From IMG/VR virus record IMGVR_UViG_3300020177_000966: DNA of 64,000 nucleotides, one strand, 5' to 3'. Source of the stretch: a virus. Its lineage: Duplodnaviria > Caudoviricetes. The notes under the pieces were generated by a model. That model worked only from the letters and a program-made list of their open reading frames with translations, did not search any database and was not told the origin of the DNA. A program made the position numbers and the translations under genes. Below, piece by piece: positions 1-64,000 of this stretch; the first letter of the stretch is position 1, and each line of letters starts with the position of its first letter.

Positions 1-705
1 TTAAGTAAACATACTGATAAAGTATTGCAACATTTAATAGATAATCCTCAACCTCAGTTAGAATTTTCTATTAATACAAATGCATGTCCCCCAGGAAAGC
101 TATGGAATAAGTTTATTAAAAAAATACAGCATCTTGAAAATAATAATTGTATTAAAGGATTTACCTTACATGTAAGTGCTGAAAGTAAAGGAGCGCAAGC
201 AGAGTATAGTAGAACAGGAATGAATTGGCAACAATTCTATGATAATGTATTATTGTATCTAAAAAATACTAACGGAAAACTAAGTTTTATGTCAGCATTT
301 AATATTTTAAGTTTTCCTACATTTAGACCGTTTCTTGGAATTGTGTTAAGACTACGTAATAGTTTTAAAAACAGAGTGAGAATTGCAATTCCATATGTAA
401 GAAATCCTGGATTTCTTGATGCAATGATTGCAACTGAAGACATGATTGAAACATATTTAATTCCTTGTATAAAGTTTATGGAAGAAAATTTTGACGAGCA
501 TGAAACAAATGATTTAAAAAGAATTGTGCAAGATTTAGATAAACGATTTAAAAATCCAGAAGAGTTTGGCAGTCTTGCTAAAGAACGTAGATTTATGTTT
601 TATGAATTTATTACTCAGTTTGACAAACGCCGAGGCACCGATTTCTTAACTGTATTTCCTGAATTAAAGAATTTTTACAAGGAGTGCAAACAATGTACGA
701 CATAG
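1..705 (+). CDS. Radical SAM protein, C-terminal part (5' end outside window)
   Basis: Frame is open from base 1 (LSKHTDKVLQHL...). NTN and 'SAESKGAQAEYSRTGMNW' resemble the S-I/V-D...EYIR..W segment of downstream paralogues (5547, 13995). The CxxxCxxC motif is not in the window. Confidence 0.7.
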   Translation, partial: LSKHTDKVLQHLIDNPQPQLEFSINTNACPPGKLWNKFIKKIQHLENNNCIKGFTLHVSAESKGAQAEYSRTGMNWQQFYDNVLLYLKNTNGKLSFMSAFNILSFPTFRPFLGIVLRLRNSFKNRVRIAIPYVRNPGFLDAMIATEDMIETYLIPCIKFMEENFDEHETNDLKRIVQDLDKRFKNPEEFGSLAKERRFMFYEFITQFDKRRGTDFLTVFPELKNFYKECKQCTT

Positions 706-1382
706 TGTTTATAAGTTATCATGAACCAAATGCAGAACAAAATTTTGACGATTTATATAGTAGATTTAATACAGTTGGAATCTTTGGTGATGACAGAGTA
801 AAGCGAGTTAGTAATGTAAAAGGGATCCACAATGCTCATATTGAAGCGGCTAAGTTATCAACTACTAATTACTTTTTTGTTGTAGACGGCGACGCAGTAA
901 TTGTTGATGAATTTGATTTTAATTACTATACAACCGAATCTGATACAGTGCATGTTTATAGAAGCATGAATCCTATTAATAATTTAATTTATGGGTATGG
1001 CGGCGTAAAGTTATTTCCAACTGAATTAACTAAGCAAATGGATACAAGTACAACAGATATGACAACTAGTATTAGTGATAAATTTAAAGTAATTAATGAG
1101 ATATCTAATATTACAGCATTTAATACAGATCCGTTTAACACATGGAAAAGTGCTTTTAGAGAATGTGCTAAATTAGCAAGTAAAACAATTGATAGACAAC
1201 ATGAGGATGAAACAAATGAAAGACTCAAAACTTGGACAACCTTGGGACACGATAGAGAGTTTGGTGAGTATGCGTTGGGAGGTGCTAGGGCTGGTATGCA
1301 GTTTGGCCTTTCTAACAGCAATGATATTAAATTAATAAACGACTTTGATTGGTTAAAGGAGCAATTTGATGCAAACTCATGA
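693..1382 (+). CDS. Glycosyltransferase-like protein (GT-A type, DxD)
   Basis: YDIVFISY start and 'YFFVVDGDAV' DxD motif. ATG at 693 chosen over GTG at 684. Confidence 0.55.
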   Translation: MYDIVFISYHEPNAEQNFDDLYSRFNTVGIFGDDRVKRVSNVKGIHNAHIEAAKLSTTNYFFVVDGDAVIVDEFDFNYYTTESDTVHVYRSMNPINNLIYGYGGVKLFPTELTKQMDTSTTDMTTSISDKFKVINEISNITAFNTDPFNTWKSAFRECAKLASKTIDRQHEDETNERLKTWTTLGHDREFGEYALGGARAGMQFGLSNSNDIKLINDFDWLKEQFDANS

Positions 1383-2202
1383 AATTTTAGATAGATTAGA
1401 ACTATTATATCCCACTAGTAGCAAACTATCAGATCTACGTAGAGCATATATTGACAAAGATCTTAATAGTATTTTTAGAATTGTTACAGATGACAATAAA
1501 GATGATTTACGTAAAGCATTGTTACAGGATAACGTATGGAGTTTATTTCGTGCAATTAAACAGATGAAAGATACACCTTTTATTGAAGGGATCCGTAAAT
1601 TACAAAAAAACGAAAACTTTGATCCAGACTGTATTAGTCGAGGTCAGATAAAAAGTAAACAGTGGCTAGTATCAGAACTAAAAAAATTAAATCTTGATCT
1701 AGGTGTTGTATTTTTATGTGCTGGTTGGTATGCTACACTTGCTACTATGATGTTTGAAAACAATTTAAAAATTGAAAAATTTAGAAGTTTTGACATCGAT
1801 GATACTTGCAGAGAAGTAGCAGAAGCATTTAATAAAAACTGGGTGCTAGACGGCTGGAAATTTAAATCATGTACTAAAGATATTAAAGAGATAAATTACG
1901 AAAATGCAATATACACAGTATTACGTGCTAATGGAACAACCGTTGATTTAGGAGATATTCCTAATACTATTATTAATACAAGTTGTGAACACATTAAAAA
2001 TTTTAGTGAGTGGTATGATTTAATTCCAGCAGGAAGATTAGTTGTATTACAAAGTAACGATTTCTATGAAGTTGAAGAACACGTTAACTGTACTACTAGC
2101 ATGCACGATTTTGCTAGAATGGCTCCTATGACAACATTATTGTATGAAGGAGAATTAGATCTTGAAAAATATACGAGGTATATGCGCATTGGATACAAGT
2201 AA
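1369..2202 (+). CDS. Class I SAM-dependent methyltransferase-like protein
   Basis: VVFLCAGWY (motif I-like), FRSFDID (acidic motif II), IINTSCEH. Confidence 0.55.
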   Translation: MQTHEILDRLELLYPTSSKLSDLRRAYIDKDLNSIFRIVTDDNKDDLRKALLQDNVWSLFRAIKQMKDTPFIEGIRKLQKNENFDPDCISRGQIKSKQWLVSELKKLNLDLGVVFLCAGWYATLATMMFENNLKIEKFRSFDIDDTCREVAEAFNKNWVLDGWKFKSCTKDIKEINYENAIYTVLRANGTTVDLGDIPNTIINTSCEHIKNFSEWYDLIPAGRLVVLQSNDFYEVEEHVNCTTSMHDFARMAPMTTLLYEGELDLEKYTRYMRIGYK

Positions 2203-2413
2203 TTTATCACTTAGACAACTGCAAACTGAAAGTGCTAGAGCATTAAGTACAATGCAAGCAACTAACAACAATATTTGGCAGTTTAATAAACAAGCACACC
2301 ACGATAGTCAAAACTGGTATCGTGCAGTTATTAAGTGGTATGTAGATCAATACGGTGACTTGCCTAGTAAAGTTGGACCGGGTAAAGATATAAAGTTGGT
2401 AATAGATGTATAA
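2189..2413 (+). CDS. Small hypothetical protein (74 aa, Trp/Tyr-rich)
   Basis: ORF overlaps both neighbours in operon style. TTG at 2189 is the likely start. Confidence 0.55.
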   Translation: MDTSNLSLRQLQTESARALSTMQATNNNIWQFNKQAHHDSQNWYRAVIKWYVDQYGDLPSKVGPGKDIKLVIDV

Positions 2414-3473
2414 TTATAGCGACATACGATCAATTCATTTAGAAGTTACACAAAACTGTCAAGCCAGTTGTCCTATGTGTGACCGTAATATGAATGGCGA
2501 AGGAATTAATCCTCATATTAATCTAGATGAACTTACATTAGAAGATTGTAAAAAAATATTCTCCCCAGAGTTTATTGCACAGCTTAATACTATGTATATG
2601 TGTGGTAACTTAGGTGATCCTATTGTTGCTCGTGACACATTAGAAATATTCAAATACTTTCGTGAACATAACCCAACGATGTGGTTAAGCATGAATACAA
2701 ATGCAGGAGCAAAAAATGTTGAATGGTGGAATGAATTGGCCTATGTCTTTGGAAGAATGGGGGCTGTTATTTTTAGTGTCGATGGTCTTCGCGATACGAA
2801 TCATATTTACAGACAAGGGGTAAATTGGGACAACGTAGAACGCAACATGCGAGCGTTTATCGATGCTGGCGGTAGAGCACGTTGGGACTTTCTTATATTT
2901 GAACACAATCAGCATCAAGTCGAAGAAGCTGAACAGTTAGCTAATGCATGGGGATGTGAGAAGTTTATAAAAAAGAAAACAGGAAGATTTGTAGATGCAA
3001 AGACAAACAAAAAAGAAAAGCATCAGGCCAAAGACCGTAAAGGCAAAGATACAGCAGAGCTCAAAAAGCCGGACGCACAATACCAAAACAAAGCTCTTAC
3101 AAAACAAGAAGCCATTATCAAGAAATATGGCAGTATGGATGCTTATTTTAACGCGGCTCCTATCGTATGTAAAGTTAAAAAAGAAGGTAGCCTCTTTATT
3201 ACAGCAGAAGGACTAGCATTGCCTTGTTGCTGGACTGCTGGTCGTATGTATAAATGGTGGCACAAAGATCCTAAAGTAGAACAGATATGGGATTTTATTC
3301 CTGATAAAAATGCACTAGACGCACGTAATGGTCTTGATAAAGTTTTTGCTACAGGTATATTTAATGAAATACAAGATAGTTGGAATAAACCTAGTTGTGA
3401 TGCCGGCAAACTAAAAGTATGTGCTACAAAGTGCGGCGCCGAGTTTGATCCTTTCACTGAACAGTTTAAATAA
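2406..3473 (+). CDS. Radical SAM protein with C-terminal SPASM/twitch-like domain (subfamily A)
   Basis: CQASCPMC, MCGNLGDP, SVDGLRDTNHIYR, C-terminal C..PCC..C..C. Confidence 0.9.
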   Translation: MYNYSDIRSIHLEVTQNCQASCPMCDRNMNGEGINPHINLDELTLEDCKKIFSPEFIAQLNTMYMCGNLGDPIVARDTLEIFKYFREHNPTMWLSMNTNAGAKNVEWWNELAYVFGRMGAVIFSVDGLRDTNHIYRQGVNWDNVERNMRAFIDAGGRARWDFLIFEHNQHQVEEAEQLANAWGCEKFIKKKTGRFVDAKTNKKEKHQAKDRKGKDTAELKKPDAQYQNKALTKQEAIIKKYGSMDAYFNAAPIVCKVKKEGSLFITAEGLALPCCWTAGRMYKWWHKDPKVEQIWDFIPDKNALDARNGLDKVFATGIFNEIQDSWNKPSCDAGKLKVCATKCGAEFDPFTEQFK

Positions 3474-3484
3474 GTACATATATA

Positions 3485-4552
3485 ATGATAAACATAAATG
3501 ACATACACAAAATCGAACTGGAAATTACAAGTGATTGTAATGCCGCATGCCCAGGTTGTGCAAGAACACTTAACCGAGACATCTTAGAAGTAACAAGTTT
3601 TTCACTTGATGACTTAAAAAGAATATTACCAGACGAGGCACATTTAAAAGATAAAGATATTAGGCTATGCGGCGTACTAGGAGATCCTGCAATTCACCCA
3701 CAGTTTGTTGAAATTGTAGAATACTTATTAGAAGGCGGCGCATATGTTACAATTAGTACTAATGGCGGCGTTGCACCTAAAGCAAGTTGGTATAGACTAG
3801 GTGAACTAAGCAAACAATACGGAAGAGACTTAATTATGATGTTCTGTATTGACGGACATCGAGAAACTAATCACATTTATCGTGTAAACACAAAGTTTGA
3901 TATAGTAAAACGTAATATCGAAGCGTTCGCAGAAAATTCTTATAAAGGTGATGATACAAGATCTAAGTGGGTTTTTATTGTATTTGATCATAACGAACAC
4001 GAAATTGAAGTTGCTAAAGCACATGCTAAAAGTTTGGGACTAAAATTTGTAATTAGAACAGGCATGCGTAATAGCTTAAATCAATGGACTGCCCAAATTG
4101 CAAAAAAAGAAGGCCGCGGAAACGTTACTAAAGAAGTAAAAACTATTACTACTACTGGTAGCAAAGAACATGCACGTAAAGACGAAGTATTAGAGTTGAT
4201 GAATAAAATTCAAACTAATCAAGTAGATGAAGAAGTTGTAAAATCTATTGTTTGTAAGTATGTTCATGAAGGCGAAATTTTTATTAATGCAAACCAAGAG
4301 ATGTGGCCTTGTTGTTTTTTGTGGGATAGTGCGTTTAAGAACAAAGAAAACATTTTAGAAAAATTATCTGAATATTCTACAGGATGGAATAGTTTAAAAA
4401 AACATAGCATTGAAGAAGTTATGAAACATCCTTGGTATACTAAGGTTTTAGAAGAAAGCTGGAATCCGTCACACAATAAACATATGAAACGGTGTGTTGC
4501 TAGTTGTGGCTTTAATAAAGCCTATCAAAATGTTATGGTGGAACAAGAATGA
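3485..4552 (+). CDS. Radical SAM protein with C-terminal SPASM/twitch-like domain (subfamily A)
   Basis: CNAACPGC, LCGVLGDP, IDGHRETNHIYR, WPCC..C..C. Confidence 0.9.
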   Translation: MININDIHKIELEITSDCNAACPGCARTLNRDILEVTSFSLDDLKRILPDEAHLKDKDIRLCGVLGDPAIHPQFVEIVEYLLEGGAYVTISTNGGVAPKASWYRLGELSKQYGRDLIMMFCIDGHRETNHIYRVNTKFDIVKRNIEAFAENSYKGDDTRSKWVFIVFDHNEHEIEVAKAHAKSLGLKFVIRTGMRNSLNQWTAQIAKKEGRGNVTKEVKTITTTGSKEHARKDEVLELMNKIQTNQVDEEVVKSIVCKYVHEGEIFINANQEMWPCCFLWDSAFKNKENILEKLSEYSTGWNSLKKHSIEEVMKHPWYTKVLEESWNPSHNKHMKRCVASCGFNKAYQNVMVEQE

Positions 4553-5550
4553 GTTGGCAAGTACCAGTAGAAAGACAAACTAAACTGCAAATTGAAATGT
4601 CAAATTATTGCAACGCGGCATGTCCTGCCTGTGCTCGTGCATTTATTAATGATAAACTTATTGATATGGATTATCACTTTGATGTGAATAGTATGTATGT
4701 AAGTTTAGAACAATTTAAAAGTTGGGTATCTAAAGATAAATGGACTGATTTGCGCCTAATCCATATGTGTGGTAACTACGACGAAGCAACTACTAATCCT
4801 GATTTAATTGAAATTGTTAAATGGATTTTATCTAATGATGAATTGTTTACTAGCAAACCTAAGATTTCTATTGCTACTAACGGCGGAACACGTAATGATG
4901 AGTTTTGGACAACGTTGGGAGAAATTTCAAAAGAGTCAAATGGTCGTGTTAGAGTAAATTGGGGATTAGATGGATTAGAAGATACTAACCATATTTATAG
5001 AGTAAATGTTGATTGGCAAAAAGTACAAAGAAATTTTAGAAATTATATTGCTGCCGGCGGCGACGCTGTATGGCAATTCATATATTTTTCGCATAACGAA
5101 CATCAAGCTCATCTTATAGAAGATATTGCAGCCAAAGAAGGATTTAGTAGAGTAAAATTTATCGGAAGCCCAAGAGCAGACTTAGGTAAAAACTCTCAGC
5201 ATAAAAGTGACCCTAAAGTTGAGAAAAAACAAGAAGTTCCAACAGTTATTCCAAGATGTATTAGTTCTAAAATAGAAGATCAAGGACTATATGTTACACA
5301 TCATGGATATGTTGTTCCGTGTTGCTGGTGGGGAACTAAGAGTGGATTTAGAGGTCTATGGCAACATTACAGTAAAGATCACGGAACTGAACATCATAGA
5401 CTAAATGGACATAATAGTATACAGGATATTTTTGATAGTGAATGGTATACTAATTTATATACAGGAATTAAAAACGGTATTTTTCCAAAGTGTATAGAAA
5501 ACTGTAAACAAAACAAAGTTGCAACGCAACGATTTGAGGCATTAAAATGA
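4549..5550 (+). CDS. Radical SAM protein with C-terminal SPASM/twitch-like domain (subfamily A)
   Basis: CNAACPAC, MCGNYDE, LDGLEDTNHIYR, VPCC..C..C. Confidence 0.9.
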   Translation: MSWQVPVERQTKLQIEMSNYCNAACPACARAFINDKLIDMDYHFDVNSMYVSLEQFKSWVSKDKWTDLRLIHMCGNYDEATTNPDLIEIVKWILSNDELFTSKPKISIATNGGTRNDEFWTTLGEISKESNGRVRVNWGLDGLEDTNHIYRVNVDWQKVQRNFRNYIAAGGDAVWQFIYFSHNEHQAHLIEDIAAKEGFSRVKFIGSPRADLGKNSQHKSDPKVEKKQEVPTVIPRCISSKIEDQGLYVTHHGYVVPCCWWGTKSGFRGLWQHYSKDHGTEHHRLNGHNSIQDIFDSEWYTNLYTGIKNGIFPKCIENCKQNKVATQRFEALK

Positions 5551-6959
5551 CAGAAAAACCTAAGTATCCATCAGAAACATTTTGTTTATTACCATGGGTG
5601 CATCTAAGCACAAGACCCGACGGCAGTATGCGTGTATGTTGTACAGCAAATGCAAGTAGCGTTGGTCCAACGAATGATAAAGAATATGGCGGACAAGTAG
5701 GTATACTTAAAGATGAAGAAGGTCGTCCTAATAATTTAAATGTTACTGACCTTAATACAGCATGGAATAGTACGTATATGAAGAATGTACGTAAACAAAT
5801 GCTTGCAGGTGAAAAGCCTCCTAGCTGTATGAAATGTTTCCGAGAAGAAGAAAATGGACATAGAAGTAAGCGTCAATGGGAAACAGCATATTGGAGTCAG
5901 CGTGTTGATCTAGATCAAATTTTACAAGAAACACAACCGGATGGTAGTGTTCCTCCGCAATTGGCATACATTGATTTGCGTTTTGGAACCAAGTGTCAGT
6001 TAGCATGTGTTATGTGTAGTCCGCATGATAGTTCGGGTTGGATTAAAGATTACAAAGCAATTTTTCCAGAAGTTAAAAATGAATCACTTAAAGAGATTAT
6101 GCAATGGGATAACAAAGGTAGTACCAATGGTAGTAGTTATAACTGGCATAAGCAAAATCCTGTATTTTGGGAACAGTTCTATGAACAGATGAAACACATG
6201 AAGCAAATTTATTTTGCCGGCGGCGAAAGTCTTATTATCGAAGAACACTACGAAATACTTGAGGAAGCAATACGCCAAGGACTTGCACCAGAATTAGAAC
6301 TACGTTATAATTCAAATGGTGTTGAATGGCGTGACGATTTATTTGAATTATGGAGTCATTTTAAACTTGTTAGATTCCATTACAGCGTAGACAGCATTGA
6401 GCAAATGAATGAATACATTCGTTATCCTAGTAAATGGGATAGAACAAAAGAAGTGTTTCATATTTTAGATAAAGAAACTACAGATAATGTTGAAGTTACA
6501 ATTGCTTGTGCAGTACAAGCATTAAACATTTATTATCTTCCTGATTTTATCAAATGGAAATTACAAGAAGGATTTAAAAAGATTAACATGTATCCATTTG
6601 GAGCGGGTACAGTAAACTTTCATTTTGTATATTGGCCGGCACATCTTAACGTTAGATCTTTGCCTAAATGGTTTAAAGAACAGTGCCGTAAAAAATATGA
6701 AGAATTTTATCCGTGGTTAGAAGCTAATTGGGAATTATGTATTCCTAGTTGGCATAAAGGTAAAGTTACATATGACCAGTGGCGAGAAGCAGAATATGGT
6801 ATTAAACGTCTTGACGGTATGTTACAATTTATGGAAAGCGAAGACTGGAGTCAACGTCTACCTGAAATGAAAGAATTCTTAGGACTGTGTGATAAACAGC
6901 GTGGAATTTCATTCGATGAAACTTTTCCAGAAATGAAGGACATATTTAAAGATGTCTAA
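5547..6959 (+). CDS. Radical SAM protein with N-terminal twitch-like domain (subfamily B)
   Basis: N-terminal FCLLPW..RVCC..CMKC, then CQLACVMC and FAGGES. Confidence 0.9.
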   Translation: MTEKPKYPSETFCLLPWVHLSTRPDGSMRVCCTANASSVGPTNDKEYGGQVGILKDEEGRPNNLNVTDLNTAWNSTYMKNVRKQMLAGEKPPSCMKCFREEENGHRSKRQWETAYWSQRVDLDQILQETQPDGSVPPQLAYIDLRFGTKCQLACVMCSPHDSSGWIKDYKAIFPEVKNESLKEIMQWDNKGSTNGSSYNWHKQNPVFWEQFYEQMKHMKQIYFAGGESLIIEEHYEILEEAIRQGLAPELELRYNSNGVEWRDDLFELWSHFKLVRFHYSVDSIEQMNEYIRYPSKWDRTKEVFHILDKETTDNVEVTIACAVQALNIYYLPDFIKWKLQEGFKKINMYPFGAGTVNFHFVYWPAHLNVRSLPKWFKEQCRKKYEEFYPWLEANWELCIPSWHKGKVTYDQWREAEYGIKRLDGMLQFMESEDWSQRLPEMKEFLGLCDKQRGISFDETFPEMKDIFKDV

Positions 6960-7590
6960 ACGTATACACATTTTTGGTTGCAGTTTTGTTGAAGGACAAA
7001 TTAGAGAAACTGAATGTTTGACTGGCAGATCTAATTTTCCTGAATATCTGTCGTTACTTGCACCTAATTTAAAAATTTATAATTGGGGTGTATCTGGTAC
7101 AAGTATAAATTATCATCTATATCTTTCATCAAAAGTTAAACAATTTTACAATACTTTAGATGATGTGTATATTTTAAAGTGTACTACTCCGGGCAGATTA
7201 ACATCGTGGAAAGTACTAGAAGATCATTATTTTGAATCTCCTAAAGAAATAACATCAAATTATCATTACCAACACGTGCCTAGAAAAAAGTTTAAGGTAC
7301 ATAATCTTCGCCAAGAAACTCCTGACCAATTAGCAAATTATTATTTTCTTAACTTAGAATGGAAGCAATTAGACTTTGAATATACTGTTAGCTTAGGTTA
7401 TGCAGAAAATAATTTTGATTTTGTATACTCACATCATGAAGGAACCAAGGTTCCTTGCATTAGAAAAATTTTAGGAAAAGAAAAATATCAAAAATATATC
7501 AAAGACGATGGAAGACATTTTGGAGATGATGGTAATAAATGGGAAGCACAATGGCTTTTTAAAAAATTAACTGAGAAAGAATTAGTATGA
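6952..7590 (+). CDS. SGNH/GDSL-fold hydrolase or acyltransferase-like protein
   Basis: IFGCSF (block I), NWGVSGTS (block II), DDGRH (block V). Confidence 0.5.
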   Translation: MSKRIHIFGCSFVEGQIRETECLTGRSNFPEYLSLLAPNLKIYNWGVSGTSINYHLYLSSKVKQFYNTLDDVYILKCTTPGRLTSWKVLEDHYFESPKEITSNYHYQHVPRKKFKVHNLRQETPDQLANYYFLNLEWKQLDFEYTVSLGYAENNFDFVYSHHEGTKVPCIRKILGKEKYQKYIKDDGRHFGDDGNKWEAQWLFKKLTEKELV

Positions 7591-8765
7591 GTTTTGACAC
7601 TATAGATTTATTATCAGGAAATATTTTCCAAATTACTTGGGATTTAGGCCGACGTTGCAATTATGATTGTAGTTATTGCCCTGCTCATAGGCATGACAAT
7701 TTTAGTCCTCACGCATCATTAGACGATCTTAAATCTAATACTGACTTTTTGTTTGAATATATTGATACCTATATGCAGTATAGAAATAATAAATTAGCAA
7801 GTATTAGTTTTACAGGCGGCGAACCTACAGTAAATCCTAATTTTATTCCTTTTGTAAAATATTTAAATGACGAATATTATAAAAAGTATTCTCATAAATG
7901 GGATGCCAATATAGGATTAACTACTAACGGGGCTATGAGTGAAAAAATGGCTGAAGCAGTTATCGAAAATATACAACATGTAACAGTTAGCTATCATACT
8001 GAATCGGATGATAAATTACGACAGCAAGTTAAGGATAGAATTAAACAATTTCGTGAAGCAGAAATAAAATATCCTAAAGACTTTCGAATGAATGTTAATG
8101 TTATGTTTCATGCTCAACAATTTGACGAATGTAAAGAATTGTGCAAATGGTTAGACACACTTGGTTGTAAATATGTTCCAAGGGTTATTGGAGAAGAACC
8201 TGACAGTAAAGCAACTTTTGCTCATGAGTACACACCAGATCAATTAGATTACATTAAAAATTATTGGAAATATAAAAATGCTAAACTAAATGATGAAGAA
8301 GAAGTATCAAAAGTATTAAGTGCCGCAGGCGAAAAGAAAAATGAAGCAACAAAAGTTTTAGGAAGTAGTATCGGAAGACCATGTTGTGGTATGCGAGAGA
8401 TGTGTCTAAGTAGTGCTGGCGGCGAAAGTCGCAAAAGTACCTTTGTTAACATGCGAGAGTTTAAAGGTTGGCATTGTAGTGTAAATTGGTTTTTCCTACA
8501 TTTAGAACAACAGACAGATCAGGTATTCCATCATCAAACATGTCAAGCACGATTTGATGGTACAAGAGGTCCAATAGGTAAAATAAGTGAAGGTAAAAAG
8601 ATTATTGCAGATCTTAAAGAAAAGTTATCAATGAATAAAATGCCAACAATTGTTTGTCCTAAACAAACATGTAGTTGTGGATTATGTGCACCTAAAAGTA
8701 AATTTAAAGACAGTTACAAAGACACACTACAGAATCATTTTAATGTGGAAATCTTAGATGTCTGA
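7587..8765 (+). CDS. Radical SAM protein (subfamily C)
   Basis: WDLGRRCNYDCSYC, FTGGEPT, TTNG, C-terminal CxCxxC. Confidence 0.9.
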   Translation: MSFDTIDLLSGNIFQITWDLGRRCNYDCSYCPAHRHDNFSPHASLDDLKSNTDFLFEYIDTYMQYRNNKLASISFTGGEPTVNPNFIPFVKYLNDEYYKKYSHKWDANIGLTTNGAMSEKMAEAVIENIQHVTVSYHTESDDKLRQQVKDRIKQFREAEIKYPKDFRMNVNVMFHAQQFDECKELCKWLDTLGCKYVPRVIGEEPDSKATFAHEYTPDQLDYIKNYWKYKNAKLNDEEEVSKVLSAAGEKKNEATKVLGSSIGRPCCGMREMCLSSAGGESRKSTFVNMREFKGWHCSVNWFFLHLEQQTDQVFHHQTCQARFDGTRGPIGKISEGKKIIADLKEKLSMNKMPTIVCPKQTCSCGLCAPKSKFKDSYKDTLQNHFNVEILDV

Positions 8766-9822
8766 TTATAAGTGTTTAGAATCACTAAACAGCATTTATG
8801 TAGATAAACGGAGTAGCGGATATCTTATTTCGCCATGTTGCCTTTTTAAGCAAACAGAATATAATGCAGTAAAAAACATTCAAGAACTAGTTGATAATCC
8901 TATTATTAAAAATATACAACAAGGATTTAAGGATGATTGGAAACGTCCTGAATGCCAAAGTTGTATATCTAAAGAAATAATAGGCTTACAAAGTAAGAGG
9001 CAAAAAAGTTTATTAAGAGGATCTCCTGGAAAACTTTTAAGATGGGACCTTAGACCAGGATTCACATGTAATTTAAAATGTGCAATGTGTAATCCTTACA
9101 ATAGCTCTAAGTGGGGAGAAGACTTAGAAATTTTTGAAAAGTATAATGGAAAAGTTTATTTAGAACAAAATGATAGAGAAGGGCTAGACTGGGACTGGAT
9201 TTATGATAATTGTATCAACGTTGCTGAAGAAATCTATATTGCAGGCGGCGAACCTTTCTATATGAAAGCAGTTCAAACATTTCTTACTAAATTATCAGAA
9301 CACCCTTGGAATTGTAACAATACAGTGATTGTAGTTCAAACTAATGCAGTGAGTAATACACCAAAGTTATTAAAGATATTAAAACGCTTTAAAAAACTAA
9401 ACTTTGGAATTAGTATAGACGGATGGGGAACAGTTAATGAAATCATTAGGTATCCTACAAAGCACGAAACTTTTGTTAAGAATGTTAAAGAGCTAACTAG
9501 TATTACTAAAGATTTTTATTTTAATATAACAGTTCAAGCAATGAATCTTCCAAATGTAGATAAAACAGTCAACAAAGTATCAAATTGGGGTCGATGGGAA
9601 ATACATAAACTTAATACGCCTTCTCATTTAAGTATTAATAGTTTAAAACCATCAGTAGTTGAAAGAGTTAAAGATACAACGTCGATAGATTTATTAAAAG
9701 AATTTTTAAAAGATTATAAATTTGACAACGAAAAGAATATTAAAATGCAAAACTATCTATTGGAACTTGATAATGCAAGAGGAACTGATAGTAAAACAAC
9801 CTTACCGTGGTGCTTTGAATAA
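8758..9822 (+). CDS. Radical SAM protein with N-terminal twitch-like domain (subfamily B)
   Basis: N-terminal C..SPCC..CQSC, then CNLKCAMC, IAGGEP, SIDG. Confidence 0.9.
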   Translation: MSDYKCLESLNSIYVDKRSSGYLISPCCLFKQTEYNAVKNIQELVDNPIIKNIQQGFKDDWKRPECQSCISKEIIGLQSKRQKSLLRGSPGKLLRWDLRPGFTCNLKCAMCNPYNSSKWGEDLEIFEKYNGKVYLEQNDREGLDWDWIYDNCINVAEEIYIAGGEPFYMKAVQTFLTKLSEHPWNCNNTVIVVQTNAVSNTPKLLKILKRFKKLNFGISIDGWGTVNEIIRYPTKHETFVKNVKELTSITKDFYFNITVQAMNLPNVDKTVNKVSNWGRWEIHKLNTPSHLSINSLKPSVVERVKDTTSIDLLKEFLKDYKFDNEKNIKMQNYLLELDNARGTDSKTTLPWCFE

Positions 9823-10763
9823 TGTGGACAACTGATACACTAGAATGGATTGATATTGAACTTACTAGCTTTTGTAATATTAAGTGCAAAGGTTGTTTTA
9901 GAGTGATATCTAAACATGCAGATCAAATTTTAAATAAAACTTATTTAGATCTTGAAGTTATTAAGCAAAGATTTCAAAAGGAAATGTTTCCTAATATTAA
10001 GATTATCAATTTTTGTGGCAGTGTGGACGAACCTTGCAGTCATCCTCAGTTTCATGAAATAGTAGAACACTTTGCAGAATGGGGATGTCATATTAATGTT
10101 GCAACCAATGGTAGTTTGCGTACGACACAATGGTGGGAAAAACTAGCAAAGATTATGCCGCCGAGCCATAAGGTAACATGGGGCATTGATGGTAGCGACG
10201 AACTAAGTGAAGTTTATAGAGAAGGCTCTAATTTTAAAAAAGTACAGCAAAATTATAGAGCATTTATTGGAGCAGGCGGCAAAGCCAATTGGCAGTTTAT
10301 TGTATTTGAACACAATGAACACCAACTAGAAGTTGCAAAACAAATGGCAACAAATGAAGGCTTTAAAGAATTTAAAACGATCATTAGTCATAGAAAAGAT
10401 ACTGGCGGAGTAAAACATAAAAAAGTTGAAGTAGAAGAGTCTAATTGTATCAGTTGCAAGTACGGTAATCAAAAACGTATTTTTGTAAATCATATGGGAA
10501 ATGTAATTCCATGCTGTCATTTAAATGCAAAGATGTTAGAATATTCTGTATCTTCTATTCCAAAGGATAGATTTGAAGACATACTAGAACAACAAGATTA
10601 TCTAACAGATATTAATTTAAAAAATGTTAGCTTAGAGCAAGCAATTAACGGAAAAGTTTGGACTGATATTAAAAACAGTTGGACGTCAGACAATAAAATT
10701 CCAAGATGTGAGCAAGTATGTAAAGAAAACAAAAGAGATAAGTTTATAAAGGATAAACTATAA
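9822..10763 (+). CDS. Radical SAM protein with C-terminal SPASM/twitch-like domain (subfamily A)
   Basis: CNIKCKGC, FCGSVDEP, TNGS, IDG, IPCC..C..C. Confidence 0.9.
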   Translation: MWTTDTLEWIDIELTSFCNIKCKGCFRVISKHADQILNKTYLDLEVIKQRFQKEMFPNIKIINFCGSVDEPCSHPQFHEIVEHFAEWGCHINVATNGSLRTTQWWEKLAKIMPPSHKVTWGIDGSDELSEVYREGSNFKKVQQNYRAFIGAGGKANWQFIVFEHNEHQLEVAKQMATNEGFKEFKTIISHRKDTGGVKHKKVEVEESNCISCKYGNQKRIFVNHMGNVIPCCHLNAKMLEYSVSSIPKDRFEDILEQQDYLTDINLKNVSLEQAINGKVWTDIKNSWTSDNKIPRCEQVCKENKRDKFIKDKL

Positions 10764-11947
10764 TGGAACCAGTAGCAAGTTATTTTAAATTTAATCCAAC
10801 TGGCGCATTTAGTGTCGATTGGTATATTGGAAAAAGATGTAATTATGATTGCAGTTATTGTGTAGATTATTTGCACGATAATCATAGTCCACACGTTCCG
10901 TTAGAAAACATGAAGCGTCTTGTTGATGTAGTTTATGAAGAACATGGCACTAATGTATTTTGGAGTTTGACAGGTGGAGAGCCTACTGTGAATCCAAAGT
11001 TTATGGAGTTGTGTAAGTACATTAAAGAAGAAAAAGGTGCAAGATTTATTAGTATTACTACTAATGGAAGTAGAACTGCAAAATATTTAAAAGAGCTATT
11101 CCGATATCTAGACAGTATTACAGTTAGTTTTCATTTTGAACACATGGCAGATAAGGTTGATGAATTTATTGAAAAGTTTATTGAACTGGATGATTGGCGT
11201 GTGGCATGGAATAAAGAACAAGAAGAAAAAGGACTTAATCATAAAGACTTTAAAAACGGTTATACTCGAAAAAATTTAATATTAAGATTTATGGTTTATC
11301 CTGAGCAGTTTAATAATATTGAAAAAATGGAAACTGCATTTAGGAATCATGGCATTACTAATATTGAACATAGATATATACGTCCACCAGGCGGCAATAG
11401 TAATGAACTATTACCTAGAACAAAACTAGACTTTGAAAAAAATAATGATACAATGGATCCTAAAATACTATTGTCTACGGACGACGAAGTAGAAATTAAG
11501 GTAATTGAAACTAGAGAAAAGAAATTTTATAAAGAAGGCGAAGAAGATAAAATTAAGAGAATTTATGAAAGCACTGTTACTCCAGATAAACGTAAATTAA
11601 AGTTTTGGTTCCAAGATGAAGAAAAACAATACAAAGATATTGACTTTCATTACAACGAACTTAATTTTGACAAGAAAAATAATTATGAAGGCTGGCTATG
11701 TTGGGCAGGTGTAAAACATTTAAAAGTAACTCCTCCGGGAGACATTTATATTGGCAGTTGTCACGTTGGAGGAAAGAGAGGAAACATTTATGATAAAGAC
11801 TCAATTGATCTTCCTTTAGAACCTATTAGATGTCCTAAGTGGAGATGTACAGATAATTTAGATTTAAAAGTTCCTAAGATTAAAGACTGGGAACATTATC
11901 ATTTAATTAAAGATATGATTGAATGGAAGGTTGACAAAGATCAATAA
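10763..11947 (+). CDS. Radical SAM protein (subfamily C)
   Basis: WYIGKRCNYDCSYC, LTGGEPT, TTNGSR, C-terminal CWAG..SC..C..C. Confidence 0.9.
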   Translation: MEPVASYFKFNPTGAFSVDWYIGKRCNYDCSYCVDYLHDNHSPHVPLENMKRLVDVVYEEHGTNVFWSLTGGEPTVNPKFMELCKYIKEEKGARFISITTNGSRTAKYLKELFRYLDSITVSFHFEHMADKVDEFIEKFIELDDWRVAWNKEQEEKGLNHKDFKNGYTRKNLILRFMVYPEQFNNIEKMETAFRNHGITNIEHRYIRPPGGNSNELLPRTKLDFEKNNDTMDPKILLSTDDEVEIKVIETREKKFYKEGEEDKIKRIYESTVTPDKRKLKFWFQDEEKQYKDIDFHYNELNFDKKNNYEGWLCWAGVKHLKVTPPGDIYIGSCHVGGKRGNIYDKDSIDLPLEPIRCPKWRCTDNLDLKVPKIKDWEHYHLIKDMIEWKVDKDQ

Positions 11948-11959
11948 GTGTGTTAGTAT
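11931..11959 (+). promoter_or_regulatory. sigma70-type promoter
   Basis: TTGACA-17 bp-TAGTAT just upstream of the ATG at 11966. Confidence 0.7.
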
Positions 11960-11965
11960 AGTATT

Positions 11966-13090
11966 ATGACTGAAGACCTAAAATGGAGCAATTATGATTT
12001 TACTAAAATTCCTCTTGAGGATATTGTCTCTGTGGGGCAAAGAACTCTACTCTATAGGGATCTTTTTACTGTTAGTTGGTTGCTCGGCCGTTTTTGTAAT
12101 TATAAATGCTCTTACTGCTGGCCGTACGCTCGCAGTGACAGAAAAGATCATAGACCAACTGTATTATGTCTACGAACAGTGGACGAAATAAAAAGACAAG
12201 CAAGAGATAATGGTTTTAACAGCTTCCACTTCTCCTTGTCGGGAGGAGAGCCTACTTTCCATCCTGGATACTTGGACATTCTCAAACATCTTGCAGAAGA
12301 TGTAGAAAACACAAACTATACAAGTATACACATGACTTCAAATTGTAGTAGAAATATGAAGTGGTTTGAAACTTATGTTGATTATGCAAAGCCCTTTCAT
12401 AGGGCAAGTATTACAGCAAGTCTGCATACAGAACATGTAAACACAAAGGAGAAGATGCAGGAGTTCGCAGACAAATTAATCCTGTGTCAAGAAAACGATG
12501 TACAAATTACAATTAATCAAGTTATGGTTCCTGAATGGTTTGAAAGAGATTGGGAAAACGCTCTGTTCTTCCACGAGCAAGGTATCAATGTCACTCTTAA
12601 GCCTCAGTCCGATCCAACTGCCTCAAGAGTGGTTGATGGATATACAGAAGAACAACTTAAAAAACTCTACAACGGAATGCCGCAAAGGGCATACACAGAA
12701 AGTAAACGAAAATGGGACGGCAGGCCTAAACCGTCATTCGAAATACCTAAAGGAATAAATGGCACCAACGACGCTAGTGTACCTTGGCATATGCAAGTAG
12801 AATTTGAGGATAAAAATGGAAAAAAATGGTACATGGATCAAGCTGAGCGTTTTAATGCTTTTAATTTTAATAACTTTAAAGGTTGGAATTGCAATGCCGG
12901 ATACCAAGGAATCATTATTAGAGAGCCCGACGGTTCCGTTAAGCGATCCTATTCCTGTCACGATGTGCCGCTTGGAAATATTGAAACAGGATTTAAACTC
13001 TTTGATACCCCTATGCCCTGCATTACAAACTCCTGTGTCTCAAGTGCAGATTCAAAAATACCAAAAAGGAAAGTAGTGTGCCCGGAATAA
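11966..13090 (+). CDS. Radical SAM protein (subfamily C)
   Basis: WLLGRFCNYKCSYC, LSGGEPT, C-terminal CNAG..SC..C..C. Confidence 0.9.
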   Translation: MTEDLKWSNYDFTKIPLEDIVSVGQRTLLYRDLFTVSWLLGRFCNYKCSYCWPYARSDRKDHRPTVLCLRTVDEIKRQARDNGFNSFHFSLSGGEPTFHPGYLDILKHLAEDVENTNYTSIHMTSNCSRNMKWFETYVDYAKPFHRASITASLHTEHVNTKEKMQEFADKLILCQENDVQITINQVMVPEWFERDWENALFFHEQGINVTLKPQSDPTASRVVDGYTEEQLKKLYNGMPQRAYTESKRKWDGRPKPSFEIPKGINGTNDASVPWHMQVEFEDKNGKKWYMDQAERFNAFNFNNFKGWNCNAGYQGIIIREPDGSVKRSYSCHDVPLGNIETGFKLFDTPMPCITNSCVSSADSKIPKRKVVCPE

Positions 13091-13701
13091 TTCATATTGA
13101 ACCAACTTCAAGATGTCCATTACAATGTCCTTTGTGTCCAAGAACAATATATTCAGATAAAATACAAAATACAGATTGTGATATTGAGCACTATAGTGAT
13201 TTAACATCTACGTTTGACGAAATTATTATTTGTGGAAACCACGGCGATCCAATATATCATAAAGATTTTATCGGATTAATACGTAAGATTAAAGAAAAGA
13301 ACAACACTGCTAAATTAATTTTACATACTAACGGAAGTTATAGAAGTAAAGATTGGTGGAGTAAATTAGCAAAAGTGTTTGATGCCAACGACGAAATTAA
13401 TTTTAGTATTGATGGTATTGAAAGTAATAATCACATGTACCGAGTAAATTCTAAGTGGGATTTAATTGTAAAGGGTATAGAAGCATTTAGAAAAAATAAT
13501 AGTTCAACTAAGTTAATATGGAAACATATACTTTTTAAATATAATCAAAATACTATTACACAAGCATTAGTAATAGCTAAACAATTAAATTTTGATCAGT
13601 TTATGATAGTACAAAGTAATCGCAATAGTGATAAATTTAATCCTACAATAACAATTAATCAACTTGAAGAAAATATAAAAAATGATCTATCCACGATGTA
13701 A
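13078..13701 (+). CDS. Radical SAM core domain (subfamily A), separated from its SPASM-like domain
   Basis: CPLQCPLC, ICGNHGDP, TNGS, SIDG..NHMYR. The ORF stops where paralogues continue into the Cys-rich domain. Confidence 0.85.
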   Translation: MPGIIHIEPTSRCPLQCPLCPRTIYSDKIQNTDCDIEHYSDLTSTFDEIIICGNHGDPIYHKDFIGLIRKIKEKNNTAKLILHTNGSYRSKDWWSKLAKVFDANDEINFSIDGIESNNHMYRVNSKWDLIVKGIEAFRKNNSSTKLIWKHILFKYNQNTITQALVIAKQLNFDQFMIVQSNRNSDKFNPTITINQLEENIKNDLSTM

Positions 13702-14005
13702 GATTAATAAAGCCGCAGAATATATTGATAGTGATGGTTATTATTATCCATGCTGTTGGATAGCTAATCAACCTTATGTTGATGATCTAAAAGAATTTCT
13801 CGGAGAAGATCTAAAAGACTTGCATACACAAAATAAATCCATACAGGATTTAAGGGAAAGTAAAGCATTAACTAAATTAGAAAATAGTTGGAATAAATCA
13901 GATTGCTTCTATGCTTGTAAGAAATTTTGTAGTAAAAATCCTGCTGACATAAAAAATGAAGGCGGCGCTCACACAATTAACGAACACATTATTTTTAATC
14001 TTTAA
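13682..14005 (+). CDS. Stand-alone SPASM/twitch-like Fe-S domain (probable C-terminal half of 13078 gene)
   Basis: IYPRC..GYYYPCCW..C..C matches the C-termini of the 2406, 3485, 4549 and 9822 proteins. Confidence 0.75.
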   Translation: MIYPRCKINKAAEYIDSDGYYYPCCWIANQPYVDDLKEFLGEDLKDLHTQNKSIQDLRESKALTKLENSWNKSDCFYACKKFCSKNPADIKNEGGAHTINEHIIFNL

Positions 14006-15176
14006 TAGTTACAAATATATCTGAAAATTGTGGATAACTTTCAAAAAAGTTTTGTCCTCTATGCTTATCTGTAATTTCTATATATCGTTTAAGATTAGGA
14101 AGTAAATAACTATCATCCTTGCTATTCATAAAATTTTTAATATAATCTAAATTTTTATTAATTTTTGGGTTAGTACAAGTTTTTTGATAGTTGTTAAATT
14201 TTTCTGTAACACGTTTTTTGATATGTTCAGGCAATGATGTTACACAGAGTTTCTCAGGATATGTTAAGTGTGTTGGATTCATAACTTTAAATCCGTGATC
14301 GTTTTCCCACCACCATTCTAAACTTTCAGGCATATTCCACACATTGAGTATGCTAATAGTACTACGCAATAGTACATCAAATCCGTGACTCTTTTTAAGT
14401 TCTAAAAAACGTTTAGTAACTGCTTCTGTAGTTTCGTACTTAGCAGGCCAGCGAATGTATTCACTTTCTGATGGATTAGCACTATCAAAACTAAGAGCAA
14501 ATTCTACTTTTTTAAATTTACTCCATTTTTCAATCCAGCTGTCTTTTGGCATAATAGTACAGTTAGTACTATAGTTTAAAAATATTTCACTGCAATCTCT
14601 TTCAGCAAGCATTTTATCTACAAGTACCCATTGGTCTTTAGTCATCAATGGCTCGCCGCCTGTAAATTTTACATGAACTAAATCATTAATAAACGGATAT
14701 ATGTTAGTAATATCACTTTTACTTTTTTCTACTTCATTAAACGATTTTCCGTAGATTAACTTTTCTTCATTAAACCATTTCCAACTGTATCTACTATCGC
14801 ACATACGACATGCAAGATTACAGTCATTACTAATAGCAAGTTCGATCCAACCTATTTTTGGATTTTCAATATCAACTAACTGATCAATTGGCAATGCTTC
14901 GTTATCAAGATAGCGTTCACGTAAGCTCTTTTTTCCAGACTCTTCTTCTTGATAGCAACGTACACACCCGTCTACTTGTTCACCAGCAAGCATCTTACGA
15001 CGGATTTCTTCCATCCAGTCACCATAAAATATTTCACTTAATGTTTTATCGTTTAGGTTATGATCCTTTGGTCTAAACTTTTCAGCAAACCTACAACATG
15101 GTTTTACTCGTGCAGTAGGATCAATAAACTGATGATCCCATGCCATACTGCAAAATGTTTTACTTGGAATTTTCAT
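13995..15176 (-). CDS. Radical SAM protein with N-terminal twitch-like domain (subfamily B)
   Basis: FCSMAW..KPCC..CVRC, then CNLACRMC, FTGGEP. ATG at 15176. Confidence 0.9.
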   Translation of the reverse strand: MKIPSKTFCSMAWDHQFIDPTARVKPCCRFAEKFRPKDHNLNDKTLSEIFYGDWMEEIRRKMLAGEQVDGCVRCYQEEESGKKSLRERYLDNEALPIDQLVDIENPKIGWIELAISNDCNLACRMCDSRYSWKWFNEEKLIYGKSFNEVEKSKSDITNIYPFINDLVHVKFTGGEPLMTKDQWVLVDKMLAERDCSEIFLNYSTNCTIMPKDSWIEKWSKFKKVEFALSFDSANPSESEYIRWPAKYETTEAVTKRFLELKKSHGFDVLLRSTISILNVWNMPESLEWWWENDHGFKVMNPTHLTYPEKLCVTSLPEHIKKRVTEKFNNYQKTCTNPKINKNLDYIKNFMNSKDDSYLLPNLKRYIEITDKHRGQNFFESYPQFSDIFVTIKD

Positions 15177-15957
15177 CTTCAAATTTCTTTACAGGTGTAG
15201 GATCTTGAATATTATTTTGACTAAGTCCGTATGCTCGTTCGTAGCACCACCAACATTGACCACAAGGGATATCTAATTTTTTCGCAATAATTTGATCTCT
15301 CCAGTTATCACATGAACATGTTAACGTCATTAATTCGTCGATTAGATTATATTTTTTATACAGGCTTACAACATCTGCTTTATCTAAGTGAGAAAGCGGT
15401 GAAGCATTATATGGTCCTGTGTAAATGTCAAGTGTTCGGTCTCTATTCTTTTGTCTAAATTCATCATTTGGAAAATGTTTTCTAAACTCAACAGGTGGAT
15501 TTTTTGTATTTCCGTTAACTTCAAAATTAACAACTTTAGACATTAACATTTCTCTAATTTTAAGTATAATAAATTCTTTCTTGCCAACCCCTGACATAGT
15601 TGCTTCTTTTGTACACTGTTCTAAAGGAATAGCGTATTCTATAATATCTCCAAATTTAAAGTCTAATAATTCTTCTACTTTTTTTATAATAGCAAGAGGT
15701 TGTACAGGTAACTTAGTAGGGATATCAAAATGTATAGGTCTTACGTTGATAGTATAATTATTATCTTTTACTGTCTTTGCTACTAGATAGAGTAACAAGG
15801 CACTATCCATACCTCCACTTATTTGAACTCCCATGTTCTCCCATTCGGGATTGATAGGCACTATAGCATCTAATCCGCTTTTAGCTTTATACGTATGTTC
15901 TATTATTTTTTGATTCTTAGGAGGATATGAACCTTTGCTTCTGTATACATATGCCAT
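15160..15957 (-). CDS. QueC-like PP-loop ATPase (7-cyano-7-deazaguanine synthase family)
   Basis: ISGGMDS PP-loop and C-terminal TCSC..PCGQCWWC Zn-binding pattern. Confidence 0.65.
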   Translation of the reverse strand: MAYVYRSKGSYPPKNQKIIEHTYKAKSGLDAIVPINPEWENMGVQISGGMDSALLLYLVAKTVKDNNYTINVRPIHFDIPTKLPVQPLAIIKKVEELLDFKFGDIIEYAIPLEQCTKEATMSGVGKKEFIILKIREMLMSKVVNFEVNGNTKNPPVEFRKHFPNDEFRQKNRDRTLDIYTGPYNASPLSHLDKADVVSLYKKYNLIDELMTLTCSCDNWRDQIIAKKLDIPCGQCWWCYERAYGLSQNNIQDPTPVKKFEDENSK

Positions 15958-15985
15958 ATTGTAATGTGTATCCTTTTTTTCTTAT

Positions 15986-16003
15986 TAAATACACATATAT
16001 TTA
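15986..16003. promoter_or_regulatory. Back-to-back TAAATA late-promoter-like motifs between divergent genes
   Basis: TAAATA on + at 15986-15991 and on - at 15998-16003. Confidence 0.45.
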
Positions 16004-16031
16004 CTAAAAGATATCGAATGGATTAGCGAAA

Positions 16032-16664
16032 GTGATTAACCTCTACAACCATTTAACAGCATACGGAACAGTGTTTAAATTAAATCTTGTTCTAAATGAT
16101 GTTAATAAGTTCCTTAACCTTACTGAACAAGACTTTGAGTATGTACCTTACAACCCAAGGAAGTCTGTTAATAGGTACGGATTAAGTATTACAAGTCTTG
16201 ATGGAGGCGTCTCTGGTATTCCTGATCTAGATAGTTTAATTGAATACAATAAAGATAATAATACAGACTATAGTGAAAGAGATTTTAAAACGTACACAGA
16301 TGTGTATAATAAATCTCCTGAATTACAAGCATGTCTAGCACCACTAAAGCAACATATTTTTAGAACTCATATTTTAAAACTCGACCCCGGCGGATATTTT
16401 CCTCCTCATAGAGATAATAAGACTACAAAAATAGATAGTTTTAGATTACTAATTCCGTTACGCAATGTTAACCCACCAAATTTTAGTTTTATAATTGATG
16501 GTAAGATTGAGCATTGGGATAATGGATGTGTGTACTTTGTAGATACTCTTAAAACACATTACCTATTTAATACTAGTTTTAAACCTTCATATATGATAGT
16601 TGTAAATGTAGACCTTAATGAAGAAACTGTAAATATTATTTCAGATAATTTGAGTTACCTATGA
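16032..16664 (+). CDS. Fe(II)/2-oxoglutarate dioxygenase, Asp/Asn beta-hydroxylase-like
   Basis: LKLDPGGYFPPHRD (HxD) with a later His (KTHYLFN). Confidence 0.65.
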   Translation: MINLYNHLTAYGTVFKLNLVLNDVNKFLNLTEQDFEYVPYNPRKSVNRYGLSITSLDGGVSGIPDLDSLIEYNKDNNTDYSERDFKTYTDVYNKSPELQACLAPLKQHIFRTHILKLDPGGYFPPHRDNKTTKIDSFRLLIPLRNVNPPNFSFIIDGKIEHWDNGCVYFVDTLKTHYLFNTSFKPSYMIVVNVDLNEETVNIISDNLSYL

Positions 16665-17218
16665 TTGTTACAACAATTACTGATGAACACATACCTAAGT
16701 TAGAAATATTTTGCTCTAAAGCAAAGCAACTAGGCTACGAAAATAATTCAAGTTTAAAAGCAATGAAGTTTGATTGGTGCAAAGAACACGGTGAATTTTT
16801 TTGCGCAATTAAAGATAGTGAAATAGTGGCAGTAGCAGGATGTCATCCTTTGCCTGAAGTTGGTGATACAGCATGGCGCATTATGTTTAGAGGCTGTGAG
16901 TTACCTCAAACTGATACCTTTCGGGGACTAGGTAAAGGAGATTGGAACAGTATTACACAACGTGAAATGATTCCTCGTTTTATAGAATGGTGCCCTACTG
17001 ATCAACTATATATTAGCACAAACATACATCATGAACATTCTAATGGTAAAGCCGCTCGTAATCACAAGTTGATGGGATTATTGGCAAAACAGAAAATACT
17101 TGACAAACATAGTGAAATGATGTTATATTACACTGAGCAAACTGTCTGGAAATTAAATATTAATGAATACACTAGACGTAGAAGTTTGCTGAAAGGAGAC
17201 TATGTGGTACAATCCTAA
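16661..17218 (+). CDS. GNAT-fold acetyltransferase-like protein
   Basis: 'FFCAIKDSEIVAVAG..WRIMFRG..FRGLG' GNAT-like strands and motif A. Confidence 0.45.
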   Translation: MIVTTITDEHIPKLEIFCSKAKQLGYENNSSLKAMKFDWCKEHGEFFCAIKDSEIVAVAGCHPLPEVGDTAWRIMFRGCELPQTDTFRGLGKGDWNSITQREMIPRFIEWCPTDQLYISTNIHHEHSNGKAARNHKLMGLLAKQKILDKHSEMMLYYTEQTVWKLNINEYTRRRSLLKGDYVVQS

Positions 17219-17459
17219 ACACTTAGACGAAGCAAAGAATAAAGCCGGTAAGCCTGATGCGGGCTATTGGTGGCACTTTCGTTTAGCAATGAACGAATTT
17301 TTCTTTTTATTAGCAGTAACTATAGGAAGTTTGATTCACGCTATTTTTCCTTGGGTATTAGATTTTAAACTCCTTGAATGGAGAATTAATCGTTTAAAAG
17401 TCCTCAAAGAAAAATTGCCTGATGATCCTCAATTAAAGAAGGTACATTTTGATGACTAA
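17202..17459 (+). CDS. Small membrane-associated protein, DUF6356-like
   Basis: HL..YWWHF.LA..IHAIFPW pattern and a hydrophobic segment. Confidence 0.55.
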   Translation: MWYNPKHLDEAKNKAGKPDAGYWWHFRLAMNEFFFLLAVTIGSLIHAIFPWVLDFKLLEWRINRLKVLKEKLPDDPQLKKVHFDD

Positions 17460-18288
17460 CGTATTAGACTTATTAGCATATAAAAACGGTGAATACAAAC
17501 CGTTAGGAGAGATTGGACCAAGTATACTTGACTTTGGTTTCATTCATTGTGATGCTACATATGATGTTATGCCAGTATACAACGGCAAAGCATTTTGTTA
17601 TGAAAGACACTTGCAAAGATTCCGTAATAGTGCAGAACGCTACGGACTAACTATTCCAGACGTCGATCCTCTAGAGATTATTAAAGAATTAGCAAAGCGT
17701 AATCCAATTGATAATGCATTTGTATGGTTTATAATCTGGAGAGGATTTCCGCCTAGTGGTAATCCTAGAGACTTAGAAAACTGTCCTGTAAATTTTGCAA
17801 TGTATATTAAACCAAGTTATCCTATAGCAAGTACACCGATGGTAAAACTGTATTTGGACAAAAATACAAATAGAGTTAACGATGATTACTATGGACAAGA
17901 ATATAAAAACATGGCTTGGATAGATTTAACACTTAGTCAACGTAAAACTCCTGCCGGCTTTGATACTACAGTATTAGTTGATGTAGACGGATTTGTTACA
18001 GAAGGTCCAGGGTTTAATGTTGGAATTGTTAAAGACGGAGTAATTAAAACATCAGATAAGAATGTTCTTAAAGGTATTACTATGAGTGTTGTAGAAGATA
18101 TTGCTAAAGAAAACAATATTACTTTTAAGCGTATGCCAATTACACAACAAATGTTTTTATCAGCAGACGAAGTTTTTATTACAAGTTCAAGTGGAGGTGT
18201 GACACCAACGACTATCACAGGTTCGGTTACTGATCTATTAATACAAAAGTACGAGGATAAGAAAACACAGTATGGAACTGAACTTTGA
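17452..18288 (+). CDS. PLP-dependent class IV aminotransferase (branched-chain/D-amino acid type)
   Basis: HLQRF, YK (PLP lysine), TEGPGFN, VLKGIT, ADEVFITSS. Confidence 0.85.
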   Translation: MTNVLDLLAYKNGEYKPLGEIGPSILDFGFIHCDATYDVMPVYNGKAFCYERHLQRFRNSAERYGLTIPDVDPLEIIKELAKRNPIDNAFVWFIIWRGFPPSGNPRDLENCPVNFAMYIKPSYPIASTPMVKLYLDKNTNRVNDDYYGQEYKNMAWIDLTLSQRKTPAGFDTTVLVDVDGFVTEGPGFNVGIVKDGVIKTSDKNVLKGITMSVVEDIAKENNITFKRMPITQQMFLSADEVFITSSSGGVTPTTITGSVTDLLIQKYEDKKTQYGTEL

Positions 18289-18949
18289 CACTATCTTAAA
18301 ACAAGGATGTAATATAAGTTCTAGTGGTACTACAGGTACACCTAAGCAAATTTATAGAGATCCTGAAAATCTAAAACACTGCATTAATACTGCAATTACT
18401 GCTCAAAAACTAACCAAAAATAGTAGTGTATACACAGTTACTAGAATGACTCATGCAGGTGGGTTATTACTTCAAAGTTTGCCAGCATATACATTAGGGT
18501 GTGATATAACTATTGAAAAGTTCAACGCATATACCTTTTTAAAGCGTTTTAAGCGTCATACACACACGTTTATTGCTCCTGCTATGTGCGAAGCACTACT
18601 AAGCACTAAGGGCTTTAAAACAGCTGATTTGACGGGTAAATTTGTTGCAATGGGCAGTGATCCAATTCCTAAACATCACATACAAGCATTTATAGATCAA
18701 GGTGCTACAGTTTTAGCAAATTGGGGTATGAGTGAAATTGGACCATGTGTAATTAATAAGTTGTACAAGCCTGGAGACACAGCAGAAGATAATATTTTGG
18801 GCAATACATTTTGGTGCAATTATAAAGTTAAAGAAAATCAATTATATGTAAAAAGTCCAATGTGTATATATGACGATTGGTTTGCAACAGGCGATCTTGT
18901 AACATATAAGAATAAAGGATTATATTATTTAGGAAGACTTGATGTATAA
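18272..18949 (+). CDS. Short AMP-binding (ANL superfamily) adenylating enzyme
   Basis: SSGTTGTPK P-loop, WGMSEIG, FATGDL, LGR. Lacks the usual N- and C-terminal extensions. Confidence 0.75.
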   Translation: MELNFDTILKQGCNISSSGTTGTPKQIYRDPENLKHCINTAITAQKLTKNSSVYTVTRMTHAGGLLLQSLPAYTLGCDITIEKFNAYTFLKRFKRHTHTFIAPAMCEALLSTKGFKTADLTGKFVAMGSDPIPKHHIQAFIDQGATVLANWGMSEIGPCVINKLYKPGDTAEDNILGNTFWCNYKVKENQLYVKSPMCIYDDWFATGDLVTYKNKGLYYLGRLDV

Positions 18950-19667
18950 TAATTCAATTACAGTTAATTTTCCTATGGGATCTGGTGGACATATTGCAGG
19001 AAGAATTATTTCTAGTTGTAATAATGTCAGTTGGTATGATCATATACAAAACGGAATCAATCCTTGGGAACCGTTTGATATTATGCACGATTCTAATTTT
19101 TCAAGATTACATTTCAATAAAAGATTTAAAGGTGCTTTAGGTAAAGGAGTATGTGACAAAACTATTCCTCCTGTGTTAGATATGGCCGAAAAGCAAGGTA
19201 GAGAATATTCACAAGACGAAATTAAAAAATGGAAACAACATCTTTATCCTAACAATTTTGTATATACACTGCACTCAGATTTAGATAGAGTAAAGAATTT
19301 TTTTAATCCGGCAAAACATTTTGTAATCATTCCTGAAGATATAGAACTATTATATACTAGGTGGATGAATAGTACATGTCATTATTATGTAGATCCAAAA
19401 AATAGAAATTATCTTTTTAAAGATTTATATACTGATAAAGCAAACGAACACGGAATAACATTTAAAGAATGTTTAATTAACGACCTTACTATGCAGATAA
19501 ACGGTTACAAACAAAAGGCAGATGATAAAGATTTTATTATTAAAGAAGTTTCTCAATTATACGATAAAGAATTTTTCTTAACATTATGTAACAAGTTTGA
19601 TCTTAAATTTAACGAAACAGCTTTTATCAAAACAGTAGAGTTTGCTAAAGCCGTGTCACATCTTTAA
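18942..19667 (+). CDS. Hypothetical protein, weak sulfotransferase/P-loop-like N-terminus
   Basis: VNFPMGSGGH loop after an N-terminal beta strand. Confidence 0.3.
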   Translation: MYNNSITVNFPMGSGGHIAGRIISSCNNVSWYDHIQNGINPWEPFDIMHDSNFSRLHFNKRFKGALGKGVCDKTIPPVLDMAEKQGREYSQDEIKKWKQHLYPNNFVYTLHSDLDRVKNFFNPAKHFVIIPEDIELLYTRWMNSTCHYYVDPKNRNYLFKDLYTDKANEHGITFKECLINDLTMQINGYKQKADDKDFIIKEVSQLYDKEFFLTLCNKFDLKFNETAFIKTVEFAKAVSHL

Positions 19668-20381
19668 TAATTCAAAATATATTCTTGTATTATCTTTTTT
19701 GTACTGTTCTAAATTACAATTATATTCTTTAGCAAGTTTGTAAGCGAATTCGAAGGTCCATGGGAATATATCTACATATGGTCCTTTTGGCCATAGTATT
19801 CCCGGATTAACTCTAAAGTACATTCTACCGTTAGTGTCTAATAAATTATATAACTTATCAAATCTTATACGGATATCATTTTCGTCACCAAAATTTAAAC
19901 TGCCAAACACAATCATGTGATCATATTTTTCATCTACATTAAACTCTAAAATATCTACCATATAGTCTGCGTTATCGTTAAATGGATCAATGCCTGTTAG
20001 ATTTTTAATACGTGGTTTAAATTGATTATATCCGCATCCAAAGTCTAATACATTACGTGGATTCTGTTTGTTTATTCGTTCCACAATATTCCAACCACTG
20101 TAAGTATGATTGTCAGTATTAGGTTTCCAAATTTCTCCAAAGAATCTTTTCATATAAAAGGTATCTAACGATTGTACAAATTGTTCAATAGTACCAGTTA
20201 AGTCTAAATGTTCAATATCTAACTCGTGCATGATGTTTTGTGCAAACTTTTCTTTACGCACAGGAGTAAACGGTAGGTCGTCTACTATACTATCCTTGTT
20301 TAATTGTAAACCTTTGTACTTAGATAAATTAAAGGTTTCTTCTAAATTTTTCATAACTAGCGAAAAAATTCGTGTATTCAT
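19656..20381 (-). CDS. Class I methyltransferase with N-terminal acyl-carrier-like helical domain
   Basis: VLDFGCG, TGIDP, YDHMIVFGSL. ATG at 20381 with GGAG upstream. Confidence 0.7.
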   Translation of the reverse strand: MNTRIFSLVMKNLEETFNLSKYKGLQLNKDSIVDDLPFTPVRKEKFAQNIMHELDIEHLDLTGTIEQFVQSLDTFYMKRFFGEIWKPNTDNHTYSGWNIVERINKQNPRNVLDFGCGYNQFKPRIKNLTGIDPFNDNADYMVDILEFNVDEKYDHMIVFGSLNFGDENDIRIRFDKLYNLLDTNGRMYFRVNPGILWPKGPYVDIFPWTFEFAYKLAKEYNCNLEQYKKDNTRIYFELLKM

Positions 20382-20419
20382 AATTTTTCTCCACATTTTT
20401 TCAAAAAAATGTTCTCCTG

Positions 20420-20435
20420 ATATAATTAATTATAT
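20420..20435. promoter_or_regulatory. Perfect 16-bp palindrome between divergent genes (possible bidirectional late promoter)
   Basis: ATATAATTAATTATAT, flanked by CTCC (20414-17) and GGAG (20440-43). Confidence 0.45.
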
Positions 20436-20449
20436 ACAAGGAGAAAATA

Positions 20450-21883
20450 TTGGCTTCGATATTGGCACTACTCGCAGGAACATTTTATGGATTAATAATT
20501 GGTATTCTGCCAGGTGCAGGAGCAACTACAGGTTTAATATTTGTATTTTCATTTATTACTTTATTTCCAGATCCGTATCTAGCAGTTATATTTGTTATGG
20601 CAGTTGTAGCCGCAAGCACAACAGGTGATACTTATACAGGTGTACTGTTAGGAATACCTGGTGCAAACTCAGCCGCGGCAACTATGGTAGACGGCTTTCC
20701 ATTAGCACTACAGGGTAAAGCAACATATGCTATTAGCGCCGCAGTAACTACAAGTACATTGAACGGATTAATATGGGGGTCACTTACATTCTTCTTGTTA
20801 CCTTATTATACTGATCTAATAATGATATTTGGTGTTCCAGAATTATGGGCATTTACAATGTTAGCGTTAGTATGCGTAACATTTATAACAAATAAGTTTT
20901 GGGTTAGAAGTGTAATTGCATTGTGCTTTGGTATGTTTATAGGATTAATAGGAGTTGATCCTACAACTAATGTAGACCGATGGACCGGCGGTTGGGAATA
21001 TCTTGGCGCAGGCGTACAATTAATGCCGTTAGTTGCCGGATTGTTTGCTATTCCAGAATTATTAAGCGGTCTTAAATATCGTACAAATACTAGCAATCCA
21101 GCATTTGCAAATGGTACACAAACTAAAGAAGGAATACTTGCTGTCTGGAATAATAAACGTGATGCATTGCGTGGAGGAATCATTGGCGCATTTGTCGGCT
21201 TATTGCCCGGATTAGGCGGCGCAGTTGCAGATTGGATGGCATACAGTTCGACAGTTGCAAGTCATCCTAAAGACAAGTTTGGTAATGGAAATATCAAAGG
21301 TGTTATAGGACCAGAAGGTGCTAACAATGCACAAAAAGCAACCAGCATGATTCCTACAGTACTGTTTGGTATTCCAGGCGCACCCTTTGCTGCCATTGTA
21401 ATGGCCTTGTTTGCATATTTAAATTTTGAATTAGGTACCTTAGAGCTTGCAAATGACACTAAATTCTTTGATAGTATGTTATACGGCTTTATGCTTGCAA
21501 CAGTGCTTGTAGGCGCTGTATGCTTGTTTACGACGCCATTTATAGCCCGAATAGCACAAATACCCTACAAATACTACTTTCCGTTGCTATTAGGCTTTAT
21601 AGTACTTGCTTGTGTACAATATACAGGCGGTTGGGAAGATTACTTTATACTTGCTATATGTAGTGTGGTAGGACTATTAGCAAAGAAATACAAATTTAGC
21701 AGACCTGCACTGCTATTTGCCTTTATTCTATCTGACAGAATAGAGGCTCTTACAATTCAAATGTCAGGACTTTATACATTTGATAAACTGTTAGATAAAC
21801 CAATATTCTTAGGATTAGTTTTTATAATAATTGTAACACTAATTTGGGCATTAAAATCAAAAAGGAGAATAGATTATGCGTAA
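20450..21883 (+). CDS. tctA: Tripartite tricarboxylate transporter large permease TctA
   Basis: GILPGAG, GIPG..AAATMVDGFPLALQG, GPEGANNA..LFGIPG; about 11-12 hydrophobic segments. Confidence 0.9.
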   Translation: MASILALLAGTFYGLIIGILPGAGATTGLIFVFSFITLFPDPYLAVIFVMAVVAASTTGDTYTGVLLGIPGANSAAATMVDGFPLALQGKATYAISAAVTTSTLNGLIWGSLTFFLLPYYTDLIMIFGVPELWAFTMLALVCVTFITNKFWVRSVIALCFGMFIGLIGVDPTTNVDRWTGGWEYLGAGVQLMPLVAGLFAIPELLSGLKYRTNTSNPAFANGTQTKEGILAVWNNKRDALRGGIIGAFVGLLPGLGGAVADWMAYSSTVASHPKDKFGNGNIKGVIGPEGANNAQKATSMIPTVLFGIPGAPFAAIVMALFAYLNFELGTLELANDTKFFDSMLYGFMLATVLVGAVCLFTTPFIARIAQIPYKYYFPLLLGFIVLACVQYTGGWEDYFILAICSVVGLLAKKYKFSRPALLFAFILSDRIEALTIQMSGLYTFDKLLDKPIFLGLVFIIIVTLIWALKSKRRIDYA

Positions 21884-22928
21884 GTTAATTATGAGTTTAG
21901 TATTAGTAATGTTTGCTACTGTAGCAAATGCAGATTATACGATGGTAGTACCACAAAAACCAGGAGATGGTACAAGTGTTTGGGCAGAAATCGTTGCTAA
22001 AGAATTAGAAAAATATCTCAATGAAGATATTAATATTGTACATATTCCTGGCGCTCGAGACATTCCAGGATTTGATACATTTCATAACGAAATGCAATAT
22101 GACAATGATGTAATTATGGTAAGTCATGGTGGTAACGGTGTAAGTTTCCTACAAGAAGAAGTTGATTATAACTATGCCGAATACGAAAGTATTGGACTTA
22201 TGAACTTGAATATTATTGTAGGCAAGAATCGTGCTATTGATTTAGACTATGGTGGTATTAGATTTGCGGCAGGTTCAGGTATGGTTCCAGAAGCATTCGC
22301 AATGACACTTCTACTATGTGGACCAGACAAAACAGTTGATGAATATATCGCTTGTTTTAAAGAGAACGTAACATGGGTTAAAGGCATGAGCGGTGGCGAA
22401 CGTCGACTAGCATTTAAACGTGGTGAACTAAACGCTACTAGAGAAAATCCAGCGGCATATAAAAAGCATGTTGAATCAGATGATAATTCAGAAATTTGGT
22501 TTCATCATGGTATTCTAAACAGTGAAACAGGAGATCATGGAGATGATCCAAACTATCCTGGATACCAACTTGAAATACTATTTGAAAAACGTTGGGGTGT
22601 TAAGCCAAGCGGAGATTTCTATGATTCATATAAACTTGTAAAAAGTTTTCGCGACGGTATGCAAAAAGCATTGTGGGTACGCAAAGGCAATCCAAATACT
22701 GCCAAATTACAGCAAGCATTATATGATATGTCTTTAAATAAAGATAGTAAGAAAATTATAGAAAACAAAGTTGGCGTTTATAATTGGAAAATTGGCGCTG
22801 ACGGAAATGCACATAGAGATACATTAATGAGTCTTGTAACACTAGATGCATTAACAAATCTTGTTAAATTCAATAAAGAAGCATTAGGATTAGCTAGTGT
22901 ACTTAAACCAGGAATAATTAAAAAGTGA
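21876..22928 (+). CDS. tctC: TctC/Bug-family periplasmic substrate-binding protein
   Basis: Signal peptide (..ANA|D), VVPQKPGDGTSVWAEIVAKELEK, IVHIPGA; adjacent to tctA. Confidence 0.75.
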   Translation: MRKLIMSLVLVMFATVANADYTMVVPQKPGDGTSVWAEIVAKELEKYLNEDINIVHIPGARDIPGFDTFHNEMQYDNDVIMVSHGGNGVSFLQEEVDYNYAEYESIGLMNLNIIVGKNRAIDLDYGGIRFAAGSGMVPEAFAMTLLLCGPDKTVDEYIACFKENVTWVKGMSGGERRLAFKRGELNATRENPAAYKKHVESDDNSEIWFHHGILNSETGDHGDDPNYPGYQLEILFEKRWGVKPSGDFYDSYKLVKSFRDGMQKALWVRKGNPNTAKLQQALYDMSLNKDSKKIIENKVGVYNWKIGADGNAHRDTLMSLVTLDALTNLVKFNKEALGLASVLKPGIIKK

Positions 22929-24088
22929 ACAATATAATACTTTCTTTCGAGAATGGTGATACATATACAAAAGAACAATTTGATTCTTTAGCACAAAGTT
23001 ATGCTAAAGAATTAATTGATGCAGGATACGATAAAACTTGTAGATTAGGAGTATACAGTAATTGTACTAATCTAATGAAAATATACGGAGTAATGAGTGT
23101 ATGCAGTGTTGTAGTAATGGACTACAAAGCAACAGAGATCGAACGTAAGTATTATGATGTTGATATATGGGACGATGTATTACCAGAGCCTAGATATAAT
23201 CAATGTAATGATGACGAGATAACAGCGTTTGTATCAAGCGGTAGTACTGATGCACTTAGATTAATACCACTAACAAGAGATGATCATGACACTGAAGGTT
23301 TAGATACAAACATACAAATACATGCTAATATTACAAATAAAGATTCTACTGTAAATTGTATTCCACTTTGGGCTTGTATAGGCTTTCAATTATTCTCAAT
23401 TTGTTATAGAACTGGTGCAACATATTATGTTTTAGATAACGTATGGGAATCATGGCCTAAAGTTAAACCTACGTTCTTTGTAGCTAATCCTAGTATTTTA
23501 TTAAAATTAATGAAGTATTGCAAAGTACCGTACGAAACTATGAGTGTACGACACATTCGTACAGTCGGAGCACCTATGTACAAAGATTTTAAATATGAAG
23601 TACAAAATTATTTTAATTGTATTACAACTGATTCATATGGGCTAAATGAAACAGGAACAATTAGTATTATGCATTATCCTCAAAAACATGGTAGCGTTGG
23701 ATTTGTGTTACCAAATAAAACTGTAACATTTGATAATGGTGAAATTGTAGTTGATGGTTATCATACTGGAGACTTAGGATATATCGACGATGAAGGATTT
23801 TTGTTTATTACTGGTAGAGTTAAAGATGTAATTAACCAAGAAGGTATTAAAATTATGCCTTACGAAGTAGAAGAAGCATTAATTAAATGTGGAGCAATAG
23901 ATTGTGTAGTGTTTGGCTACGATAGTGTTTATGCAGTAGTTGTTGGTCAAATAGATACAGAACAATTATCTAAAGAAATTGCATGGTATAAAATACCTAA
24001 GAAGGTCTTTTACGTAGAAAGTATTCCACGTAAAGGACAAGGTAAAATAAGTAGAAAAGAATTACTTAAACAGTATAACTTAGACTAA
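22925..24088 (+). CDS. AMP-binding acyl-CoA synthetase-like enzyme
   Basis: SSGST, SYGLNETG, HGSVG, YHTGDLG, TGRVKD, C-terminal PRKGQGK lysine. Confidence 0.8.
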   Translation: MNNIILSFENGDTYTKEQFDSLAQSYAKELIDAGYDKTCRLGVYSNCTNLMKIYGVMSVCSVVVMDYKATEIERKYYDVDIWDDVLPEPRYNQCNDDEITAFVSSGSTDALRLIPLTRDDHDTEGLDTNIQIHANITNKDSTVNCIPLWACIGFQLFSICYRTGATYYVLDNVWESWPKVKPTFFVANPSILLKLMKYCKVPYETMSVRHIRTVGAPMYKDFKYEVQNYFNCITTDSYGLNETGTISIMHYPQKHGSVGFVLPNKTVTFDNGEIVVDGYHTGDLGYIDDEGFLFITGRVKDVINQEGIKIMPYEVEEALIKCGAIDCVVFGYDSVYAVVVGQIDTEQLSKEIAWYKIPKKVFYVESIPRKGQGKISRKELLKQYNLD

Positions 24089-25243
24089 GTTAACCCATGA
24101 TCCGTTTTCGCGGCCTTGGAATTTTTCAGTATCTGAATTATAAATAACCATTCCGTTAACTGGAGTAAGTGCATCACGTTCAATAGTAGTCAAACTAGCA
24201 AACTGATGATATCCAGTGTTAATACTGTTGTTTATTGTTGCTGTACCTTGTACTTCAAGGTCAGTAGTAATTTTTGCATCGCCTGCTACGTGTAATACGT
24301 TATCAGGTCTGTTAGTACCTAAGCCAAGTCTGCCTTTACTATTCCAAGTCATAACTTGTGCAAGTGTAACATTGCCCGTTTGGTTTGATGGTAGGAATAA
24401 TATTCTTCCAGGTATAATACCGTCTGACACTGTTTCGTCTAGATCAACTGCAATTTTAATTTGTCCAGCTAATGTTTGTTGAGTTCCGTCCCAACCAAAA
24501 CCGTGAATATCTGTAAGTGCGTCACCTGTAGTGCCACCAATTACAGCTAACGGATTGTCAAGAGTACCACGTGAACCTTCAGTTCTAATTTTTGGTCCTG
24601 TTGCACCATCTGCAGAATGTGCTTGAATTAAGAGACTGTTAACTGGAGCAGGTGCGTCTTGTCTAATTGTAAGAGTTGTTTCAGTTAGAATAGGTCCAAC
24701 AATAAAACCTTTAATACCGTCTACTAGTAGTCCGCTATCATCACCAAACACACTACCTTTAGTATCACCTGTATGGAATCCAGTAGTATTACCAAAGTGT
24801 GTACCTGTACTGTCACCAATTACGTTACCAGTGTGTGTACCTGTAGTATCGCCAATTACATCACCTACAATATTGCCACTACTAATAACAGAAGTAGTTT
24901 CAATAGGTCCAACAATTTTGCCGTTAATTGCATCAACTAGGAGCGTTGAATCGTCACCGTAAATATTACCACGAATGTCTAGTGCTGGGTTATCCGTCGC
25001 CGCCCAGTTTGCACCATTATAAACTAAGATTTGATCTTTTTGTGCGGCTAATGCTTGTACATTGCCTAGATCTTCTAAGTTTTGCGTTGATACTGATACT
25101 GGAATACCACCTTGTGTGGCTCCGTCACCTACAAAGACTTCTTTGCTATCTGTTGTATAAACGAGTTCACCTTCAGCTGGCGTATAACCAGGACTGCTTT
25201 GAAGTGCAGTCTTAGTGCCTCGTTTTAATCGTAAAGTACCCAT
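24080..25243 (-). CDS. Tail fibre/virion structural protein (Mtd/hyaluronidase-like N-terminal anchor, Gxxx repeats)
   Basis: LRLKRGT..PAEGELVYTTDSKEVFVGDG N-terminus, periodic glycine repeats, ATAAATA upstream. Confidence 0.7.
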   Translation of the reverse strand: MGTLRLKRGTKTALQSSPGYTPAEGELVYTTDSKEVFVGDGATQGGIPVSVSTQNLEDLGNVQALAAQKDQILVYNGANWAATDNPALDIRGNIYGDDSTLLVDAINGKIVGPIETTSVISSGNIVGDVIGDTTGTHTGNVIGDSTGTHFGNTTGFHTGDTKGSVFGDDSGLLVDGIKGFIVGPILTETTLTIRQDAPAPVNSLLIQAHSADGATGPKIRTEGSRGTLDNPLAVIGGTTGDALTDIHGFGWDGTQQTLAGQIKIAVDLDETVSDGIIPGRILFLPSNQTGNVTLAQVMTWNSKGRLGLGTNRPDNVLHVAGDAKITTDLEVQGTATINNSINTGYHQFASLTTIERDALTPVNGMVIYNSDTEKFQGRENGSWVNLV

Positions 25244-25284
25244 GTAATGCTCCTAATTCATTGTTACATGTATTTATGCCAAAT

Positions 25285-25599
25285 TCACGATTTCCGTTTA
25301 GTTGGATTCTTAAGAAATGCTCTAGTATTCTTCTGTACATCTCGTTTAATTTTAGCACTATTAAGACGAAAGTCAACATTTTCAATACCGTCGCCATATT
25401 CATCAAAGAGATCCCCTAGGACATCTTCTAAGTTAGAGCCAGTAGTTCTTTTACCATTGCAGTCAATTTCCCAAATTTTACCAGTTTTAAATTCAATTCG
25501 AATGGTACTAATATAGTTAATGGGTATAGTGTGAATGTCAATATCTTTAAAAACTTCAGGCCAATGTTTAATTATATCATCAGGAAGTTTCTTTGACAC
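25285..25599 (-). CDS. Hypothetical protein
   Basis: ORF in co-directional operon. Confidence 0.6.
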   Translation of the reverse strand: MSKKLPDDIIKHWPEVFKDIDIHTIPINYISTIRIEFKTGKIWEIDCNGKRTTGSNLEDVLGDLFDEYGDGIENVDFRLNSAKIKRDVQKNTRAFLKNPTKRKS

Positions 25600-26236
25600 T
25601 CTTATTCTTCTTTACAGTCGGGACAAGTTCTTCGGCTTGTGCTCTAAGTGCCTTTGCTTCTTTATATAATCTATCAGCATCACTACGATATTTAGCGGCT
25701 AAATCTGCATCTGAAAGTACACCATCAGTTGGTGCTTGAATATTAGCAACTTGTGATTCAGCAACTACAGTATCACTTGGAGGAGCCATTTCATTAACAG
25801 AGCCTGCTTCAGTAATACTTTCGCCTGGCTTGCGTGAATTAGGATCTTTTAAAGCAAGATCAGAAATAGCAACACCTCGCTGTTGTGCAATGATTTTATT
25901 AAGCTCATCTAATCCAATTTTTGTTGTTGTATTAGGTGTCATATCAATAGCAGACATTTTAACTCTTTGTAGTTTACCTGTTGTATGAAAACGTGCAAGC
26001 ATGTTGCTACCGTCACTTAAAGAAGTTCTTGCCATAACTTCAGCAAATTCAAATGCTGTTTGTCCTGCATTGCTTTCAACTGCTCTAATTAAAACTTCAT
26101 GATCAGCATCAGTTAGTGACGCAGTATCAATTACAATTGCATTTTCAGCAGGTTGTTCTCCAGGAATTACTCTGTATGCTACAACAACTTTTCTTTTGTT
26201 GTCCTTTAACACACCAACATGTTTAATTTCAGCCAT
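25580..26236 (-). CDS. Hypothetical protein
   Basis: 218 aa ORF with RBS GGAGG. Confidence 0.7.
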   Translation of the reverse strand: MAEIKHVGVLKDNKRKVVVAYRVIPGEQPAENAIVIDTASLTDADHEVLIRAVESNAGQTAFEFAEVMARTSLSDGSNMLARFHTTGKLQRVKMSAIDMTPNTTTKIGLDELNKIIAQQRGVAISDLALKDPNSRKPGESITEAGSVNEMAPPSDTVVAESQVANIQAPTDGVLSDADLAAKYRSDADRLYKEAKALRAQAEELVPTVKKNKSVKETS

Positions 26237-26484
26237 TACTTACCTCCTTCGGTAGTTTCCTTTTTAGCGGCTTCAGCGGCATCAGCCTCTGCCTTTTGTA
26301 CAGTTTGTAGGAAGTTATCAAGTTTATTAAATGTTTTACCAACAGCTTCCATCTCGTTTGCTTTAAAAGCACCACGCTGACTAGCAACATCGATGATTGA
26401 TCTAATAACACCTAGGTCTTGAACGGTTAGTTCTACTGGTGCTGTTGCTTGTGCTTCTTGCGTAGCAGTAGTTTCTTGTGACAT
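26236..26484 (-). CDS. Hypothetical small acidic protein
   Basis: ORF with GGAG RBS. Confidence 0.65.
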   Translation of the reverse strand: MSQETTATQEAQATAPVELTVQDLGVIRSIIDVASQRGAFKANEMEAVGKTFNKLDNFLQTVQKAEADAAEAAKKETTEGGK

Positions 26485-26518
26485 ATTATGCTCCTTTTTA
26501 GTTATATGCGTATATTAT

Positions 26519-26797
26519 TTAGTTGTACTTTAATAGTGGACATGCAAGAACGAAATAAGAAAGTTCTTTTGCATCTTCAAATCCGACTCTCATAACAGTA
26601 TCTATTTTATTCTCTTTAGTAATACCTATTGTTTTGGCTAGGTAATAACGATGCTTCAAATTTTGTTGAATCCATTTTACCATTGCTTTTTCTGTGTTGT
26701 ATGTAAATTTTAAATCAATGCAAGATAAATGAGGAGATTGATGTTCTAATCTCCTTGTATTAAAATAATCATGTGCTGATATCTTATTCTTTATCAT
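26519..26797 (-). CDS. Hypothetical protein
   Basis: ATGA overlap with the upstream gene. Confidence 0.6.
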   Translation of the reverse strand: MIKNKISAHDYFNTRRLEHQSPHLSCIDLKFTYNTEKAMVKWIQQNLKHRYYLAKTIGITKENKIDTVMRVGFEDAKELSYFVLACPLLKYN

Positions 26798-28065
26798 GCC
26801 GCTTCATCGTAATGCGCCGTCATACCAAACGGTGCTTTTAAATTTTTATCGTGATGACTATGAACTACAAATACTGTATCACAGTAATCGTCTTCGCCCC
26901 AGCTACCAAACGGATACCCGTCTGTAAACATCAAAAACTTCTTAGGCTGGATATCATTGTCTTTCATATATTTCCAGTTACAATCAAAGCTGGTTCCGCC
27001 GCCGCCCATAATTTCGTAGTCTAGCAAATCTTCACCGCTATCTGCTGTAAAGTCTTGTTCATTATATACATCAGTATCAAAGCACCAAATCTTAATCTTG
27101 TAGTCTTTGTATTCGTCCATAATGCCTTTGACTTCACCTAAGAAGTCAGCCGCCTGTGCATTACCAATTGAACCGCTCATATCTAATGCAATGCAGATAT
27201 CAATTGTTTCATCAAAATTCATACCGGGCAAAATAGCACCAGTATGCCAGCCTTTGCGGCTAGGGCGACTAAATGTATAATCGTTTTTAATAGTACTTTG
27301 AATCTGTTGACGAAGCAATTCACGCCAATTCATTTTAGGTTCTGTAAGCTCTTTGATCATACGCTGTACAGCGCCTGGAACGTTGCCTGCACCAGCGGCT
27401 TGTGCCGCAGACATCATACTTTCTTTAATTTCATCCTTAATCTTCTTCATTTCTTCTTTTGAATAAGTTGGATGACTTTTATTTTTTCCTTCTTCTGAAT
27501 TATTATCGCCTGGACCTTCTTCCCAGTCAATGTGTTCGTCTAGCAATTCACCTAGTTGTTTTAAAAATTCTTGACCGTTTTCTTCTGCCTTTTTAAATAG
27601 ATCATCGTATACTTCTTCAGAAGTCCAACCTTCATATTTGAAGTCTTGATAACATTGTACGATTGAAACCATTTCTCCAATACGATCACGCACTAGTGTA
27701 TTATTTACGATATAGTCTGCGGCAATGTTATGTAATACAGGATTACGATCTTCTCTACGTGACATATGATCAAATACACAATGCAGAATCTCGTGTGCAA
27801 TTACAAACTCAATTTCTTTATTTGAAAGTGCATTAAAAAATTGAGTGTTAAAATATAAATGGCGGCCGTCAGTTGCCGCAGTAGGACACCAGTCATCACA
27901 TGCTTCTACTTTAAGTCTAGTAGCCATGTTACCGAAGAAAGGATGGCGCAATAATAGGCCTACACGAGCTACAATAACCCTATCAAGAACTTCTTCTCGC
28001 ATTACTTTAAGTTCTTCTGGAGTAATATCTGGATTAGGTGCGTAACCTTTAGTATCGATGCTCAT
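26794..28065 (-). CDS. DUF2201-type putative metallopeptidase with C-terminal vWA domain
   Basis: TAATDG, AHEILH (HExxH), LDMSGS MIDAS motif, GGGGT, FTDG. Confidence 0.85.
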   Translation of the reverse strand: MSIDTKGYAPNPDITPEELKVMREEVLDRVIVARVGLLLRHPFFGNMATRLKVEACDDWCPTAATDGRHLYFNTQFFNALSNKEIEFVIAHEILHCVFDHMSRREDRNPVLHNIAADYIVNNTLVRDRIGEMVSIVQCYQDFKYEGWTSEEVYDDLFKKAEENGQEFLKQLGELLDEHIDWEEGPGDNNSEEGKNKSHPTYSKEEMKKIKDEIKESMMSAAQAAGAGNVPGAVQRMIKELTEPKMNWRELLRQQIQSTIKNDYTFSRPSRKGWHTGAILPGMNFDETIDICIALDMSGSIGNAQAADFLGEVKGIMDEYKDYKIKIWCFDTDVYNEQDFTADSGEDLLDYEIMGGGGTSFDCNWKYMKDNDIQPKKFLMFTDGYPFGSWGEDDYCDTVFVVHSHHDKNLKAPFGMTAHYDEAA

Positions 28066-28097
28066 TTTGTTTCTCCTTTTCCCTAACTGTTATATAC

Positions 28098-28126
28098 AGT
28101 ATACATGTATTTACTGTTGAAGTCAA
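28098..28126 (-). promoter_or_regulatory. sigma70-type promoter with TAAATA nested in the spacer
   Basis: TTGACT-tcaacagTAAATAcatg-TATACT (17 bp spacer). Confidence 0.75.
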
Positions 28127-28130
28127 GCTG

Positions 28131-28161
28131 AAAAGGACGTTTTTATACAAAGAGAACGTCC
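28131..28161 (-). terminator. Possible intrinsic terminator after the AAA ATPase gene
   Basis: GGACGTT..AACGTCC stem followed by TTTT on the minus strand; the loop is long. Confidence 0.35.
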
Positions 28162-28176
28162 AAACTCTGTAGCCAT

Positions 28177-29268
28177 TTACGCGGCCTGCGCGGCTTTAAT
28201 ATACTTGCTGTAACGCTCGTGCCATTCGTCGAAGCATTCTACTTCGTCCGGATCAATGGGCAATTGGTACTGAGTAAGAGCAAGGCGAATAGCCATTACA
28301 ACTAGCTCAGTATCAAAATTATCCATTGTAAAACGTAGGAAGTTATTAACTTTATCGTTAAACTTCTTATCGTTTTTGTCACATGCGTCTTTCAGTTCAT
28401 AGCACAGTGAGACTGTCAAGGAATACATGGCACTGATTTCTTTAGTCTCAAGCTCTTTAACCTTACCTGTCAAAATGTCAGTTGGGTTAGGGAGTTTTGA
28501 CGCAACCTTACGGTGTGCCATAAACTTAACAGCAAGTCCTTCGCCAATTGCACCACTTACCAAATCAGTAGTAGTGCTTTCATCGTCGTCGTCTTCAAGT
28601 AGTTCAGAAACAAACGACCATGAACGCGGTGTTGCAAAAGAACGGCTTGGCGACTTAGGATCAAAGTCGTACAAGTCTTTCTTAGCAAAAGTCAAATAAC
28701 CGATAACATCTTTATGAATTTTATTTTCTACTGCCCACGCAAAGTAATCATCCCAATTAACAGCAAGTTCCAAGTGAACAAAACGGTTAGCCAACGGAGC
28801 AGGCATACGATAAGTAACACCTTTGTCTGCTTCGCGGTTACCTGCCGCAACAATAAGAACATTGTCTGGCAATTTGTAAGTACCAACTCGGCGATTTAGA
28901 ATCAACTGATAGGCTGCCGCTTGTACAGCTGGTGCCGCAGAGTTCATTTCATCTAGAAACAATACAATATTGTCGTATTGCGCCGCAAATTCTTCTGTTG
29001 GAAGTTCTGCTGGAGGCGCCCAAACCATTGTACTAGAGTTGCTGTCAAAATATGGAATACCTTTAATATCTGTAGGTTCCCAAAGTGATAGTCGGATATC
29101 AATAAGAAATGAATTAGTTAATACATTATTTGTAATTTGCGCAATGATATCTGATTTACCAATACCTGGAGGTCCCCAAAGGAACAGCGGACGCTTTTTA
29201 GCAAAAGCACGTACAATGCTTTTCTTTGCGCTGTTAGGTCCTACAGTACGAAGTGCGATATTTTCCAT
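28177..29268 (-). CDS. MoxR/dynein-related AAA+ ATPase
   Basis: WGPPGIGKS Walker A, LFLDE Walker B, AGNR sensor, LANRF arginine finger. ATG at 29268. Confidence 0.88.
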   Translation of the reverse strand: MENIALRTVGPNSAKKSIVRAFAKKRPLFLWGPPGIGKSDIIAQITNNVLTNSFLIDIRLSLWEPTDIKGIPYFDSNSSTMVWAPPAELPTEEFAAQYDNIVLFLDEMNSAAPAVQAAAYQLILNRRVGTYKLPDNVLIVAAGNREADKGVTYRMPAPLANRFVHLELAVNWDDYFAWAVENKIHKDVIGYLTFAKKDLYDFDPKSPSRSFATPRSWSFVSELLEDDDDESTTTDLVSGAIGEGLAVKFMAHRKVASKLPNPTDILTGKVKELETKEISAMYSLTVSLCYELKDACDKNDKKFNDKVNNFLRFTMDNFDTELVVMAIRLALTQYQLPIDPDEVECFDEWHERYSKYIKAAQAA

Positions 29269-29325
29269 TTTATATTCCTCTTGTGTTTCAGTCAATGCCA
29301 TAACTTAGTTTCTAAGTATGTATAT

Positions 29326-29354
29326 ATAATAACACCAGTATGAGAAAGAGTCAA
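29326..29354 (-). promoter_or_regulatory. sigma70-type promoter
   Basis: TTGACT-17 bp-TATTAT. Confidence 0.65.
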
Positions 29355-29370
29355 CCTCTTTCTTACCAAT

Positions 29371-29757
29371 TTATTCAGAATTTGATCTTGAAATTGCTTT
29401 AGTTAAGCCGTATTTTCTTAGGTCACCGCTAAAAAGATGCAGTTCCATGGCTTTCTTTTCGTCCGTTACATAGATACTTTTTGAAGTTATATAGTATGGA
29501 CACGTAATAAATTGGTCTAAAAAAATAACAGTTTGAGTAGTCATTTTGAAGTCTCTTGGAAATGGAACTTCGTAAGTTTGTAGATCTAATGTATTTGTAA
29601 TAAATTCAAAACCTTCATCAGTAAGACGCAATCCGCCTTCTGATTTTTCTCTAGTGTTTTGCCACCATTCAGAACGATAATGTTTTAAATTTGCTTCGCT
29701 AATAGCAATATCAGATTGCTTTAGAAAGATCTTAGTATATGTCTCTTTCCAGTTCAT
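29371..29757 (-). CDS. Hypothetical protein
   Basis: ORF in operon with ATGA-type overlap. Confidence 0.65.
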   Translation of the reverse strand: MNWKETYTKIFLKQSDIAISEANLKHYRSEWWQNTREKSEGGLRLTDEGFEFITNTLDLQTYEVPFPRDFKMTTQTVIFLDQFITCPYYITSKSIYVTDEKKAMELHLFSGDLRKYGLTKAISRSNSE

Positions 29758-30044
29758 TCTTCTATAACAACATCGCCTTGTACAAGTCTATGTACTTTAA
29801 AGCCGTCAGTTTTGAACATTTCGTTGAGTTTTTTTGCTAGATTATGTGCATGTCCGGGATTACTAAAAGAAACCTTTTTATATTTAGGACCTGGATAGTT
29901 AGTTATTGCATTGGACGTTTTAAGGTTAAACGGTTCACCATTATAAAATACAGCCCAAATAGCTTCAGATTTAAGTACTTGTTCGCACTTATATGTTGCT
30001 TTATCTACATATTCTAAAATGATTGTTGGTTTTGGTCTACTCAT
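29754..30044 (-). CDS. Hypothetical basic protein
   Basis: ORF with ATAAATA upstream. Confidence 0.65.
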   Translation of the reverse strand: MSRPKPTIILEYVDKATYKCEQVLKSEAIWAVFYNGEPFNLKTSNAITNYPGPKYKKVSFSNPGHAHNLAKKLNEMFKTDGFKVHRLVQGDVVIEE

Positions 30045-30108
30045 ATACGTAATCCTTTAAAATTAACTACGTATATATTTATCTTTTTTTGATAGAAAAA
30101 CTAGTACT

Positions 30109-30354
30109 TTATTTCCATCCGGAACCACCGTCCATGCTAATAGTTACAACTTCTTCAGCATTACCTGCATTTTCTATAACTAATCGTTCTAGTCTGCCTT
30201 GATGATTAGCTAAAATAGTTGTAAGTGTATATACAAGATTTTTAGCTTGTGCTAACGGAATTCTAATTTCTTTTTGATTTCCTTGTTCTGCACTTTTAAC
30301 AATTTGAACAAATTGTTGTATAGGTGCAGGATTAATCGGTTCGTTTGTTTGCAT
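30109..30354 (-). CDS. Hypothetical protein
   Basis: ORF in operon. Confidence 0.6.
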   Translation of the reverse strand: MQTNEPINPAPIQQFVQIVKSAEQGNQKEIRIPLAQAKNLVYTLTTILANHQGRLERLVIENAGNAEEVVTISMDGGSGWK

Positions 30355-30808
30355 TACTTAATTCCTGTCTCATTGTAAAGTCTGTTTTAAACGGACCTTT
30401 GTATTCATACTTTTCAAGTGTAACTAACTTAGGGCAAAAACTTCTTACCCATCCTTTGTCAAATTTAATAATGTAATAACCTGCCGCATATAAACTTTTA
30501 GACTTTTTACTTTTTGTAAAAAGTGGTAACTTTTTTTGTACATTATACATTACATTATACGGTGTTCCGCTTGTAGCAAAACCATGAATTTCTCTATCGA
30601 TTTTACTACCGTCTGAAATACTTGTCTTATCCCAGCTCGCACCTCCAATGTAGCTGTTAAAAGATTTAGTATCGCTAAAGTATTCTGTCCCTGTTGAACA
30701 ACTGTACATATATCTTTTATCTTCTTCTTTAGATAGTGTACCAATACGTTCGCCATTAGATTCAATAATCCAAAACTTATTTTTTAGCACTGGTTTTGCT
30801 TTAATCAT
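30332..30808 (-). CDS. Hypothetical protein
   Basis: ORF in operon. Confidence 0.65.
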   Translation of the reverse strand: MIKAKPVLKNKFWIIESNGERIGTLSKEEDKRYMYSCSTGTEYFSDTKSFNSYIGGASWDKTSISDGSKIDREIHGFATSGTPYNVMYNVQKKLPLFTKSKKSKSLYAAGYYIIKFDKGWVRSFCPKLVTLEKYEYKGPFKTDFTMRQELSNANKRTD

Positions 30809-31805
30809 ATATTGGCTCCATTATATTATATTTTGCATTCAGTGCATCTGCATATAATTGAATATTATCTGCAATACGTTGCATATCATGCTTTGCACAG
30901 AATTTCATAAGATGCAACCCAACTTGAGATACTTGTTTAGGCTTTGCATTTTCGGCAATAGTCTTATTTATTATTTCTCTAATCTCTGCAGGTTGTGCAG
31001 TCAAATCGCATAGTACAACATTACGATTGTAATCATCTAATACACGATGTTCAACACCGTTATGATCTACCCAACGCTGTAACATCATGTTATTCCAATT
31101 GTAGCCTTTTGTACTCTTATCTTCAAATGCTTCTGTAAGCCCAACCTTATTCTTAGTGCCTTTTGTACGTACACCAGGATATGCACTAAACACATTGTCA
31201 CTAGTGTCACCTCGCATACATTTCTCAAACAGCATAAACGCAGGATTAGGTGCAGGCTTAGGCTCTTTTGTTTTCTTATCTACAACAGGCTTGCCCTTGT
31301 CGTCAAAGTAACCTTCGTGTGTAATAGTTGTATTAGACACACCGTTGTACTGTTTTACGTTAGGAGCAATAAGTTGTGCAAAGTCACCATCTGTACTAAT
31401 AATAATATGATTGTCATTAGGGTGTGCTTGTACCCAACCTGCAATCAAATCATCTGCTTCTAGTTGCGGATGTTGCATTACTGTACAGTTAGTCTTTACT
31501 GTAACAAAATTCTTAAACTCGTCGAACATCTCCCAAAAGATTGTATCTTCTTCTTGCTGTGCAGGAGTTAATGCATCACGTGTTTCTTGTCTATTACGTT
31601 TGTAAGGTTCGTAATAGTCTTTACGCCAACTACGTCCTTCTAAACAAAAGATAACATGATCTCCGTTAAAGTCATTCCATGCTTTCTTAATACTGTTTAG
31701 CGTGATATGAAATGCCATACCTACTTTCGTATCGATATCGCCACGAACTACGTGACGAGCTCTAAAGAACGTATTTGCAGTATCTATTAAAATATATGTT
31801 GCCAT
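30801..31805 (-). CDS. rnh: T4-type RNase H / 5'-3' exonuclease (PIN/FEN fold)
   Basis: LIDTAN, EGRSWRK, LEADDLIA, ISTDGDFAQL, RGDTSDNV. Confidence 0.85.
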   Translation of the reverse strand: MATYILIDTANTFFRARHVVRGDIDTKVGMAFHITLNSIKKAWNDFNGDHVIFCLEGRSWRKDYYEPYKRNRQETRDALTPAQQEEDTIFWEMFDEFKNFVTVKTNCTVMQHPQLEADDLIAGWVQAHPNDNHIIISTDGDFAQLIAPNVKQYNGVSNTTITHEGYFDDKGKPVVDKKTKEPKPAPNPAFMLFEKCMRGDTSDNVFSAYPGVRTKGTKNKVGLTEAFEDKSTKGYNWNNMMLQRWVDHNGVEHRVLDDYNRNVVLCDLTAQPAEIREIINKTIAENAKPKQVSQVGLHLMKFCAKHDMQRIADNIQLYADALNAKYNIMEPIYD

Positions 31806-31838
31806 TATCTATGCCTTAAATGTGTCATTTACAGTATC

Positions 31839-31867
31839 ATTATATAGTATAGAGCTACTATTGTCAA
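31839..31867 (-). promoter_or_regulatory. Consensus sigma70 promoter
   Basis: TTGACA-17 bp-TATAAT upstream of rnh. Confidence 0.85.
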
Positions 31868-31909
31868 GTAAAAACTCTTCTTTAATGTACCGTTTTAGTT
31901 CATTACGCA

Positions 31910-32308
31910 TTACTTTACTTCACTTTTATCTTCACTAATTTTAGTTGTATCAATAAATCCAGCGGCCCTAGGACCATCTATACCTTCTTCGCCTAACATT
32001 TGACTAATAATTGTTCTAAACCATCCGTCTACAATTTGTTCTGGATTTTCACCTGTGTAACCTGCGTCAATGAGTTGTTCAATAAACTCGTTGTTCCAAT
32101 CAAGTTCAAAGAATCCGTTTCGAATGTTATCAGGGTTTACTTTAGTATCAAGCACAGCAACCCAAGGTTCACCGGCCGCAGTAGCTTCTTCTTTTTCTTT
32201 TGCAAGAATTTCTCTGCGCTCGTCTTCAATAGACTTTTCTTTTTCTACAGGTTCATCAATTTTACTGTTTATACCTGCATCTCTAATTAGTTTTTTCCAC
32301 CATCCCAT
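31910..32308 (-). CDS. Hypothetical acidic protein
   Basis: ORF; start abuts the stop of the small upstream ORF. Confidence 0.65.
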   Translation of the reverse strand: MGWWKKLIRDAGINSKIDEPVEKEKSIEDERREILAKEKEEATAAGEPWVAVLDTKVNPDNIRNGFFELDWNNEFIEQLIDAGYTGENPEQIVDGWFRTIISQMLGEEGIDGPRAAGFIDTTKISEDKSEVK

Positions 32309-32418
32309 TATAGTCCTGCCTCTCTTGCACGTATCATGCGTTGTTCGATTTCAATTGCTTCTTCTTCATCTGTCTTACCGACCTTTGCTGTCATAGCCTT
32401 TTCATGTGCTTCATTCAT
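32308..32418 (-). CDS. Small hypothetical protein (36 aa, MNEAHEKAMT...)
   Basis: Fills the gap between the queE stop and the 31910 gene; it is the tail of track ORF 32308..32847. Confidence 0.45.
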   Translation of the reverse strand: MNEAHEKAMTAKVGKTDEEEAIEIEQRMIRAREAGL

Positions 32419-32428
32419 GTATTGCTTC

Positions 32429-33322
32429 TTAAGTTCCCCATGCATTTCCGAATAAGGATATGTGTAGTCTTGGTGTGAACCTCCAACCTCGCTCCATACA
32501 TGCTTCGGCGACTTCTCGAACATTGAGATTATACTCTTCTGAACGTCCGCCAAGCGGCATAAGATATACTGGACACTTAATGCCTGCATTACGGTACTCT
32601 TCCACAGCTCTTTCAACTTCTTCAAAGTCATCTTGACTAGCGACAACAAACTTAAGGTAAATGTCACTGCCGTCAACAAGGCTATACTCGCGAGCAACAT
32701 CAGGCTTAATAGCAGTTTCCCAAGGTTCTCCGCTAACGCTAAGTTTTGGGGAACAACTCCAAGTAACTTCAAATCTGTCTTGATCTGTAAGATAGTTGAA
32801 GAAATCATCGTGTAACTTTTGTGTAGTGTTTGTTTCAAATGTAACATTTTTTAGGTCTCTCATACGTGGATGTTCAAACAAATCAATGTAGAGCTTTTGC
32901 CACGCTAACAAGGGCTCTCCACCAGTCATGATCAAATGAATGTCTTGACCGTTGTCTTGTGTCCACTTACCGTTCGGAGTAAGTGACAGTAAATGTTCAA
33001 CCACTTCGTCAACTTCTGCTTGTTTATTAAAGTGTTTAAACTCTGGATAGATGCTTGCATATGTATCACAGCCTGTGTGAATAATAGGCAAGTCCTCAAA
33101 CTTTTCTGTAGTTTCGTGTACACCTGCATCAATTAATGCTTTTACTTCTGCATTGTATCTTTGTCCTTCTGCATGAAGTTCTGTGCGATTCTTTTTAGTA
33201 TCAACACCAAAGTTCATACAACGAAAATTACAACCAAAGGTACGTAAGAACACACTAGGCACCCCTACAAATTTACCTTCACCTTGCACACTGTAAAATG
33301 CTTCTGAATATCTTAATTTCAT
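32429..33322 (-). CDS. queE: 7-carboxy-7-deazaguanine synthase QueE (radical SAM)
   Basis: FYSVQGEG, FLRTFGCNFRC..CDT, MTGGEP, FETN, SPKL, PRLH. Confidence 0.9.
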   Translation of the reverse strand: MKLRYSEAFYSVQGEGKFVGVPSVFLRTFGCNFRCMNFGVDTKKNRTELHAEGQRYNAEVKALIDAGVHETTEKFEDLPIIHTGCDTYASIYPEFKHFNKQAEVDEVVEHLLSLTPNGKWTQDNGQDIHLIMTGGEPLLAWQKLYIDLFEHPRMRDLKNVTFETNTTQKLHDDFFNYLTDQDRFEVTWSCSPKLSVSGEPWETAIKPDVAREYSLVDGSDIYLKFVVASQDDFEEVERAVEEYRNAGIKCPVYLMPLGGRSEEYNLNVREVAEACMERGWRFTPRLHISLFGNAWGT

Positions 33323-33429
33323 AATGGCAACCTTCCTGTATAAAGATCAATACCTAAACTAATCATGCCCATTGCAAATACTACTACAATAAACACTTGT
33401 GCCATACGCACTGCAATATAATTACTCAT
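33319..33429 (-). CDS. Small membrane protein (36 aa; absent from ORF track)
   Basis: Own translation: MSNYIAVRMAQVFIVVVFAMGMISLGIDLYTGRLPL. It exactly fills the folE-queE gap with overlapping start/stop codons. Confidence 0.6.
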   Translation of the reverse strand: MSNYIAVRMAQVFIVVVFAMGMISLGIDLYTGRLPL

Positions 33430-34118
33430 TAGCAACTAAACTCCTGTTGTAGTTTGATGTTATCAAAGAACTCTTTCTTTGTACCTGCATCAGTTTTAAA
33501 TGCACCACGTAGTACAGTTGTTTGTGTAAGTGAACTATGTGCCATGATGCCGCGATTCTCACAGCAACCGTGTGTTGCTTGAATGTAAACGCCTAAGTGT
33601 TCTGCACCAGTTGCTTTTTGAATTTCACGTGCAATATCATTTGCAAGTTCTTCTTGCAGTGTACCACGTCGAGCGCACCACTGTGCAATACGTGTGTACT
33701 TGCTAAGTCCAATAAGTTTCTCAGCGGCAATAATGCCAATATATGCTGTACCAGTTACAGGCTGATGATGATGTGAACACATGCTTTTTAGTTCTGAACG
33801 AACTACTAACATACCTTCATAACGTTCGTCGCTATCATTAGGAAATGCCGTTGCACTTGGAATAGGATCATATCGTCCTGCCATAATCTCATTAAAGTAC
33901 ATTTTAGCAAGACGTCTTGCTGTACCTTTTGAGTTAGGATCGTTATGTCGATCAATTACTAGTGCGTCAAGTACTTGTTCAAATGCTTCTGTTGCGCCTT
34001 CGATAAGTTCTTCTTTATCGCCTTTCTGTAGGACTTCAGAGATGTTATCTCCTGCCCAGTAGCGCAAGCCTGCGTCTTCTAGCTTGCCTTTAATTTGTAA
34101 TGCTTTGCTCATTTTCAT
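33429..34118 (-). CDS. folE: GTP cyclohydrolase I FolE
   Basis: TARRLAKMY, SMCSHH, GLSK, LQEEL, HGCCENRG. ATG at 34118 with GGAG RBS. Confidence 0.93.
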   Translation of the reverse strand: MKMSKALQIKGKLEDAGLRYWAGDNISEVLQKGDKEELIEGATEAFEQVLDALVIDRHNDPNSKGTARRLAKMYFNEIMAGRYDPIPSATAFPNDSDERYEGMLVVRSELKSMCSHHHQPVTGTAYIGIIAAEKLIGLSKYTRIAQWCARRGTLQEELANDIAREIQKATGAEHLGVYIQATHGCCENRGIMAHSSLTQTTVLRGAFKTDAGTKKEFFDNIKLQQEFSC

Positions 34119-34165
34119 TTTATCTCCGATGTTAAGGCAGAGGATTGCCATACAATATACTTTAC

Positions 34166-34194
34166 AGTATACACTTTATTTAGGTTTTTGTCAA
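34166..34194 (-). promoter_or_regulatory. sigma70-type promoter with nested TAAATA
   Basis: TTGACA-aaaaccTAAATAaagtg-TATACT. Confidence 0.8.
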
Positions 34195-35003
34195 GCATTT
34201 TTTACATATTCTAAGTAATCTTTTCCAATTAATTCATGTATTTTTGTAGTATAATGCTCGCCGTCTAACCGATTTTCGTCTGTTTCAATGTTAATACCTT
34301 TTAATAACTGTAAATATCCTTCAGAAGATGATTTTGCTTTTTTACCTGCCATCCAATTTCCGTATAGTTCTACATTTTCAGGAACAAATACTCTGTTATT
34401 AATTGACCATTGGTACCATTTAATGTTGCGTCTAGCACACATTGTGTCAATAGCAAGTAGATCTAAACAGTAATCTTTATACTGCAACGGAGTCACTAAC
34501 TCGTGCCACAGTTTAGTATAGATATATTTTTCATGAAATGGAGCCCAATCAGCTTTTACTTCCATATCGTCAAATGCAAAACCTTTGAAATCCTGATAGT
34601 TTTCTGCTCGAACCTGGTCGATCATTTCTATATAGTTTTCTGTTACCCTGTGATCGGTATATCTATGTATTAGATCATCTTTTGGTTGATCATTGTCTAG
34701 GTACAAATCAACATTAGTATTTTCACCTACATCTAAATTGCGTGAACAACTTAATAAAAACCTATTCCAGTAAGTAGATTGTATAAACACTTCGTCAATA
34801 TCATCATAGCGATCTAACATTGACTTTAACCAGGCAGGATACTTTCTATTGCATCCGCCTGGTTGACTATATATAACAGTTTCTTTATTATTTGCTTTTG
34901 CATAAATTTCTGCGTAATTATTTTCTTGCCAAGCAAGAATGCCTTGCCCAGTTTCATAATAACCGTGTGCATGACTGTCGCCAATAAAAAGTGTTTTAGC
35001 CAT
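34191..35003 (-). CDS. SGNH-like hypothetical protein
   Basis: LFIGDSH, SQPGGCN, DGEHY. Confidence 0.5.
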   Translation of the reverse strand: MAKTLFIGDSHAHGYYETGQGILAWQENNYAEIYAKANNKETVIYSQPGGCNRKYPAWLKSMLDRYDDIDEVFIQSTYWNRFLLSCSRNLDVGENTNVDLYLDNDQPKDDLIHRYTDHRVTENYIEMIDQVRAENYQDFKGFAFDDMEVKADWAPFHEKYIYTKLWHELVTPLQYKDYCLDLLAIDTMCARRNIKWYQWSINNRVFVPENVELYGNWMAGKKAKSSSEGYLQLLKGINIETDENRLDGEHYTTKIHELIGKDYLEYVKNA

Positions 35004-35203
35004 TATTTAAAATACTTATTAACCATTTCTAACATATCATCATATTCGGCAATCTGTTTCATTTCTGTTTCGATTGCATCGATAATATCTGGATGCTCGC
35101 CAATGCCTGCTGGATTGTGCAAGTATACTTCTACGTTAGCTTTGTGCTTGTCAATGTGTCCACGAGCGTGTGACACAAATGCTTCTAATAGTTGTTCTCT
35201 CAT
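35003..35203 (-). CDS. Small phage hypothetical protein
   Basis: MREQLLEAF..NPAGIGEHPDI; ATG at 35203. Confidence 0.65.
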   Translation of the reverse strand: MREQLLEAFVSHARGHIDKHKANVEVYLHNPAGIGEHPDIIDAIETEMKQIAEYDDMLEMVNKYFK

Positions 35204-35213
35204 TTTTCTTTCC

Positions 35214-35777
35214 TTACATTTGGTAAACATCAAAGTAGCGAGAAACTAAATCGCGTTCTTGGTTACGTTGATGGAATGTTACGTTTTTAACCATAGGATG
35301 TGCTTCTCGCTCAACCCACTTAATTTCACCCATTGGTGTTTTTTGCCATACATCATACTGCTTTCTTCCAATAAATCCTCTTGGAGATCTTGCTCCAAAT
35401 GTTTTATGAATACTATCGCGATGAGCAAAATCTATAACATACTCGGGTGTGATTACTACACGGTGTGTATCTATTACACCGCCGTGAGTAATATTTGCAG
35501 GAGCACCTATAACTTGTCTCCAATCTCTATCTACATTTCTGAAATGAGCAATAACATCTTTACAATGTGCTTCTATTCCATGTAATCTCAAAATTCTACG
35601 GGTCATGTTAGCAATCAAAATACATTGATCACCTAACTCTTGTAAGTAATTTAAATAGTAAAGTCTAGTAAAAACAGCAATAAGTCTAGGATCAATATCT
35701 TCATCAACTATAGCTAACGACCAATCCTCTGGATCTATTTTCTTATCTAACTCAAAATCAATTAATTTAGTGTGCAT
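35214..35777 (-). CDS. Hypothetical protein, possible transglutaminase/papain-like Cys-His-Asp fold
   Basis: GDQC..LHGIEA..HRVV..VIDF. Confidence 0.4.
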   Translation of the reverse strand: MHTKLIDFELDKKIDPEDWSLAIVDEDIDPRLIAVFTRLYYLNYLQELGDQCILIANMTRRILRLHGIEAHCKDVIAHFRNVDRDWRQVIGAPANITHGGVIDTHRVVITPEYVIDFAHRDSIHKTFGARSPRGFIGRKQYDVWQKTPMGEIKWVEREAHPMVKNVTFHQRNQERDLVSRYFDVYQM

Positions 35778-36181
35778 TAACAACCATTCTCATTAATATA
35801 AACATCGTCTTCTAAGTTTTCAAGTTCGACAACGTTTTTTTTATAGTTTCCCTTCTCGGGTATCACGTGGCGAACACCGCCTCTTGGATCTTCCATATCG
35901 CCTTTGCGTCTTGGAATAAGATGCACATGAGGCCAATCAACAGTTTGTCCTGCTTCTTCGCCTATGTTCTGTCCGATATTGTAAGCATCACAATATCCTT
36001 TTTCAACCCAGTCATAACCCCAACCATATGCGGCTTTATAGCATTTGGCAAGATGATCCCAGTCTGCTATCTTAGGAACAAAAAGAACGTGTCCTTCTGT
36101 GACAGGATAACCATCCTTGAATACAACAAAGTCTCTAGTATCAATTAGTACGTCTGTCCAAGGTATATCTTTAAATTCCAT
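35777..36181 (-). CDS. HIT family nucleotide hydrolase
   Basis: PVTEGHVLFVPK and WPHVHLIPR (HIT motif variant). Confidence 0.85.
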   Translation of the reverse strand: MEFKDIPWTDVLIDTRDFVVFKDGYPVTEGHVLFVPKIADWDHLAKCYKAAYGWGYDWVEKGYCDAYNIGQNIGEEAGQTVDWPHVHLIPRRKGDMEDPRGGVRHVIPEKGNYKKNVVELENLEDDVYINENGC

Positions 36182-36755
36182 AATTAAATGCCACCGTAAT
36201 TCTTTCTTTATCAGTCATTTGTTGTTCTACTTTGTGCCACAGGTAGCTAGGAAAAATAATTAAACTTCCTGTGCTTGCCGCACAAGTAACAGTAGGAGAG
36301 TTTGACTCACACAGTTCAGTAATACCACTCTTAGGCCAATTTGCTTTTTGATTACTATTAACTAGTGTAAGTCCGGGGTGATCTTGATTTGCTTGCACAT
36401 AATAAACACCACTCCATAGGTCTGGTAAATGATTGTGTTCTTCGTGGTAAGTGTATTTGCGGTTAATACTAAACCAACTAGCCGCTAATTTCGGAATGCC
36501 TGCAAGTTTTGTTTCTTTATGACACTGTTGTACACAAAGTTCGATAAATCCTTTAAGGTCTTCTAGCAACGGATCGTTAAGAATATCACTGTTAGACCCA
36601 TATGATGTATATCCATTAGCACTATAGCGTACAGGACTTTCGTCTGATTTTTCTCTTGCTAAAAATTCTGGAACAATTTTTTTCTGTAATTCCTGCGCAT
36701 TATCGTAGACTGCTCTAAATACTTGAACAGGAAAGATATATTGTTTTTCAATCAT
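36171..36755 (-). CDS. Putative 2OG-Fe(II) oxygenase (TIGR02466-like)
   Basis: HEEHNH..SGVYYV..IFPSYLWHKV..RITVAFN. Confidence 0.8.
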   Translation of the reverse strand: MIEKQYIFPVQVFRAVYDNAQELQKKIVPEFLAREKSDESPVRYSANGYTSYGSNSDILNDPLLEDLKGFIELCVQQCHKETKLAGIPKLAASWFSINRKYTYHEEHNHLPDLWSGVYYVQANQDHPGLTLVNSNQKANWPKSGITELCESNSPTVTCAASTGSLIIFPSYLWHKVEQQMTDKERITVAFNYGI

Positions 36756-37296
36756 AGCTACCTACATTCTCCCAGGGATAAACTAACCATACGTCTTCCT
36801 CGGCTTTATTAATTTCGTGACATGAATAACTAATAGGCAAAACAGTTTCGCTAGCCATGTTATCTGTTAGAACTGCAATACGAACATTGTTGCCCCAAAT
36901 ACGATTCCATTTAGGATCGTTAGGCAAACAACTTGATTGCCAATCTTTTGCAATCCAATTAAATGTAGCACCTGTATCGTTAATGTCATCTACAATAAGA
37001 ATTTTCTTTTCTAGTGGACCACCTGTAATACGATCTTCATCTTTTTCTACATAACCAAAAGCATCTTCTGCCATCCAAAAGTTACTTTCAGGACCTTGCT
37101 CGTCGTCCCGCAAACTTACTTTCAATGCCTCACAACGAATGTTTAACATGTTACTAATAATAGTAGCAGGTACATTACCACCTCGTGTTAGTCCTACGAT
37201 GTAATCAGGACGCCAGTTGTCTTTGTACATTTGATTAACAATACTAATGCACATTTTTTCTACGTCTTGCCAAGTGTAATAGTGTTTTTTAATCAT
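36748..37296 (-). CDS. Type I (purine) phosphoribosyltransferase
   Basis: VGLTRGG and LIVDDINDTGAT PRPP-binding loop. Confidence 0.85.
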   Translation of the reverse strand: MIKKHYYTWQDVEKMCISIVNQMYKDNWRPDYIVGLTRGGNVPATIISNMLNIRCEALKVSLRDDEQGPESNFWMAEDAFGYVEKDEDRITGGPLEKKILIVDDINDTGATFNWIAKDWQSSCLPNDPKWNRIWGNNVRIAVLTDNMASETVLPISYSCHEINKAEEDVWLVYPWENVGSYD

Positions 37297-37502
37297 TTCT
37301 TTTTCGCCTGTAGTTTAGGATGAAGTGTACGATCATTATAAATGTCGCCCGCCATTGCTTGAATTTGATCTACAAGATATGTAACATGATCAACATCATA
37401 AGGCTCACCAGGAGCCTTTTTATATTTTTCTCTATGTGCTTGCACAGCCAATCCATGCATTGCACTAATCTTATCCATTAGTTGTTGAATTGTGTGTTGC
37501 AT
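37293..37502 (-). CDS. Hypothetical protein
   Basis: ORF in operon. Confidence 0.6.
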   Translation of the reverse strand: MQHTIQQLMDKISAMHGLAVQAHREKYKKAPGEPYDVDHVTYLVDQIQAMAGDIYNDRTLHPKLQAKKK

Positions 37503-37780
37503 TACTTCAGTACCTCAAATGTTTTGTATTTTTCAAGTTGTGCTTCGTAAGCATCCTTCAGTTCTCGCAGTTTAGGATACTTTGCTTCCATATCTACATC
37601 ACGCTTTAATAATAACAGAACATCACGCATTTCGTCAAGTTCTGTTAGTATGTCTCTACCCTGTACAATAGCACGGCCTTCTACAGTAAGAGTGTGTTCT
37701 ACAGGAAATGTGCTTTCTGTAATATATGGATTATAGTTTTGTGTGCTATTAAAGATAGCATCTACCCTACGATCACCCAT
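37502..37780 (-). CDS. Hypothetical protein
   Basis: ORF in operon; ATG at 37780. Confidence 0.6.
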   Translation of the reverse strand: MGDRRVDAIFNSTQNYNPYITESTFPVEHTLTVEGRAIVQGRDILTELDEMRDVLLLLKRDVDMEAKYPKLRELKDAYEAQLEKYKTFEVLK

Positions 37781-38291
37781 CGTCTTTAGCACCTCTTGCT
37801 AGATATTTTTCATTGTGAATCCAACGGTAACCTGCTTCGTGGATTTTATTAACATCTTTAACTTGAACAAATCTCATAAAGCCCCATTCCTTTTGCTTAC
37901 GTCCCATAAAGAACAAACTCCAACAAGGAATTTCATTACCTTCTGAGTCTTTAGCAAGTTCTAGCCAATGTAAATCATCTGCTGAACGCTTACGGAAATG
38001 TCCTGGCCCACGCCATACTCTTGTGCTTCCTACTACTGCACCTTCTTTACTAATAATAGGAATGTGTTCCCAATAACCACCTTTAAGAATAAATGTAGCA
38101 TAACCCCAAGGATGATCATGTAGTGTAGGTTCATCACTTACAAGAACTTTGTGTAGTGTAATATTAAAAGGAAAGTTCTTGCGTTCTTTTAAAAATACAT
38201 AATAACGGATAAGGTAAGGTACCTTTCCGTCTCTGTCTGTGATAACTCGACGCCTGCCGAGCTTGTCCATAATCTTAGAAAGGATAGTCAT
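37773..38291 (-). CDS. Cupin-like metal-binding protein
   Basis: LHDHPW..GGYWEH..LHWL cupin-like ligands; ATG at 38291. Confidence 0.55.
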   Translation of the reverse strand: MTILSKIMDKLGRRRVITDRDGKVPYLIRYYVFLKERKNFPFNITLHKVLVSDEPTLHDHPWGYATFILKGGYWEHIPIISKEGAVVGSTRVWRGPGHFRKRSADDLHWLELAKDSEGNEIPCWSLFFMGRKQKEWGFMRFVQVKDVNKIHEAGYRWIHNEKYLARGAKDDG

Positions 38292-38673
38292 CGTTAATTT
38301 CTCCTGCTTTTTTCTTTCCTTCGTAATCTTGTTTGCACATATCATATACGCTTTTAAAGTTGCGCCAAACTTTATCTAAACCTGGATAGAGTTCACACAT
38401 CTTATCGACTTGGTTTGGATCTATATTCATATTATTGTAGATCCAACTTATATCGATAGTGTCAGCAGTATTAGTGTCTATAGTAATTGTACCCGGAGTA
38501 CTATTATCAAATGCAATATCACTTGCACTGACACCTGCCCAGTACGATGTAGTTGTACCGTAGGTATCGTCTAAGTTAATAGTAACATCATCAGCAGTAG
38601 TATTATCTACAAAATTGTCCAACTTTAAATCACTTATATCGATAGTAAAACTATCATCCTTCTTTGATTGCAT
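38275..38673 (-). CDS. Hypothetical protein with D/T-rich N-terminal region
   Basis: ATG at 38673. Confidence 0.55.
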   Translation of the reverse strand: MQSKKDDSFTIDISDLKLDNFVDNTTADDVTINLDDTYGTTTSYWAGVSASDIAFDNSTPGTITIDTNTADTIDISWIYNNMNIDPNQVDKMCELYPGLDKVWRNFKSVYDMCKQDYEGKKKAGEINDDYPF

Positions 38674-39727
38674 TATACAACGCCTCTCCACTAAAAAATT
38701 GATTGTTAAGTTTTTTACGTTGTTTATCTAACGGAATATAATAATCTTTATAATTTTCCATATAATCAACAATTTTTTCTTTGAGTGGCTCTCTATATTT
38801 TTCGTATTGGGTATAATTCTTAGTCCAAATACTAGGATATTTAAATTCGTTTATTGCCATTTCACTATAGCTAAGTCTATCTGGCACCATTGGAATACAA
38901 TCTACTAGTAATCCTTCGTACCAACTAATGCCTAATGTTTCTTGCAAATTAGCACTAAACACAAGTTTAGCACGACCTAGTAGATTGTGATATTCGTTTT
39001 TAGTGAGCTCTTGTTCTTGACAAACAATAAACTCGTATTGTGTTAAGTGTTCCTTAAGATCTCTAAAGATCTCAATTTGTTTTTCAGGAGCAATGCGATG
39101 CGGAAACAAAATAATATTTTCTTTAGGCATATGTTTATAACTATCTAAACTATTTTTTAGATATTCCATAGGCCAACCTGCTCTTACTGTCTTACTAGTA
39201 TCTACCCAATCACGTTCTGGAGAACCATTAGGTTTAAAAGTATGTTGGAATAAATCAATGTGGAACTGGGTAGCAAAAAAATTGTTATCATAACATTCAT
39301 ACATAGAACGTTCAGCATTTCTTACCCAGGGTTTATTTCCAATTAGCCTACCTAAGAAATCCTGGGGATCATAACTGCCTGCATGCCACAAGCCACCAAT
39401 GCGAATGTTAACACCCAATAGCTCTGCCATGTAGCGTAGTTGTATAACTGTAGGATTCCAGGCATCGGTATAGAGAAAATAATCACCGTCCTTAATAGTT
39501 CCTGCACAGAACATTTCTCCTATTTGTTCTAGTTGTTTACTTTTGTAAACATTAGTACCACCAAAGTTAAGGAAAGCCCCAGGCGTTGTAGCCTGAGGCG
39601 TTTCCCCTCCACTAATAACTACAACTTCTTCATTTGTAGAGTTTCGCAGTTGTTTAGGAAGATACTCTTTCCACTGTTTAGTGTAGCGTGTATCTACTGC
39701 TTCAATATCTACAATGAAAATTGTCAT
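38654..39727 (-). CDS. GT-B fold glycosyltransferase (GT4-like)
   Basis: FPHRIAPEKQ, QETLGISWYEG..PMVPD (E-x7-E-like motif). Confidence 0.75.
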   Translation of the reverse strand: MTIFIVDIEAVDTRYTKQWKEYLPKQLRNSTNEEVVVISGGETPQATTPGAFLNFGGTNVYKSKQLEQIGEMFCAGTIKDGDYFLYTDAWNPTVIQLRYMAELLGVNIRIGGLWHAGSYDPQDFLGRLIGNKPWVRNAERSMYECYDNNFFATQFHIDLFQHTFKPNGSPERDWVDTSKTVRAGWPMEYLKNSLDSYKHMPKENIILFPHRIAPEKQIEIFRDLKEHLTQYEFIVCQEQELTKNEYHNLLGRAKLVFSANLQETLGISWYEGLLVDCIPMVPDRLSYSEMAINEFKYPSIWTKNYTQYEKYREPLKEKIVDYMENYKDYYIPLDKQRKKLNNQFFSGEALYNAIKEG

Positions 39728-39997
39728 TTAGTTACCTCGGTTGCTATTAAATCGGTTGTTATTGCCGCGATAGTTATTATTGCCGCGATTGTTGTTGCGG
39801 TCATTATTGCGTTTTTTCCCACCATTGCGGAACCTAGTATAGGCTTGCCATGCTGGACTCTTGTTGTTATAAAGATTTGCTTCGTCCCAAGTATAGCCGT
39901 TATGACCATATAGGTAAGCAGTTGCACAAAACGCTTTAAAACGTTCTAGGTCTTCAAACACTTTGTTATACGCTTCGCGATTAAATTCGATTGTCAT
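39728..39997 (-). CDS. Hypothetical protein with Asn/Arg/Gly-rich C-terminal tail
   Basis: KKRNNDRNNNRGNNNYRGNNNRFNSNRGN tail; GAGG RBS. Confidence 0.65.
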   Translation of the reverse strand: MTIEFNREAYNKVFEDLERFKAFCATAYLYGHNGYTWDEANLYNNKSPAWQAYTRFRNGGKKRNNDRNNNRGNNNYRGNNNRFNSNRGN

Positions 39998-40015
39998 AAT
40001 ATATATTCCTCTTAG

Positions 40016-40471
40016 TTATGACTTTGGATAAAAAATAGAACAGCCGTTTTCGTTGTCTTCAGCGACACTAATTTCTACAAAGCGGCCGGGATACTTTGCA
40101 GAAATTTCTTGATACAAGTCATCTGCGATCATCTCACATGACTTGTGATTCAGTTCAAGGACACCTTCGACATCATATAGTCGTTGCATCCAACGTTTAA
40201 ATTGAATAAACTCAATATCGCGATCGTTATGAAATACTTCAATACGAACACGGAAGTGAAAGATATGACGATGTGGAATACCAAGGAATGATACGTCATC
40301 CCAATCGCCGGTTGCTAGTTTAGGATCTTTATCAGCACCTGGGTACATATGTACACCTTCTTTTTGAAAGGTTACCCAAATACTACGTTCTGCTGTTGTC
40401 ATAGGGTTGCTCATTTTATTGTCTTCTTCTTTCATTCTACGTAACATATAATCGTGATATCTTTCTTGCAT
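40016..40471 (-). CDS. QueD/PTPS-like T-fold enzyme (6-carboxytetrahydropterin synthase candidate)
   Basis: EGVH..PHRHIFH (HxH), SCEMIA (cf. PTPS 'TxENIA'), terminal strand EISVAED; located among folE, queE and dpdA-like genes. Confidence 0.6.
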   Translation of the reverse strand: MQERYHDYMLRRMKEEDNKMSNPMTTAERSIWVTFQKEGVHMYPGADKDPKLATGDWDDVSFLGIPHRHIFHFRVRIEVFHNDRDIEFIQFKRWMQRLYDVEGVLELNHKSCEMIADDLYQEISAKYPGRFVEISVAEDNENGCSIFYPKS

Positions 40472-40480
40472 TGTCTTTAT

Positions 40481-40509
40481 AGTATACTTTCATTTCAATA
40501 CTTTGTCAA
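40481..40509 (-). promoter_or_regulatory. sigma70-type promoter
   Basis: TTGACA-17 bp-TATACT upstream of the QueD-like gene. Confidence 0.8.
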
Positions 40510-41023
40510 GCCCATATTTCGTCCAATCTGTAAACTTTTCTCTGTCCATTAGATCGTGCAAGCTATGACACCAGACACCTGGGTTAGTTGCCTTAAAATC
40601 TTTATCATCAATCTTCAACATAGTGTTGTAGTTCCACAGTTTCGCATAAGGCAATGGAATTCGAAGTTGTGGGATAAAGTTGTCATATTCTACTAAACTT
40701 GATTCAAGAAATGCTTCAGCAAGTGTAATAGGAATGTCTAAACTACAAATCTTACCTGCTGTTAGAAACGCTTTAATCATGTTTTCCCAAGGATCCCATT
40801 GATCTGCATCTTCAGGAAAGTTAGTACCTGGATTAAAACTATGATTAGCACCAAAGAAGATATGTTCGCACTGCTCTTCATCATAATGCTTTTGTATAAC
40901 ATCACAAGGTTGCACACCAGTTACAAACAGTGTCTTCATTCCATATGCAGGAGTCTTTTCAACTTCTACGCCTGTAAAGAAAACAATGTCATCTGCTGTG
41001 CCTGTTTCGTAATCTCTTTTCAT
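40490..41023 (-). CDS. Hypothetical protein between dpdA-like and queD-like genes
   Basis: 177 aa ORF; no family recognised. Confidence 0.65.
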   Translation of the reverse strand: MKRDYETGTADDIVFFTGVEVEKTPAYGMKTLFVTGVQPCDVIQKHYDEEQCEHIFFGANHSFNPGTNFPEDADQWDPWENMIKAFLTAGKICSLDIPITLAEAFLESSLVEYDNFIPQLRIPLPYAKLWNYNTMLKIDDKDFKATNPGVWCHSLHDLMDREKFTDWTKYGLDKVLK

Positions 41024-41031
41024 TCTTTCTA

Positions 41032-41241
41032 CTACTCTCCGTTTAATGAACGAAGTTCAGCTTCAAGTCGATGTATTTCGTCCTTAAACCATAACTTCAT
41101 TGTTTTCATTCTACGTACTTCTTCAGTTAATGTTTGATTATTATACTTGATTTCTAACTCTGTGTCAATGGCTCGATGTTTCCGTTTTAGTTCTTCAAGA
41201 TGTGATTCAATCTTTTCGCTAGTATTTGTGTAATTAGACAT
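41032..41241 (-). CDS. DUF465/YdcH-like coiled-coil protein
   Basis: LEELKRKHRAIDTEL..MKTMKLWFKDEI. Confidence 0.65.
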   Translation of the reverse strand: MSNYTNTSEKIESHLEELKRKHRAIDTELEIKYNNQTLTEEVRRMKTMKLWFKDEIHRLEAELRSLNGE

Positions 41242-42791
41242 TATACTTCCTCAAATAAATTACCAAAATGTGTTTGTGCATTTACAGTTTTTTTACCTGT
41301 TGCACCCCTAGTACCAATAATACTCATCCAAAATTTTGAGTGTTCTTCAATGATTTCGTTTGCTCTGTCTCTGTTGTCTGTTGCGAATATCGCATCCACA
41401 ACATCTCTAAATAAAACCCTGTCAAACTGTTCCTGAACAAGCATGGCTGGAAGATTTCCTTTATCATACTGTCTGTTTGCTTCTTGTACTGCATTTATGT
41501 GACTCCATACGTTATGCCCCATTTGAATAGCATAGCTAAAGCTATCCCAACTTGTTGAATCTTTTCCTCTTACAATAGGATTGCCGCTTTCATCTAAGAT
41601 CGGATTACCATGTTTATCACGGTCAATGTCACCTTTGAGGATTTTAGGTCCGCCTACTTTATTAGTATCTCCGGGGGCATATATACAAACATCATTAACT
41701 TTAATATTTTTAGTTAATGGACTATCTGTAAAGTTTTTAAAGATACCATCTTGTAATACTGCATCGCGAAAATTACGAGTATCATTTGCATATTTTAGCT
41801 CGTCGATACTAGGAACCATTCGATAGACCCATTTTGTTCTATCTTCAGTTTCTGTTTGAATGTAAATTTGTCCGTTAGCAGTTGCAAGGAAAGGACTAGC
41901 ACAGTCAAATGTAATTGTAAAGTTAGGATTGTGATACTTTCGAACTGCTCTTTGTACATCCGTTAGCAGTGTCGCCCACTCTAGTTTACTTGTACCTAAG
42001 AAATGCATGAAGTCATGTTTGCCTTTTTCAAGTAATCCGTCGAATCGTAGTGCAACAATACGTTTTAATGCTAGATGAATATCACACATGTTCTGACCAC
42101 CCATTGACCAACCATTAAAGTGTGTGTCAGGATACTTAACTGGATCGCAATAGTCTTTCATCTGCTGATACCAATCTTCTGCGTCAGCGTGATTTTCACC
42201 TTGCAAAACATTTAAGAACTTACAAGCACCAGTGCGATGTTTCATAAAGTAATCATTATTAATGCGTGTAGCATTAACTGCTTCTTGATATGTACTAATA
42301 CCTGTTGCTTTTACTCCTGCTGGCGAACGTGCCACCCAAGCCGGAATATCAAGGATCATTCCATAGTCCATGTAAGCATCCATCCACGCAAGAACTTGCT
42401 CACGTTTCTTTTGCGCCTTAGGACAGTTAGGATCTTTCCAATCACCTTCCCAAACACCCTTACCAATCTGGAAACCACCTGAGTCACCAAGTAGCCAACT
42501 GTTCTCTCTATCACGTTCACGCACCATTAGTTCTTTAGGTGCATCCTTGTTAATATCTAATTCAGCATGTCCTGCTGAATATAAGGTCCAGTGATAGTTA
42601 AACAATCCTTCTTTTTTGTTTAACCAATTCATACTTTCCATATTTGGATAAGGAATACGACTTTGTTCAACATATTCTTCTCTACGTTGCTTACCTATAA
42701 ATGTAGCATAAAACCCACTTAATGCAGGCAAGAATACTGCGTAGTCTTTTTGTGATGCTGTTAGATCCGTGTTCAATTTACTATTCTCCAA
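41241..42791 (-). CDS. TGT-fold guanine transglycosylase, DpdA-like (DNA 7-deazaguanine insertion candidate)
   Basis: LGDSGGFQ, MILD, VLQG, WSMGG, MHFLG and TFDCASP match TGT-family catalytic motifs; Que-pathway neighbours. Confidence 0.75.
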   Translation of the reverse strand: MENSKLNTDLTASQKDYAVFLPALSGFYATFIGKQRREEYVEQSRIPYPNMESMNWLNKKEGLFNYHWTLYSAGHAELDINKDAPKELMVRERDRENSWLLGDSGGFQIGKGVWEGDWKDPNCPKAQKKREQVLAWMDAYMDYGMILDIPAWVARSPAGVKATGISTYQEAVNATRINNDYFMKHRTGACKFLNVLQGENHADAEDWYQQMKDYCDPVKYPDTHFNGWSMGGQNMCDIHLALKRIVALRFDGLLEKGKHDFMHFLGTSKLEWATLLTDVQRAVRKYHNPNFTITFDCASPFLATANGQIYIQTETEDRTKWVYRMVPSIDELKYANDTRNFRDAVLQDGIFKNFTDSPLTKNIKVNDVCIYAPGDTNKVGGPKILKGDIDRDKHGNPILDESGNPIVRGKDSTSWDSFSYAIQMGHNVWSHINAVQEANRQYDKGNLPAMLVQEQFDRVLFRDVVDAIFATDNRDRANEIIEEHSKFWMSIIGTRGATGKKTVNAQTHFGNLFEEV

Positions 42792-42966
42792 ATGCCTTAA
42801 AGGCTAACAAAGGTACAAGCCACGGATATACTAAATGTTCTATCAACTCGTATATAACAATAATAGTAAGTACTATTGCCCATGTTCTGCTTGTCTTTGC
42901 TTTTTCACTAACATAATTAAATAATCTTGAATGTAGTTTGCCTATTTTATCTATGAGTTTACTCAT
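42781..42966 (-). CDS. Small membrane protein
   Basis: One or two hydrophobic helices (WAIVLTIIVIYELIEHLVYPWLVPLLAF). Confidence 0.6.
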   Translation of the reverse strand: MSKLIDKIGKLHSRLFNYVSEKAKTSRTWAIVLTIIVIYELIEHLVYPWLVPLLAFKAFGE

Positions 42967-42978
42967 TCGTCCTTTCTT

Positions 42979-43725
42979 TTACTTGCTTTGCGCTGGTAAA
43001 ATATAATCGTATGTTGCCATGCCTGAATCTACGCTAATCTGCATAGCACCTTGATCACTTAGACTCATAGTTGTATCACCGTCTAAGTTAAGAATACTTT
43101 GAACTTGTGCAATTGGATATGTCCATGCGTGTGTAAGATTTCCTTCAACACCGGTTGCAAAAACAAATTTACCTGCGTGTGTATTTGCGTCACCAAAGTA
43201 AAATACTAGATCTTTTACGCCGCCAGTTTCTTCAACTTTTGCTGTAAATGTAGTTTCTTCTGAGTGTGCCGCACTTTGTAATTTAAGTCTTGTAATAGAT
43301 GCTACACTTGGAGTTAGTGAAACATTCCATGTTGCACCTTTAAACTTAACACTTTTAAGTTTTTCGTTAATAATTTCAGTTACCATAAAACGGAAGTCGT
43401 TCTGGAAGTCACCTGCTTCGTTTTCAAAGTGAATACCAGTTGGAACTGTTGCACCATTGCGTTCTTGTTTAATAATAGTAAGTTTACTATTCTTTTGATA
43501 TTCTGGATTCTTCAAATGCAATGCAAGTTTGTCCAGATTAGGCATACCAAAAATGTTCTCGCCAAACTCTTCAACTTTTTGTTTAGTTGAACTTGAAAGA
43601 ATGACTGAACGATCCTCTGCCATTGATTCAACTGTAGTTGATGTTTCGTCGCCTGTAACTTTTACCAAACTCAAAAAGCCTAGTGCATGTGTTTTAGCAA
43701 CGATATCTTGTAAAATGTCTTTCAT
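42979..43725 (-). CDS. Probable DNA polymerase sliding clamp (gp45/PCNA-like)
   Basis: 248 aa, acidic, alternating beta/alpha pattern, C-terminal YDYILPA strand, close to the polymerase. Based on size and context, not a strong motif. Confidence 0.55.
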   Translation of the reverse strand: MKDILQDIVAKTHALGFLSLVKVTGDETSTTVESMAEDRSVILSSSTKQKVEEFGENIFGMPNLDKLALHLKNPEYQKNSKLTIIKQERNGATVPTGIHFENEAGDFQNDFRFMVTEIINEKLKSVKFKGATWNVSLTPSVASITRLKLQSAAHSEETTFTAKVEETGGVKDLVFYFGDANTHAGKFVFATGVEGNLTHAWTYPIAQVQSILNLDGDTTMSLSDQGAMQISVDSGMATYDYILPAQSK

Positions 43726-43745
43726 AATGATTCTCCTATTGTTAG

Positions 43746-43774
43746 ATTATACGACATATTTGTTTAAATGTCAA
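43746..43774 (-). promoter_or_regulatory. Consensus sigma70 promoter
   Basis: TTGACA-17 bp-TATAAT upstream of the clamp-like gene. Confidence 0.85.
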
Positions 43775-43789
43775 GTGTTTTTTTACCTT

Positions 43790-44224
43790 TTATCCCTGGG
43801 GATGATAGGCATTACCTTCTCTGTTCGATACTCTTTTGCGTAGATCGCTTGAGCTAAATCTATGCTCTCTTTTATTGAAATAAAGTTCAATTCCTCGCTT
43901 GGCACATATTGCTCTTCCGGTAAATTTGCCGTTTTTATATTCTTCGCCAAGAATCCTTACATCAATATGAAGCATATTTAGAATATCTTCTAAATCAGTT
44001 TCTGTTTGATAAGGAATAATTTCGTCAACATACTTAACTGCACTGAGTTGAATATGTCTTTCAACAATTGTTTGAACAGGTGAGTTCTTTTCTGGCCGAT
44101 CAATACTGGGATCAATTTGTAATCCACAAATTAGATAATCACATTGTTCTCTTGCATCTCGTAACATTTGTATATGTCCTGCATGAAGCAGATCAAATGT
44201 ACTACATGTAAAGCCTATTTTCAT
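43790..44224 (-). CDS. TagD-like (glycerol-3-phosphate) cytidylyltransferase
   Basis: TFDLLHAGH (HxGH), VKYVDEII, FSSSDLR. Confidence 0.85.
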   Translation of the reverse strand: MKIGFTCSTFDLLHAGHIQMLRDAREQCDYLICGLQIDPSIDRPEKNSPVQTIVERHIQLSAVKYVDEIIPYQTETDLEDILNMLHIDVRILGEEYKNGKFTGRAICAKRGIELYFNKREHRFSSSDLRKRVSNREGNAYHPQG

Positions 44225-44940
44225 TTAAAGCCTCGTTCTTTTAAAAAGTTTTCTACTGTGTATTTAGGTCTGTGGCCTAATGTTCTCATTGCTCTTGTAT
44301 TTGCCTGGGTAACTTGTCGTTCACCAATAGTATTTAACTTAACAGGTAAATCGGGTCTTATTTCTTGGATACTAACAGTAGTTCCTGTACCAATATCAAT
44401 AGGACCTTGTACTTGACTGTCAATAAGCAATTCAATTCCATCGCAAAGATCTTCAATATGAATAAAGTCTCTTTTATGAGCTGTAACATATTCTAGTTTA
44501 TTGTTTAGTAACTTATCAAAGAACATATTTGCTCTTGGACTAGGGCCATATACTGTATGGAATCGCATAAAGCAAACATTAGGATGAGGAATAAACTCAA
44601 TTACATGTTTACTTGCCGCATACGGATTTAATTCTGGTTCGTATTGTGAGCTTGATCCTGCGACTAGCACTCTTGCATTTGGATAATAATTTAAGATACG
44701 TTTAGTACCTTCTACATTAGTATCCCAATATTTTTTAGGGTCAGCTAGACTTTCTCGAACTCCTCCAATACCGGCTAGGTGTATAACTACATCTACAACA
44801 CTAGGATGCGGTAAATCGCAAGTTAAAATATCGTCGCCTTCCTTAATATCTAATCCTAGTGTATCAAATTTTTTATCTAATCGACTAGTAAGTACAGTTC
44901 CAATAAATCCTTTATGGCCAGTTATTAATATGTTAGTCAT
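44221..44940 (-). CDS. NAD-dependent epimerase/dehydratase (extended SDR)
   Basis: ITGHKGFIG, IHLAG, YAASK, RFHTVYGP, RDFIHI. Confidence 0.88.
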   Translation of the reverse strand: MTNILITGHKGFIGTVLTSRLDKKFDTLGLDIKEGDDILTCDLPHPSVVDVVIHLAGIGGVRESLADPKKYWDTNVEGTKRILNYYPNARVLVAGSSSQYEPELNPYAASKHVIEFIPHPNVCFMRFHTVYGPSPRANMFFDKLLNNKLEYVTAHKRDFIHIEDLCDGIELLIDSQVQGPIDIGTGTTVSIQEIRPDLPVKLNTIGERQVTQANTRAMRTLGHRPKYTVENFLKERGFK

Positions 44941-45688
44941 TTTTACTCCTAAGTTGTTGGTTACTTTTTACAGCACTTTCTAAGATTAGTAGCGAACATC
45001 CAATTTCTTCTGCACTATGTAGTAATGCTTTTGTGTCTTTAGGAAAACAAGCGCCGCCAAATCCTCTTTCACCATCTGGACCAGGAACCTGCATATGACT
45101 ATGTGTAATCCTATCGTCCATTCCTACCAATGCCTTAACTTGATTATAATCTATGCCTGCTGTTTCACATAGATTAAACGCTTCATTAAAGAAAGCAACC
45201 TTTGTTGCTAAAAAACTATTTCGTAAATACTTTGTTAAAATTAATTCTTCTACTGTTGCGTATATTGGATTAAAGGCTTTACATTCTATAAACACATCAT
45301 TCCAAAATTCTTTATTACCACCACCAAATAACATCTTATCTTGGTTTTTAAAATCTTCATTGGCATTTGCCGCAGTTAAAAATTCAGGACTAAACGTAAT
45401 TTCTTTATTGTATGTTTCAAGTTGTTTCCATCCTTCTAAACTAATAGTACTTTTAATTAAGATAGGTTTGCTATTAGGACATTCTTTAATTACTGACTCA
45501 ACAATAGACATATCACATACACCAGTTACAGTCGATGGAGTTGGCACACACACGATATATCCGTCACTGTCGTCTTGAATTTCATTGTTATTATAAGTAG
45601 GATCTACAATTTTAATATCATAATGATTTTTTAGTAGTTCATATACAGCCTTGCCTACAAATCCGTATCCGATTAAAGTTAATTTCAT
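44933..45688 (-). CDS. UDP-glucose/GDP-mannose dehydrogenase family (lacks C-terminal domain)
   Basis: IGYGFVG, VCVPTP, IKSTI, SPEFL, GFGGACFPKD catalytic Cys. Confidence 0.88.
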   Translation of the reverse strand: MKLTLIGYGFVGKAVYELLKNHYDIKIVDPTYNNNEIQDDSDGYIVCVPTPSTVTGVCDMSIVESVIKECPNSKPILIKSTISLEGWKQLETYNKEITFSPEFLTAANANEDFKNQDKMLFGGGNKEFWNDVFIECKAFNPIYATVEELILTKYLRNSFLATKVAFFNEAFNLCETAGIDYNQVKALVGMDDRITHSHMQVPGPDGERGFGGACFPKDTKALLHSAEEIGCSLLILESAVKSNQQLRSKND

Positions 45689-45689
45689 A

Positions 45690-48362
45690 TTAGTCTCCGA
45701 AGTCGAACAAACTATTAAATGTAGTGTGTTGTTTAGTATCTTCTAATGAATAATTCAACACACCAATTAGATTGTCCAGTTTATTATCGATGATAGTTTC
45801 TGCCATTGCCGCATCATCAAACGGCAGTTCCTTAAACCATTCTGGAATACGTAGCTCATCTGTTGGATAAGCGACACTTGTATAGCCCAATGGATTCTGT
45901 TTTAGTTTACAAACAATAACTTTCATACCGTCTACAATCTCTTGCGAGTACTTGTCACCGTTCATACGCTTCAGCGTGTTCCAGTTGATGCTTGCTCTTA
46001 CGTGTCCAGGCATGTTTGCTTTGCCTTGCTTTTCTTCAAGACGTTGATAATGCCCAATCTTGTTTGCACGTTTAGGTGAACCTTTCTCCCAGCCTGGTCT
46101 TGCACTAAACTCCTTACGGAACACTGTAATGCGTTCAAGAATGTCTTTTTCTTTCTTATCAGTTAATACCATAAGCAATAGTTCGCTTAGGAATTCTTGC
46201 ATAAACACAGGAGTATCTGAACGGCGCAAGTCTAAGCCCATAGCTTTGACTTTACCTGGCTTACCATCTACGTCTGAACGGAAACCTTCCGTGTCATACA
46301 CCAGTGCCGCATAACGCTTTTTAGTAATGAACAGTCCGCTTTCTGCAACAATTTCTCTACCCGCCGCAATAACATCACTACGACTCTTTGGACAATGGAA
46401 TGATTTTGCCATCATATCAAAAAACGTTGCATTAGCCGCCTCTGATACTTGATCATAAAGTGTAATTACATTTTCTTTAGTCCAAGGAATGTTACCAGCT
46501 TCTACTTCTTTATGTAAAGTAGGCCACGCACTAAAGTATACAGAGTCAGTGTCACCGTAAATAACTGCTTCGCCAACATGATCATATACTCCAGTAATAA
46601 CTTTGTTAACTTCTGCACTCATATGTTTAACAATAGTACGACCAGTTAGTGTAGTACTCTGGCCAATACGTTTATCAAAAAAGCGACACCCAGGATTAAG
46701 AATAGCACCATACAAGCTATTAAGGTTAATTTTTTTGACAAGTTGTCTTTTATCCCAGTACTCAATTTCTGCTTCGTTCTTTGCATCTTTTGCCTTTTTT
46801 AACATCTTTTGCAGATCTTTACGCTCACTATACCAACGCTTTAATAGACCAGGAATAACTCCTTCAAATTCTGTTGTAAAGATTGTGCCGTTAGCACTAA
46901 GCATCCACGGCATATTACTATCAAAAATTAATTTGTGTATTTCTGCACCGCTTAAAACTTCTGTTTGACCATTTTCAAAATCAATAGTTAGTGCGATATC
47001 TTTGCGCTGGTCCATAACTGCTTCGTATTCTTCTGTACTAAAGCGTCCTTCCCAGCTACCTGCAAAACTCTTTTTCTGTAGCCCCATATCTTCTCGTACA
47101 CGAGACTCACTTATATCAGGACGAATTTGTCCAACGATAGTTGCAGGATCCATATTTAATGCACGAATTACAGATGGGTATAGTGAATTTAAATCCATTG
47201 ATCCAATCCACTTGTGTAAGCCCTTTTTAGGAAACGCAACATATGCACCTGCGGCTTGTGTGTTTTCTGTATCATCGCGCTTTGGACGATTAGGTACTTG
47301 CAACCCTCTGTTGTGTGCTTCGTTAATAATACCTTGCTCTGTAACAGCAACAGCACCCATAGTGGTTTGTAGCATCACTGTGTTTTCGTGTGCAATCGAA
47401 TTAGAAAGATCGATAAATCTTAGTTTTTTGTCCAGCTTGTCCAGTAGTGCGGTATCTTGTATGTTGTATTCGATGAATTTTCTAAAGTCATTGTTGTACA
47501 ACTGGTCCAAAGTACCTTCATAAGGGACTTTGTTTTCACCAACTTCGATCTCACCAATGGCATCAAGCCTGTAGCTGTGTCTTTCTTCATATGTGTATTT
47601 ACGATATAATTCCAAACTATCTAAATGCACTCTACCTATTAGGTCAAAGGTAACAGCTGATTTCCCATACTTTTCATATTCACGCTTCTTAGGCAACTGA
47701 CCCCACAAGCAGAATCTACGTGTGTCATCTTTGCTTAGTACACGACTAGTTCTATTTACAGTGTACGGAATATCATAACCTTCACTGTTCCAACCACTTA
47801 AAATATCAGCATCTTCAATTAGTGTTAAGAAGGTATCAATCATATCACCTTCTTTTTCAAACAACATTACATTGTCAATACCTTCAAGTGTTTTCTTTGC
47901 TTCGTCCATAGTAAGCGTCTTAGGCGGAACAGCAAGACACACCATTGTTTCTAACCACTGCAAATATACAGATATTGATGTAATAGGCATAAATGGATCT
48001 GCAGGATCAGCAAAGCCTCGTTCCGGATCAAAGTCCGTCTCAATATCGAAAAATGCAATGTTTAGTTTAGGAGCATCTTGGTTAAGATAGTTTTCACTCA
48101 AACATTGGAAGATTGGATTGATATCACTTTCAAATAGTTTTTTACTATTATTAATAGCAACTTCTTTACGAAAGTCTTTTGTATTTTTGCATACAATTCG
48201 AGTCAACGGAGTTCCGTAGATACTTTTGTATTTGCCACGTTGGTCTTCATAATAAAACGTGTACTTTGCTTGATACTCTCGATACTCTCTTTTGCCGTCC
48301 TTGCGTTCGACAACACGAATAATATCATTGTCTCTATCAAATAATGCGTCTACGTAACTCAA
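45690..48362 (-). CDS. Family B DNA polymerase with 3'-5' exonuclease
   Basis: FDIETD, NSEGYD, YNIQD, DLNSLYPS, KINLNSLYG, YGDTDS; TTG start with AAGGAG RBS. Confidence 0.97.
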   Translation of the reverse strand: MSYVDALFDRDNDIIRVVERKDGKREYREYQAKYTFYYEDQRGKYKSIYGTPLTRIVCKNTKDFRKEVAINNSKKLFESDINPIFQCLSENYLNQDAPKLNIAFFDIETDFDPERGFADPADPFMPITSISVYLQWLETMVCLAVPPKTLTMDEAKKTLEGIDNVMLFEKEGDMIDTFLTLIEDADILSGWNSEGYDIPYTVNRTSRVLSKDDTRRFCLWGQLPKKREYEKYGKSAVTFDLIGRVHLDSLELYRKYTYEERHSYRLDAIGEIEVGENKVPYEGTLDQLYNNDFRKFIEYNIQDTALLDKLDKKLRFIDLSNSIAHENTVMLQTTMGAVAVTEQGIINEAHNRGLQVPNRPKRDDTENTQAAGAYVAFPKKGLHKWIGSMDLNSLYPSVIRALNMDPATIVGQIRPDISESRVREDMGLQKKSFAGSWEGRFSTEEYEAVMDQRKDIALTIDFENGQTEVLSGAEIHKLIFDSNMPWMLSANGTIFTTEFEGVIPGLLKRWYSERKDLQKMLKKAKDAKNEAEIEYWDKRQLVKKINLNSLYGAILNPGCRFFDKRIGQSTTLTGRTIVKHMSAEVNKVITGVYDHVGEAVIYGDTDSVYFSAWPTLHKEVEAGNIPWTKENVITLYDQVSEAANATFFDMMAKSFHCPKSRSDVIAAGREIVAESGLFITKKRYAALVYDTEGFRSDVDGKPGKVKAMGLDLRRSDTPVFMQEFLSELLLMVLTDKKEKDILERITVFRKEFSARPGWEKGSPKRANKIGHYQRLEEKQGKANMPGHVRASINWNTLKRMNGDKYSQEIVDGMKVIVCKLKQNPLGYTSVAYPTDELRIPEWFKELPFDDAAMAETIIDNKLDNLIGVLNYSLEDTKQHTTFNSLFDFGD

Positions 48363-48965
48363 TTAATTCTCCTTATACGAGATATCGTTAATATTTCCTG
48401 CTAGTATATACCTGGTTGTGTTTACAGGATAAACTTTATGATGTATGTTACTTGGAAACATAACTATCATATCATTATACACAGGAAGATGTATTTCGTC
48501 AACCGGAAATACTTCGTTTTTTGTTTCTTTCATTTCAACAAATGTAAGTGGACTATTACTTTCACCAACATCTAAGTAATATACCCAGCTATAACGGCTT
48601 AATGTGCCATGTTCATGTTGTGGGCAACCTTGCCCAGGTAAGCTCTCTTGGAACCATACTTCAGCATCAATATTTAAACGTTGAGTATTATTCCAAACTT
48701 GACTAGTTATAAATTTAGGACCGCGAGGTCCTACAACATTATGACAATACCATAAGTGTATTTTGTCTAGTAATGGATTGAGTATGTTATGGTCAAGATG
48801 AATATCGTGTCCGGTTTTCCAAGACTCGTGCGTAGGTTCACTTTCTTCTTTCAATTTAAGAAAGTGTTCAATAATAGATTGTCGGAATTGTTTACTAAAG
48901 CCGATTGCACCATGTCTAATAGCGACGGGCTGAGAAATGTACATTGTACTACACGATAATTTCAT
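48363..48965 (-). CDS. Putative 2OG-Fe(II) oxygenase
   Basis: PQHEH..SWVYYL..MFPSNIHHKV..RYILAGN. Confidence 0.7.
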   Translation of the reverse strand: MKLSCSTMYISQPVAIRHGAIGFSKQFRQSIIEHFLKLKEESEPTHESWKTGHDIHLDHNILNPLLDKIHLWYCHNVVGPRGPKFITSQVWNNTQRLNIDAEVWFQESLPGQGCPQHEHGTLSRYSWVYYLDVGESNSPLTFVEMKETKNEVFPVDEIHLPVYNDMIVMFPSNIHHKVYPVNTTRYILAGNINDISYKEN

Positions 48966-49039
48966 TTTTTCCTACGTTGCTTGTGGCCAACTTAACCATC
49001 TACTTACCTAGCTATTGCTATTGGCGTTATTATTACTTA

Positions 49040-49258
49040 TCAGAACATCAATCCCGCAATGTAAATTGCGGTTAGTCCTGCGTTTAGCACAATCAAACTT
49101 TTTTCTTTCCATAGAATACCTATTAGTACCCAAAGACTATTACTGCCAATAAACGCAAAGATGTACCAAGGATAGATATTAAATGCGGCTAGTGTAGCGG
49201 CAACTAACAAACAAGCTGTACTGAACCAAGCTAACCACTGGTAAGGTTTTACTATCAT
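49040..49258 (-). CDS. Small multi-pass membrane protein
   Basis: Three hydrophobic segments. Confidence 0.65.
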   Translation of the reverse strand: MIVKPYQWLAWFSTACLLVAATLAAFNIYPWYIFAFIGSNSLWVLIGILWKEKSLIVLNAGLTAIYIAGLMF

Positions 49259-49356
49259 TTTTTTGGGTCCTCATTATTCCACATTATTAATGCTCCGATA
49301 GGAACAGCATAAAATAATACAAGAAGTCCTAAAAGTTTTAAAACTTCTACCACCAT
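49255..49356 (-). CDS. Small membrane protein (33 aa; absent from ORF track)
   Basis: Own translation: MVVEVLKLLGLLVLFYAVPIGALIMWNNEDPKK; overlaps both neighbours' start/stop codons. Confidence 0.55.
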   Translation of the reverse strand: MVVEVLKLLGLLVLFYAVPIGALIMWNNEDPKK

Positions 49357-49628
49357 TGTGATGCAACTCCAAATCCAAAAATGTTAACACATGCAAAATA
49401 AGTAGTCAACAGCAATACCCATGCCGCTCCTCTACGATAACTTGCATACGCTTGAGTTATACTTCCAACAAAAAACCCTGGATACACAATAAGCATATTT
49501 GGATCTTTGGCATTTAAGGCTAGTGTCATACTTGCACCAACTGTAAATATAAAACTTACAAGTTCAAATGCAAATGCAGTTTTATCACTAGTATAACTAT
49601 CTAGCCAAAAGTCTTTTATTTTTTCCAC
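49347..49628 (-). CDS. Small multi-pass membrane protein
   Basis: Three hydrophobic segments; similar layout to 49040..49258. Confidence 0.65.
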   Translation of the reverse strand: MEKIKDFWLDSYTSDKTAFAFELVSFIFTVGASMTLALNAKDPNMLIVYPGFFVGSITQAYASYRRGAAWVLLLTTYFACVNIFGFGVASQWW

Positions 49629-49631
49629 TTA

Positions 49632-49892
49632 TTATTTGTCTTTCCCAACAGTAACAACTAGTGTTTCAAGATCTTCAAACTCATCGTTTACTTTATCCCA
49701 GTCACCTTTGTGTGCTACTTTGATAGCTTTGTTAATTAGTGCTGGTTTAATATCTAGTTCTTCTGCTACGGCTTTAACTGTTTCTTTAAGACCCATTGTA
49801 AGATCTTCAATTTCTCTTAGAACTGTTGCGCCTTCATTGACAAGACGCTCGAGTTTTGCTTTTTCTTCTGCACCATAGGTACGATCGCTCAT
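49632..49892 (-). CDS. T4 DsbA/GapR-like small DNA-binding protein
   Basis: Helical 'LKETVKAVAEELDIKPALINKAIKVAHK' resembles the DsbA/DUF2312 pattern. Confidence 0.5.
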   Translation of the reverse strand: MSDRTYGAEEKAKLERLVNEGATVLREIEDLTMGLKETVKAVAEELDIKPALINKAIKVAHKGDWDKVNDEFEDLETLVVTVGKDK

Positions 49893-49925
49893 AGTTTTCT
49901 CCTTGTTGAGTTGTAATTTAAGTTA

Positions 49926-49954
49926 ATTATATATGATTATTTAGGCTTTGTCAA
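49926..49954 (-). promoter_or_regulatory. Consensus sigma70 promoter with nested TAAATA
   Basis: TTGACA-aagccTAAATAatcata-TATAAT. Confidence 0.85.
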
Positions 49955-49959
49955 GCGTT

Positions 49960-50589
49960 TTATTTAACAAAAGCACCAATTCTGTCGTGGATGTCTGGGT
50001 ATTCACGATACGTGTATCCTTTGGGCGGAGTAGTATCCTGCCCTTTCCAGACTGGAATGAAATGATTGATGTTGCCATCAAAGTCTTCGTTGCGTCTTAG
50101 GTGTACTTCGATGAGTTTGTTACCTATAAACTCGCAGTTCATCCAAGGATGATGTTCAACTAATTCATTTAGTAATGTGGGAAACGTAAATTTCTTATCA
50201 TCTCTGCGCCAATCAGTCCACTTTGTAAATGTATCTTCAGGTTTTTTACCTTGTACACATAGCATTTGCTTACCTTTGAAGTAATCTATGCTGTAATGAT
50301 CGCCTTCGAAAAACTCGCACCAAAAGTGTCCTAATGGAAGATGTATTGTTTGTTGTTCGATCCAAACCTTTTGAGCGCCTAGTCCTAGTCCTAACATGTT
50401 AACACAAGGACGTACAATATAAAAGCCCGGATGCGGAACATCAAGTCCGACCGGGCCACTATTATATTTTAATTTACGTGAAAGTATTAGTTTATCCATA
50501 ACCCAGATATGATCTGGATCTATTGTTTGCCAAACAAAATCTTCGGCACTGTCTTCTAGATAGTAACCACCAATGGATGATTGAGACAT
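49960..50589 (-). CDS. Hypothetical protein, ATP-grasp-like
   Basis: IVRP..GLG..CEFFEGDHYSID..NCEF..IEVH. Confidence 0.45.
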   Translation of the reverse strand: MSQSSIGGYYLEDSAEDFVWQTIDPDHIWVMDKLILSRKLKYNSGPVGLDVPHPGFYIVRPCVNMLGLGLGAQKVWIEQQTIHLPLGHFWCEFFEGDHYSIDYFKGKQMLCVQGKKPEDTFTKWTDWRRDDKKFTFPTLLNELVEHHPWMNCEFIGNKLIEVHLRRNEDFDGNINHFIPVWKGQDTTPPKGYTYREYPDIHDRIGAFVK

Positions 50590-51552
50590 TTAGTCACACT
50601 TGCACGAGCCTGGCTCACCACGTTTTTTGCCTGCAACTTTACGACAGCCTTTCCAGCATTTGTCATAAACTTTACTATTGCCGTGTTTTTTGCCTTCTTC
50701 TAGATTAGCAATTTCTGTCATTTCTGTTTTGGTAAGTTTTTCTTTACCGCAATCTTCACATAGGTTATTTTTAGATTCCTTCATTGCCTTGTTCTTTTCG
50801 TAGCAATCACAATGTTTACAATCTGGTCCACATGAGCATTCTGTTACAGGTTTCCCGCAACATGCTTTTGGACACATTTCTACTTTTTCAGATAACTTAT
50901 TTGTTACTTTTTCTTCTAATAAACTGCTTAAAAAACCTTTATAGTTTACACTATCACCTAATGCATCCATACGTCTTGCTTTTTGCATTAGGTCTTGATT
51001 AGCAGGATCTGCCATTTGATCCTTAGACATGCCGATTGGATTACCTGGAGTGCCACGCTTTGGTTCAACAGGAACCATTGGTATGTTTGTCTGAGCAATA
51101 GCCATTTTAGTTGTAAGCATTGTCATATCAATTCTTTTACCCTTCAAAAAAACAGTGTTTCCTTGTTTTGAAAACTCGATGTTCTTTTCGTTAGCAATTC
51201 TCTCCATTTTTTCTGCCATCTCAGGAGTTGTGTTTGGAATAGTCATCGTCACTATTGGAGAGTCGATGCCTTCTACAATTGATTTATTGGATTCTGTTAC
51301 TTCTTCAAACTTAGTTTCGTAATCCATATGATGATAAACACTTGAAACATAGTCAGCGGCCTTTGTAATCTTAGCTTGCACCCAACCTTCTAAACCTTGT
51401 TGCTCTGATACACCTTTAAGCATTTCGTGTAATTTGATTGCATACTTAGCTAGTTTATATAATTCGGCACGAGCCATTTGAACTTCGTGGTCTTGTTCAA
51501 CCTTAAATGCCATATCGGCTAAACCAGTTTCTTTTAAATGTTTTTCTCTCAT
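50590..51552 (-). CDS. Putative internal virion protein, modular, Cys-rich C-terminus
   Basis: N-terminus ..HLKE; ATAAATA upstream; CCG..C.C..C..C..C module. Confidence 0.55.
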   Translation of the reverse strand: MREKHLKETGLADMAFKVEQDHEVQMARAELYKLAKYAIKLHEMLKGVSEQQGLEGWVQAKITKAADYVSSVYHHMDYETKFEEVTESNKSIVEGIDSPIVTMTIPNTTPEMAEKMERIANEKNIEFSKQGNTVFLKGKRIDMTMLTTKMAIAQTNIPMVPVEPKRGTPGNPIGMSKDQMADPANQDLMQKARRMDALGDSVNYKGFLSSLLEEKVTNKLSEKVEMCPKACCGKPVTECSCGPDCKHCDCYEKNKAMKESKNNLCEDCGKEKLTKTEMTEIANLEEGKKHGNSKVYDKCWKGCRKVAGKKRGEPGSCKCD

Positions 51553-51572
51553 TGTGTTTTCCTATACAGTAT

Positions 51573-52640
51573 TTATCTTTTGATTGTCTTGGAGCCAAAG
51601 AAGCCCTCGTCATCATCTAGTGCATTTATTACTAAATTAGTACCAGGTTGTTTCTTTGAGTTTTTCTTTGGTAAGCCATTTTTATCTTTTCCAACATGGC
51701 CTTTTGCGTGTTGAGGATTAGCAACAGATGCCACATTAGCGGCAACTATTGGAGCAGAGCTATTTTCACCTATTGATTCTTTTTTCTTTTTAGAACCTGC
51801 ATAATCAAGCAATTTTTTACCACCGTATAACAATGCAACTACAGCTGCCGCTGGCAAAGCATATTTCATAGCACCTTGTGCTAACGACTGTACAGTTGAT
51901 GCACCTAGCGTACCACCAGTTGCTTTTGCAATACCATCAGCCCATTGTGCTGATGTTTGTGGATTAGATTGTGCTAGTGCTTGAGCGGCGCCTGCGTCTT
52001 TAACAACATTAGGCAAATTTGCAACAGAAGTTGGAACAGCATCTGGTTGTTTAGGAGCAGTAGTAGTCTTAGGAGCAGTAGTTGATGGTCTAGTATCCGT
52101 TGTGCTACTTGGCGCATTAGATGAATCACTTGCACCAGGTGTAGATGGCTGTTGTGGAGCAGTAGTATCTGCTTTTGGACTGTCTGTTGGAGCAGGACCT
52201 GCTCCTGGAACACCATTTGCCGCATCTGCTCGCCTTTGAGCAAGTTCAGCGGCACCGTTTCCACGTCCGCCACCTGATGCAATTCTTTGATCAATTGAAG
52301 TTTGTAAATCTTGTAAGTCCCATGGCAATTGGCCAGTGTCCCCTGTAGCATCTCTGTATGTTTGAATAGCGGTGTGATCGCCTCGACTAATTCTATCTCT
52401 AAGTTCTAATGCCGCGGCATTTGCAGTTGCTTCATCTCGTCCGTCTGCACGTAATTTATTATACAACATAGCCGGAGCATCAGTAGTGTCCCATGCGGAT
52501 GTAGAACTAGGTGTTAACGCAATTTGTGCGGCAGTTGCTGGCCCACTTAGTGCGGCCCTGCCAAGCCATTTTAATCCGCCTAAAATATCAAATTCGTTAA
52601 TTGGCTGTTTAATGTTAGATGTAATTTCTCTTAATCTCAT
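51573..52640 (-). CDS. Putative internal virion protein with T/P/A/S-rich linker and hydrophobic helix
   Basis: MRLREI..INE N-terminus; TAAATA upstream; ALPAAAVVALLYGG. Confidence 0.55.
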   Translation of the reverse strand: MRLREITSNIKQPINEFDILGGLKWLGRAALSGPATAAQIALTPSSTSAWDTTDAPAMLYNKLRADGRDEATANAAALELRDRISRGDHTAIQTYRDATGDTGQLPWDLQDLQTSIDQRIASGGGRGNGAAELAQRRADAANGVPGAGPAPTDSPKADTTAPQQPSTPGASDSSNAPSSTTDTRPSTTAPKTTTAPKQPDAVPTSVANLPNVVKDAGAAQALAQSNPQTSAQWADGIAKATGGTLGASTVQSLAQGAMKYALPAAAVVALLYGGKKLLDYAGSKKKKESIGENSSAPIVAANVASVANPQHAKGHVGKDKNGLPKKNSKKQPGTNLVINALDDDEGFFGSKTIKR

Positions 52641-52644
52641 AATA

Positions 52645-52851
52645 CTATTTACCTTTTTTGCTTCTACCTGATTTCATGTTGGCGCACCAGTGGTACATTT
52701 TAGCCTTTTCACCACTTGCATTTTTAGCACGTTTGCGTAATGCTGTAACACTACCATTGCAACTAGCACCAGACTTCTTTACTCGTCCTGGTCTGCTTTT
52801 GCCTTTTACTTTACCGTCAGCAAAGTTTTCTGTAATCTCACTTACCAGCAT
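52645..52851 (-). CDS. Small basic putative internal virion protein
   Basis: MLVSEITE|NFADGK; very Lys/Arg-rich. Confidence 0.55.
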   Translation of the reverse strand: MLVSEITENFADGKVKGKSRPGRVKKSGASCNGSVTALRKRAKNASGEKAKMYHWCANMKSGRSKKGK

Positions 52852-53014
52852 GTTTAAAATACTCTATTTGTCCTAGACGCTTTTCGGCTGCTTTACGACT
52901 ATCGTATGTGCCAAGTTTCTTTTTACCGTCTTTACTGTAGATAACATACTTGTCACCTTGCTTACGAATAGTTTCTTCTATAGTTTCTTTTTTCTTACCG
53001 TCAGCAAAGTTTTC
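52811..53014. repeat. 20-bp direct repeat TTACCGTCAGCAAAGTTTTC (52811-30 and 52995-53014; partial copy 53258-69)
   Basis: Both full copies encode ENFADGK on the minus strand, in adjacent genes. Confidence 0.85.
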
Positions 53015-53299
53015 AACAAGTCCTGCCTGTTTAAATACTTTTTGAATTCTTTCGTCATCCAAATTTTTCATGGTTTTAATAGCATACTCTTTCCACTTAG
53101 GAAAACTATTCATTAAATTACTATCAAATTGTAATTTTACAAGATCTGCAAGCAACTCGTCTTGTTCCTCTTCGGACATATTATTATAATTCTTAAATAA
53201 ATGTGTAGTACCTTTGACAAATTTTTTAAATGCAAGAAAATCTTGTTTTGTTGCGTTAGCAAAGTTTTCGTTGTTTTCTATTAGTTCGAATATTCTCAT
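52838..53299 (-). CDS. Putative internal virion protein
   Basis: MRIFELIE N-terminus; two modules separated by LVE/IEE. Confidence 0.55.
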   Translation of the reverse strand: MRIFELIENNENFANATKQDFLAFKKFVKGTTHLFKNYNNMSEEEQDELLADLVKLQFDSNLMNSFPKWKEYAIKTMKNLDDERIQKVFKQAGLVENFADGKKKETIEETIRKQGDKYVIYSKDGKKKLGTYDSRKAAEKRLGQIEYFKHAGK

Positions 53300-55155
53300 T
53301 TTCCTAAGTATGCCTTCATTGCCGCGATTGCGTGTGCATTGTCTGCACCTGGTTTAGCACCTGCTCTCTTTGCCATTCCGGCAAGATATGGAATACTCTG
53401 TTTTCCGTTTCTTTTTTCTAATTCTTGAACTAACTTTTTCAGTATGGATTGATCTATAGGAACCTTATTAAGAGTATCGATATCCTTAACTGCGTAATCC
53501 TTTACACCTTGTTGAGACATCATATCGTCAACAAATTGTTTTATCTGTTTTTTATTGGTTCCTGCGTCAAATGGTAGTTTTAAATTAACATCCTTGCCCT
53601 TATAGTTTATTGTAACTTTCCAAAAATCATTTTTTACTGGTGCTTGAATTTTTGATAAATCTTGCTTACCGCCCACATCTTTCTGCACCATAGTAGATGT
53701 CTGCTTGTTAGGCAATGGATCAGTAGGAGCATCTCCAGCAAACGCTTTGCCCATAGGTGCTAATGCCATTGCACCTGCTAGAGCACCTGCTCCTATTTTT
53801 TTAGTTAATTTATTAAACTCTACTAGATTTTCAACATACAAAGGAAGTTTATAAACAGTTATTTCTTCCATCTCTAACATTTTAATAATGTCATATCTAT
53901 GATGACCATTTATAATTTTGTTTTCACAGTCAACAATAATTGGACTGTATTTTCCTTTTTGCACACGATTAAGTTGTCTTGTAAAATTTTCTTTGATGCG
54001 TTCTTTTTGGATAGGTTTTATGTCTGCAACTTTAATAGTTTCTACAGTATAATAAATGTGTTTTAAATCTTTTCTACTAATTTGAGGTAGTTCTTCTCTT
54101 GTATAAGTTTCTTTTGCAGGCTGTCTTAAATGAGCGGCTAAATTGCGAGCCGTTCTTTCAAACTTATGATCTTTATGTTTAAATCCAACACCACCTGCGG
54201 CTTCCCATTTAGCAACGTTTTGTCCAAAGTCATCAATTAATATATTAGGTGTACCGTCTGATTGGGTTGCATACTTCGCTTTGTCTTGTGTAATGATAAC
54301 TTTATTAGGAGGAAAACTTTTTAGATATTTTTCAATCCATTCGCGCTTGTGAGGTTCTGAATTAGGATCATTAGGTAAAGGAGCACTTAATATATTGTAG
54401 CTACCTTTAATTTGTTTGATAATACTTAACAAATTATTTGCATTTTTAGTAGGAGGTATCTTTAACCAAAAGTCATCTGTGTCACGTATCTTTTGTAACG
54501 CTGGTTCAATGTCATCAATCTGACGCCAATCTTTTCCAATAAGTTTCTTCCAACTACCAAAGAAGTCTGCAAGCACACCATCCATGTCAACATAAATTTC
54601 ACTTGGTTGCGCTACTTCTTTATTTTCAATAAATTTTAATTTATCGTAATATGCAGGATCCTCTTTTATATGATCAATAGCGATCTTTAAAGCAATTTTA
54701 GGATCGTCAGTGTGTTCTAATTCAACTTTAATACCTTGCAGAATTTGATCTTTTAGATCTTTTCTAGTAATATTGCTTTCGTTAGTTTTTTTCTTTTTTT
54801 TCTTTTTAGCTATCTTTGTTGCTGTAGCATACATTACAGCTTTTGCATCTTTGCCATAACGATCTTTAAAATCGCCTTTGGCTTTTTTCATGCCTTTAAC
54901 TATCTTTTCTTTTTTATTTTTTTCACTTTTGGTAAGCGAGCGTTCTTCAACACTTTCAACCATACCTAAGTTAAACAATACATTTGTTTTGGAACCTTTA
55001 ACTTTTTTGCTTAGTGTAGGTGGTCGTCCATCTTTGTCAACAGTATTACCAAACTTAGCCGCTTGTATTTTAACTTCGTCAGGACCTACATCAGGTGTTG
55101 TATTAACACCTTTAACAATTCTACCTACGCCTTCTTTGATTTGATGAAATTTCAT
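53296..55155 (-). CDS. Modular protein: DUF5661-like, HAD 5'(3')-nucleotidase and ParB/Srx-like domains
   Basis: VELEHTDD..DHIKEDPAYYDKL; IYVDMDGVLADF..LIDD; PIIVD..IINGHHRY. Confidence 0.7.
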   Translation of the reverse strand: MKFHQIKEGVGRIVKGVNTTPDVGPDEVKIQAAKFGNTVDKDGRPPTLSKKVKGSKTNVLFNLGMVESVEERSLTKSEKNKKEKIVKGMKKAKGDFKDRYGKDAKAVMYATATKIAKKKKKKKTNESNITRKDLKDQILQGIKVELEHTDDPKIALKIAIDHIKEDPAYYDKLKFIENKEVAQPSEIYVDMDGVLADFFGSWKKLIGKDWRQIDDIEPALQKIRDTDDFWLKIPPTKNANNLLSIIKQIKGSYNILSAPLPNDPNSEPHKREWIEKYLKSFPPNKVIITQDKAKYATQSDGTPNILIDDFGQNVAKWEAAGGVGFKHKDHKFERTARNLAAHLRQPAKETYTREELPQISRKDLKHIYYTVETIKVADIKPIQKERIKENFTRQLNRVQKGKYSPIIVDCENKIINGHHRYDIIKMLEMEEITVYKLPLYVENLVEFNKLTKKIGAGALAGAMALAPMGKAFAGDAPTDPLPNKQTSTMVQKDVGGKQDLSKIQAPVKNDFWKVTINYKGKDVNLKLPFDAGTNKKQIKQFVDDMMSQQGVKDYAVKDIDTLNKVPIDQSILKKLVQELEKRNGKQSIPYLAGMAKRAGAKPGADNAHAIAAMKAYLGK

Positions 55156-55379
55156 TTGCGTTTACGTCCTCGAAATCCTGGAGATTTATTAACAGAACCA
55201 GTCATATGAGGTAAACTAAACCAAAGTTTAAACCATTCATCTGTACCAGGTTTAATATTTTTTTCGCGTTCTATTTTACGTTTTTCTGTACCAGTCTGAG
55301 AGATATTCTCAGGAGTGTATTGTGTCCATCCTTTGAATTCATTTATACCTGCAAGCTGTTTTAAACGTTCAATATCCAT
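55152..55379 (-). CDS. Small putative internal virion protein
   Basis: MDIERLKQLAGINE N-terminus. Confidence 0.55.
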   Translation of the reverse strand: MDIERLKQLAGINEFKGWTQYTPENISQTGTEKRKIEREKNIKPGTDEWFKLWFSLPHMTGSVNKSPGFRGRKRK

Positions 55380-56830
55380 TACACGCCCTTTGCTAAATTA
55401 GCTCTAAGTTTCTCTTCAGGACTTTTAATTTCTGCATCTGGGTTATTAGGTAGTATAGAATTAGCTTCCATACCAAGATTCTTTAACAAGTTCATTGTAC
55501 CGCTAACACTAGACAATGCTTTTTGCATTAATATTTTTTCATCATCGGCTCGTTGTTCGTAGAATTTAATAAATTTTTGTGCTTGTTGTGGTGTGATCAT
55601 TACTTGTCCACCTGTGCTTGCGCCGCCAGTATCTTTATAACTTAATGGAAAAGGTTTATCGTCTTTACGATCAGCAATATTATACATTACCTCAATCTTT
55701 GGACGTTGTTGTTGTACTTTAAGTTCGGCAATTTCTTGTGGCTTATTTTTTTCTAAGGACGCAAGACGTCGAATTAATTCTTTTTTTAGATCTGGATCGT
55801 TAGCTGTATTAGGATCCATTTGTATATCTTGTAATGCTTTTCTCTTTGCGTTATAATCTTCTTTGTCTCTTGTAGGAGTATCTTGTGATTCGTTTACATT
55901 AGAGACATCTATTCCTGTGTTCTTTTTAATATGAGCTACAGCAGTTGGCCAATCTTGTCCTTGTTTTGTTGCATATTTTTTAACAAGATTTACAATACCT
56001 CTTCGCATCTTAGGATTTTTAATCCATTGCCAGCCGTGCTTGATCGCCGCAAATGCATCTTCTTCTCTACCTGTTTGGTCATACTTTAAAATTAATTTGC
56101 CTGCTGTTGCGGCATTTTTAACATGACCTACAGCACCTTTAGCCATAGCACCGATACCTTCTTTTGCAGGCTCTTCTATAGGCTCTTCTATAGGTTCTTC
56201 TTGTTTTACTCCTAAACTATCTACAGCAAGTCTTTCTTTGATAGTGTCAAATAATTGTTGTGGATTACCAGCAATTAATCCTTTTTTAAAACTTTCAAAA
56301 TCATTGTTACGAACAGCCTGACGTAGTTTACTAGCACTCATGCCTTCTACACCTTCAGCTTCTTCATCTCTTGTAAGTTCTACAAATTCAATATTGTCAA
56401 ATTTGTAATAACCATGATCGCCTTCTACACCATTATATTTAGGAAATATACTTTTATATGAAGACATACGATCATTGCCAGCAACTATAATTAGTTTTTT
56501 ATATCCTAATTTATATAATTTTACAGGCATGTCAAAGATCTTAGTAACATCAGCATATCCTACATTTACGTTCGGAAATGCTTGTTTAACCAAAGGTAGT
56601 TTTTCTGAAAAACTTAAAGGATCTTTGTTTTCACCTGCTTTAGTTCCAGGTTTAGCATCTGGGTTTTTAGCGCCTTGCGAATGACTTAAAAATAAAAAGT
56701 GATCCCCTGGCACTTTTTTAATTTCATCAACCATAGCATTATGGCCAGTGGTAGGAGGATTAAGTCTACCAAAAGATGCAACGGCTGTTTTTGTTTCAGC
56801 TTCAAATAGATGTCTTAAACGCACCGTCAT
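55379..56830 (-). CDS. Cytidyltransferase-like (HxGH-class) nucleotidyltransferase with extra modules
   Basis: FGRLNPPTTGH, DPLSFSEK, VAGNDR, GMSASKLR. Confidence 0.75.
   Translation of the reverse strand: MTVRLRHLFEAETKTAVASFGRLNPPTTGHNAMVDEIKKVPGDHFLFLSHSQGAKNPDAKPGTKAGENKDPLSFSEKLPLVKQAFPNVNVGYADVTKIFDMPVKLYKLGYKKLIIVAGNDRMSSYKSIFPKYNGVEGDHGYYKFDNIEFVELTRDEEAEGVEGMSASKLRQAVRNNDFESFKKGLIAGNPQQLFDTIKERLAVDSLGVKQEEPIEEPIEEPAKEGIGAMAKGAVGHVKNAATAGKLILKYDQTGREEDAFAAIKHGWQWIKNPKMRRGIVNLVKKYATKQGQDWPTAVAHIKKNTGIDVSNVNESQDTPTRDKEDYNAKRKALQDIQMDPNTANDPDLKKELIRRLASLEKNKPQEIAELKVQQQRPKIEVMYNIADRKDDKPFPLSYKDTGGASTGGQVMITPQQAQKFIKFYEQRADDEKILMQKALSSVSGTMNLLKNLGMEANSILPNNPDAEIKSPEEKLRANLAKGV
56168..56200. 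repeat. 12-bp tandem repeat (about 2.75 units) encoding EEPIEEPIEEP linker
   Basis: aggctcttctat x2 plus aggttcttc. Confidence 0.8.
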
Positions 56831-57146
56831 CTCCTTTGGGTGGATTTTTTTCGTAATCTAAAACTCTCTTTACTAAGTCCGCTTTTTCTTCGTTAGAAAG
56901 TAAATCTTTTGGTTCTTTATTAATGTCATATTTATTGCAATAGTGATTAACGCATTTATGAATCATAGGCATAACTTTTTCTTCATCCATGCCATCTTCA
57001 CCTAAACTATCCATACATGGTAGATAATGTTTTCTATAAAATGAATCGTCACTAATCATATGAAAATGAATGTCTTCGACTACATCGTACGGAAGTTTAT
57101 CTTTTTCTTGTCCCATTCTATCTTCTACAAATTCAAATAACTTCAT
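56802..57146 (-). CDS. Putative internal virion protein (acidic)
   Basis: MKLFEFVE N-terminus. Confidence 0.55.
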   Translation of the reverse strand: MKLFEFVEDRMGQEKDKLPYDVVEDIHFHMISDDSFYRKHYLPCMDSLGEDGMDEEKVMPMIHKCVNHYCNKYDINKEPKDLLSNEEKADLVKRVLDYEKNPPKGDDGAFKTSI

Positions 57147-57155
57147 ATTACTTCC

Positions 57156-58085
57156 TTACCATTTTCTACACGACCAGTAACGTGCCTTAGTACGTGGTCC
57201 TGGATTATCACAGTTATGTCTTGCACGGAAACTTCTTCTACGTGCTGGATTACTTTTTTTAATCTTCATGTCAGGATCACCAAAGTTAACTTTAACTACG
57301 TTGCCTTTAGGATTCTTAACATATACTTTAAACTTTTTAACATCGCCACGCATTGGCTTGCCAAGTTTGACTTTGCGTCCTTGATATTCTGCTTCGTCTA
57401 GCATTTCGTCTTCATTAAACCAAAGGTCACCATATGCTTCATAAAAGTCATCGCCGTCGTAAGTTTCTTCACTAATACCTGCAAGTTCTTTAATTCTAAT
57501 AGTTTCACTTGTTGCAACAGCTTGTTTAACTGCTTGTACAGCTTTTCCTGCGTTTTCTGGTTTTAGAGTTACAGGATATTCTTTATCTCCAACAGTAAAT
57601 GTTTTTTCACCATCGGCAGCGGCTTTAGCATGAGCCATACCTACTTTTTGTGCTCGCTCTTCGCTTCCAAATTTACTAGCTATAGTGTTCCACAGTGCAT
57701 CAGTTCCACCTGCACCTGCTTTATATCCTCCAACAGCACCAGCAATACCGCCAGCCGCGCCACCTAAGAATGGAGCAAACATTTGTCCAATCAATGCTCC
57801 GCCAACACCAGTTAGTGTACCGAGTGCTACTCCACCTGCTACTTTTAATGCTTTAGGAGCATCTTCTTTAGAAAATTGCGGCATTTTCTTTATGTTATCC
57901 AATGCGGCCTGTTCAGCTTCATCTTTGCTATAACCTTTAGGTTTTCCGCCACCAGAGCCTACGGATAATTTGCGAGGCTTACCACTTACTGCATCTTTGT
58001 CACGCTGTCTGTCATATTCTTCTTCAGCAAGGTGATCTCTAAATTTTTCTTGTTCTGCTAGATAATCTTTAAAAGTTTTTTTCAT
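57156..58085 (-). CDS. Putative internal virion protein with glycine-zipper segment and basic Cys/His C-terminal module
   Basis: MKKTFKDYLAE closely resembles the T4 internal-protein capsid targeting sequence. Confidence 0.65.
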   Translation of the reverse strand: MKKTFKDYLAEQEKFRDHLAEEEYDRQRDKDAVSGKPRKLSVGSGGGKPKGYSKDEAEQAALDNIKKMPQFSKEDAPKALKVAGGVALGTLTGVGGALIGQMFAPFLGGAAGGIAGAVGGYKAGAGGTDALWNTIASKFGSEERAQKVGMAHAKAAADGEKTFTVGDKEYPVTLKPENAGKAVQAVKQAVATSETIRIKELAGISEETYDGDDFYEAYGDLWFNEDEMLDEAEYQGRKVKLGKPMRGDVKKFKVYVKNPKGNVVKVNFGDPDMKIKKSNPARRRSFRARHNCDNPGPRTKARYWSCRKW

Positions 58086-58094
58086 ATAATTTTC

Positions 58095-59801
58095 CTATGC
58101 TGACATATATCCTGGTGTCGGCGATTGCTGATCATCATTCCATGTAAATCCGCCGCCTGTAGAAACTTGATTACGTTCCATGTTATCAACTAAGTCATCT
58201 CCGTCGTCAATTATAGTGAAATTTAGATTATCAGTTCTTAATAACATGATAGTAGTAATACCATCTGCTAAATGATAACTGGTATACGCAATTTTAGAAT
58301 ACGCAACATTCATTTTTTCTATGTCAACTTCGCCATTCTGCTTAATTGCGCCGCCAATCAACGCACTTGGATCAAAAGGCTTATGATGTTCATTTGGAGT
58401 TCCATCGTCGTTAAAAGCCGGTTTTGAAATTTGATCGTAATTTTGAACTAATCCTTTAATAGTATCATGGAATAGATTATATGTCATGTCAAAGTTTGAA
58501 TAAGGTTCTAATACTTCATTGTTTAACTTTTCAAGACCTCCGCCATTCCAGTTATATCTACTACCTAGTTTCGCTTTCCCTCTAAGTACATTATATTGAT
58601 TACCGTCATATTTTGTCATAGGCATTTTTTTAAATGTGCCATCTTTTTGTTTAACTTTTATAGTTGCATCTTTAGGAGCATTTTGACAAATTTGATTAAT
58701 CTTTTCAGCCCAAATTTTCCAACCTGTAGTTGCCTTTGCAAGTGCTTTACTATTAAAACGCCCACCTGTTCGATCACTAGCTTTAATTTCAACTTCCTTA
58801 TCGCCGATTTTCAAGTCACCCTTTTTACCTTTTTCGGCAGGGTTGCCCATCATCGATAATGCCATTTCTCCTGGGCCAATAGCTCCTGAAGTTGATCCTG
58901 GCGAATAACTAAAGATATTTTCTTTTACAAAAATGTCAAAAACTTTTTGATAGTTTGGATTTACAAAATCTTTAACGTTACCTTTGTTTACAGAAATAAG
59001 TCTTAGCATATTAATTACTTTACCGTCGACACAGGCTTGTAAAAAATCTTTGATCTCATCTTGGGTTACATCACTTCCTTCTTGCATATCAAGTATTTTA
59101 CCAAACAATGCTTGCTTTAAAGTCTTTGTAAACTTTTCTGCATTGACTGCAAGTTTATTATAAGAAGTTTTATCTTTGCCTTTTAGTTCAGATGGATCTT
59201 TAATTTCAAAGCCCTGTACTTTGTTACCTAATTGTACAAGTACACCAGTTACTTCTTTCACAAAATTAATTGCTTCATCACGCTGTGAACGAGCAGTATC
59301 TCTTTCTTGTGTCAGTACTACGAATTTATTAGTAACTTTATCTAACAAACTGTTAACACGAGCTATCCCTTCTTTTTTCTTACTTTCATCTTCAACATTA
59401 ACTTCGACCCATTGGATCATATCCATAATTTCAGCTAAAATTTCTTGTGCGTCTTCATCAAGATTATCTGTAGCAGATATTGCTGGTGCACGTTTTTTAG
59501 CATTTGGACTAAGAAGATCTAACTTTCTTTTAACATCAGGAGTAGCTTCAGTTTCAATTGATTCTGTAGCAGGTTGATTTAACTCAGCCTTTGCTTTTTC
59601 AATAAAATTACTTAAAAATTGTTTAATATTTTTAAGATCATTAATTAGTGACTTTTTTTGTTGTACTTCTTCTGTAGGAACTTTTGGTAATGCATCACTA
59701 ATTGTTTTTATATCATGCATTGCATGTTGAGCTTCTAATCCAGTATTAGCTTCTAATAATTGTTTAGAATTAATAGCTTCTTTAATTTGAAAAAATTTCA
59801 T
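58095..59801 (-). CDS. Putative internal virion protein with C-terminal PD-(D/E)XK nuclease-like domain
   Basis: MKFFQIKE..LLE N-terminus; GPGE..GDLKIGDKEVEIKAS (D-x8-E-x-K). Confidence 0.55.
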   Translation of the reverse strand: MKFFQIKEAINSKQLLEANTGLEAQHAMHDIKTISDALPKVPTEEVQQKKSLINDLKNIKQFLSNFIEKAKAELNQPATESIETEATPDVKRKLDLLSPNAKKRAPAISATDNLDEDAQEILAEIMDMIQWVEVNVEDESKKKEGIARVNSLLDKVTNKFVVLTQERDTARSQRDEAINFVKEVTGVLVQLGNKVQGFEIKDPSELKGKDKTSYNKLAVNAEKFTKTLKQALFGKILDMQEGSDVTQDEIKDFLQACVDGKVINMLRLISVNKGNVKDFVNPNYQKVFDIFVKENIFSYSPGSTSGAIGPGEMALSMMGNPAEKGKKGDLKIGDKEVEIKASDRTGGRFNSKALAKATTGWKIWAEKINQICQNAPKDATIKVKQKDGTFKKMPMTKYDGNQYNVLRGKAKLGSRYNWNGGGLEKLNNEVLEPYSNFDMTYNLFHDTIKGLVQNYDQISKPAFNDDGTPNEHHKPFDPSALIGGAIKQNGEVDIEKMNVAYSKIAYTSYHLADGITTIMLLRTDNLNFTIIDDGDDLVDNMERNQVSTGGGFTWNDDQQSPTPGYMSA

Positions 59802-60064
59802 TATACACTTACCTCGATATCAAAACTCTCATATCCTAGGTCAAACAATGTATTTGCAATATTAACTGCAACTTCATTAGACTCTTCTTCAGTTAGTTGC
59901 ACATGAGTTTCAACTGCTAAGATTGTTTTGCTTTCATCTTCAAATAACAAATAATTAGTTTCACTTTCCATTAAAGCATTAGATGCACTTGTAGCAACTG
60001 ATTCGACTACAATATCATCTACTTCTTCAATTTTGTCAAATACAATGTTAATAAAATTCTTCAT
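59801..60064 (-). CDS. Small acidic hypothetical protein
   Basis: ORF with TAAATA upstream. Confidence 0.6.
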   Translation of the reverse strand: MKNFINIVFDKIEEVDDIVVESVATSASNALMESETNYLLFEDESKTILAVETHVQLTEEESNEVAVNIANTLFDLGYESFDIEVSV

Positions 60065-60072
60065 TCTACTTC

Positions 60073-60414
60073 CTAATGATTTAGCCTAATGCTATTTACG
60101 GTTCCATCTGTGATGATTATTTTTGCTCTAATCCAAACAAAATTACCAGTAAAATTTGTATATCTAACGGTAGTTTCTTGTGCGGCAGTATACGAATGTA
60201 CATTGAACCAGTCAGCATCTGCTGGATCTATTGCAAGAGTAGCCTGGATGATAATATCACCGGTAACTCCGTTTAAGTCGTATTGAACTGTATGGACACC
60301 ATCAGATCGTCCATAATAACCGTCGCCCTTAAAGGCGGATCCAACAACAGTAGTTACTGTAGAACCGTCTGTTGCTGTGTTTGCTGATAAAATTATTTCA
60401 CTTGTACTAGGCAT
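60073..60414 (-). CDS. Beta-rich hypothetical protein, possibly structural
   Basis: ATAAATA immediately upstream; T/V/G-rich. Confidence 0.55.
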   Translation of the reverse strand: MPSTSEIILSANTATDGSTVTTVVGSAFKGDGYYGRSDGVHTVQYDLNGVTGDIIIQATLAIDPADADWFNVHSYTAAQETTVRYTNFTGNFVWIRAKIIITDGTVNSIRLNH

Positions 60415-60415
60415 A

Positions 60416-61096
60416 CTAGTATTTATGCAATTCGGACTGACTTACATATTTTATGATTTTTTGTACGCCTCCGCCTAGTGCTATTTGAGCCAGCATTGCT
60501 TGCTTTTCAGTAGTGGTCCAAAAGTAAAATCCTAAACACCAACCTTTAGATCTAGCACATTCTAATGCTGTTTTTCCTATTTTAATATTAGAATTATTTT
60601 CACAGTAACTAGCAAAGTTAGGATCAATAAATTTTCCAAAATATATTTGATATGGCCATTCCACAACCTCTTCATTACAAATTACTACATTAGTATTGTT
60701 TTTTAAAAACTCTTTATTTTCATTGCTAGGAGCATGAAACTCTTCGCAATTTATTTGCTTAGATAATTTCTCTAACCAATCTTCTTCGTTTGAATAAATG
60801 TCAATGACATGTCCTTCAACTCTAATTGTGCAGTTATCTTTATTATCTAAAAATGTACGATATAATACACATGCATCCATAAACATTTCTAAAGATACAT
60901 TTTTAGGAGTTCGCAAGCCCCATTTAAAGGGGCTTGGAATTGATAACTCGCCTTCAGCAAACTGTTGCATAGTGTCTAACTTAGACTTAATATAGCTAAG
61001 ATTAAGACCTCTAAACAGCCCGGCAACATCGTTGCGTATTCTTAATTTATATAGATACTTTCTATAAAAGAGTTTAGTTGTGTTGAAGCGATTCAT
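60416..61096 (-). CDS. Hypothetical protein
   Basis: ATG at 61096 is the likely start. Confidence 0.6.
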   Translation of the reverse strand: MNRFNTTKLFYRKYLYKLRIRNDVAGLFRGLNLSYIKSKLDTMQQFAEGELSIPSPFKWGLRTPKNVSLEMFMDACVLYRTFLDNKDNCTIRVEGHVIDIYSNEEDWLEKLSKQINCEEFHAPSNENKEFLKNNTNVVICNEEVVEWPYQIYFGKFIDPNFASYCENNSNIKIGKTALECARSKGWCLGFYFWTTTEKQAMLAQIALGGGVQKIIKYVSQSELHKY

Positions 61097-63326
61097 CAGC
61101 AATATTTTGTTTCTGTGCAATAAGTGTTAAGACATCATTGGCAATATCAATCTTTAACAAGCCACCATCTCTTAGATCTCCAAACAACATCATTTTACTT
61201 AGAGGACGTTTAATTTCCTTATCAATAAATCGATGCATTGGTCTAGCACCCATCTTAGAATCAAATCCTTTTTCAACAATATAGTCAATTGCATCATCAG
61301 AAATTTCACAAGAAATATTTTTATCGTCTAACATTGTTCTTAATTCAAGTAAAAACTTACCAACAATCTTAATAGAAATTTCTTTATCTAGTTTACCAAA
61401 CGTAACTACACCGTCTAGTCTGTTGCGGAACTCTGGAGCAAAGAAACGTTTGAATTCATCATCACCATAATCTTCGGCAAAGTCTTGACTAAATCCAATA
61501 GTGTTTTTCTCAGCTTGCTCAGCGCCTAAGTTAGTAGTAAGGATTAGAATACAGTTGCGAGCATCTGCTTCTTTTCCATCGCTACCCGTGATCTTACCAT
61601 TGTCCATAATTTGCAACAAGATTTGTGCAACATCTGGATGTGCTTTTTCAATCTCATCAAGTAATAGTACACAATTAGGATATTCTTGTAACTTATTAAT
61701 AAGTTGTCCACTTGAATCGTCATGACCAACATAACCTGGAGGAGAACCAATAAGTTTACTTACACTGTGCTTTTCTTGATATTCACTCATGTCAAATCTT
61801 GCAAGTTCAATGCTTAGATGTTTAGCAAGTTGTTTAGCAAGCTCTGTTTTACCTACACCAGTTGGTCCCATAAACACAAAGCTACCAATTGGTTTGTCTT
61901 CGCTTTTAAGTCCTGCCTGTGCAACAAGAATTTTGTCAACAATTTCGTCAATTGCTTGATCTTGTCCGTAAACATTTAATTTAAGATTTTTGTTTAACTG
62001 GCTTAAATTATTAGTTTCTTTTTGCTGAATCTGTTCTGGTGGAAGATTTACAAATTTAGCAAGTTCAAATTTAATTTCATCTGGACCAACAACTCGATTA
62101 TCTTCAATATTATTTACTTTGAATCTTGAGCATGCTAGATCGATTAAATCAATTGCTTTATCAGGAAGCTTCTTATCGGTAATATATTTTACACTCAATT
62201 TTACTGCTTCTTCAATTGCTTGATCAGTAATTGTTGTGTGATGAAACTCCTCATAGTACTTTTTAATACCATATAGAATTTGTGTTGTTGTTTCCTTGTT
62301 AGGCTCGTCAACACTCACACGCTGGAATCGACGCATAAGAGCGCGATCCTTTTCAAAGTACTTGCGATACTCGTCCCAAGTAGTTGAAGCAACAACTTTA
62401 ATATCACCTTTACCTAGAGCAGGTTTAAGCATATTAGCAAGATCGTTTGCATTATTGGATCCGCCAGCACCTGCGCCATTCATCATATGTGCTTCGTCAA
62501 TAAACACAATAGTTTTACCTTGCTTTTTAATTGCGGCCATAACTAGTTTAAAGCGTTCTTCAAAGTCACCGCGATATTTTGAACCAGCAAGCATAGCACC
62601 AATATCTAGATTGTAAACACTGTACTCTTCAAGAAACTTAGGAACTTCTTTATTAACAATACGATATGCAAGACCTTCTGCAATAGCAGTTTTACCTACA
62701 CCCGGATCACCAACAAGTAATACGTTATTTTTATTACGGCGTCCTAATGACAATGCAATACTATCAATTTCTTCTTGCCGACCAATTACAGGATCAATTT
62801 TTCCGTTTTCAACTTGACTATTTAGGTTGGTAGTAAATGCACGTAATGCTCTCTGTGCTTGCCCCTGCAATTCGTCGTCTTCAATTTCATTAGCAATTTC
62901 GCTATTGAGATAATTACTGAATCGTTCCTTATCTACGCCAGACTTAGTAATCAAGTATGTTGCGTATGATTTCTTTTCATTAAGCATTGATAGAAATACA
63001 TCGCTAATATCAATCTGTTGACGACCACTAAACAATACTTGTGTAAATGCTCTGTTCATTACACGTTCTACAGTTTGTGTCTTTTTAGGTTTGTATTTTT
63101 CAACATCGGTAACGATATCGTCTAGTTTAGTTTTTACATAATCAAGAACTTCAGCCTTTAGCTTTTCTGATTCAATACCAAAACCGTTTAGAATGTTTAA
63201 GAAGTTATCTGAGCATAACATTGCAAACAATAAATGTTCTAATGTTACGTATTCATGATTTAAACTTCTAGCATCTTTAATTGCTTTATCGAATACTACC
63301 TGTAGTTCTTCACTTGGCTCAACCAT
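61074..63326 (-). CDS. clpA: ClpA/ClpB-family Hsp100 ATPase with two AAA modules (ClpA-like)
   Basis: N-domain HEYVTLEHLL, GDPGVGKT, KYRGDFEER, GPTGVGKT, LLLDEIEKAHP, GARP. Confidence 0.93.
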   Translation of the reverse strand: MVEPSEELQVVFDKAIKDARSLNHEYVTLEHLLFAMLCSDNFLNILNGFGIESEKLKAEVLDYVKTKLDDIVTDVEKYKPKKTQTVERVMNRAFTQVLFSGRQQIDISDVFLSMLNEKKSYATYLITKSGVDKERFSNYLNSEIANEIEDDELQGQAQRALRAFTTNLNSQVENGKIDPVIGRQEEIDSIALSLGRRNKNNVLLVGDPGVGKTAIAEGLAYRIVNKEVPKFLEEYSVYNLDIGAMLAGSKYRGDFEERFKLVMAAIKKQGKTIVFIDEAHMMNGAGAGGSNNANDLANMLKPALGKGDIKVVASTTWDEYRKYFEKDRALMRRFQRVSVDEPNKETTTQILYGIKKYYEEFHHTTITDQAIEEAVKLSVKYITDKKLPDKAIDLIDLACSRFKVNNIEDNRVVGPDEIKFELAKFVNLPPEQIQQKETNNLSQLNKNLKLNVYGQDQAIDEIVDKILVAQAGLKSEDKPIGSFVFMGPTGVGKTELAKQLAKHLSIELARFDMSEYQEKHSVSKLIGSPPGYVGHDDSSGQLINKLQEYPNCVLLLDEIEKAHPDVAQILLQIMDNGKITGSDGKEADARNCILILTTNLGAEQAEKNTIGFSQDFAEDYGDDEFKRFFAPEFRNRLDGVVTFGKLDKEISIKIVGKFLLELRTMLDDKNISCEISDDAIDYIVEKGFDSKMGARPMHRFIDKEIKRPLSKMMLFGDLRDGGLLKIDIANDVLTLIAQKQNIADESLQHN

Positions 63327-63354
63327 TAATTAATCTCCATATTTGTATTTAACT

Positions 63355-63383
63355 ATTATATAACTTTATATCTTTAAAGTCAA
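63355..63383 (-). promoter_or_regulatory. sigma70-type promoter followed by TAAATA upstream of clpA
   Basis: TTGACT-17 bp-TATAAT then GTTAAATA. Confidence 0.8.
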
Positions 63384-64000
63384 GAGTACTTTTGCTCAAT
63401 TTGTTCAATTTTTTCGATGTCTTCTTGATCAAGTCCTGACGGAGTTTGTCCTATAACTTTTACTAAAATACTACCTTGACCTCCGGCCCTATTAGGTAAA
63501 CCTCTTCCAGTAAGTCTTAATGTTGTGCCTGGTTGTGTGCCTTTTGATATCTTTAGTTCTAAAAAACTATCATTTGGTGTCTTGATTTCAATAGTTGTTC
63601 CTGTTATTAATTTTAATACACTTACTCTTCTTGTCATTAATAGATCCAACCCGTGAACTTCAAATTCAGGTGTATTCATAATATTAATTTGAACAAATAA
63701 ATCTCCTGGAGGAACTTGTGGTATATCGTGTTGTCCCATTTGAGCAAATCGAATACGGTCTCCTTGTCGAACTCCAATAGGAATATTAAGATCAACTGTT
63801 TGTTCTTTTCCGTTATTAAGTCTGTATGCTACAACAATTTGTTTACCTGTGTAAACATCTTTTAATTCTAAATTACATCCTATATTAATATCACGATTTC
63901 GTACACTTTGTCGACCAAATCCAAAGTTAGAAAAAACGTCTTCAAATCCAGTGCCGTTAAAACCCCTAAAACCTTGTGGTTGCGGATTATCGTATTGCTG
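63380..64000 (-). CDS. dnaJ: DnaJ/CbpA-type co-chaperone, C-terminal part (5' end outside window)
   Basis: Frame is open to the window edge (QQYD..GFRGF..FEDVFSNFGFG G/F-rich region), then IPIGVRQGDRIR, GDLFVQI, LRLTGRGLP. Confidence 0.85.
   Translation of the reverse strand, partial: QQYDNPQPQGFRGFNGTGFEDVFSNFGFGRQSVRNRDINIGCNLELKDVYTGKQIVVAYRLNNGKEQTVDLNIPIGVRQGDRIRFAQMGQHDIPQVPPGDLFVQINIMNTPEFEVHGLDLLMTRRVSVLKLITGTTIEIKTPNDSFLELKISKGTQPGTTLRLTGRGLPNRAGGQGSILVKVIGQTPSGLDQEDIEKIEQIEQKYS

Follow-up and report, generated by a model that had tools for sequence, protein, structure and literature searches.

A tandem array of twelve radical SAM genes in an uncultured jumbo phage and its possible role in glycan tailoring

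Gene content of the array

The window, i.e., the whole stretch of 64,000 nucleotides that was analysed, is part of IMGVR_UViG_3300020177_000966, an IMG/VR virus record of 145,946 bp from an uncultured salt-marsh jumbo phage. The phage origin of the array is confirmed by the virus record and by the T4-type DNA polymerase it encodes, which is nearest to those of the jumbo phages Phosso, Atu_ph07 and GAP32 (at most 50% identity). Tail-fibre genes, one of them with a Collar domain, run straight into the island with no break, and giant genes also lie upstream. The phage fragment, itself only about 40% complete, yielded neither an IscU nor an A-type carrier gene. Contigs from RNA libraries span the island region, with DNA carry-over as a possible source.

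The tandem series of radical SAM (rSAM) genes noticed in a preliminary description is present, with twelve intact CxxxCxxC genes within about 16 kb. PF04055 scored above its cut-off directly in 11 of the 12, and did so in the twelfth, at 29.7 bits, once neighbouring stretches of the frame were included. The gene at the window edge (r01; 1–705, plus strand) had been listed as a truncated, probable member of subfamily B. The assignment holds, but the truncation belongs to the window only: the full reading frame extends from –641 to 705 in window coordinates and encodes 448 aa, of which the C-terminal 234 lie in the window, with CxxxCxxC at residue 136. Translational coupling had been described for most of the array genes and is seen in nearly all of them, with overlaps of 1, 4 or at least 8 nt or else gaps of no more than 18 nt. 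One correction to the earlier listing concerns r12 (13995–15182), which is on the minus strand and convergent with the other eleven rSAM genes.

All-against-all blastp of the twelve genes recovered the three subfamilies exactly as first listed. Subfamily A includes the core gene r02 (2406–3473; PF04055 and conserved Cys), which has a C-terminal twitch-like module, together with r03 (3485–4552; PF04055), the variable cassette r04 (4549–5550; PF04055 and blastp) and r08 (9822–10763; PF04055, SPASM 29.6 bits), all on the plus strand. Its fifth member is genuinely split into an rSAM core (r11N; 13078–13701, plus strand) and a separate twitch-like Cys module (r11C; 13682–14005, plus strand; SPASM E value 0.008) that aligns by blastp with the C-terminal parts of r02, r04 and r08; the same split is found in two related contigs, L003 and L071. 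Subfamily B consists of r01, r05 (5547–6959, plus strand), r07 (8758–9822, plus strand) and r12, and is characterized by an N-terminal twitch module with four Cys and the motif CxxxCxxC-x-P-xx-SS-x-W. All four pass the NCBIfam model NF033640 at 189–426 bits, the cut-off being 170 bits (r01, 298; r05, 426; r07, 192; r12, 302). Conservation within the island is highest for r05, to which 2117 proteins are related at E values up to 1e-10. Subfamily C, which has its own C-terminal module of four Cys, comprises r06 (7587–8765; PF04055 and conserved Cys), r09 (10763–11947) and the core gene r10 (11966–13090), all on the plus strand. The subfamily-specific auxiliary Cys set is retained in 97–100% of the sequences compared (107, 216 and 68 for the three subfamilies), as are the catalytic Cys. 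Because each auxiliary set contains 4–5 Cys, the modules, first described as SPASM/twitch-like, are twitch-like and not full SPASM domains. No island member reaches the cut-off of any characterized equivalog, in agreement with the initial description, in which no characterized pathway was recognized.

Among the neighbouring genes, for which glycosyltransferase, methyltransferase and SGNH functions had been suggested, the first two assignments are upheld by the predicted folds. The product of 684–1382 (plus strand) has no Pfam or PDB match at the sequence level, yet its model (pLDDT 89) is that of a GT-A-fold glycosyltransferase-like protein (Foldseek E value 1e-5, probability 1.0), the top matches all being GT-A transferases, and D68 and D70 are invariant across 21 sequences. 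A paralogue is located just upstream of the window (–1563 to –643). GT-A folds also serve in the glycosylation of proteins and peptides. The product of 1366–2202 (plus strand; pLDDT 91) is predicted to have the fold of class I SAM-dependent methyltransferases and, at its N terminus, a helical domain. Its PDB matches at E values up to 0.001 number at least 500; the top matches listed are all Rossmann-fold SAM-utilising enzymes, nearly all of them methyltransferases, and an Atlas lead points to Methyltransf_31. The SGNH assignment is weaker: the product of 6952–7590 (plus strand) is a candidate SGNH/GDSL-like hydrolase with conserved G-C-S and D..H motifs and a Lipase_GDSL match (E value 0.036) under the cut-off. 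The product of 2162–2413 (plus strand) is a small helical protein of about 72–83 aa, its start being uncertain, which is highly conserved (66 of 80 related loci, median identity 76%) and confined to phage-type contigs, with no homologue found in the cellular islands described below. Beyond r12 lie a PP-loop ATPase gene with a QueC-like zinc tail (15160–15957, minus strand), whose paralogues recur next to rSAM genes within related arrays, and a gene for an Asp/Asn beta-hydroxylase-like oxygenase (16032–16664, plus strand; PF05118, 26.8 bits). The PP-loop protein was rejected as a QueC orthologue (23 bits against a cut-off of 150).

Peptide maturation is the best-known role of SPASM/twitch rSAM enzymes. 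The array might modify a protein or peptide post-translationally, such as the tail fibre, the giant upstream proteins or the 2162–2413 product, by RiPP-like chemistry (thioether or C–C crosslinks, epimerisation, methylation), with the GT-A enzymes glycosylating the same protein. The continuity with the fibre genes and the adjoining hydroxylase-like gene would fit such a role, as would the weak NCBIfam matches, which are mostly to peptide maturases, SkfB as the best solved match of r05, and, among the GT-A fold matches, enzymes that glycosylate proteins or peptides (ppGalNAcT, SunS and PBCV-1 A64R). Pilin-like and TSP_3 surface proteins adjoin the cellular arrays as well. We nevertheless regard it as unlikely. 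Profile searches returned no RRE or PqqD-type domain in any island gene, the rSAM motif already appears at residues 13–44 in subfamilies A and C, none of the twelve enzymes has an N-terminal extension able to hold a peptide-recognition domain, and the junctions are too tight for precursor genes. The small protein shows about 76% conservation and was not found in the cellular islands, and the bacterial locus with the Wzt fusion and nearby rmlD points to a polysaccharide.

Related loci in phages and bacteria

Related loci were found in 80 viral contigs, among which 50 loci are full-length, every one with 6–11 rSAM genes around a conserved core formed by the GT, the MT, r02, r05 and r10. In these contigs r05 has orthologues of 74–99% identity, and r02 is present at 50% identity or more in 73 of the 80 loci. 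Around the core are variable single-gene cassettes, 99 sequence clusters in the 80 loci. Compared with contigs of 89–97% identity, the window shows two precise one-gene indels (6953–7586 and 8766–9803), corresponding to the SGNH-like cassette (6952–7590) and the r07 cassette (8758–9822), both missing from the closest relatives. The array genes are under purifying selection (pN/pS about 0.2). The multi-step assembly line initially envisaged is retained as a dense, conserved tailoring island of rSAM, GT and MT genes, while a single fixed line is doubtful because the core is kept and the cassettes are exchanged.

The set is not phage-specific, since it is also found in Bdellovibrio-type predatory bacteria. 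An island of 28 kb in a Bdellovibrionia chromosome contains 12 rSAM genes together with genes homologous to the GT, MT, PP-loop and hydroxylase genes of the phage, and the orthologous set shares 36–67% identity with that of the phage (67% for r10, 58% for r12). Homologues of the PP-loop (39%) and hydroxylase (40%) proteins are located within and at the edge of this cellular island, respectively. The NF033640 family comprises no fewer than 9,333 clusters when grouped at 50% identity. Among 201 Bdellovibrionota genomes it was found in 45, compared with 2 of 300 from other Pseudomonadota, and its multi-copy arrays are enriched in Bdellovibrionota. In a Bdellovibrionales array, the flanks contain GT2 and AsnB-type amidotransferase genes. 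One Pseudomonadota genome encodes an N_Twi_rSAM protein and the ATPase of the Wzt O-antigen ABC exporter in a single frame of 854 aa; its Wzt part includes the carbohydrate-binding domain (E value 4e-70 to 8dku/7k2t), three further N_Twi_rSAM copies follow directly, and rmlD, for dTDP-4-dehydrorhamnose reductase, lies about 800 nt upstream. The paralogue expansion within the phage that had been proposed is not borne out: the copies are only 22–35% identical and have orthologues in the Bdellovibrionia chromosome, so that the set is old and must have been acquired or shared as a block.

These comparisons also bear on whether there is a common pathway at all. The genes could be independent accessories accreted in a hypervariable region, each acting alone or non-functional; this part of marine T4-like phage genomes is known as a hypervariable zone of host recognition (PMC7029224), single genes are gained and lost, and r11 is split. 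This is very improbable given that rSAMs of all three subfamilies recur with GT, MT, PP-loop and hydroxylase genes in the 80 viral contigs and in the Bdellovibrionia chromosome, and that the genes are coupled, with intact catalytic residues and under purifying selection.

A proposed glycan-tailoring pathway

Of the products first suggested (virion glycan, protein side chain, nucleotide or small molecule), a glycan is the best supported, by indirect evidence, and we give a probability of about one half to the region being a hypervariable glycan-tailoring island. Two GT-A-fold genes with the invariant DxD stand at the head of the array, followed by the methyltransferase-fold gene. In bacteria, the Wzt fusion, the nearby rmlD, the GT2/AsnB-type flanks and the Bdellovibrionia island suggest, from gene neighbourhood and one gene fusion, a link of the rSAM subfamilies to sugars. 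The missing peptide-recognition extensions and the lack of room for precursor genes, the cassette-type variability, the purifying selection and the Cys retention argue in the same direction, as do the nearest solved sequences (BlsE, viperin-like enzymes and MoaA), which act on sugar-nucleosides or nucleotides. Since the set is also found in Bdellovibrio-type bacteria and beside O-antigen export genes, a surface sugar polymer is most likely what the putative rSAM chemistry would tailor.

In the proposed pathway, the two GT-A transferases would draw on nucleotide sugars to assemble or lengthen a sugar chain, and the class I methyltransferase, the SGNH-type esterase or acyl-transferase and the QueC-like PP-loop enzyme would add or convert substituents. 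Each of the twelve twitch-type rSAM enzymes, using SAM and two clusters (that of the CxxxCxxC motif and one auxiliary), would remove a hydrogen atom from a carbon of the sugar and then perform a different radical edit, for example epimerisation, oxidation, deoxygenation, decarboxylation or C–C/C-methyl formation. With the core kept and single-gene cassettes exchanged, the product would differ from strain to strain in the manner of O-antigens. The target, we infer, is most likely a glycan on a virion fibre protein or the surface polysaccharide of the infected cell.

Downstream of the island lie genes for AMP-binding and aminotransferase IV proteins and a TctA transporter, which would suit a small-molecule pathway just as well. 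Sugar modification of DNA is known from T4-type phages. Alternatively, then, the product of the island could be a modified nucleotide, a hypermodified DNA base, a cofactor or a diffusible small molecule, with rSAM enzymes working on nucleotides and a PP-loop enzyme like QueC; the recurrence of the PP-loop gene and the resemblance of subfamily C to viperin and MoaA in the SAM-core region would be consistent with it. It is quite unlikely, however, as the scores are far under the cut-offs, no FolE, QueD, DpdA or hydroxymethylase was detected among the island genes scanned, the homologous chromosomal arrays adjoin O-antigen export and GT2 genes, and extreme cassette diversity is atypical of a cofactor pathway.

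Comparison with known systems

Genes of this kind are already on record in viruses, as counts or mentions: twelve rSAM genes were counted in a T4-like environmental genome (PMC5332604), rSAM cassettes were mentioned in the host-recognition clusters of marine myophages (PMC7029224), and both surveys mention cassettes that differ between close genomes. The present array resembles these in its count of twelve and its site behind fibre and giant structural genes, but the polymerase of this phage is nearest to jumbo phages, not pelagimyophages. NF033640 (N_Twi_rSAM, twitch domain-containing radical SAM protein) is a catalogued family that r01, r05, r07 and r12 match end to end; here it accounts for 4 of the 12 genes of a phage array.

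BtrN is a twitch-type rSAM enzyme acting on sugars or sugar-nucleosides. Subfamily A resembles BtrN and BlsE (PDB: 7vob) in having, besides the SAM cluster, just one auxiliary cluster, placed in a short Cys module. Its best solved sequence match, and the nearest for r03, is BlsE, but over only the first approximately 130 residues of the SAM core (E value 9e-5), which implies no orthology, and the TIGR04466 score was 30 bits (cut-off 400). Viperin/MoaA-type enzymes, the best PDB and NCBIfam matches of subfamily C, have the W..G..CNY.C.YC core in common with it (E value 6e-8 for r09 with viperin-like enzymes). Subfamily C differs in its C-terminal 4-Cys module and in its scores (44–54 bits against the viperin cut-off of 180), the similarity ending at about residue 125.

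We know of no described O-antigen cluster that depends on a dozen rSAM enzymes. Unlike O-antigen/capsule clusters of the Wzm-Wzt type, the phage array was not found to contain genes for a polymerase, a flippase, an exporter or the synthesis of nucleotide sugars. What it shares with them is the combination of glycosyltransferases with methyltransferase and amidotransferase-type tailoring genes, the cassette variation between close strains and, in one bacterium, the N_Twi_rSAM-Wzt fusion close to rmlD.

Organization and family membership of the array

The window represents the reverse strand of positions 6014–70013 of a linear IMG/VR virus record of 145,946 bp. The record has an estimated completeness of about 40% (CheckV), and its phage genes include one for a T4-type DNA polymerase. 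The polymerase has at most 50% identity to that of any cultured phage, the nearest being the jumbo phages Phosso, Atu_ph07 and GAP32, and near-identical DNA is present in many salt-marsh metagenome runs. A tandem array of twelve radical SAM (rSAM) genes, r01 to r12, had been proposed at the start of the window, and is confirmed: CxxxCxxC is present in 12 of the 12 ORFs between −641 (negative coordinates lie upstream of the window start) and 15182, and 11 of the products match PF04055 at 31–63 bits, over the gathering cut-off of 29.5 bits. The remaining product scores 25.8 bits alone and 29.7 bits with neighbouring stretches of its frame added, and matches NF033640 at 298 bits. The gene r01, which begins at −641 and ends at position 705, had been called truncated; it is cut by the window edge but is whole in the record (448 aa). 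Eleven of the genes are on the plus strand, where successive genes overlap by 1–41 nt or are separated by gaps of 11 and 18 nt, while r12 (13995–15182) is on the minus strand and convergent. The r11 locus encodes a split enzyme, with the core at 13078–13701 and a separate Cys module ORF at 13682–14005, and the same split is found in two other assemblies.

The results from all-against-all BLAST give the same three subfamilies that had been recognized by eye, with within-group identities of just 22–35%. Subfamily A consists of r02, r03, r04, r08 and r11 (starting at 2406, 3485, 4549, 9822 and 13078), subfamily B of r01, r05 (5547), r07 (8758) and r12, and subfamily C of r06, r09 and r10 (7587, 10763 and 11966). 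Membership of NF033640 (N_Twi_rSAM) was defined as a full-length match over a cut-off of 170 bits. On this basis r05 (426 bits), r12 (302 bits), r01 (298 bits) and r07 (189–192 bits) are members, and the other eight (22–52 bits) are not. No curated family is reached by subfamilies A and C, whose best matches are 20–60 bits against cut-offs of 170–650. The nearest solved sequences, for the SAM-core region only, are BlsE for A, SkfB for B, and viperin-like enzymes and MoaA for C. Assignment to the prokaryotic viperins (NF038283) was rejected, the best score being 54.5 bits (r09, residues 17–123 only) against a cut-off of 180. NF033640 itself is a large family of at least 9,333 clusters (E value ≤1e-30). 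Among the top-scoring matches of the subfamily B profile (P0124–P0154), many are chains of 770–1400 aa with two or three N_Twi modules, which indicates that the tandem genes are sometimes fused.

Conservation was assessed with 107 A, 216 B and 68 C distinct sequences from related contigs. The cysteines of the SAM cluster are 100% conserved in all three sets, and each subfamily keeps its own set of 4–5 auxiliary cysteines at 97–100%. In subfamily B the auxiliary module is N-terminal, so that C13, C31, C94 and C97 (97–100%) precede C150/C154/C157, and the Pfam SPASM matches fall at residues 11–97; subfamilies A and C have no N-terminal extension. In most of the genes the SPASM matches are partial or under the cut-off. 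A full SPASM domain, with two auxiliary clusters and 7–8 Cys, was rejected because only 4–5 auxiliary Cys are conserved per subfamily. These numbers predict one auxiliary cluster per enzyme, and hence modules of the twitch type, so that only the second half of the original designation "SPASM/twitch-like" is retained.

Neighbouring genes, flanking regions and expression

Three enzymes had been proposed to accompany the array: a glycosyltransferase (GT; 684–1382), a methyltransferase (MT; 1366–2202) and an SGNH-like enzyme (6952–7590). Neither the GT nor its upstream paralogue (−1563 to −643) has a Pfam, PHROG, NCBIfam or PDB sequence match. The AlphaFold (AF2) model of the GT from 21 homologues (pLDDT 89) has a GT-A fold, its top PDB and Swiss-Prot fold matches are all GT-A glycosyltransferases (E value 1e-5 to 4e-6; TM 0.4–0.5), and the DxD aspartates D68 and D70 are conserved. 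The model of the MT (pLDDT 91) is a class I methyltransferase with a Rossmann fold. At least 500 PDB entries match it at E value ≤0.001, the best 50 being Rossmann-fold SAM-utilising enzymes, almost all of them methyltransferases, while a Pfam scan of 17 orthologues returned no methyltransferase family. The models thus uphold the first two assignments; the third has only a sub-threshold match to GDSL (PF00657; E value 0.036; 14.6 bits against 23.6), with G-C-S and D..H conserved in 5 sequences. PDB-sequence profile searches with the GT-like, MT-like and SGNH-like alignments gave nothing useful, and PHROGs offered no function for the non-rSAM genes of the array. These genes also include a very highly conserved small protein (2162–2413) and a PP-loop ATPase (15160–15957) with the SGGMDS motif and a QueC-like zinc tail. 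Identity of the latter with QueC was rejected, since TIGR00364 scores 23 bits against 150 and matches the C-terminal zinc tail only. Thirty positions differ between the window sequence and the stored record, 13 of them clustered within the SGNH-like cassette (7221–7534) and 17 elsewhere; as several recur in RNA-library contigs, they look like natural strain polymorphism.

Upstream of the array and on the same strand is a 4987-aa ORF (−26031 to −11068; L178:83–15046, minus) that encodes 8 Cys, matches no PDB sequence and lacks internal repeats; its product is probably a giant protein of the structural or baseplate-fibre kind. Genes for a fibre protein with a Collar domain and for further, unassigned proteins share this strand, and a target on the virion or the cell surface is suggested by the position of the island behind fibre genes. 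Downstream are a hydroxylase-like gene (16032–16664) and an accessory block (17449–24088) encoding a class IV aminotransferase, two AMP-binding (adenylating) enzymes and a full-length TctA tricarboxylate-transporter subunit, an unusual gene for a phage. They are followed on the minus strand by genes for a protein with an Mtd_N (major tropism determinant N-terminal) domain (24080–25243), a 619-aa protein with 5'-3' deoxyribonucleotidase-like and ParB-like parts (53296–55155), and a 750-aa ATP-dependent protease homologue (phrog_4871; 61074–63326).

Scans for promoters (79 versus 84 expected) and terminators (7 versus 6.3 expected) were at chance, and T4-type late motifs (TATAAATA) occur only at −6520 and 24139. 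In four runs, RNA-library contigs with at least 99% identity cover 29–30 of the 30 bins of positions 1–20000. This is a weak hint that the array is expressed, because the contigs show neither strand nor level and DNA carry-over is possible. No gene for IscU or an A-type Fe-S carrier was found in the record, which at about 40% completeness is uninformative on this point.

Relatives among viruses and bacteria

Orthologues of r05 (74–99% identity) are present in at least 80 IMG/VR contigs, and a protein database search with r05 gave 2117 relatives at E value ≤1e-10, the matches listed being near-orthologues only. The comparison of arrays that had been called for showed 6–11 rSAM genes in 50 of the 50 loci with full 10-kb flanks. 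Clustering at 45% identity divides the rSAM proteins of related loci into 99 groups, of which 71 are B, 17 A and 10 C. A core of the GT, the MT, the small protein, r02, r05 and r10 recurs, often with r03 and r06, but the remaining genes vary. Two contigs that are 89–97% DNA-identical to the window are without two of its genes (6953–7586 and 8766–9803), and both indels begin and end at gene junctions. In the core genes, pN/pS is about 0.2 and synonymous sites are nearly saturated. An accretion of unrelated genes is less likely than the sugar-tailoring reading given below.

Neither the array nor the replication region had a megablast match among 50,697 phage records, and no close relative was found among the cultured phages of the collection. 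The Vibrio phages K566 and K567 each have a row of four distantly related B-type genes. In the cultured, 255-kb K566 (L179, OZ196521.1, 161548–168284), one of the four N_Twi-like genes is annotated just as hypothetical. This mini-array is a possible laboratory model for the N_Twi family. An apparent fusion in another locus (L172) was rejected as a spurious antisense-like ORF extension.

Scanning species-representative genomes with the subfamily B alignment returned mostly Bdellovibrionota. Five such genomes have 4–16 over-cut-off copies of NF033640 each, many of them in tandem. The family was found in 45 of 201 sampled Bdellovibrionota genomes, often in at least eight copies, in 2 of 300 further Pseudomonadota genomes and in none of 14 controls. 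A 936-kb Bdellovibrionia contig contains a 28-kb island with twelve CxxxCxxC genes; the island has homologues of r10 (67% identity), r05 (59%), r12 (58%), r06 (43%) and r03 (36%), as well as of the GT (37%), MT (42%), PP-loop (39%) and hydroxylase (40%) genes, together with a B12-rSAM and an SDR-like gene. No phage genes were found in the flanks of the island, and the GC content of this contig is 0.45–0.48 versus 0.33 in the phage. The preliminary description had viewed the array as a paralogue expansion within the phage. With the same gene set in a Bdellovibrionia chromosome, this view is abandoned: the gene set is an old, co-inherited enzyme kit and was not expanded in this phage.

The phage members of the r10 family group in a single, well-supported clade of the tree, with Bdellovibrionota outside; the rooting is uncertain. 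Some MAG contigs that fall among the phage sequences, e.g., one labelled Crocinitomicaceae, are phage DNA that was probably mis-binned. The same is likely for L095, L088, L112 and L129, which are assigned to Crocinitomicaceae, Neisseriaceae, Gammaproteobacteria and Rickettsiales bins: their island genes are 63–85% identical to those of the phage, and at least one of these contigs lies inside the phage clade. Relatives of TctA (at most 35% identity) occur in 1 of 201 Bdellovibrionota versus 74 of 301 Pseudomonadota genomes, which argues weakly against a Bdellovibrionota host. Since these relatives are mainly in Pseudomonadota, the link to Bdellovibrionota more likely reflects shared function or an old transfer than capture from a host. 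A literature search on Bdellovibrio with radical SAM, and on the family name, found no functional study. Beside one Bdellovibrionales rSAM array is a gene (L168:10421–11833, plus) whose 470-aa product has a type IV pilin N-terminal methylation motif, and another array of this kind includes a gene for a thrombospondin type 3 repeat surface protein (L167:9121–10326, minus).

Links to glycans and proposed function

One of the Bdellovibrionales arrays has GT2 and AsnB-type genes in its flanks. In a Pseudomonadota genome, an N_Twi_rSAM and a Wzt O-antigen exporter ATPase, including the carbohydrate-binding domain of the latter, are encoded in a single open frame of 854 aa. The Wzt part has an E value of 4e-70 to the solved WzmWzt ATPase. 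The PDB entries matched are presumably Wzt, and TarH, TagH and RfbE come next in the match list, consistent with this identity. Three more N_Twi_rSAM copies directly follow the fusion, and rmlD is about 800 nt upstream. The island is most economically read as modifying a sugar polymer, or the nucleotide-sugar precursors of one, by radical chemistry; exchange of cassettes would then generate strain-level diversity of the product. Synthesis of a nucleotide or small molecule is possible, at lower odds beside these O-antigen links. Modification of a protein or peptide is likewise possible at lower odds. No RRE or PqqD-like recognition domain was matched among the island genes in Pfam or NCBIfam, and the array has no intergenic room for a precursor peptide gene.

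We give a chance of about one in four to a broader proposal. N_Twi_rSAM with its A and C partners would be a very large, unstudied toolkit for combinatorial radical sugar editing. Its interchangeable cassettes would let jumbo phages and predatory Bdellovibrionota, both of which must dock on Gram-negative envelopes, mark their attachment fibres, or the surface of the attacked cell, with a hypervariable glycan code. If so, the radical chemistry of carbohydrates would be extended, and a further, new level of host or prey recognition, or of immunity evasion, would be added. To our knowledge, sugar-acting radical SAM enzymes are few, and each one characterised has revealed new chemistry. The island draws attention to a family of over 9,000 sequence clusters without an assigned reaction, whose members are used by the dozen in abundant uncultured phages and in predatory bacteria, within a region associated with host recognition. 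Were the substrate a glycan, these enzymes would be an unrecognised source of surface-sugar diversity, with possible effects on the host range of phages, on superinfection exclusion and on predator-prey specificity, and a rich source of biocatalysts. The question is now testable with the conserved core (GT, MT, r02, r05 and r10), the cellular counterparts with O-antigen links, and the cultured K566.

Comparable gene sets have been noted before. A marine viral genome survey recorded 12 rSAM genes for one T4-like genome (PMC5332604), and a study of pelagimyophages mentioned rSAM cassettes in a host-recognition cluster (PMC7029224); neither analysed those genes. The present analysis adds the Wzt fusion with rmlD nearby, the one-gene indels, the cluster census, the size of the family and the K566 model.

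Follow-up and report, generated by a model that had tools for sequence, protein, structure and literature searches.

What does a glycosyltransferase do inside a phage gene set for 7-deazaguanine DNA modification, and does its sugar end up on the DNA base? The question is raised by positions 32429-42791 of a 64,000-nucleotide stretch (hereafter the window) from an uncultured marine giant phage, whose contig spans 146 kb and is about 40% complete. A first-pass annotation had named queE, folE, a QueD-like gene, a 516-aa TGT-fold gene and a glycosyltransferase (GT) gene here; all five are present on the minus strand, and its recognition of a phage 7-deazaguanine DNA-modification set holds. We suggest, at about an even chance, that these genes form a 7-deazaguanine DNA-modification module of the QueC-free, DpdL type into which a GT4 glycosyltransferase is built, and that the sugar ends on the deazapurine.

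The predicted base-exchange enzyme and the precursor genes

The protein predicted to swap DNA guanine for a 7-deazaguanine is a DpdA-like enzyme of 516 aa with a divergent TGT fold (41241..42791, minus strand). Pfam (including TGT), NCBIfam and PDB sequence searches with it returned no match. Its AlphaFold model (pLDDT 89.9) has Z. mobilis TGT as all 50 of its best Foldseek matches, and VIA gives Z scores of 19.1 to ArcTGT, 18.2 to QTRT2, 17.6 to TGT and 16.3 to DpdA (7ui4), with unrelated TIM barrels at 11.8 or lower. The model places the protein in the TGT/DpdA superfamily (Z 16-19), as the first-pass annotation had proposed. Among 72 diverse homologs, D103-S104-G106 (DSGGFQ), D148, H263 and D296 are invariant, one invariant Asp standing in an FD motif, and hhalign links the protein to the ACP17 gene adjoining ACP17 DpdL (96.9%) and to the X1 "queuine tRNA-ribosyltransferase" (95.5%).

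Upstream chemistry is represented by FolE, GTP cyclohydrolase I (33429..34151, minus strand; PF01227 2e-39; NF006824 1e-40, below its 202-bit cut-off), which has a promoter-like site at 34194-34166, and by a QueE-like radical SAM enzyme, a 7-carboxy-7-deazaguanine synthase (32429..33322, minus strand; phrog_2076 2e-52). Five NCBIfam QueE models match the latter, all below their cut-offs; its GCNFRC is followed after about 49 residues by GCDTY, and the cluster-motif insert is unusually long. Pfam searches of the whole 146-kb contig found no match to QueF, PTPS or TGT. The first-pass annotation, which saw neither queF nor Gat-QueC/ArcS in the window, overlooked a weak QueC-like PP-loop protein at 15160-15957 (PF06508, 29.6 bits, C-terminal part only), which belongs to a radical-SAM island.

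The gene read as QueD-like is indeed a T-fold gene (40016..40471, minus strand), but of DpdL type. Its LGIPHRHIF fits the DpdL signature LxxxHRHxF (PMC10516641). It was aligned with QueDs (A2); given the missing QueD Cys, the lack of a match in a Pfam PTPS search and the presence of the DpdL signature, we rejected canonical QueD for 40016-40471. The protein matches phrog_17812 (3.6e-31) and DpdL gp040 of phiST (tblastn, E 2e-7), and is 52% identical to ACP17 DpdL and 61% to its PA5oct counterpart. A DpdL-type gene leads us to expect 7-deazaguanine, made by a QueC-free route, as the base; the role of DpdL as a 7-carboxy-7-deazaguanine decarboxylase is itself a proposal.

Several further minus-strand genes accompany these: a Gpt/XPRT-like purine phosphoribosyltransferase (PRTase; 36748..37296; PF00156 8e-13; NF006613 xanthine PRTase 3e-10, below cut-off), a HIT-family nucleotide hydrolase/transferase (35777..36181; PF01230 3.8e-9), a cupin protein (37773..38345; phrog_4786, "cysteine dioxygenase", 2.6e-34), a 2OG-Fe(II) oxygenase of the TIGR02466 family (36171..36755; PF13759 1.4e-20; TIGR02466 2e-22), and a conserved 177-aa protein (40490..41023) that travels with the module. 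Homologs of the last adjoin FolE in ACP17, occur in the metagenome contig L093 and lie elsewhere in PA5oct-like genomes; family searches and the Atlas gave no lead on it.

The PRTase could point to a different order of events, in which the deazapurine would be incorporated as a nucleotide, no later than replication, by way of 7-deaza-GMP that the PRTase makes from the free base, and the TGT-fold protein would act on tRNA or have some other role. The toyocamycin and tubercidin pathways offer a precedent for such a step; the purine PRTase is conserved (44 of 46 marine relatives, and likewise a Pribosyltran gene within the PA5oct-type module), and the HIT nucleotide enzyme lies nearby. Nevertheless we regard this course as very unlikely: the TGT-fold gene has replication genes around it and its product retains the catalytic Asp residues, the bacterial islands described below lack the PRTase, and every phage so far shown to have deazaguanine DNA encodes DpdA, with insertion held to be post-replicative (PMC10516641).

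The glycosyltransferase and its immediate neighbours

The GT itself (38654..39727, minus strand; 357 aa) appears as an add-on to the deazaguanine module. A Pfam search with it found no match, but its fold model (pLDDT 86.8) is matched in Foldseek by BshA (3e-11, TM 0.65) and further by MshA, PimA/B', PglA and GlgM; in the Atlas it falls in viral "Glycosyl transferase family 1" clusters, and E263-x7-E271 (EX7E) is invariant across the family. These fold matches and this motif show the protein to be a true glycosyltransferase of GT4 type with the GT-B fold, the fold that the first-pass annotation had named.

Between this gene and the DpdL-like gene lies a small basic ORF (39728..39997, minus strand; 89 aa, pI 9.9) for which family searches found no match. 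A shared promoter had been proposed at 40481, and a sigma-70-like consensus match, TTGACA-17-TATACT, does exist there (40481..40509, minus strand), 10 nt ahead of the DpdL-like start; promoter-like sites in the region are, however, no commoner than in shuffled sequence, so that co-transcription is no more than plausible. The DpdL-like gene is 18 nt from the 89-aa ORF, and that ORF 0 nt from the GT.

A GT in an early region might simply be a neighbour that targets a protein of the virion, a polymer of the host envelope or some other DNA base. Homologs carry the JGI label "glycosyltransferase involved in cell wall biosynthesis", and further sugar-related genes do lie in the window: a cytidylyl/adenylyltransferase, a short SDR epimerase and a 251-aa NDP-sugar dehydrogenase (43790..45688, minus strand; Pfam and NCBIfam matches) adjoin the B-family polymerase. 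These three genes had also been cited in favour of a sugar-modified base, an argument that needs correcting, since they occur in 24, 39 and 11 of 54 relatives, respectively, and are variable accessories, not core. Their variability weakens the unrelated-target explanation as well. A true thymidylate synthase (ThyA) is encoded on the contig, as is a dCMP deaminase, while nothing resembling a hydroxymethylase-type route came to light there, which speaks against a sugar route through hmC or hmU. As the GT moreover keeps its company in the face of changing surroundings (see below), we think an unrelated target quite improbable.

Conservation of the gene linkage

Counting only relatives with enough sequence (46 or 30), the GT, the DpdL-like gene and the 177-aa gene are each found in 46/46 marine relatives and the 89-aa ORF in 41/46; FolE is present in 30/30, QueE in 28/30, the cupin and HIT genes in 29/30 each, and the oxygenase in just 17/30, the last probably being a variable accessory. 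Of the cultured-phage records, 17 match the GT strongly (at least 80% query coverage), and every one of them carries the DpdL-like gene: 11 PA5oct-like records, Phosso, two ACP17 records, X1, BUDD and BCSR5. PA5oct, Phosso and ACP17 have the GT and DpdL-like genes side by side, and the divergent metagenome contigs L089-L093 keep GT, DpdL-like and DpdA-like genes together; in L092 phosphomannomutase and mannose-1-phosphate guanylyltransferase-like genes flank the GT.

Synteny of the GT with dpdA, which had been put forward as a check, extends to bacterial and archaeal assemblies: 36 of the 38 loci there have a DpdA-like gene no more than a few kb from the GT. A Vut_1/YhhQ-like gene, of a family that we take to be preQ0/preQ1 importers, stands between the two in 17 of those loci. 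The bacterial GT relatives and their DpdA-like partners reside in islands that bear an integrase, with GmrSD-family or CoiA-like nucleases as neighbours. Altogether, a link between the GT and a DpdA-like or DpdL-like gene recurs in two types of bacterial island and in at least eight separate lineages of phages.

The same linkage could mean that DNA receives no base beyond those already known (dDG or dCDG) and that the GT serves the pathway, by glycosylating a pterin or deazapurine intermediate or by assisting DpdA in a non-catalytic or targeting capacity. GT-B pteridine glycosyltransferases exist, and the cyanobacterial tetrahydrobiopterin glucosyltransferases offer a model for such glycosylation. 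The GT most often directly adjoins the T-fold (pterin/purine-binding) gene, even in Phosso, where the DpdA-like gene is some 170 kb away; its closest solved structures are small-molecule GT4 enzymes, and 7-deazaguanine has no hydroxyl. Yet many alphaproteobacterial islands keep GT, DpdA-like and YhhQ-like genes with no T-fold gene, FolE or QueE within their 17-kb loci, which ties the GT to the insertion step and not to pterin chemistry, and the invariant EX7E catalytic motif speaks against a purely structural role. We consider this pathway-serving role unlikely, though the most probable of the alternatives weighed here.

A proposed route to a sugar-bearing purine

Under the reading in which the sugar ends on the deazapurine, we infer the following chemistry. 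FolE would open GTP; CPH4 would come from the QueD step, with QueD supplied by the host or by an unseen gene, as the 40%-complete contig has no canonical QueD; the QueE-like enzyme would make 7-carboxy-7-deazaguanine; and the DpdL-type enzyme would yield 7-deazaguanine, via decarboxylation as proposed for DpdL. After replication, the DpdA-like enzyme would trade guanine in phage DNA for 7-deazaguanine, and the displaced guanine would return to the GTP pool, probably through the Gpt-like PRTase, which would recycle it to GMP. The GT may then put a sugar on the deazapurine on DNA, or may do so on the free base before insertion, and the resulting sugar-bearing purine would shield DNA from host nucleases.

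Sugar transfer and the attachment site are the most conjectural parts of this scheme, the sugar and acceptor being likewise inferred: 7-deazaguanine offers no obvious hydroxyl, so that the acceptor atom is not evident, and the DpdL activity is presumptive. Against the scheme one may also set the nearest solved GT4 structures (BshA, MshA), which act on small molecules and not on DNA, the absence of T4-type DNA glucosyltransferases from the GT's 50 best fold matches, the lack of sequence-level Pfam matches to GT or TGT models, and the partial contig. In addition, several alphaproteobacterial islands with GT and DpdA-like genes have no detectable DpdL-like gene, so that the acceptor may not be plain 7-deazaguanine. 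On the other hand, many phages and bacterial islands share the link between the GT and the deazaguanine set, and for this reason the DNA of this phage may hold a sugar-bearing purine. The glycosylated deazaguanine first suggested for this locus retains its gene set, its GT-B enzyme and a wide linkage, while the sugar on the DNA base is still conjecture; no paper that we found describes glycosylated deazaguanine in DNA, consistent with the suggestion that it would be unlike described modifications. ACP17 dpdA and dpdL expressed in E. coli gave no dDG, and Cui et al. suggest that further enzymes may be needed (PMC10516641); in ACP17 the GT is located between these two genes. PA5oct, a cultured phage with the module, carries a modified G that is chemically unidentified, according to a 2025 preprint.

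Comparison with known systems

The dDG system of Cellulophaga phage phiST comprises FolE, QueD, QueE, DpdL and DpdA3 (Cui, Hutinet et al., NAR 2023, PMC10516641). It shares with our locus a QueC-free route, FolE, QueE, a T-fold protein with LxxxHRHxF, and a divergent TGT-fold transglycosylase adjoining replication genes. In contrast, its DpdA3 has 259 aa and is weakly related to the 516-aa protein (hhalign 87%, 83 columns), genes for a canonical QueD and a MazG-like protein are present in it but not on our contig, and it has no GT, whereas the module here adds GT, 177-aa protein and Gpt-like PRTase. The modules of Pseudomonas phage PA5oct (Wroclawvirus) and Acidovorax phage ACP17 differ in host and lineage but agree with ours in gene set and order at 35-61% amino-acid identity (polymerase, 248-aa structural protein, DpdA-like, GT, DpdL-like, PRTase, QueE, RNase H). 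ACP17 encodes a canonical QueD in addition; in both records the GT is "hypothetical", and neither paper discusses it.

In bacterial Dpd restriction-modification (DpdA/DpdB/DpdC, dPreQ0/dADG; PMC10164549), a TGT-fold DNA transglycosylase likewise inserts a deazaguanine that is then tailored. There the tailoring enzyme is the amidohydrolase-type DpdC, where here it would be a GT; DpdA 7ui4 is not the top match of the 516-aa model, and no DpdB or DpdC families occur among the Pfam-scanned neighbours of the bacterial GT relatives. The tRNA-queuosine alpha-mannosyltransferase QTMAN/GTDC1 (Pfam QTMAN_N PF12038 plus Glycos_transf_1) is also GT4-type and glycosylates a 7-deazaguanine derivative within a nucleic acid, a likeness to which the mannose-related genes around the L092 GT add, but its acceptor is the queuosine cyclopentenediol, beyond what the present pathway can make. 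A PF12038 search of the contig found no match even at E 10, and the QTMAN Atlas cluster matches the GT model at TM 0.77, no better than generic GT4 clusters (0.72-0.80). Finally, the T-even alpha-GT and beta-GT belong to other GT families, outside the GT's 50 best fold matches, and act on a pyrimidine hydroxymethyl (5-hydroxymethylcytosine), whereas a true ThyA, but no hydroxymethylase, is found on our contig; nonetheless they too have the GT-B fold and work after replication on a non-canonical base in DNA, and it is to them that we would propose the functional analogy.

Genomic setting

The window represents bases 6014-70013, on the reverse strand, of a linear IMG/VR virus contig of 145,946 bases, and a contig of this length at ~40% completeness (CheckV) points to a jumbo phage. 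The G+C content is 31-40%, and the minus strand holds all genes from ~24 kb to the window end, including one for a full-length phage-encoded ClpA-type AAA+ unfoldase of 750 aa (61074-63326, minus; TIGR02639 875 bits, under the cut-off of 993). The DNA polymerase, RNase H and several proteins of the putative deazaguanine module are 35-61% identical to those of the Pseudomonas jumbo phage PA5oct, with the same gene order, and megablast of the locus against cultured phages matched nothing. Marine metagenomes (Tara, JGI, ENA) are extremely rich in homologs of the key proteins: the DpdA-like protein of 516 aa (41241-42791, minus) is matched by more than 7,500 protein clusters (90% identity), and a relative of it is encoded in 598 IMG/VR stretches.

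A divergent TGT-fold protein

The first-pass annotation had assigned a TGT fold to the 516-aa protein, and structural comparison bears this out. When its AlphaFold model (pLDDT 89.9) was searched with Foldseek, all of the 50 matches listed were to the Zymomonas mobilis TGT, at E ~1e-6, and the Foldseek-independent comparison with VIA gave Z scores of 19.1 for ArcTGT, 18.2 for QTRT2, 17.6 for bacterial TGT, 16.3 for the DNA preQ0 insertase DpdA (7ui4) and 14.4 for Cap10, with unrelated TIM barrels at 11.8 or less. Searching 1.84 billion representatives supplied 71 diverse relatives (26-61% identity), and their alignment with the protein has D103, S104 and G106 (DSGGFQ), D148, H263, G266 and D296 (within TFDCASPF) invariant in all 72 homologs; D103 and D296 would correspond to Asp102 and Asp280 of TGT, an equation made by motif likeness and not by residue-level superposition. 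The Pfam TGT model PF01702 matched neither the protein at E 0.01 nor the six-frame contig at E 1, the profile of the 72 homologs found no TGT or DpdA among PDB sequences, and single-sequence Pfam, NCBIfam and PDB searches with this protein, the DpdL-like protein and the glycosyltransferase gave no useful match.

Among cultured phages, hhalign related the protein to the gene adjoining DpdL in Acidovorax phage ACP17 (96.9%) and to the “queuine tRNA-ribosyltransferase” of Xanthomonas phage X1 (95.5%); kinship with DpdA3 of phiST was weak (87% over 83 columns). Judged by its modelled fold, the protein belongs to the TGT/DpdA superfamily as a divergent branch, which goes unrecognised by Pfam and lies outside the classified DpdA1-4. 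We predict that it exchanges guanine in DNA, and not in tRNA, for a 7-deazaguanine, on the basis of its context, namely its replication-gene neighbours and a module common to PA5oct, a phage with a modified G reported in its DNA. Prediction of a complex between this protein and the glycosyltransferase returned “no answer”, with a score of 0.00 against a mark of 0.32.

A DpdL-type enzyme and its companions

The T-fold gene at 40016-40471 (minus) had been described as QueD-like; the gene is there, and it is its identity that changes. Its product (P0003) reads LGIPHRHIF, which is the signature LxxxHRHxF that in DpdL replaces the QueD motif CxxxHGH (PMC10516641), and this signature is conserved across the alignment of the family. 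In tblastn searches the protein matched DpdL of ACP17 (52% identity, E 3e-33) and gp040 of phiST (E 2e-7 over 97% of the query), the latter being CGPG_00067 (DpdL) by gene order. Signature and matches together identify it as a DpdL-type protein and not a canonical QueD. DpdL is a proposed CDG decarboxylase, an activity that is unproven for the phiST and ACP17 enzymes too (PMC10516641).

FolE, QueE-like and DpdA-like genes accompany this gene on the ~40%-complete contig, as the earlier reading of the locus had it. FolE (33429-34151) is a clear match to PF01227 (2e-39, 135 bits against a cut-off of 27). The QueE-like gene (32429-33322, minus) matches the PHROG “QueE-like radical SAM” at 2e-52, and five NCBIfam QueE equivalog models match it, all far under their cut-offs. 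Its cluster cysteines are arranged as C-x3-C (GCNFRC) followed by an insert of ~49 residues and a third cysteine (GCDTY), an insert far longer than that of the known Cx14CxxC variant of QueE. The conserved phosphoribosyltransferase (PRTase; 36748-37296, minus) resembles xanthine-guanine phosphoribosyltransferase, and an ESM Atlas feature search with the 177-aa protein (40490-41023, minus) gave no lead, with scores below 0.8.

Neither queF nor Gat-QueC/ArcS had been visible at first pass. Pfam models for PTPS/QueD, TGT and QueF match nowhere in the contig, in keeping with this for QueF. A weak QueC-like PP-loop gene occurs at 15160-15957, 17 kb away and outside the module. It carries SGGMDS and a C-terminal Cys cluster; its PF06508 match reaches 29.6 bits and is confined to the C-terminal part of the model, and the QueC equivalog gives 23 bits where 150 is the cut-off. 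We considered it as the missing preQ0 synthase of the module and rejected it because it lies inside a radical-SAM island, where twelve radical SAM/SPASM genes stand side by side (11 plus-strand genes, 2406-13701, and one minus-strand gene, 13995-15182). Ralstonia phage RsoM2USA is the one cultured phage with a homolog of this gene, and that phage is absent from the matches to the glycosyltransferase, DpdA-like and DpdL-like proteins; PA5oct, ACP17 and X1 are without a homolog of the QueC-like gene.

A predicted GT4-type glycosyltransferase

The 357-aa protein encoded at 38654-39727 (minus) had been called a GT-B glycosyltransferase, and its modelled structure upholds that assignment. The model, built from a 13-sequence alignment with identities down to 37%, has a pLDDT of 86.8 and the two-Rossmann-domain architecture of the GT-B fold; BshA is its best Foldseek match (E 3e-11, TM ~0.65), followed by MshA, PimA/PimB', PglA, GlgM and glycogen synthase, and E values for these fold matches run from 3e-11 to 3e-7, the highest TM being 0.67. 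Both glutamates of an EX7E motif in the C-terminal domain (E263-TLGISWY-E271) are invariant in 13 of 13 sequences. PF00534 does not match the protein at E 0.01 or the contig at E 10; it is faintly present in one divergent relative (L093) and in 29-92% of the members of related ESM Atlas clusters, and the viral clusters that hold the protein itself go under the name “Glycosyl transferase family 1” there. On the model and the motif, we regard the protein as a genuine GT4-type member of the GT-B glycosyltransferases. A sole NCBIfam match, to a sigma factor, reached 23.5 bits against a cut-off of 264 and is overridden by the fold, and searches of PDB sequences with the profiles A1 and A3 returned rows at chance level.

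An Atlas cluster of the queuosine mannosyltransferase QTMAN (GTDC1) resembles the protein at TM 0.77, generic GT4 clusters resemble it at 0.72-0.80, and a search of the contig for the QTMAN_N domain (PF12038) found nothing at E 10; we therefore claim no specific relationship to QTMAN. Isoelectric point was discarded as a clue to DNA binding, the glycosyltransferase family being acidic (pI 4.8-6.2), as are the polymerase and the DpdA-like protein.

Transcription of the module

It had been proposed that one promoter serves both the T-fold gene and the glycosyltransferase. A promoter-like site, TTGACA-17-TATACT, does stand at 40509-40481 (minus), 10 nt before the DpdL-like start, and downstream of it follow the DpdL-like gene, an 89-aa ORF and the glycosyltransferase gene, spaced by gaps of 18 and 0 nt. 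Co-transcription of the three is plausible from this arrangement; sigma-70-like sites in the region total no more than in shuffled sequence. Perfect 12-of-12 TTGACA-17-TATAAT sites on the minus strand at 43774-43746, 41168-41140 and 31867-31839 precede the genes for a 248-aa protein, the 177-aa protein and RNase H; two of them lie just upstream of a gene start, and the one at 41168-41140 is inside a small DUF465 gene, ~115 nt before the next start. These perfect sites suggest early transcription of the region by the host polymerase.

Linkage in phages

Marine relatives were counted where at least 4.5 kb (n = 46) or at least 9.9 kb (n = 30) had been fetched downstream of the DpdA-like gene. The glycosyltransferase, DpdL-like and 177-aa genes are each found in all 46, and the PRTase in 44; in the longer set, FolE occurs in 30 of 30, QueE in 28, a HIT gene (35777-36181, minus) and a cupin gene (37773-38345, minus) in 29 each, and a 2OG oxygenase (36171-36755, minus) in 17. 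The linkage holds at greater distance as well: the glycosyltransferase, DpdL-like and DpdA-like genes stay together in five divergent metagenome contigs (L089-L093) whose DpdA-like proteins are 27-35% identical to the one studied here. In one of these (L092, 7232-11392), genes resembling phosphomannomutase and mannose-1-phosphate guanylyltransferase/isomerase bracket the DpdA-like and glycosyltransferase genes, which hints at GDP-mannose as the sugar donor in that lineage. The FolE of the same contig has 403 aa and may be a fusion. Genes downstream of the DpdA-like gene in two short contigs (L087 and L088) were rejected as relatives of the glycosyltransferase (hhalign probability below 1%).

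In a survey of 50,697 cultured-phage records, in which matches to the glycosyltransferase were kept if they covered at least 80% of the query, 17 records were retained (eleven PA5oct-like phages, two of ACP17, and Phosso, X1, BUDD and BCSR5), and all 17 also carry the DpdL-like gene, which the glycosyltransferase gene directly adjoins in PA5oct, Phosso and ACP17. Eleven further cultured-phage records have DpdL-like genes without this glycosyltransferase, among them the phiST group, whose DNA has been shown to carry plain dDG (PMC10516641). We therefore regard the glycosyltransferase as an extra component that only some DpdL-type systems possess.

The nucleotide-sugar genes between the module and the polymerase had been cited in support of a sugar-modified base. 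The three genes are accessories, present in 24, 39 and 11 of 54 relatives. Two of the encoded proteins, an NDP-sugar dehydrogenase of 251 aa with its C-terminal domain unmatched (44933-45688, minus) and an SDR epimerase of 239 aa (44221-44940, minus), are shorter than typical members of their families, and their activity is accordingly doubtful.

Islands in bacterial and archaeal assemblies

A scan with the glycosyltransferase alignment of one genome per prokaryote species yielded 38 loci in bacterial and archaeal assemblies, and 36 of these have a DpdA-like gene no more than a few kb from the glycosyltransferase. The eight closest loci (53-73% identity) all come from MAG contigs with additional phage-module genes, for instance FolE or the DNA polymerase of the phage, and for that reason look like phage DNA. 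The remaining loci include isolates of Ochrobactrum, Devosia, Pelagibacterium, Azospirillum, Methylobacterium, Aurantimonas, Shimia, Sulfitobacter and Magnetospirillum.

Two layouts can be distinguished. In the first (17 loci on alphaproteobacterial chromosomes: L104, Ochrobactrum sp. MYb379, 641-13823; L105-L116, L121, L124, L125 and L128), the DpdA-like gene is followed by one for a Vut_1/YhhQ-like membrane protein and then by the glycosyltransferase, in some cases with an integrase and often with a conserved protein of ~850 aa that has no family match. Members of the YhhQ family import preQ0 and preQ1, so that this gene beside the glycosyltransferase is an independent pointer to deazaguanine bases. 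A GmrSD-family nuclease lies close to the unit in Ochrobactrum sp. MYb379, and the layout may represent an undescribed modification-restriction island. The second layout (L118, Magnetospirillum aberrantis, 2244-12823, and L119-L127) comprises glycosyltransferase, DpdL-like, DpdA-like and canonical QueD (PF01242, 1e-22) genes and a 288-aa unknown, adjoined in L118 and L123 by CoiA-like nuclease and HEPN genes. Some bacterial islands are without a DpdL-like gene.

A proposed route to a glycosylated deazaguanine

The folds, motifs and linkage are as described, and from them we infer every reaction of the following route. FolE would act first, followed by a QueD step provided by the host or by an unseen gene, by QueE and by the DpdL-type enzyme; the DpdA-like protein would then exchange the base into DNA, and the glycosyltransferase would transfer a sugar to the deazapurine. 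Guanine displaced from the DNA may be salvaged by the PRTase and so replenish the GTP pool that feeds FolE.

The main difficulty of the glycosyltransferase step is chemical, as 7-deazaguanine has no hydroxyl; with some islands also lacking a DpdL-like gene, the acceptor may be another base than plain 7-deazaguanine. The GT4 enzymes with the nearest solved structures work on small molecules, so the sugar may instead be placed on the free base or on a pterin intermediate. A pyrimidine acceptor would call for an hmC or hmU pathway able to feed the enzyme, and no sign of one was seen on the contig. Thymidylate synthase and dCMP deaminase genes lie outside the window at the contig start (contig bases 4-884; locus L095), where ThyA, although cut by the contig end, scores 234 bits on TIGR03284 (cut-off 108) and is thus a genuine thymidylate synthase. 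We hold it tentatively, at a little below an even chance, that these phages and the related integrase-bearing alphaproteobacterial islands put a sugar on 7-deazaguanine in DNA. In one chemically coherent version of this proposal, DpdL would free the electron-rich C7, and the glycosyltransferase would use this carbon, or else an exocyclic position, as the attachment point for the sugar. If this reading is true, the GmrSD-family or CoiA-like nucleases of the islands, together with the YhhQ-like base importer, would amount to a new type of modification-restriction system.

Published observations on two of the cultured phages bear on the proposal. A 2025 preprint on PA5oct infers a modified G, citing QueE and a PTPS-like gene, and shows that nucleases sensing hypermodified DNA target the phage. 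Expression of ACP17 dpdA and dpdL in E. coli gave no dDG, and its authors considered that other enzymes may be required (PMC10516641). The ACP17 glycosyltransferase gene sits exactly between dpdA and dpdL, and a module that bears it may explain both this failure and the modified G of PA5oct. The module is also very common in marine metagenomes, as well as present in cultured phages (PA5oct, ACP17, X1, BUDD, BCSR5 and Phosso).

Comparison with known modifications

As far as we know, every DNA base described to date with a sugar decoration is a pyrimidine, for example glucosyl-hmC, arabinosyl-hmC or base J. The first-pass annotation recognised no glycosylated deazaguanine among described modifications, and our literature search, with most subscription journals outside its reach, likewise found no description of one in DNA. 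A glycosylated purine in natural DNA would, if real, make the sugar-bearing deazapurine a new class of DNA base, with consequences for how phages escape CRISPR and restriction, for the range of type IV nucleases and glycosylases able to attack them, and for tools in sequencing and enzymology. Eight 7-deazaguanine derivatives are known in phage DNA, none of them sugar-bearing (PMC10516641), and we read the present module as one for DpdL-type deazaguanine DNA modification with an integrated glycosyltransferase.
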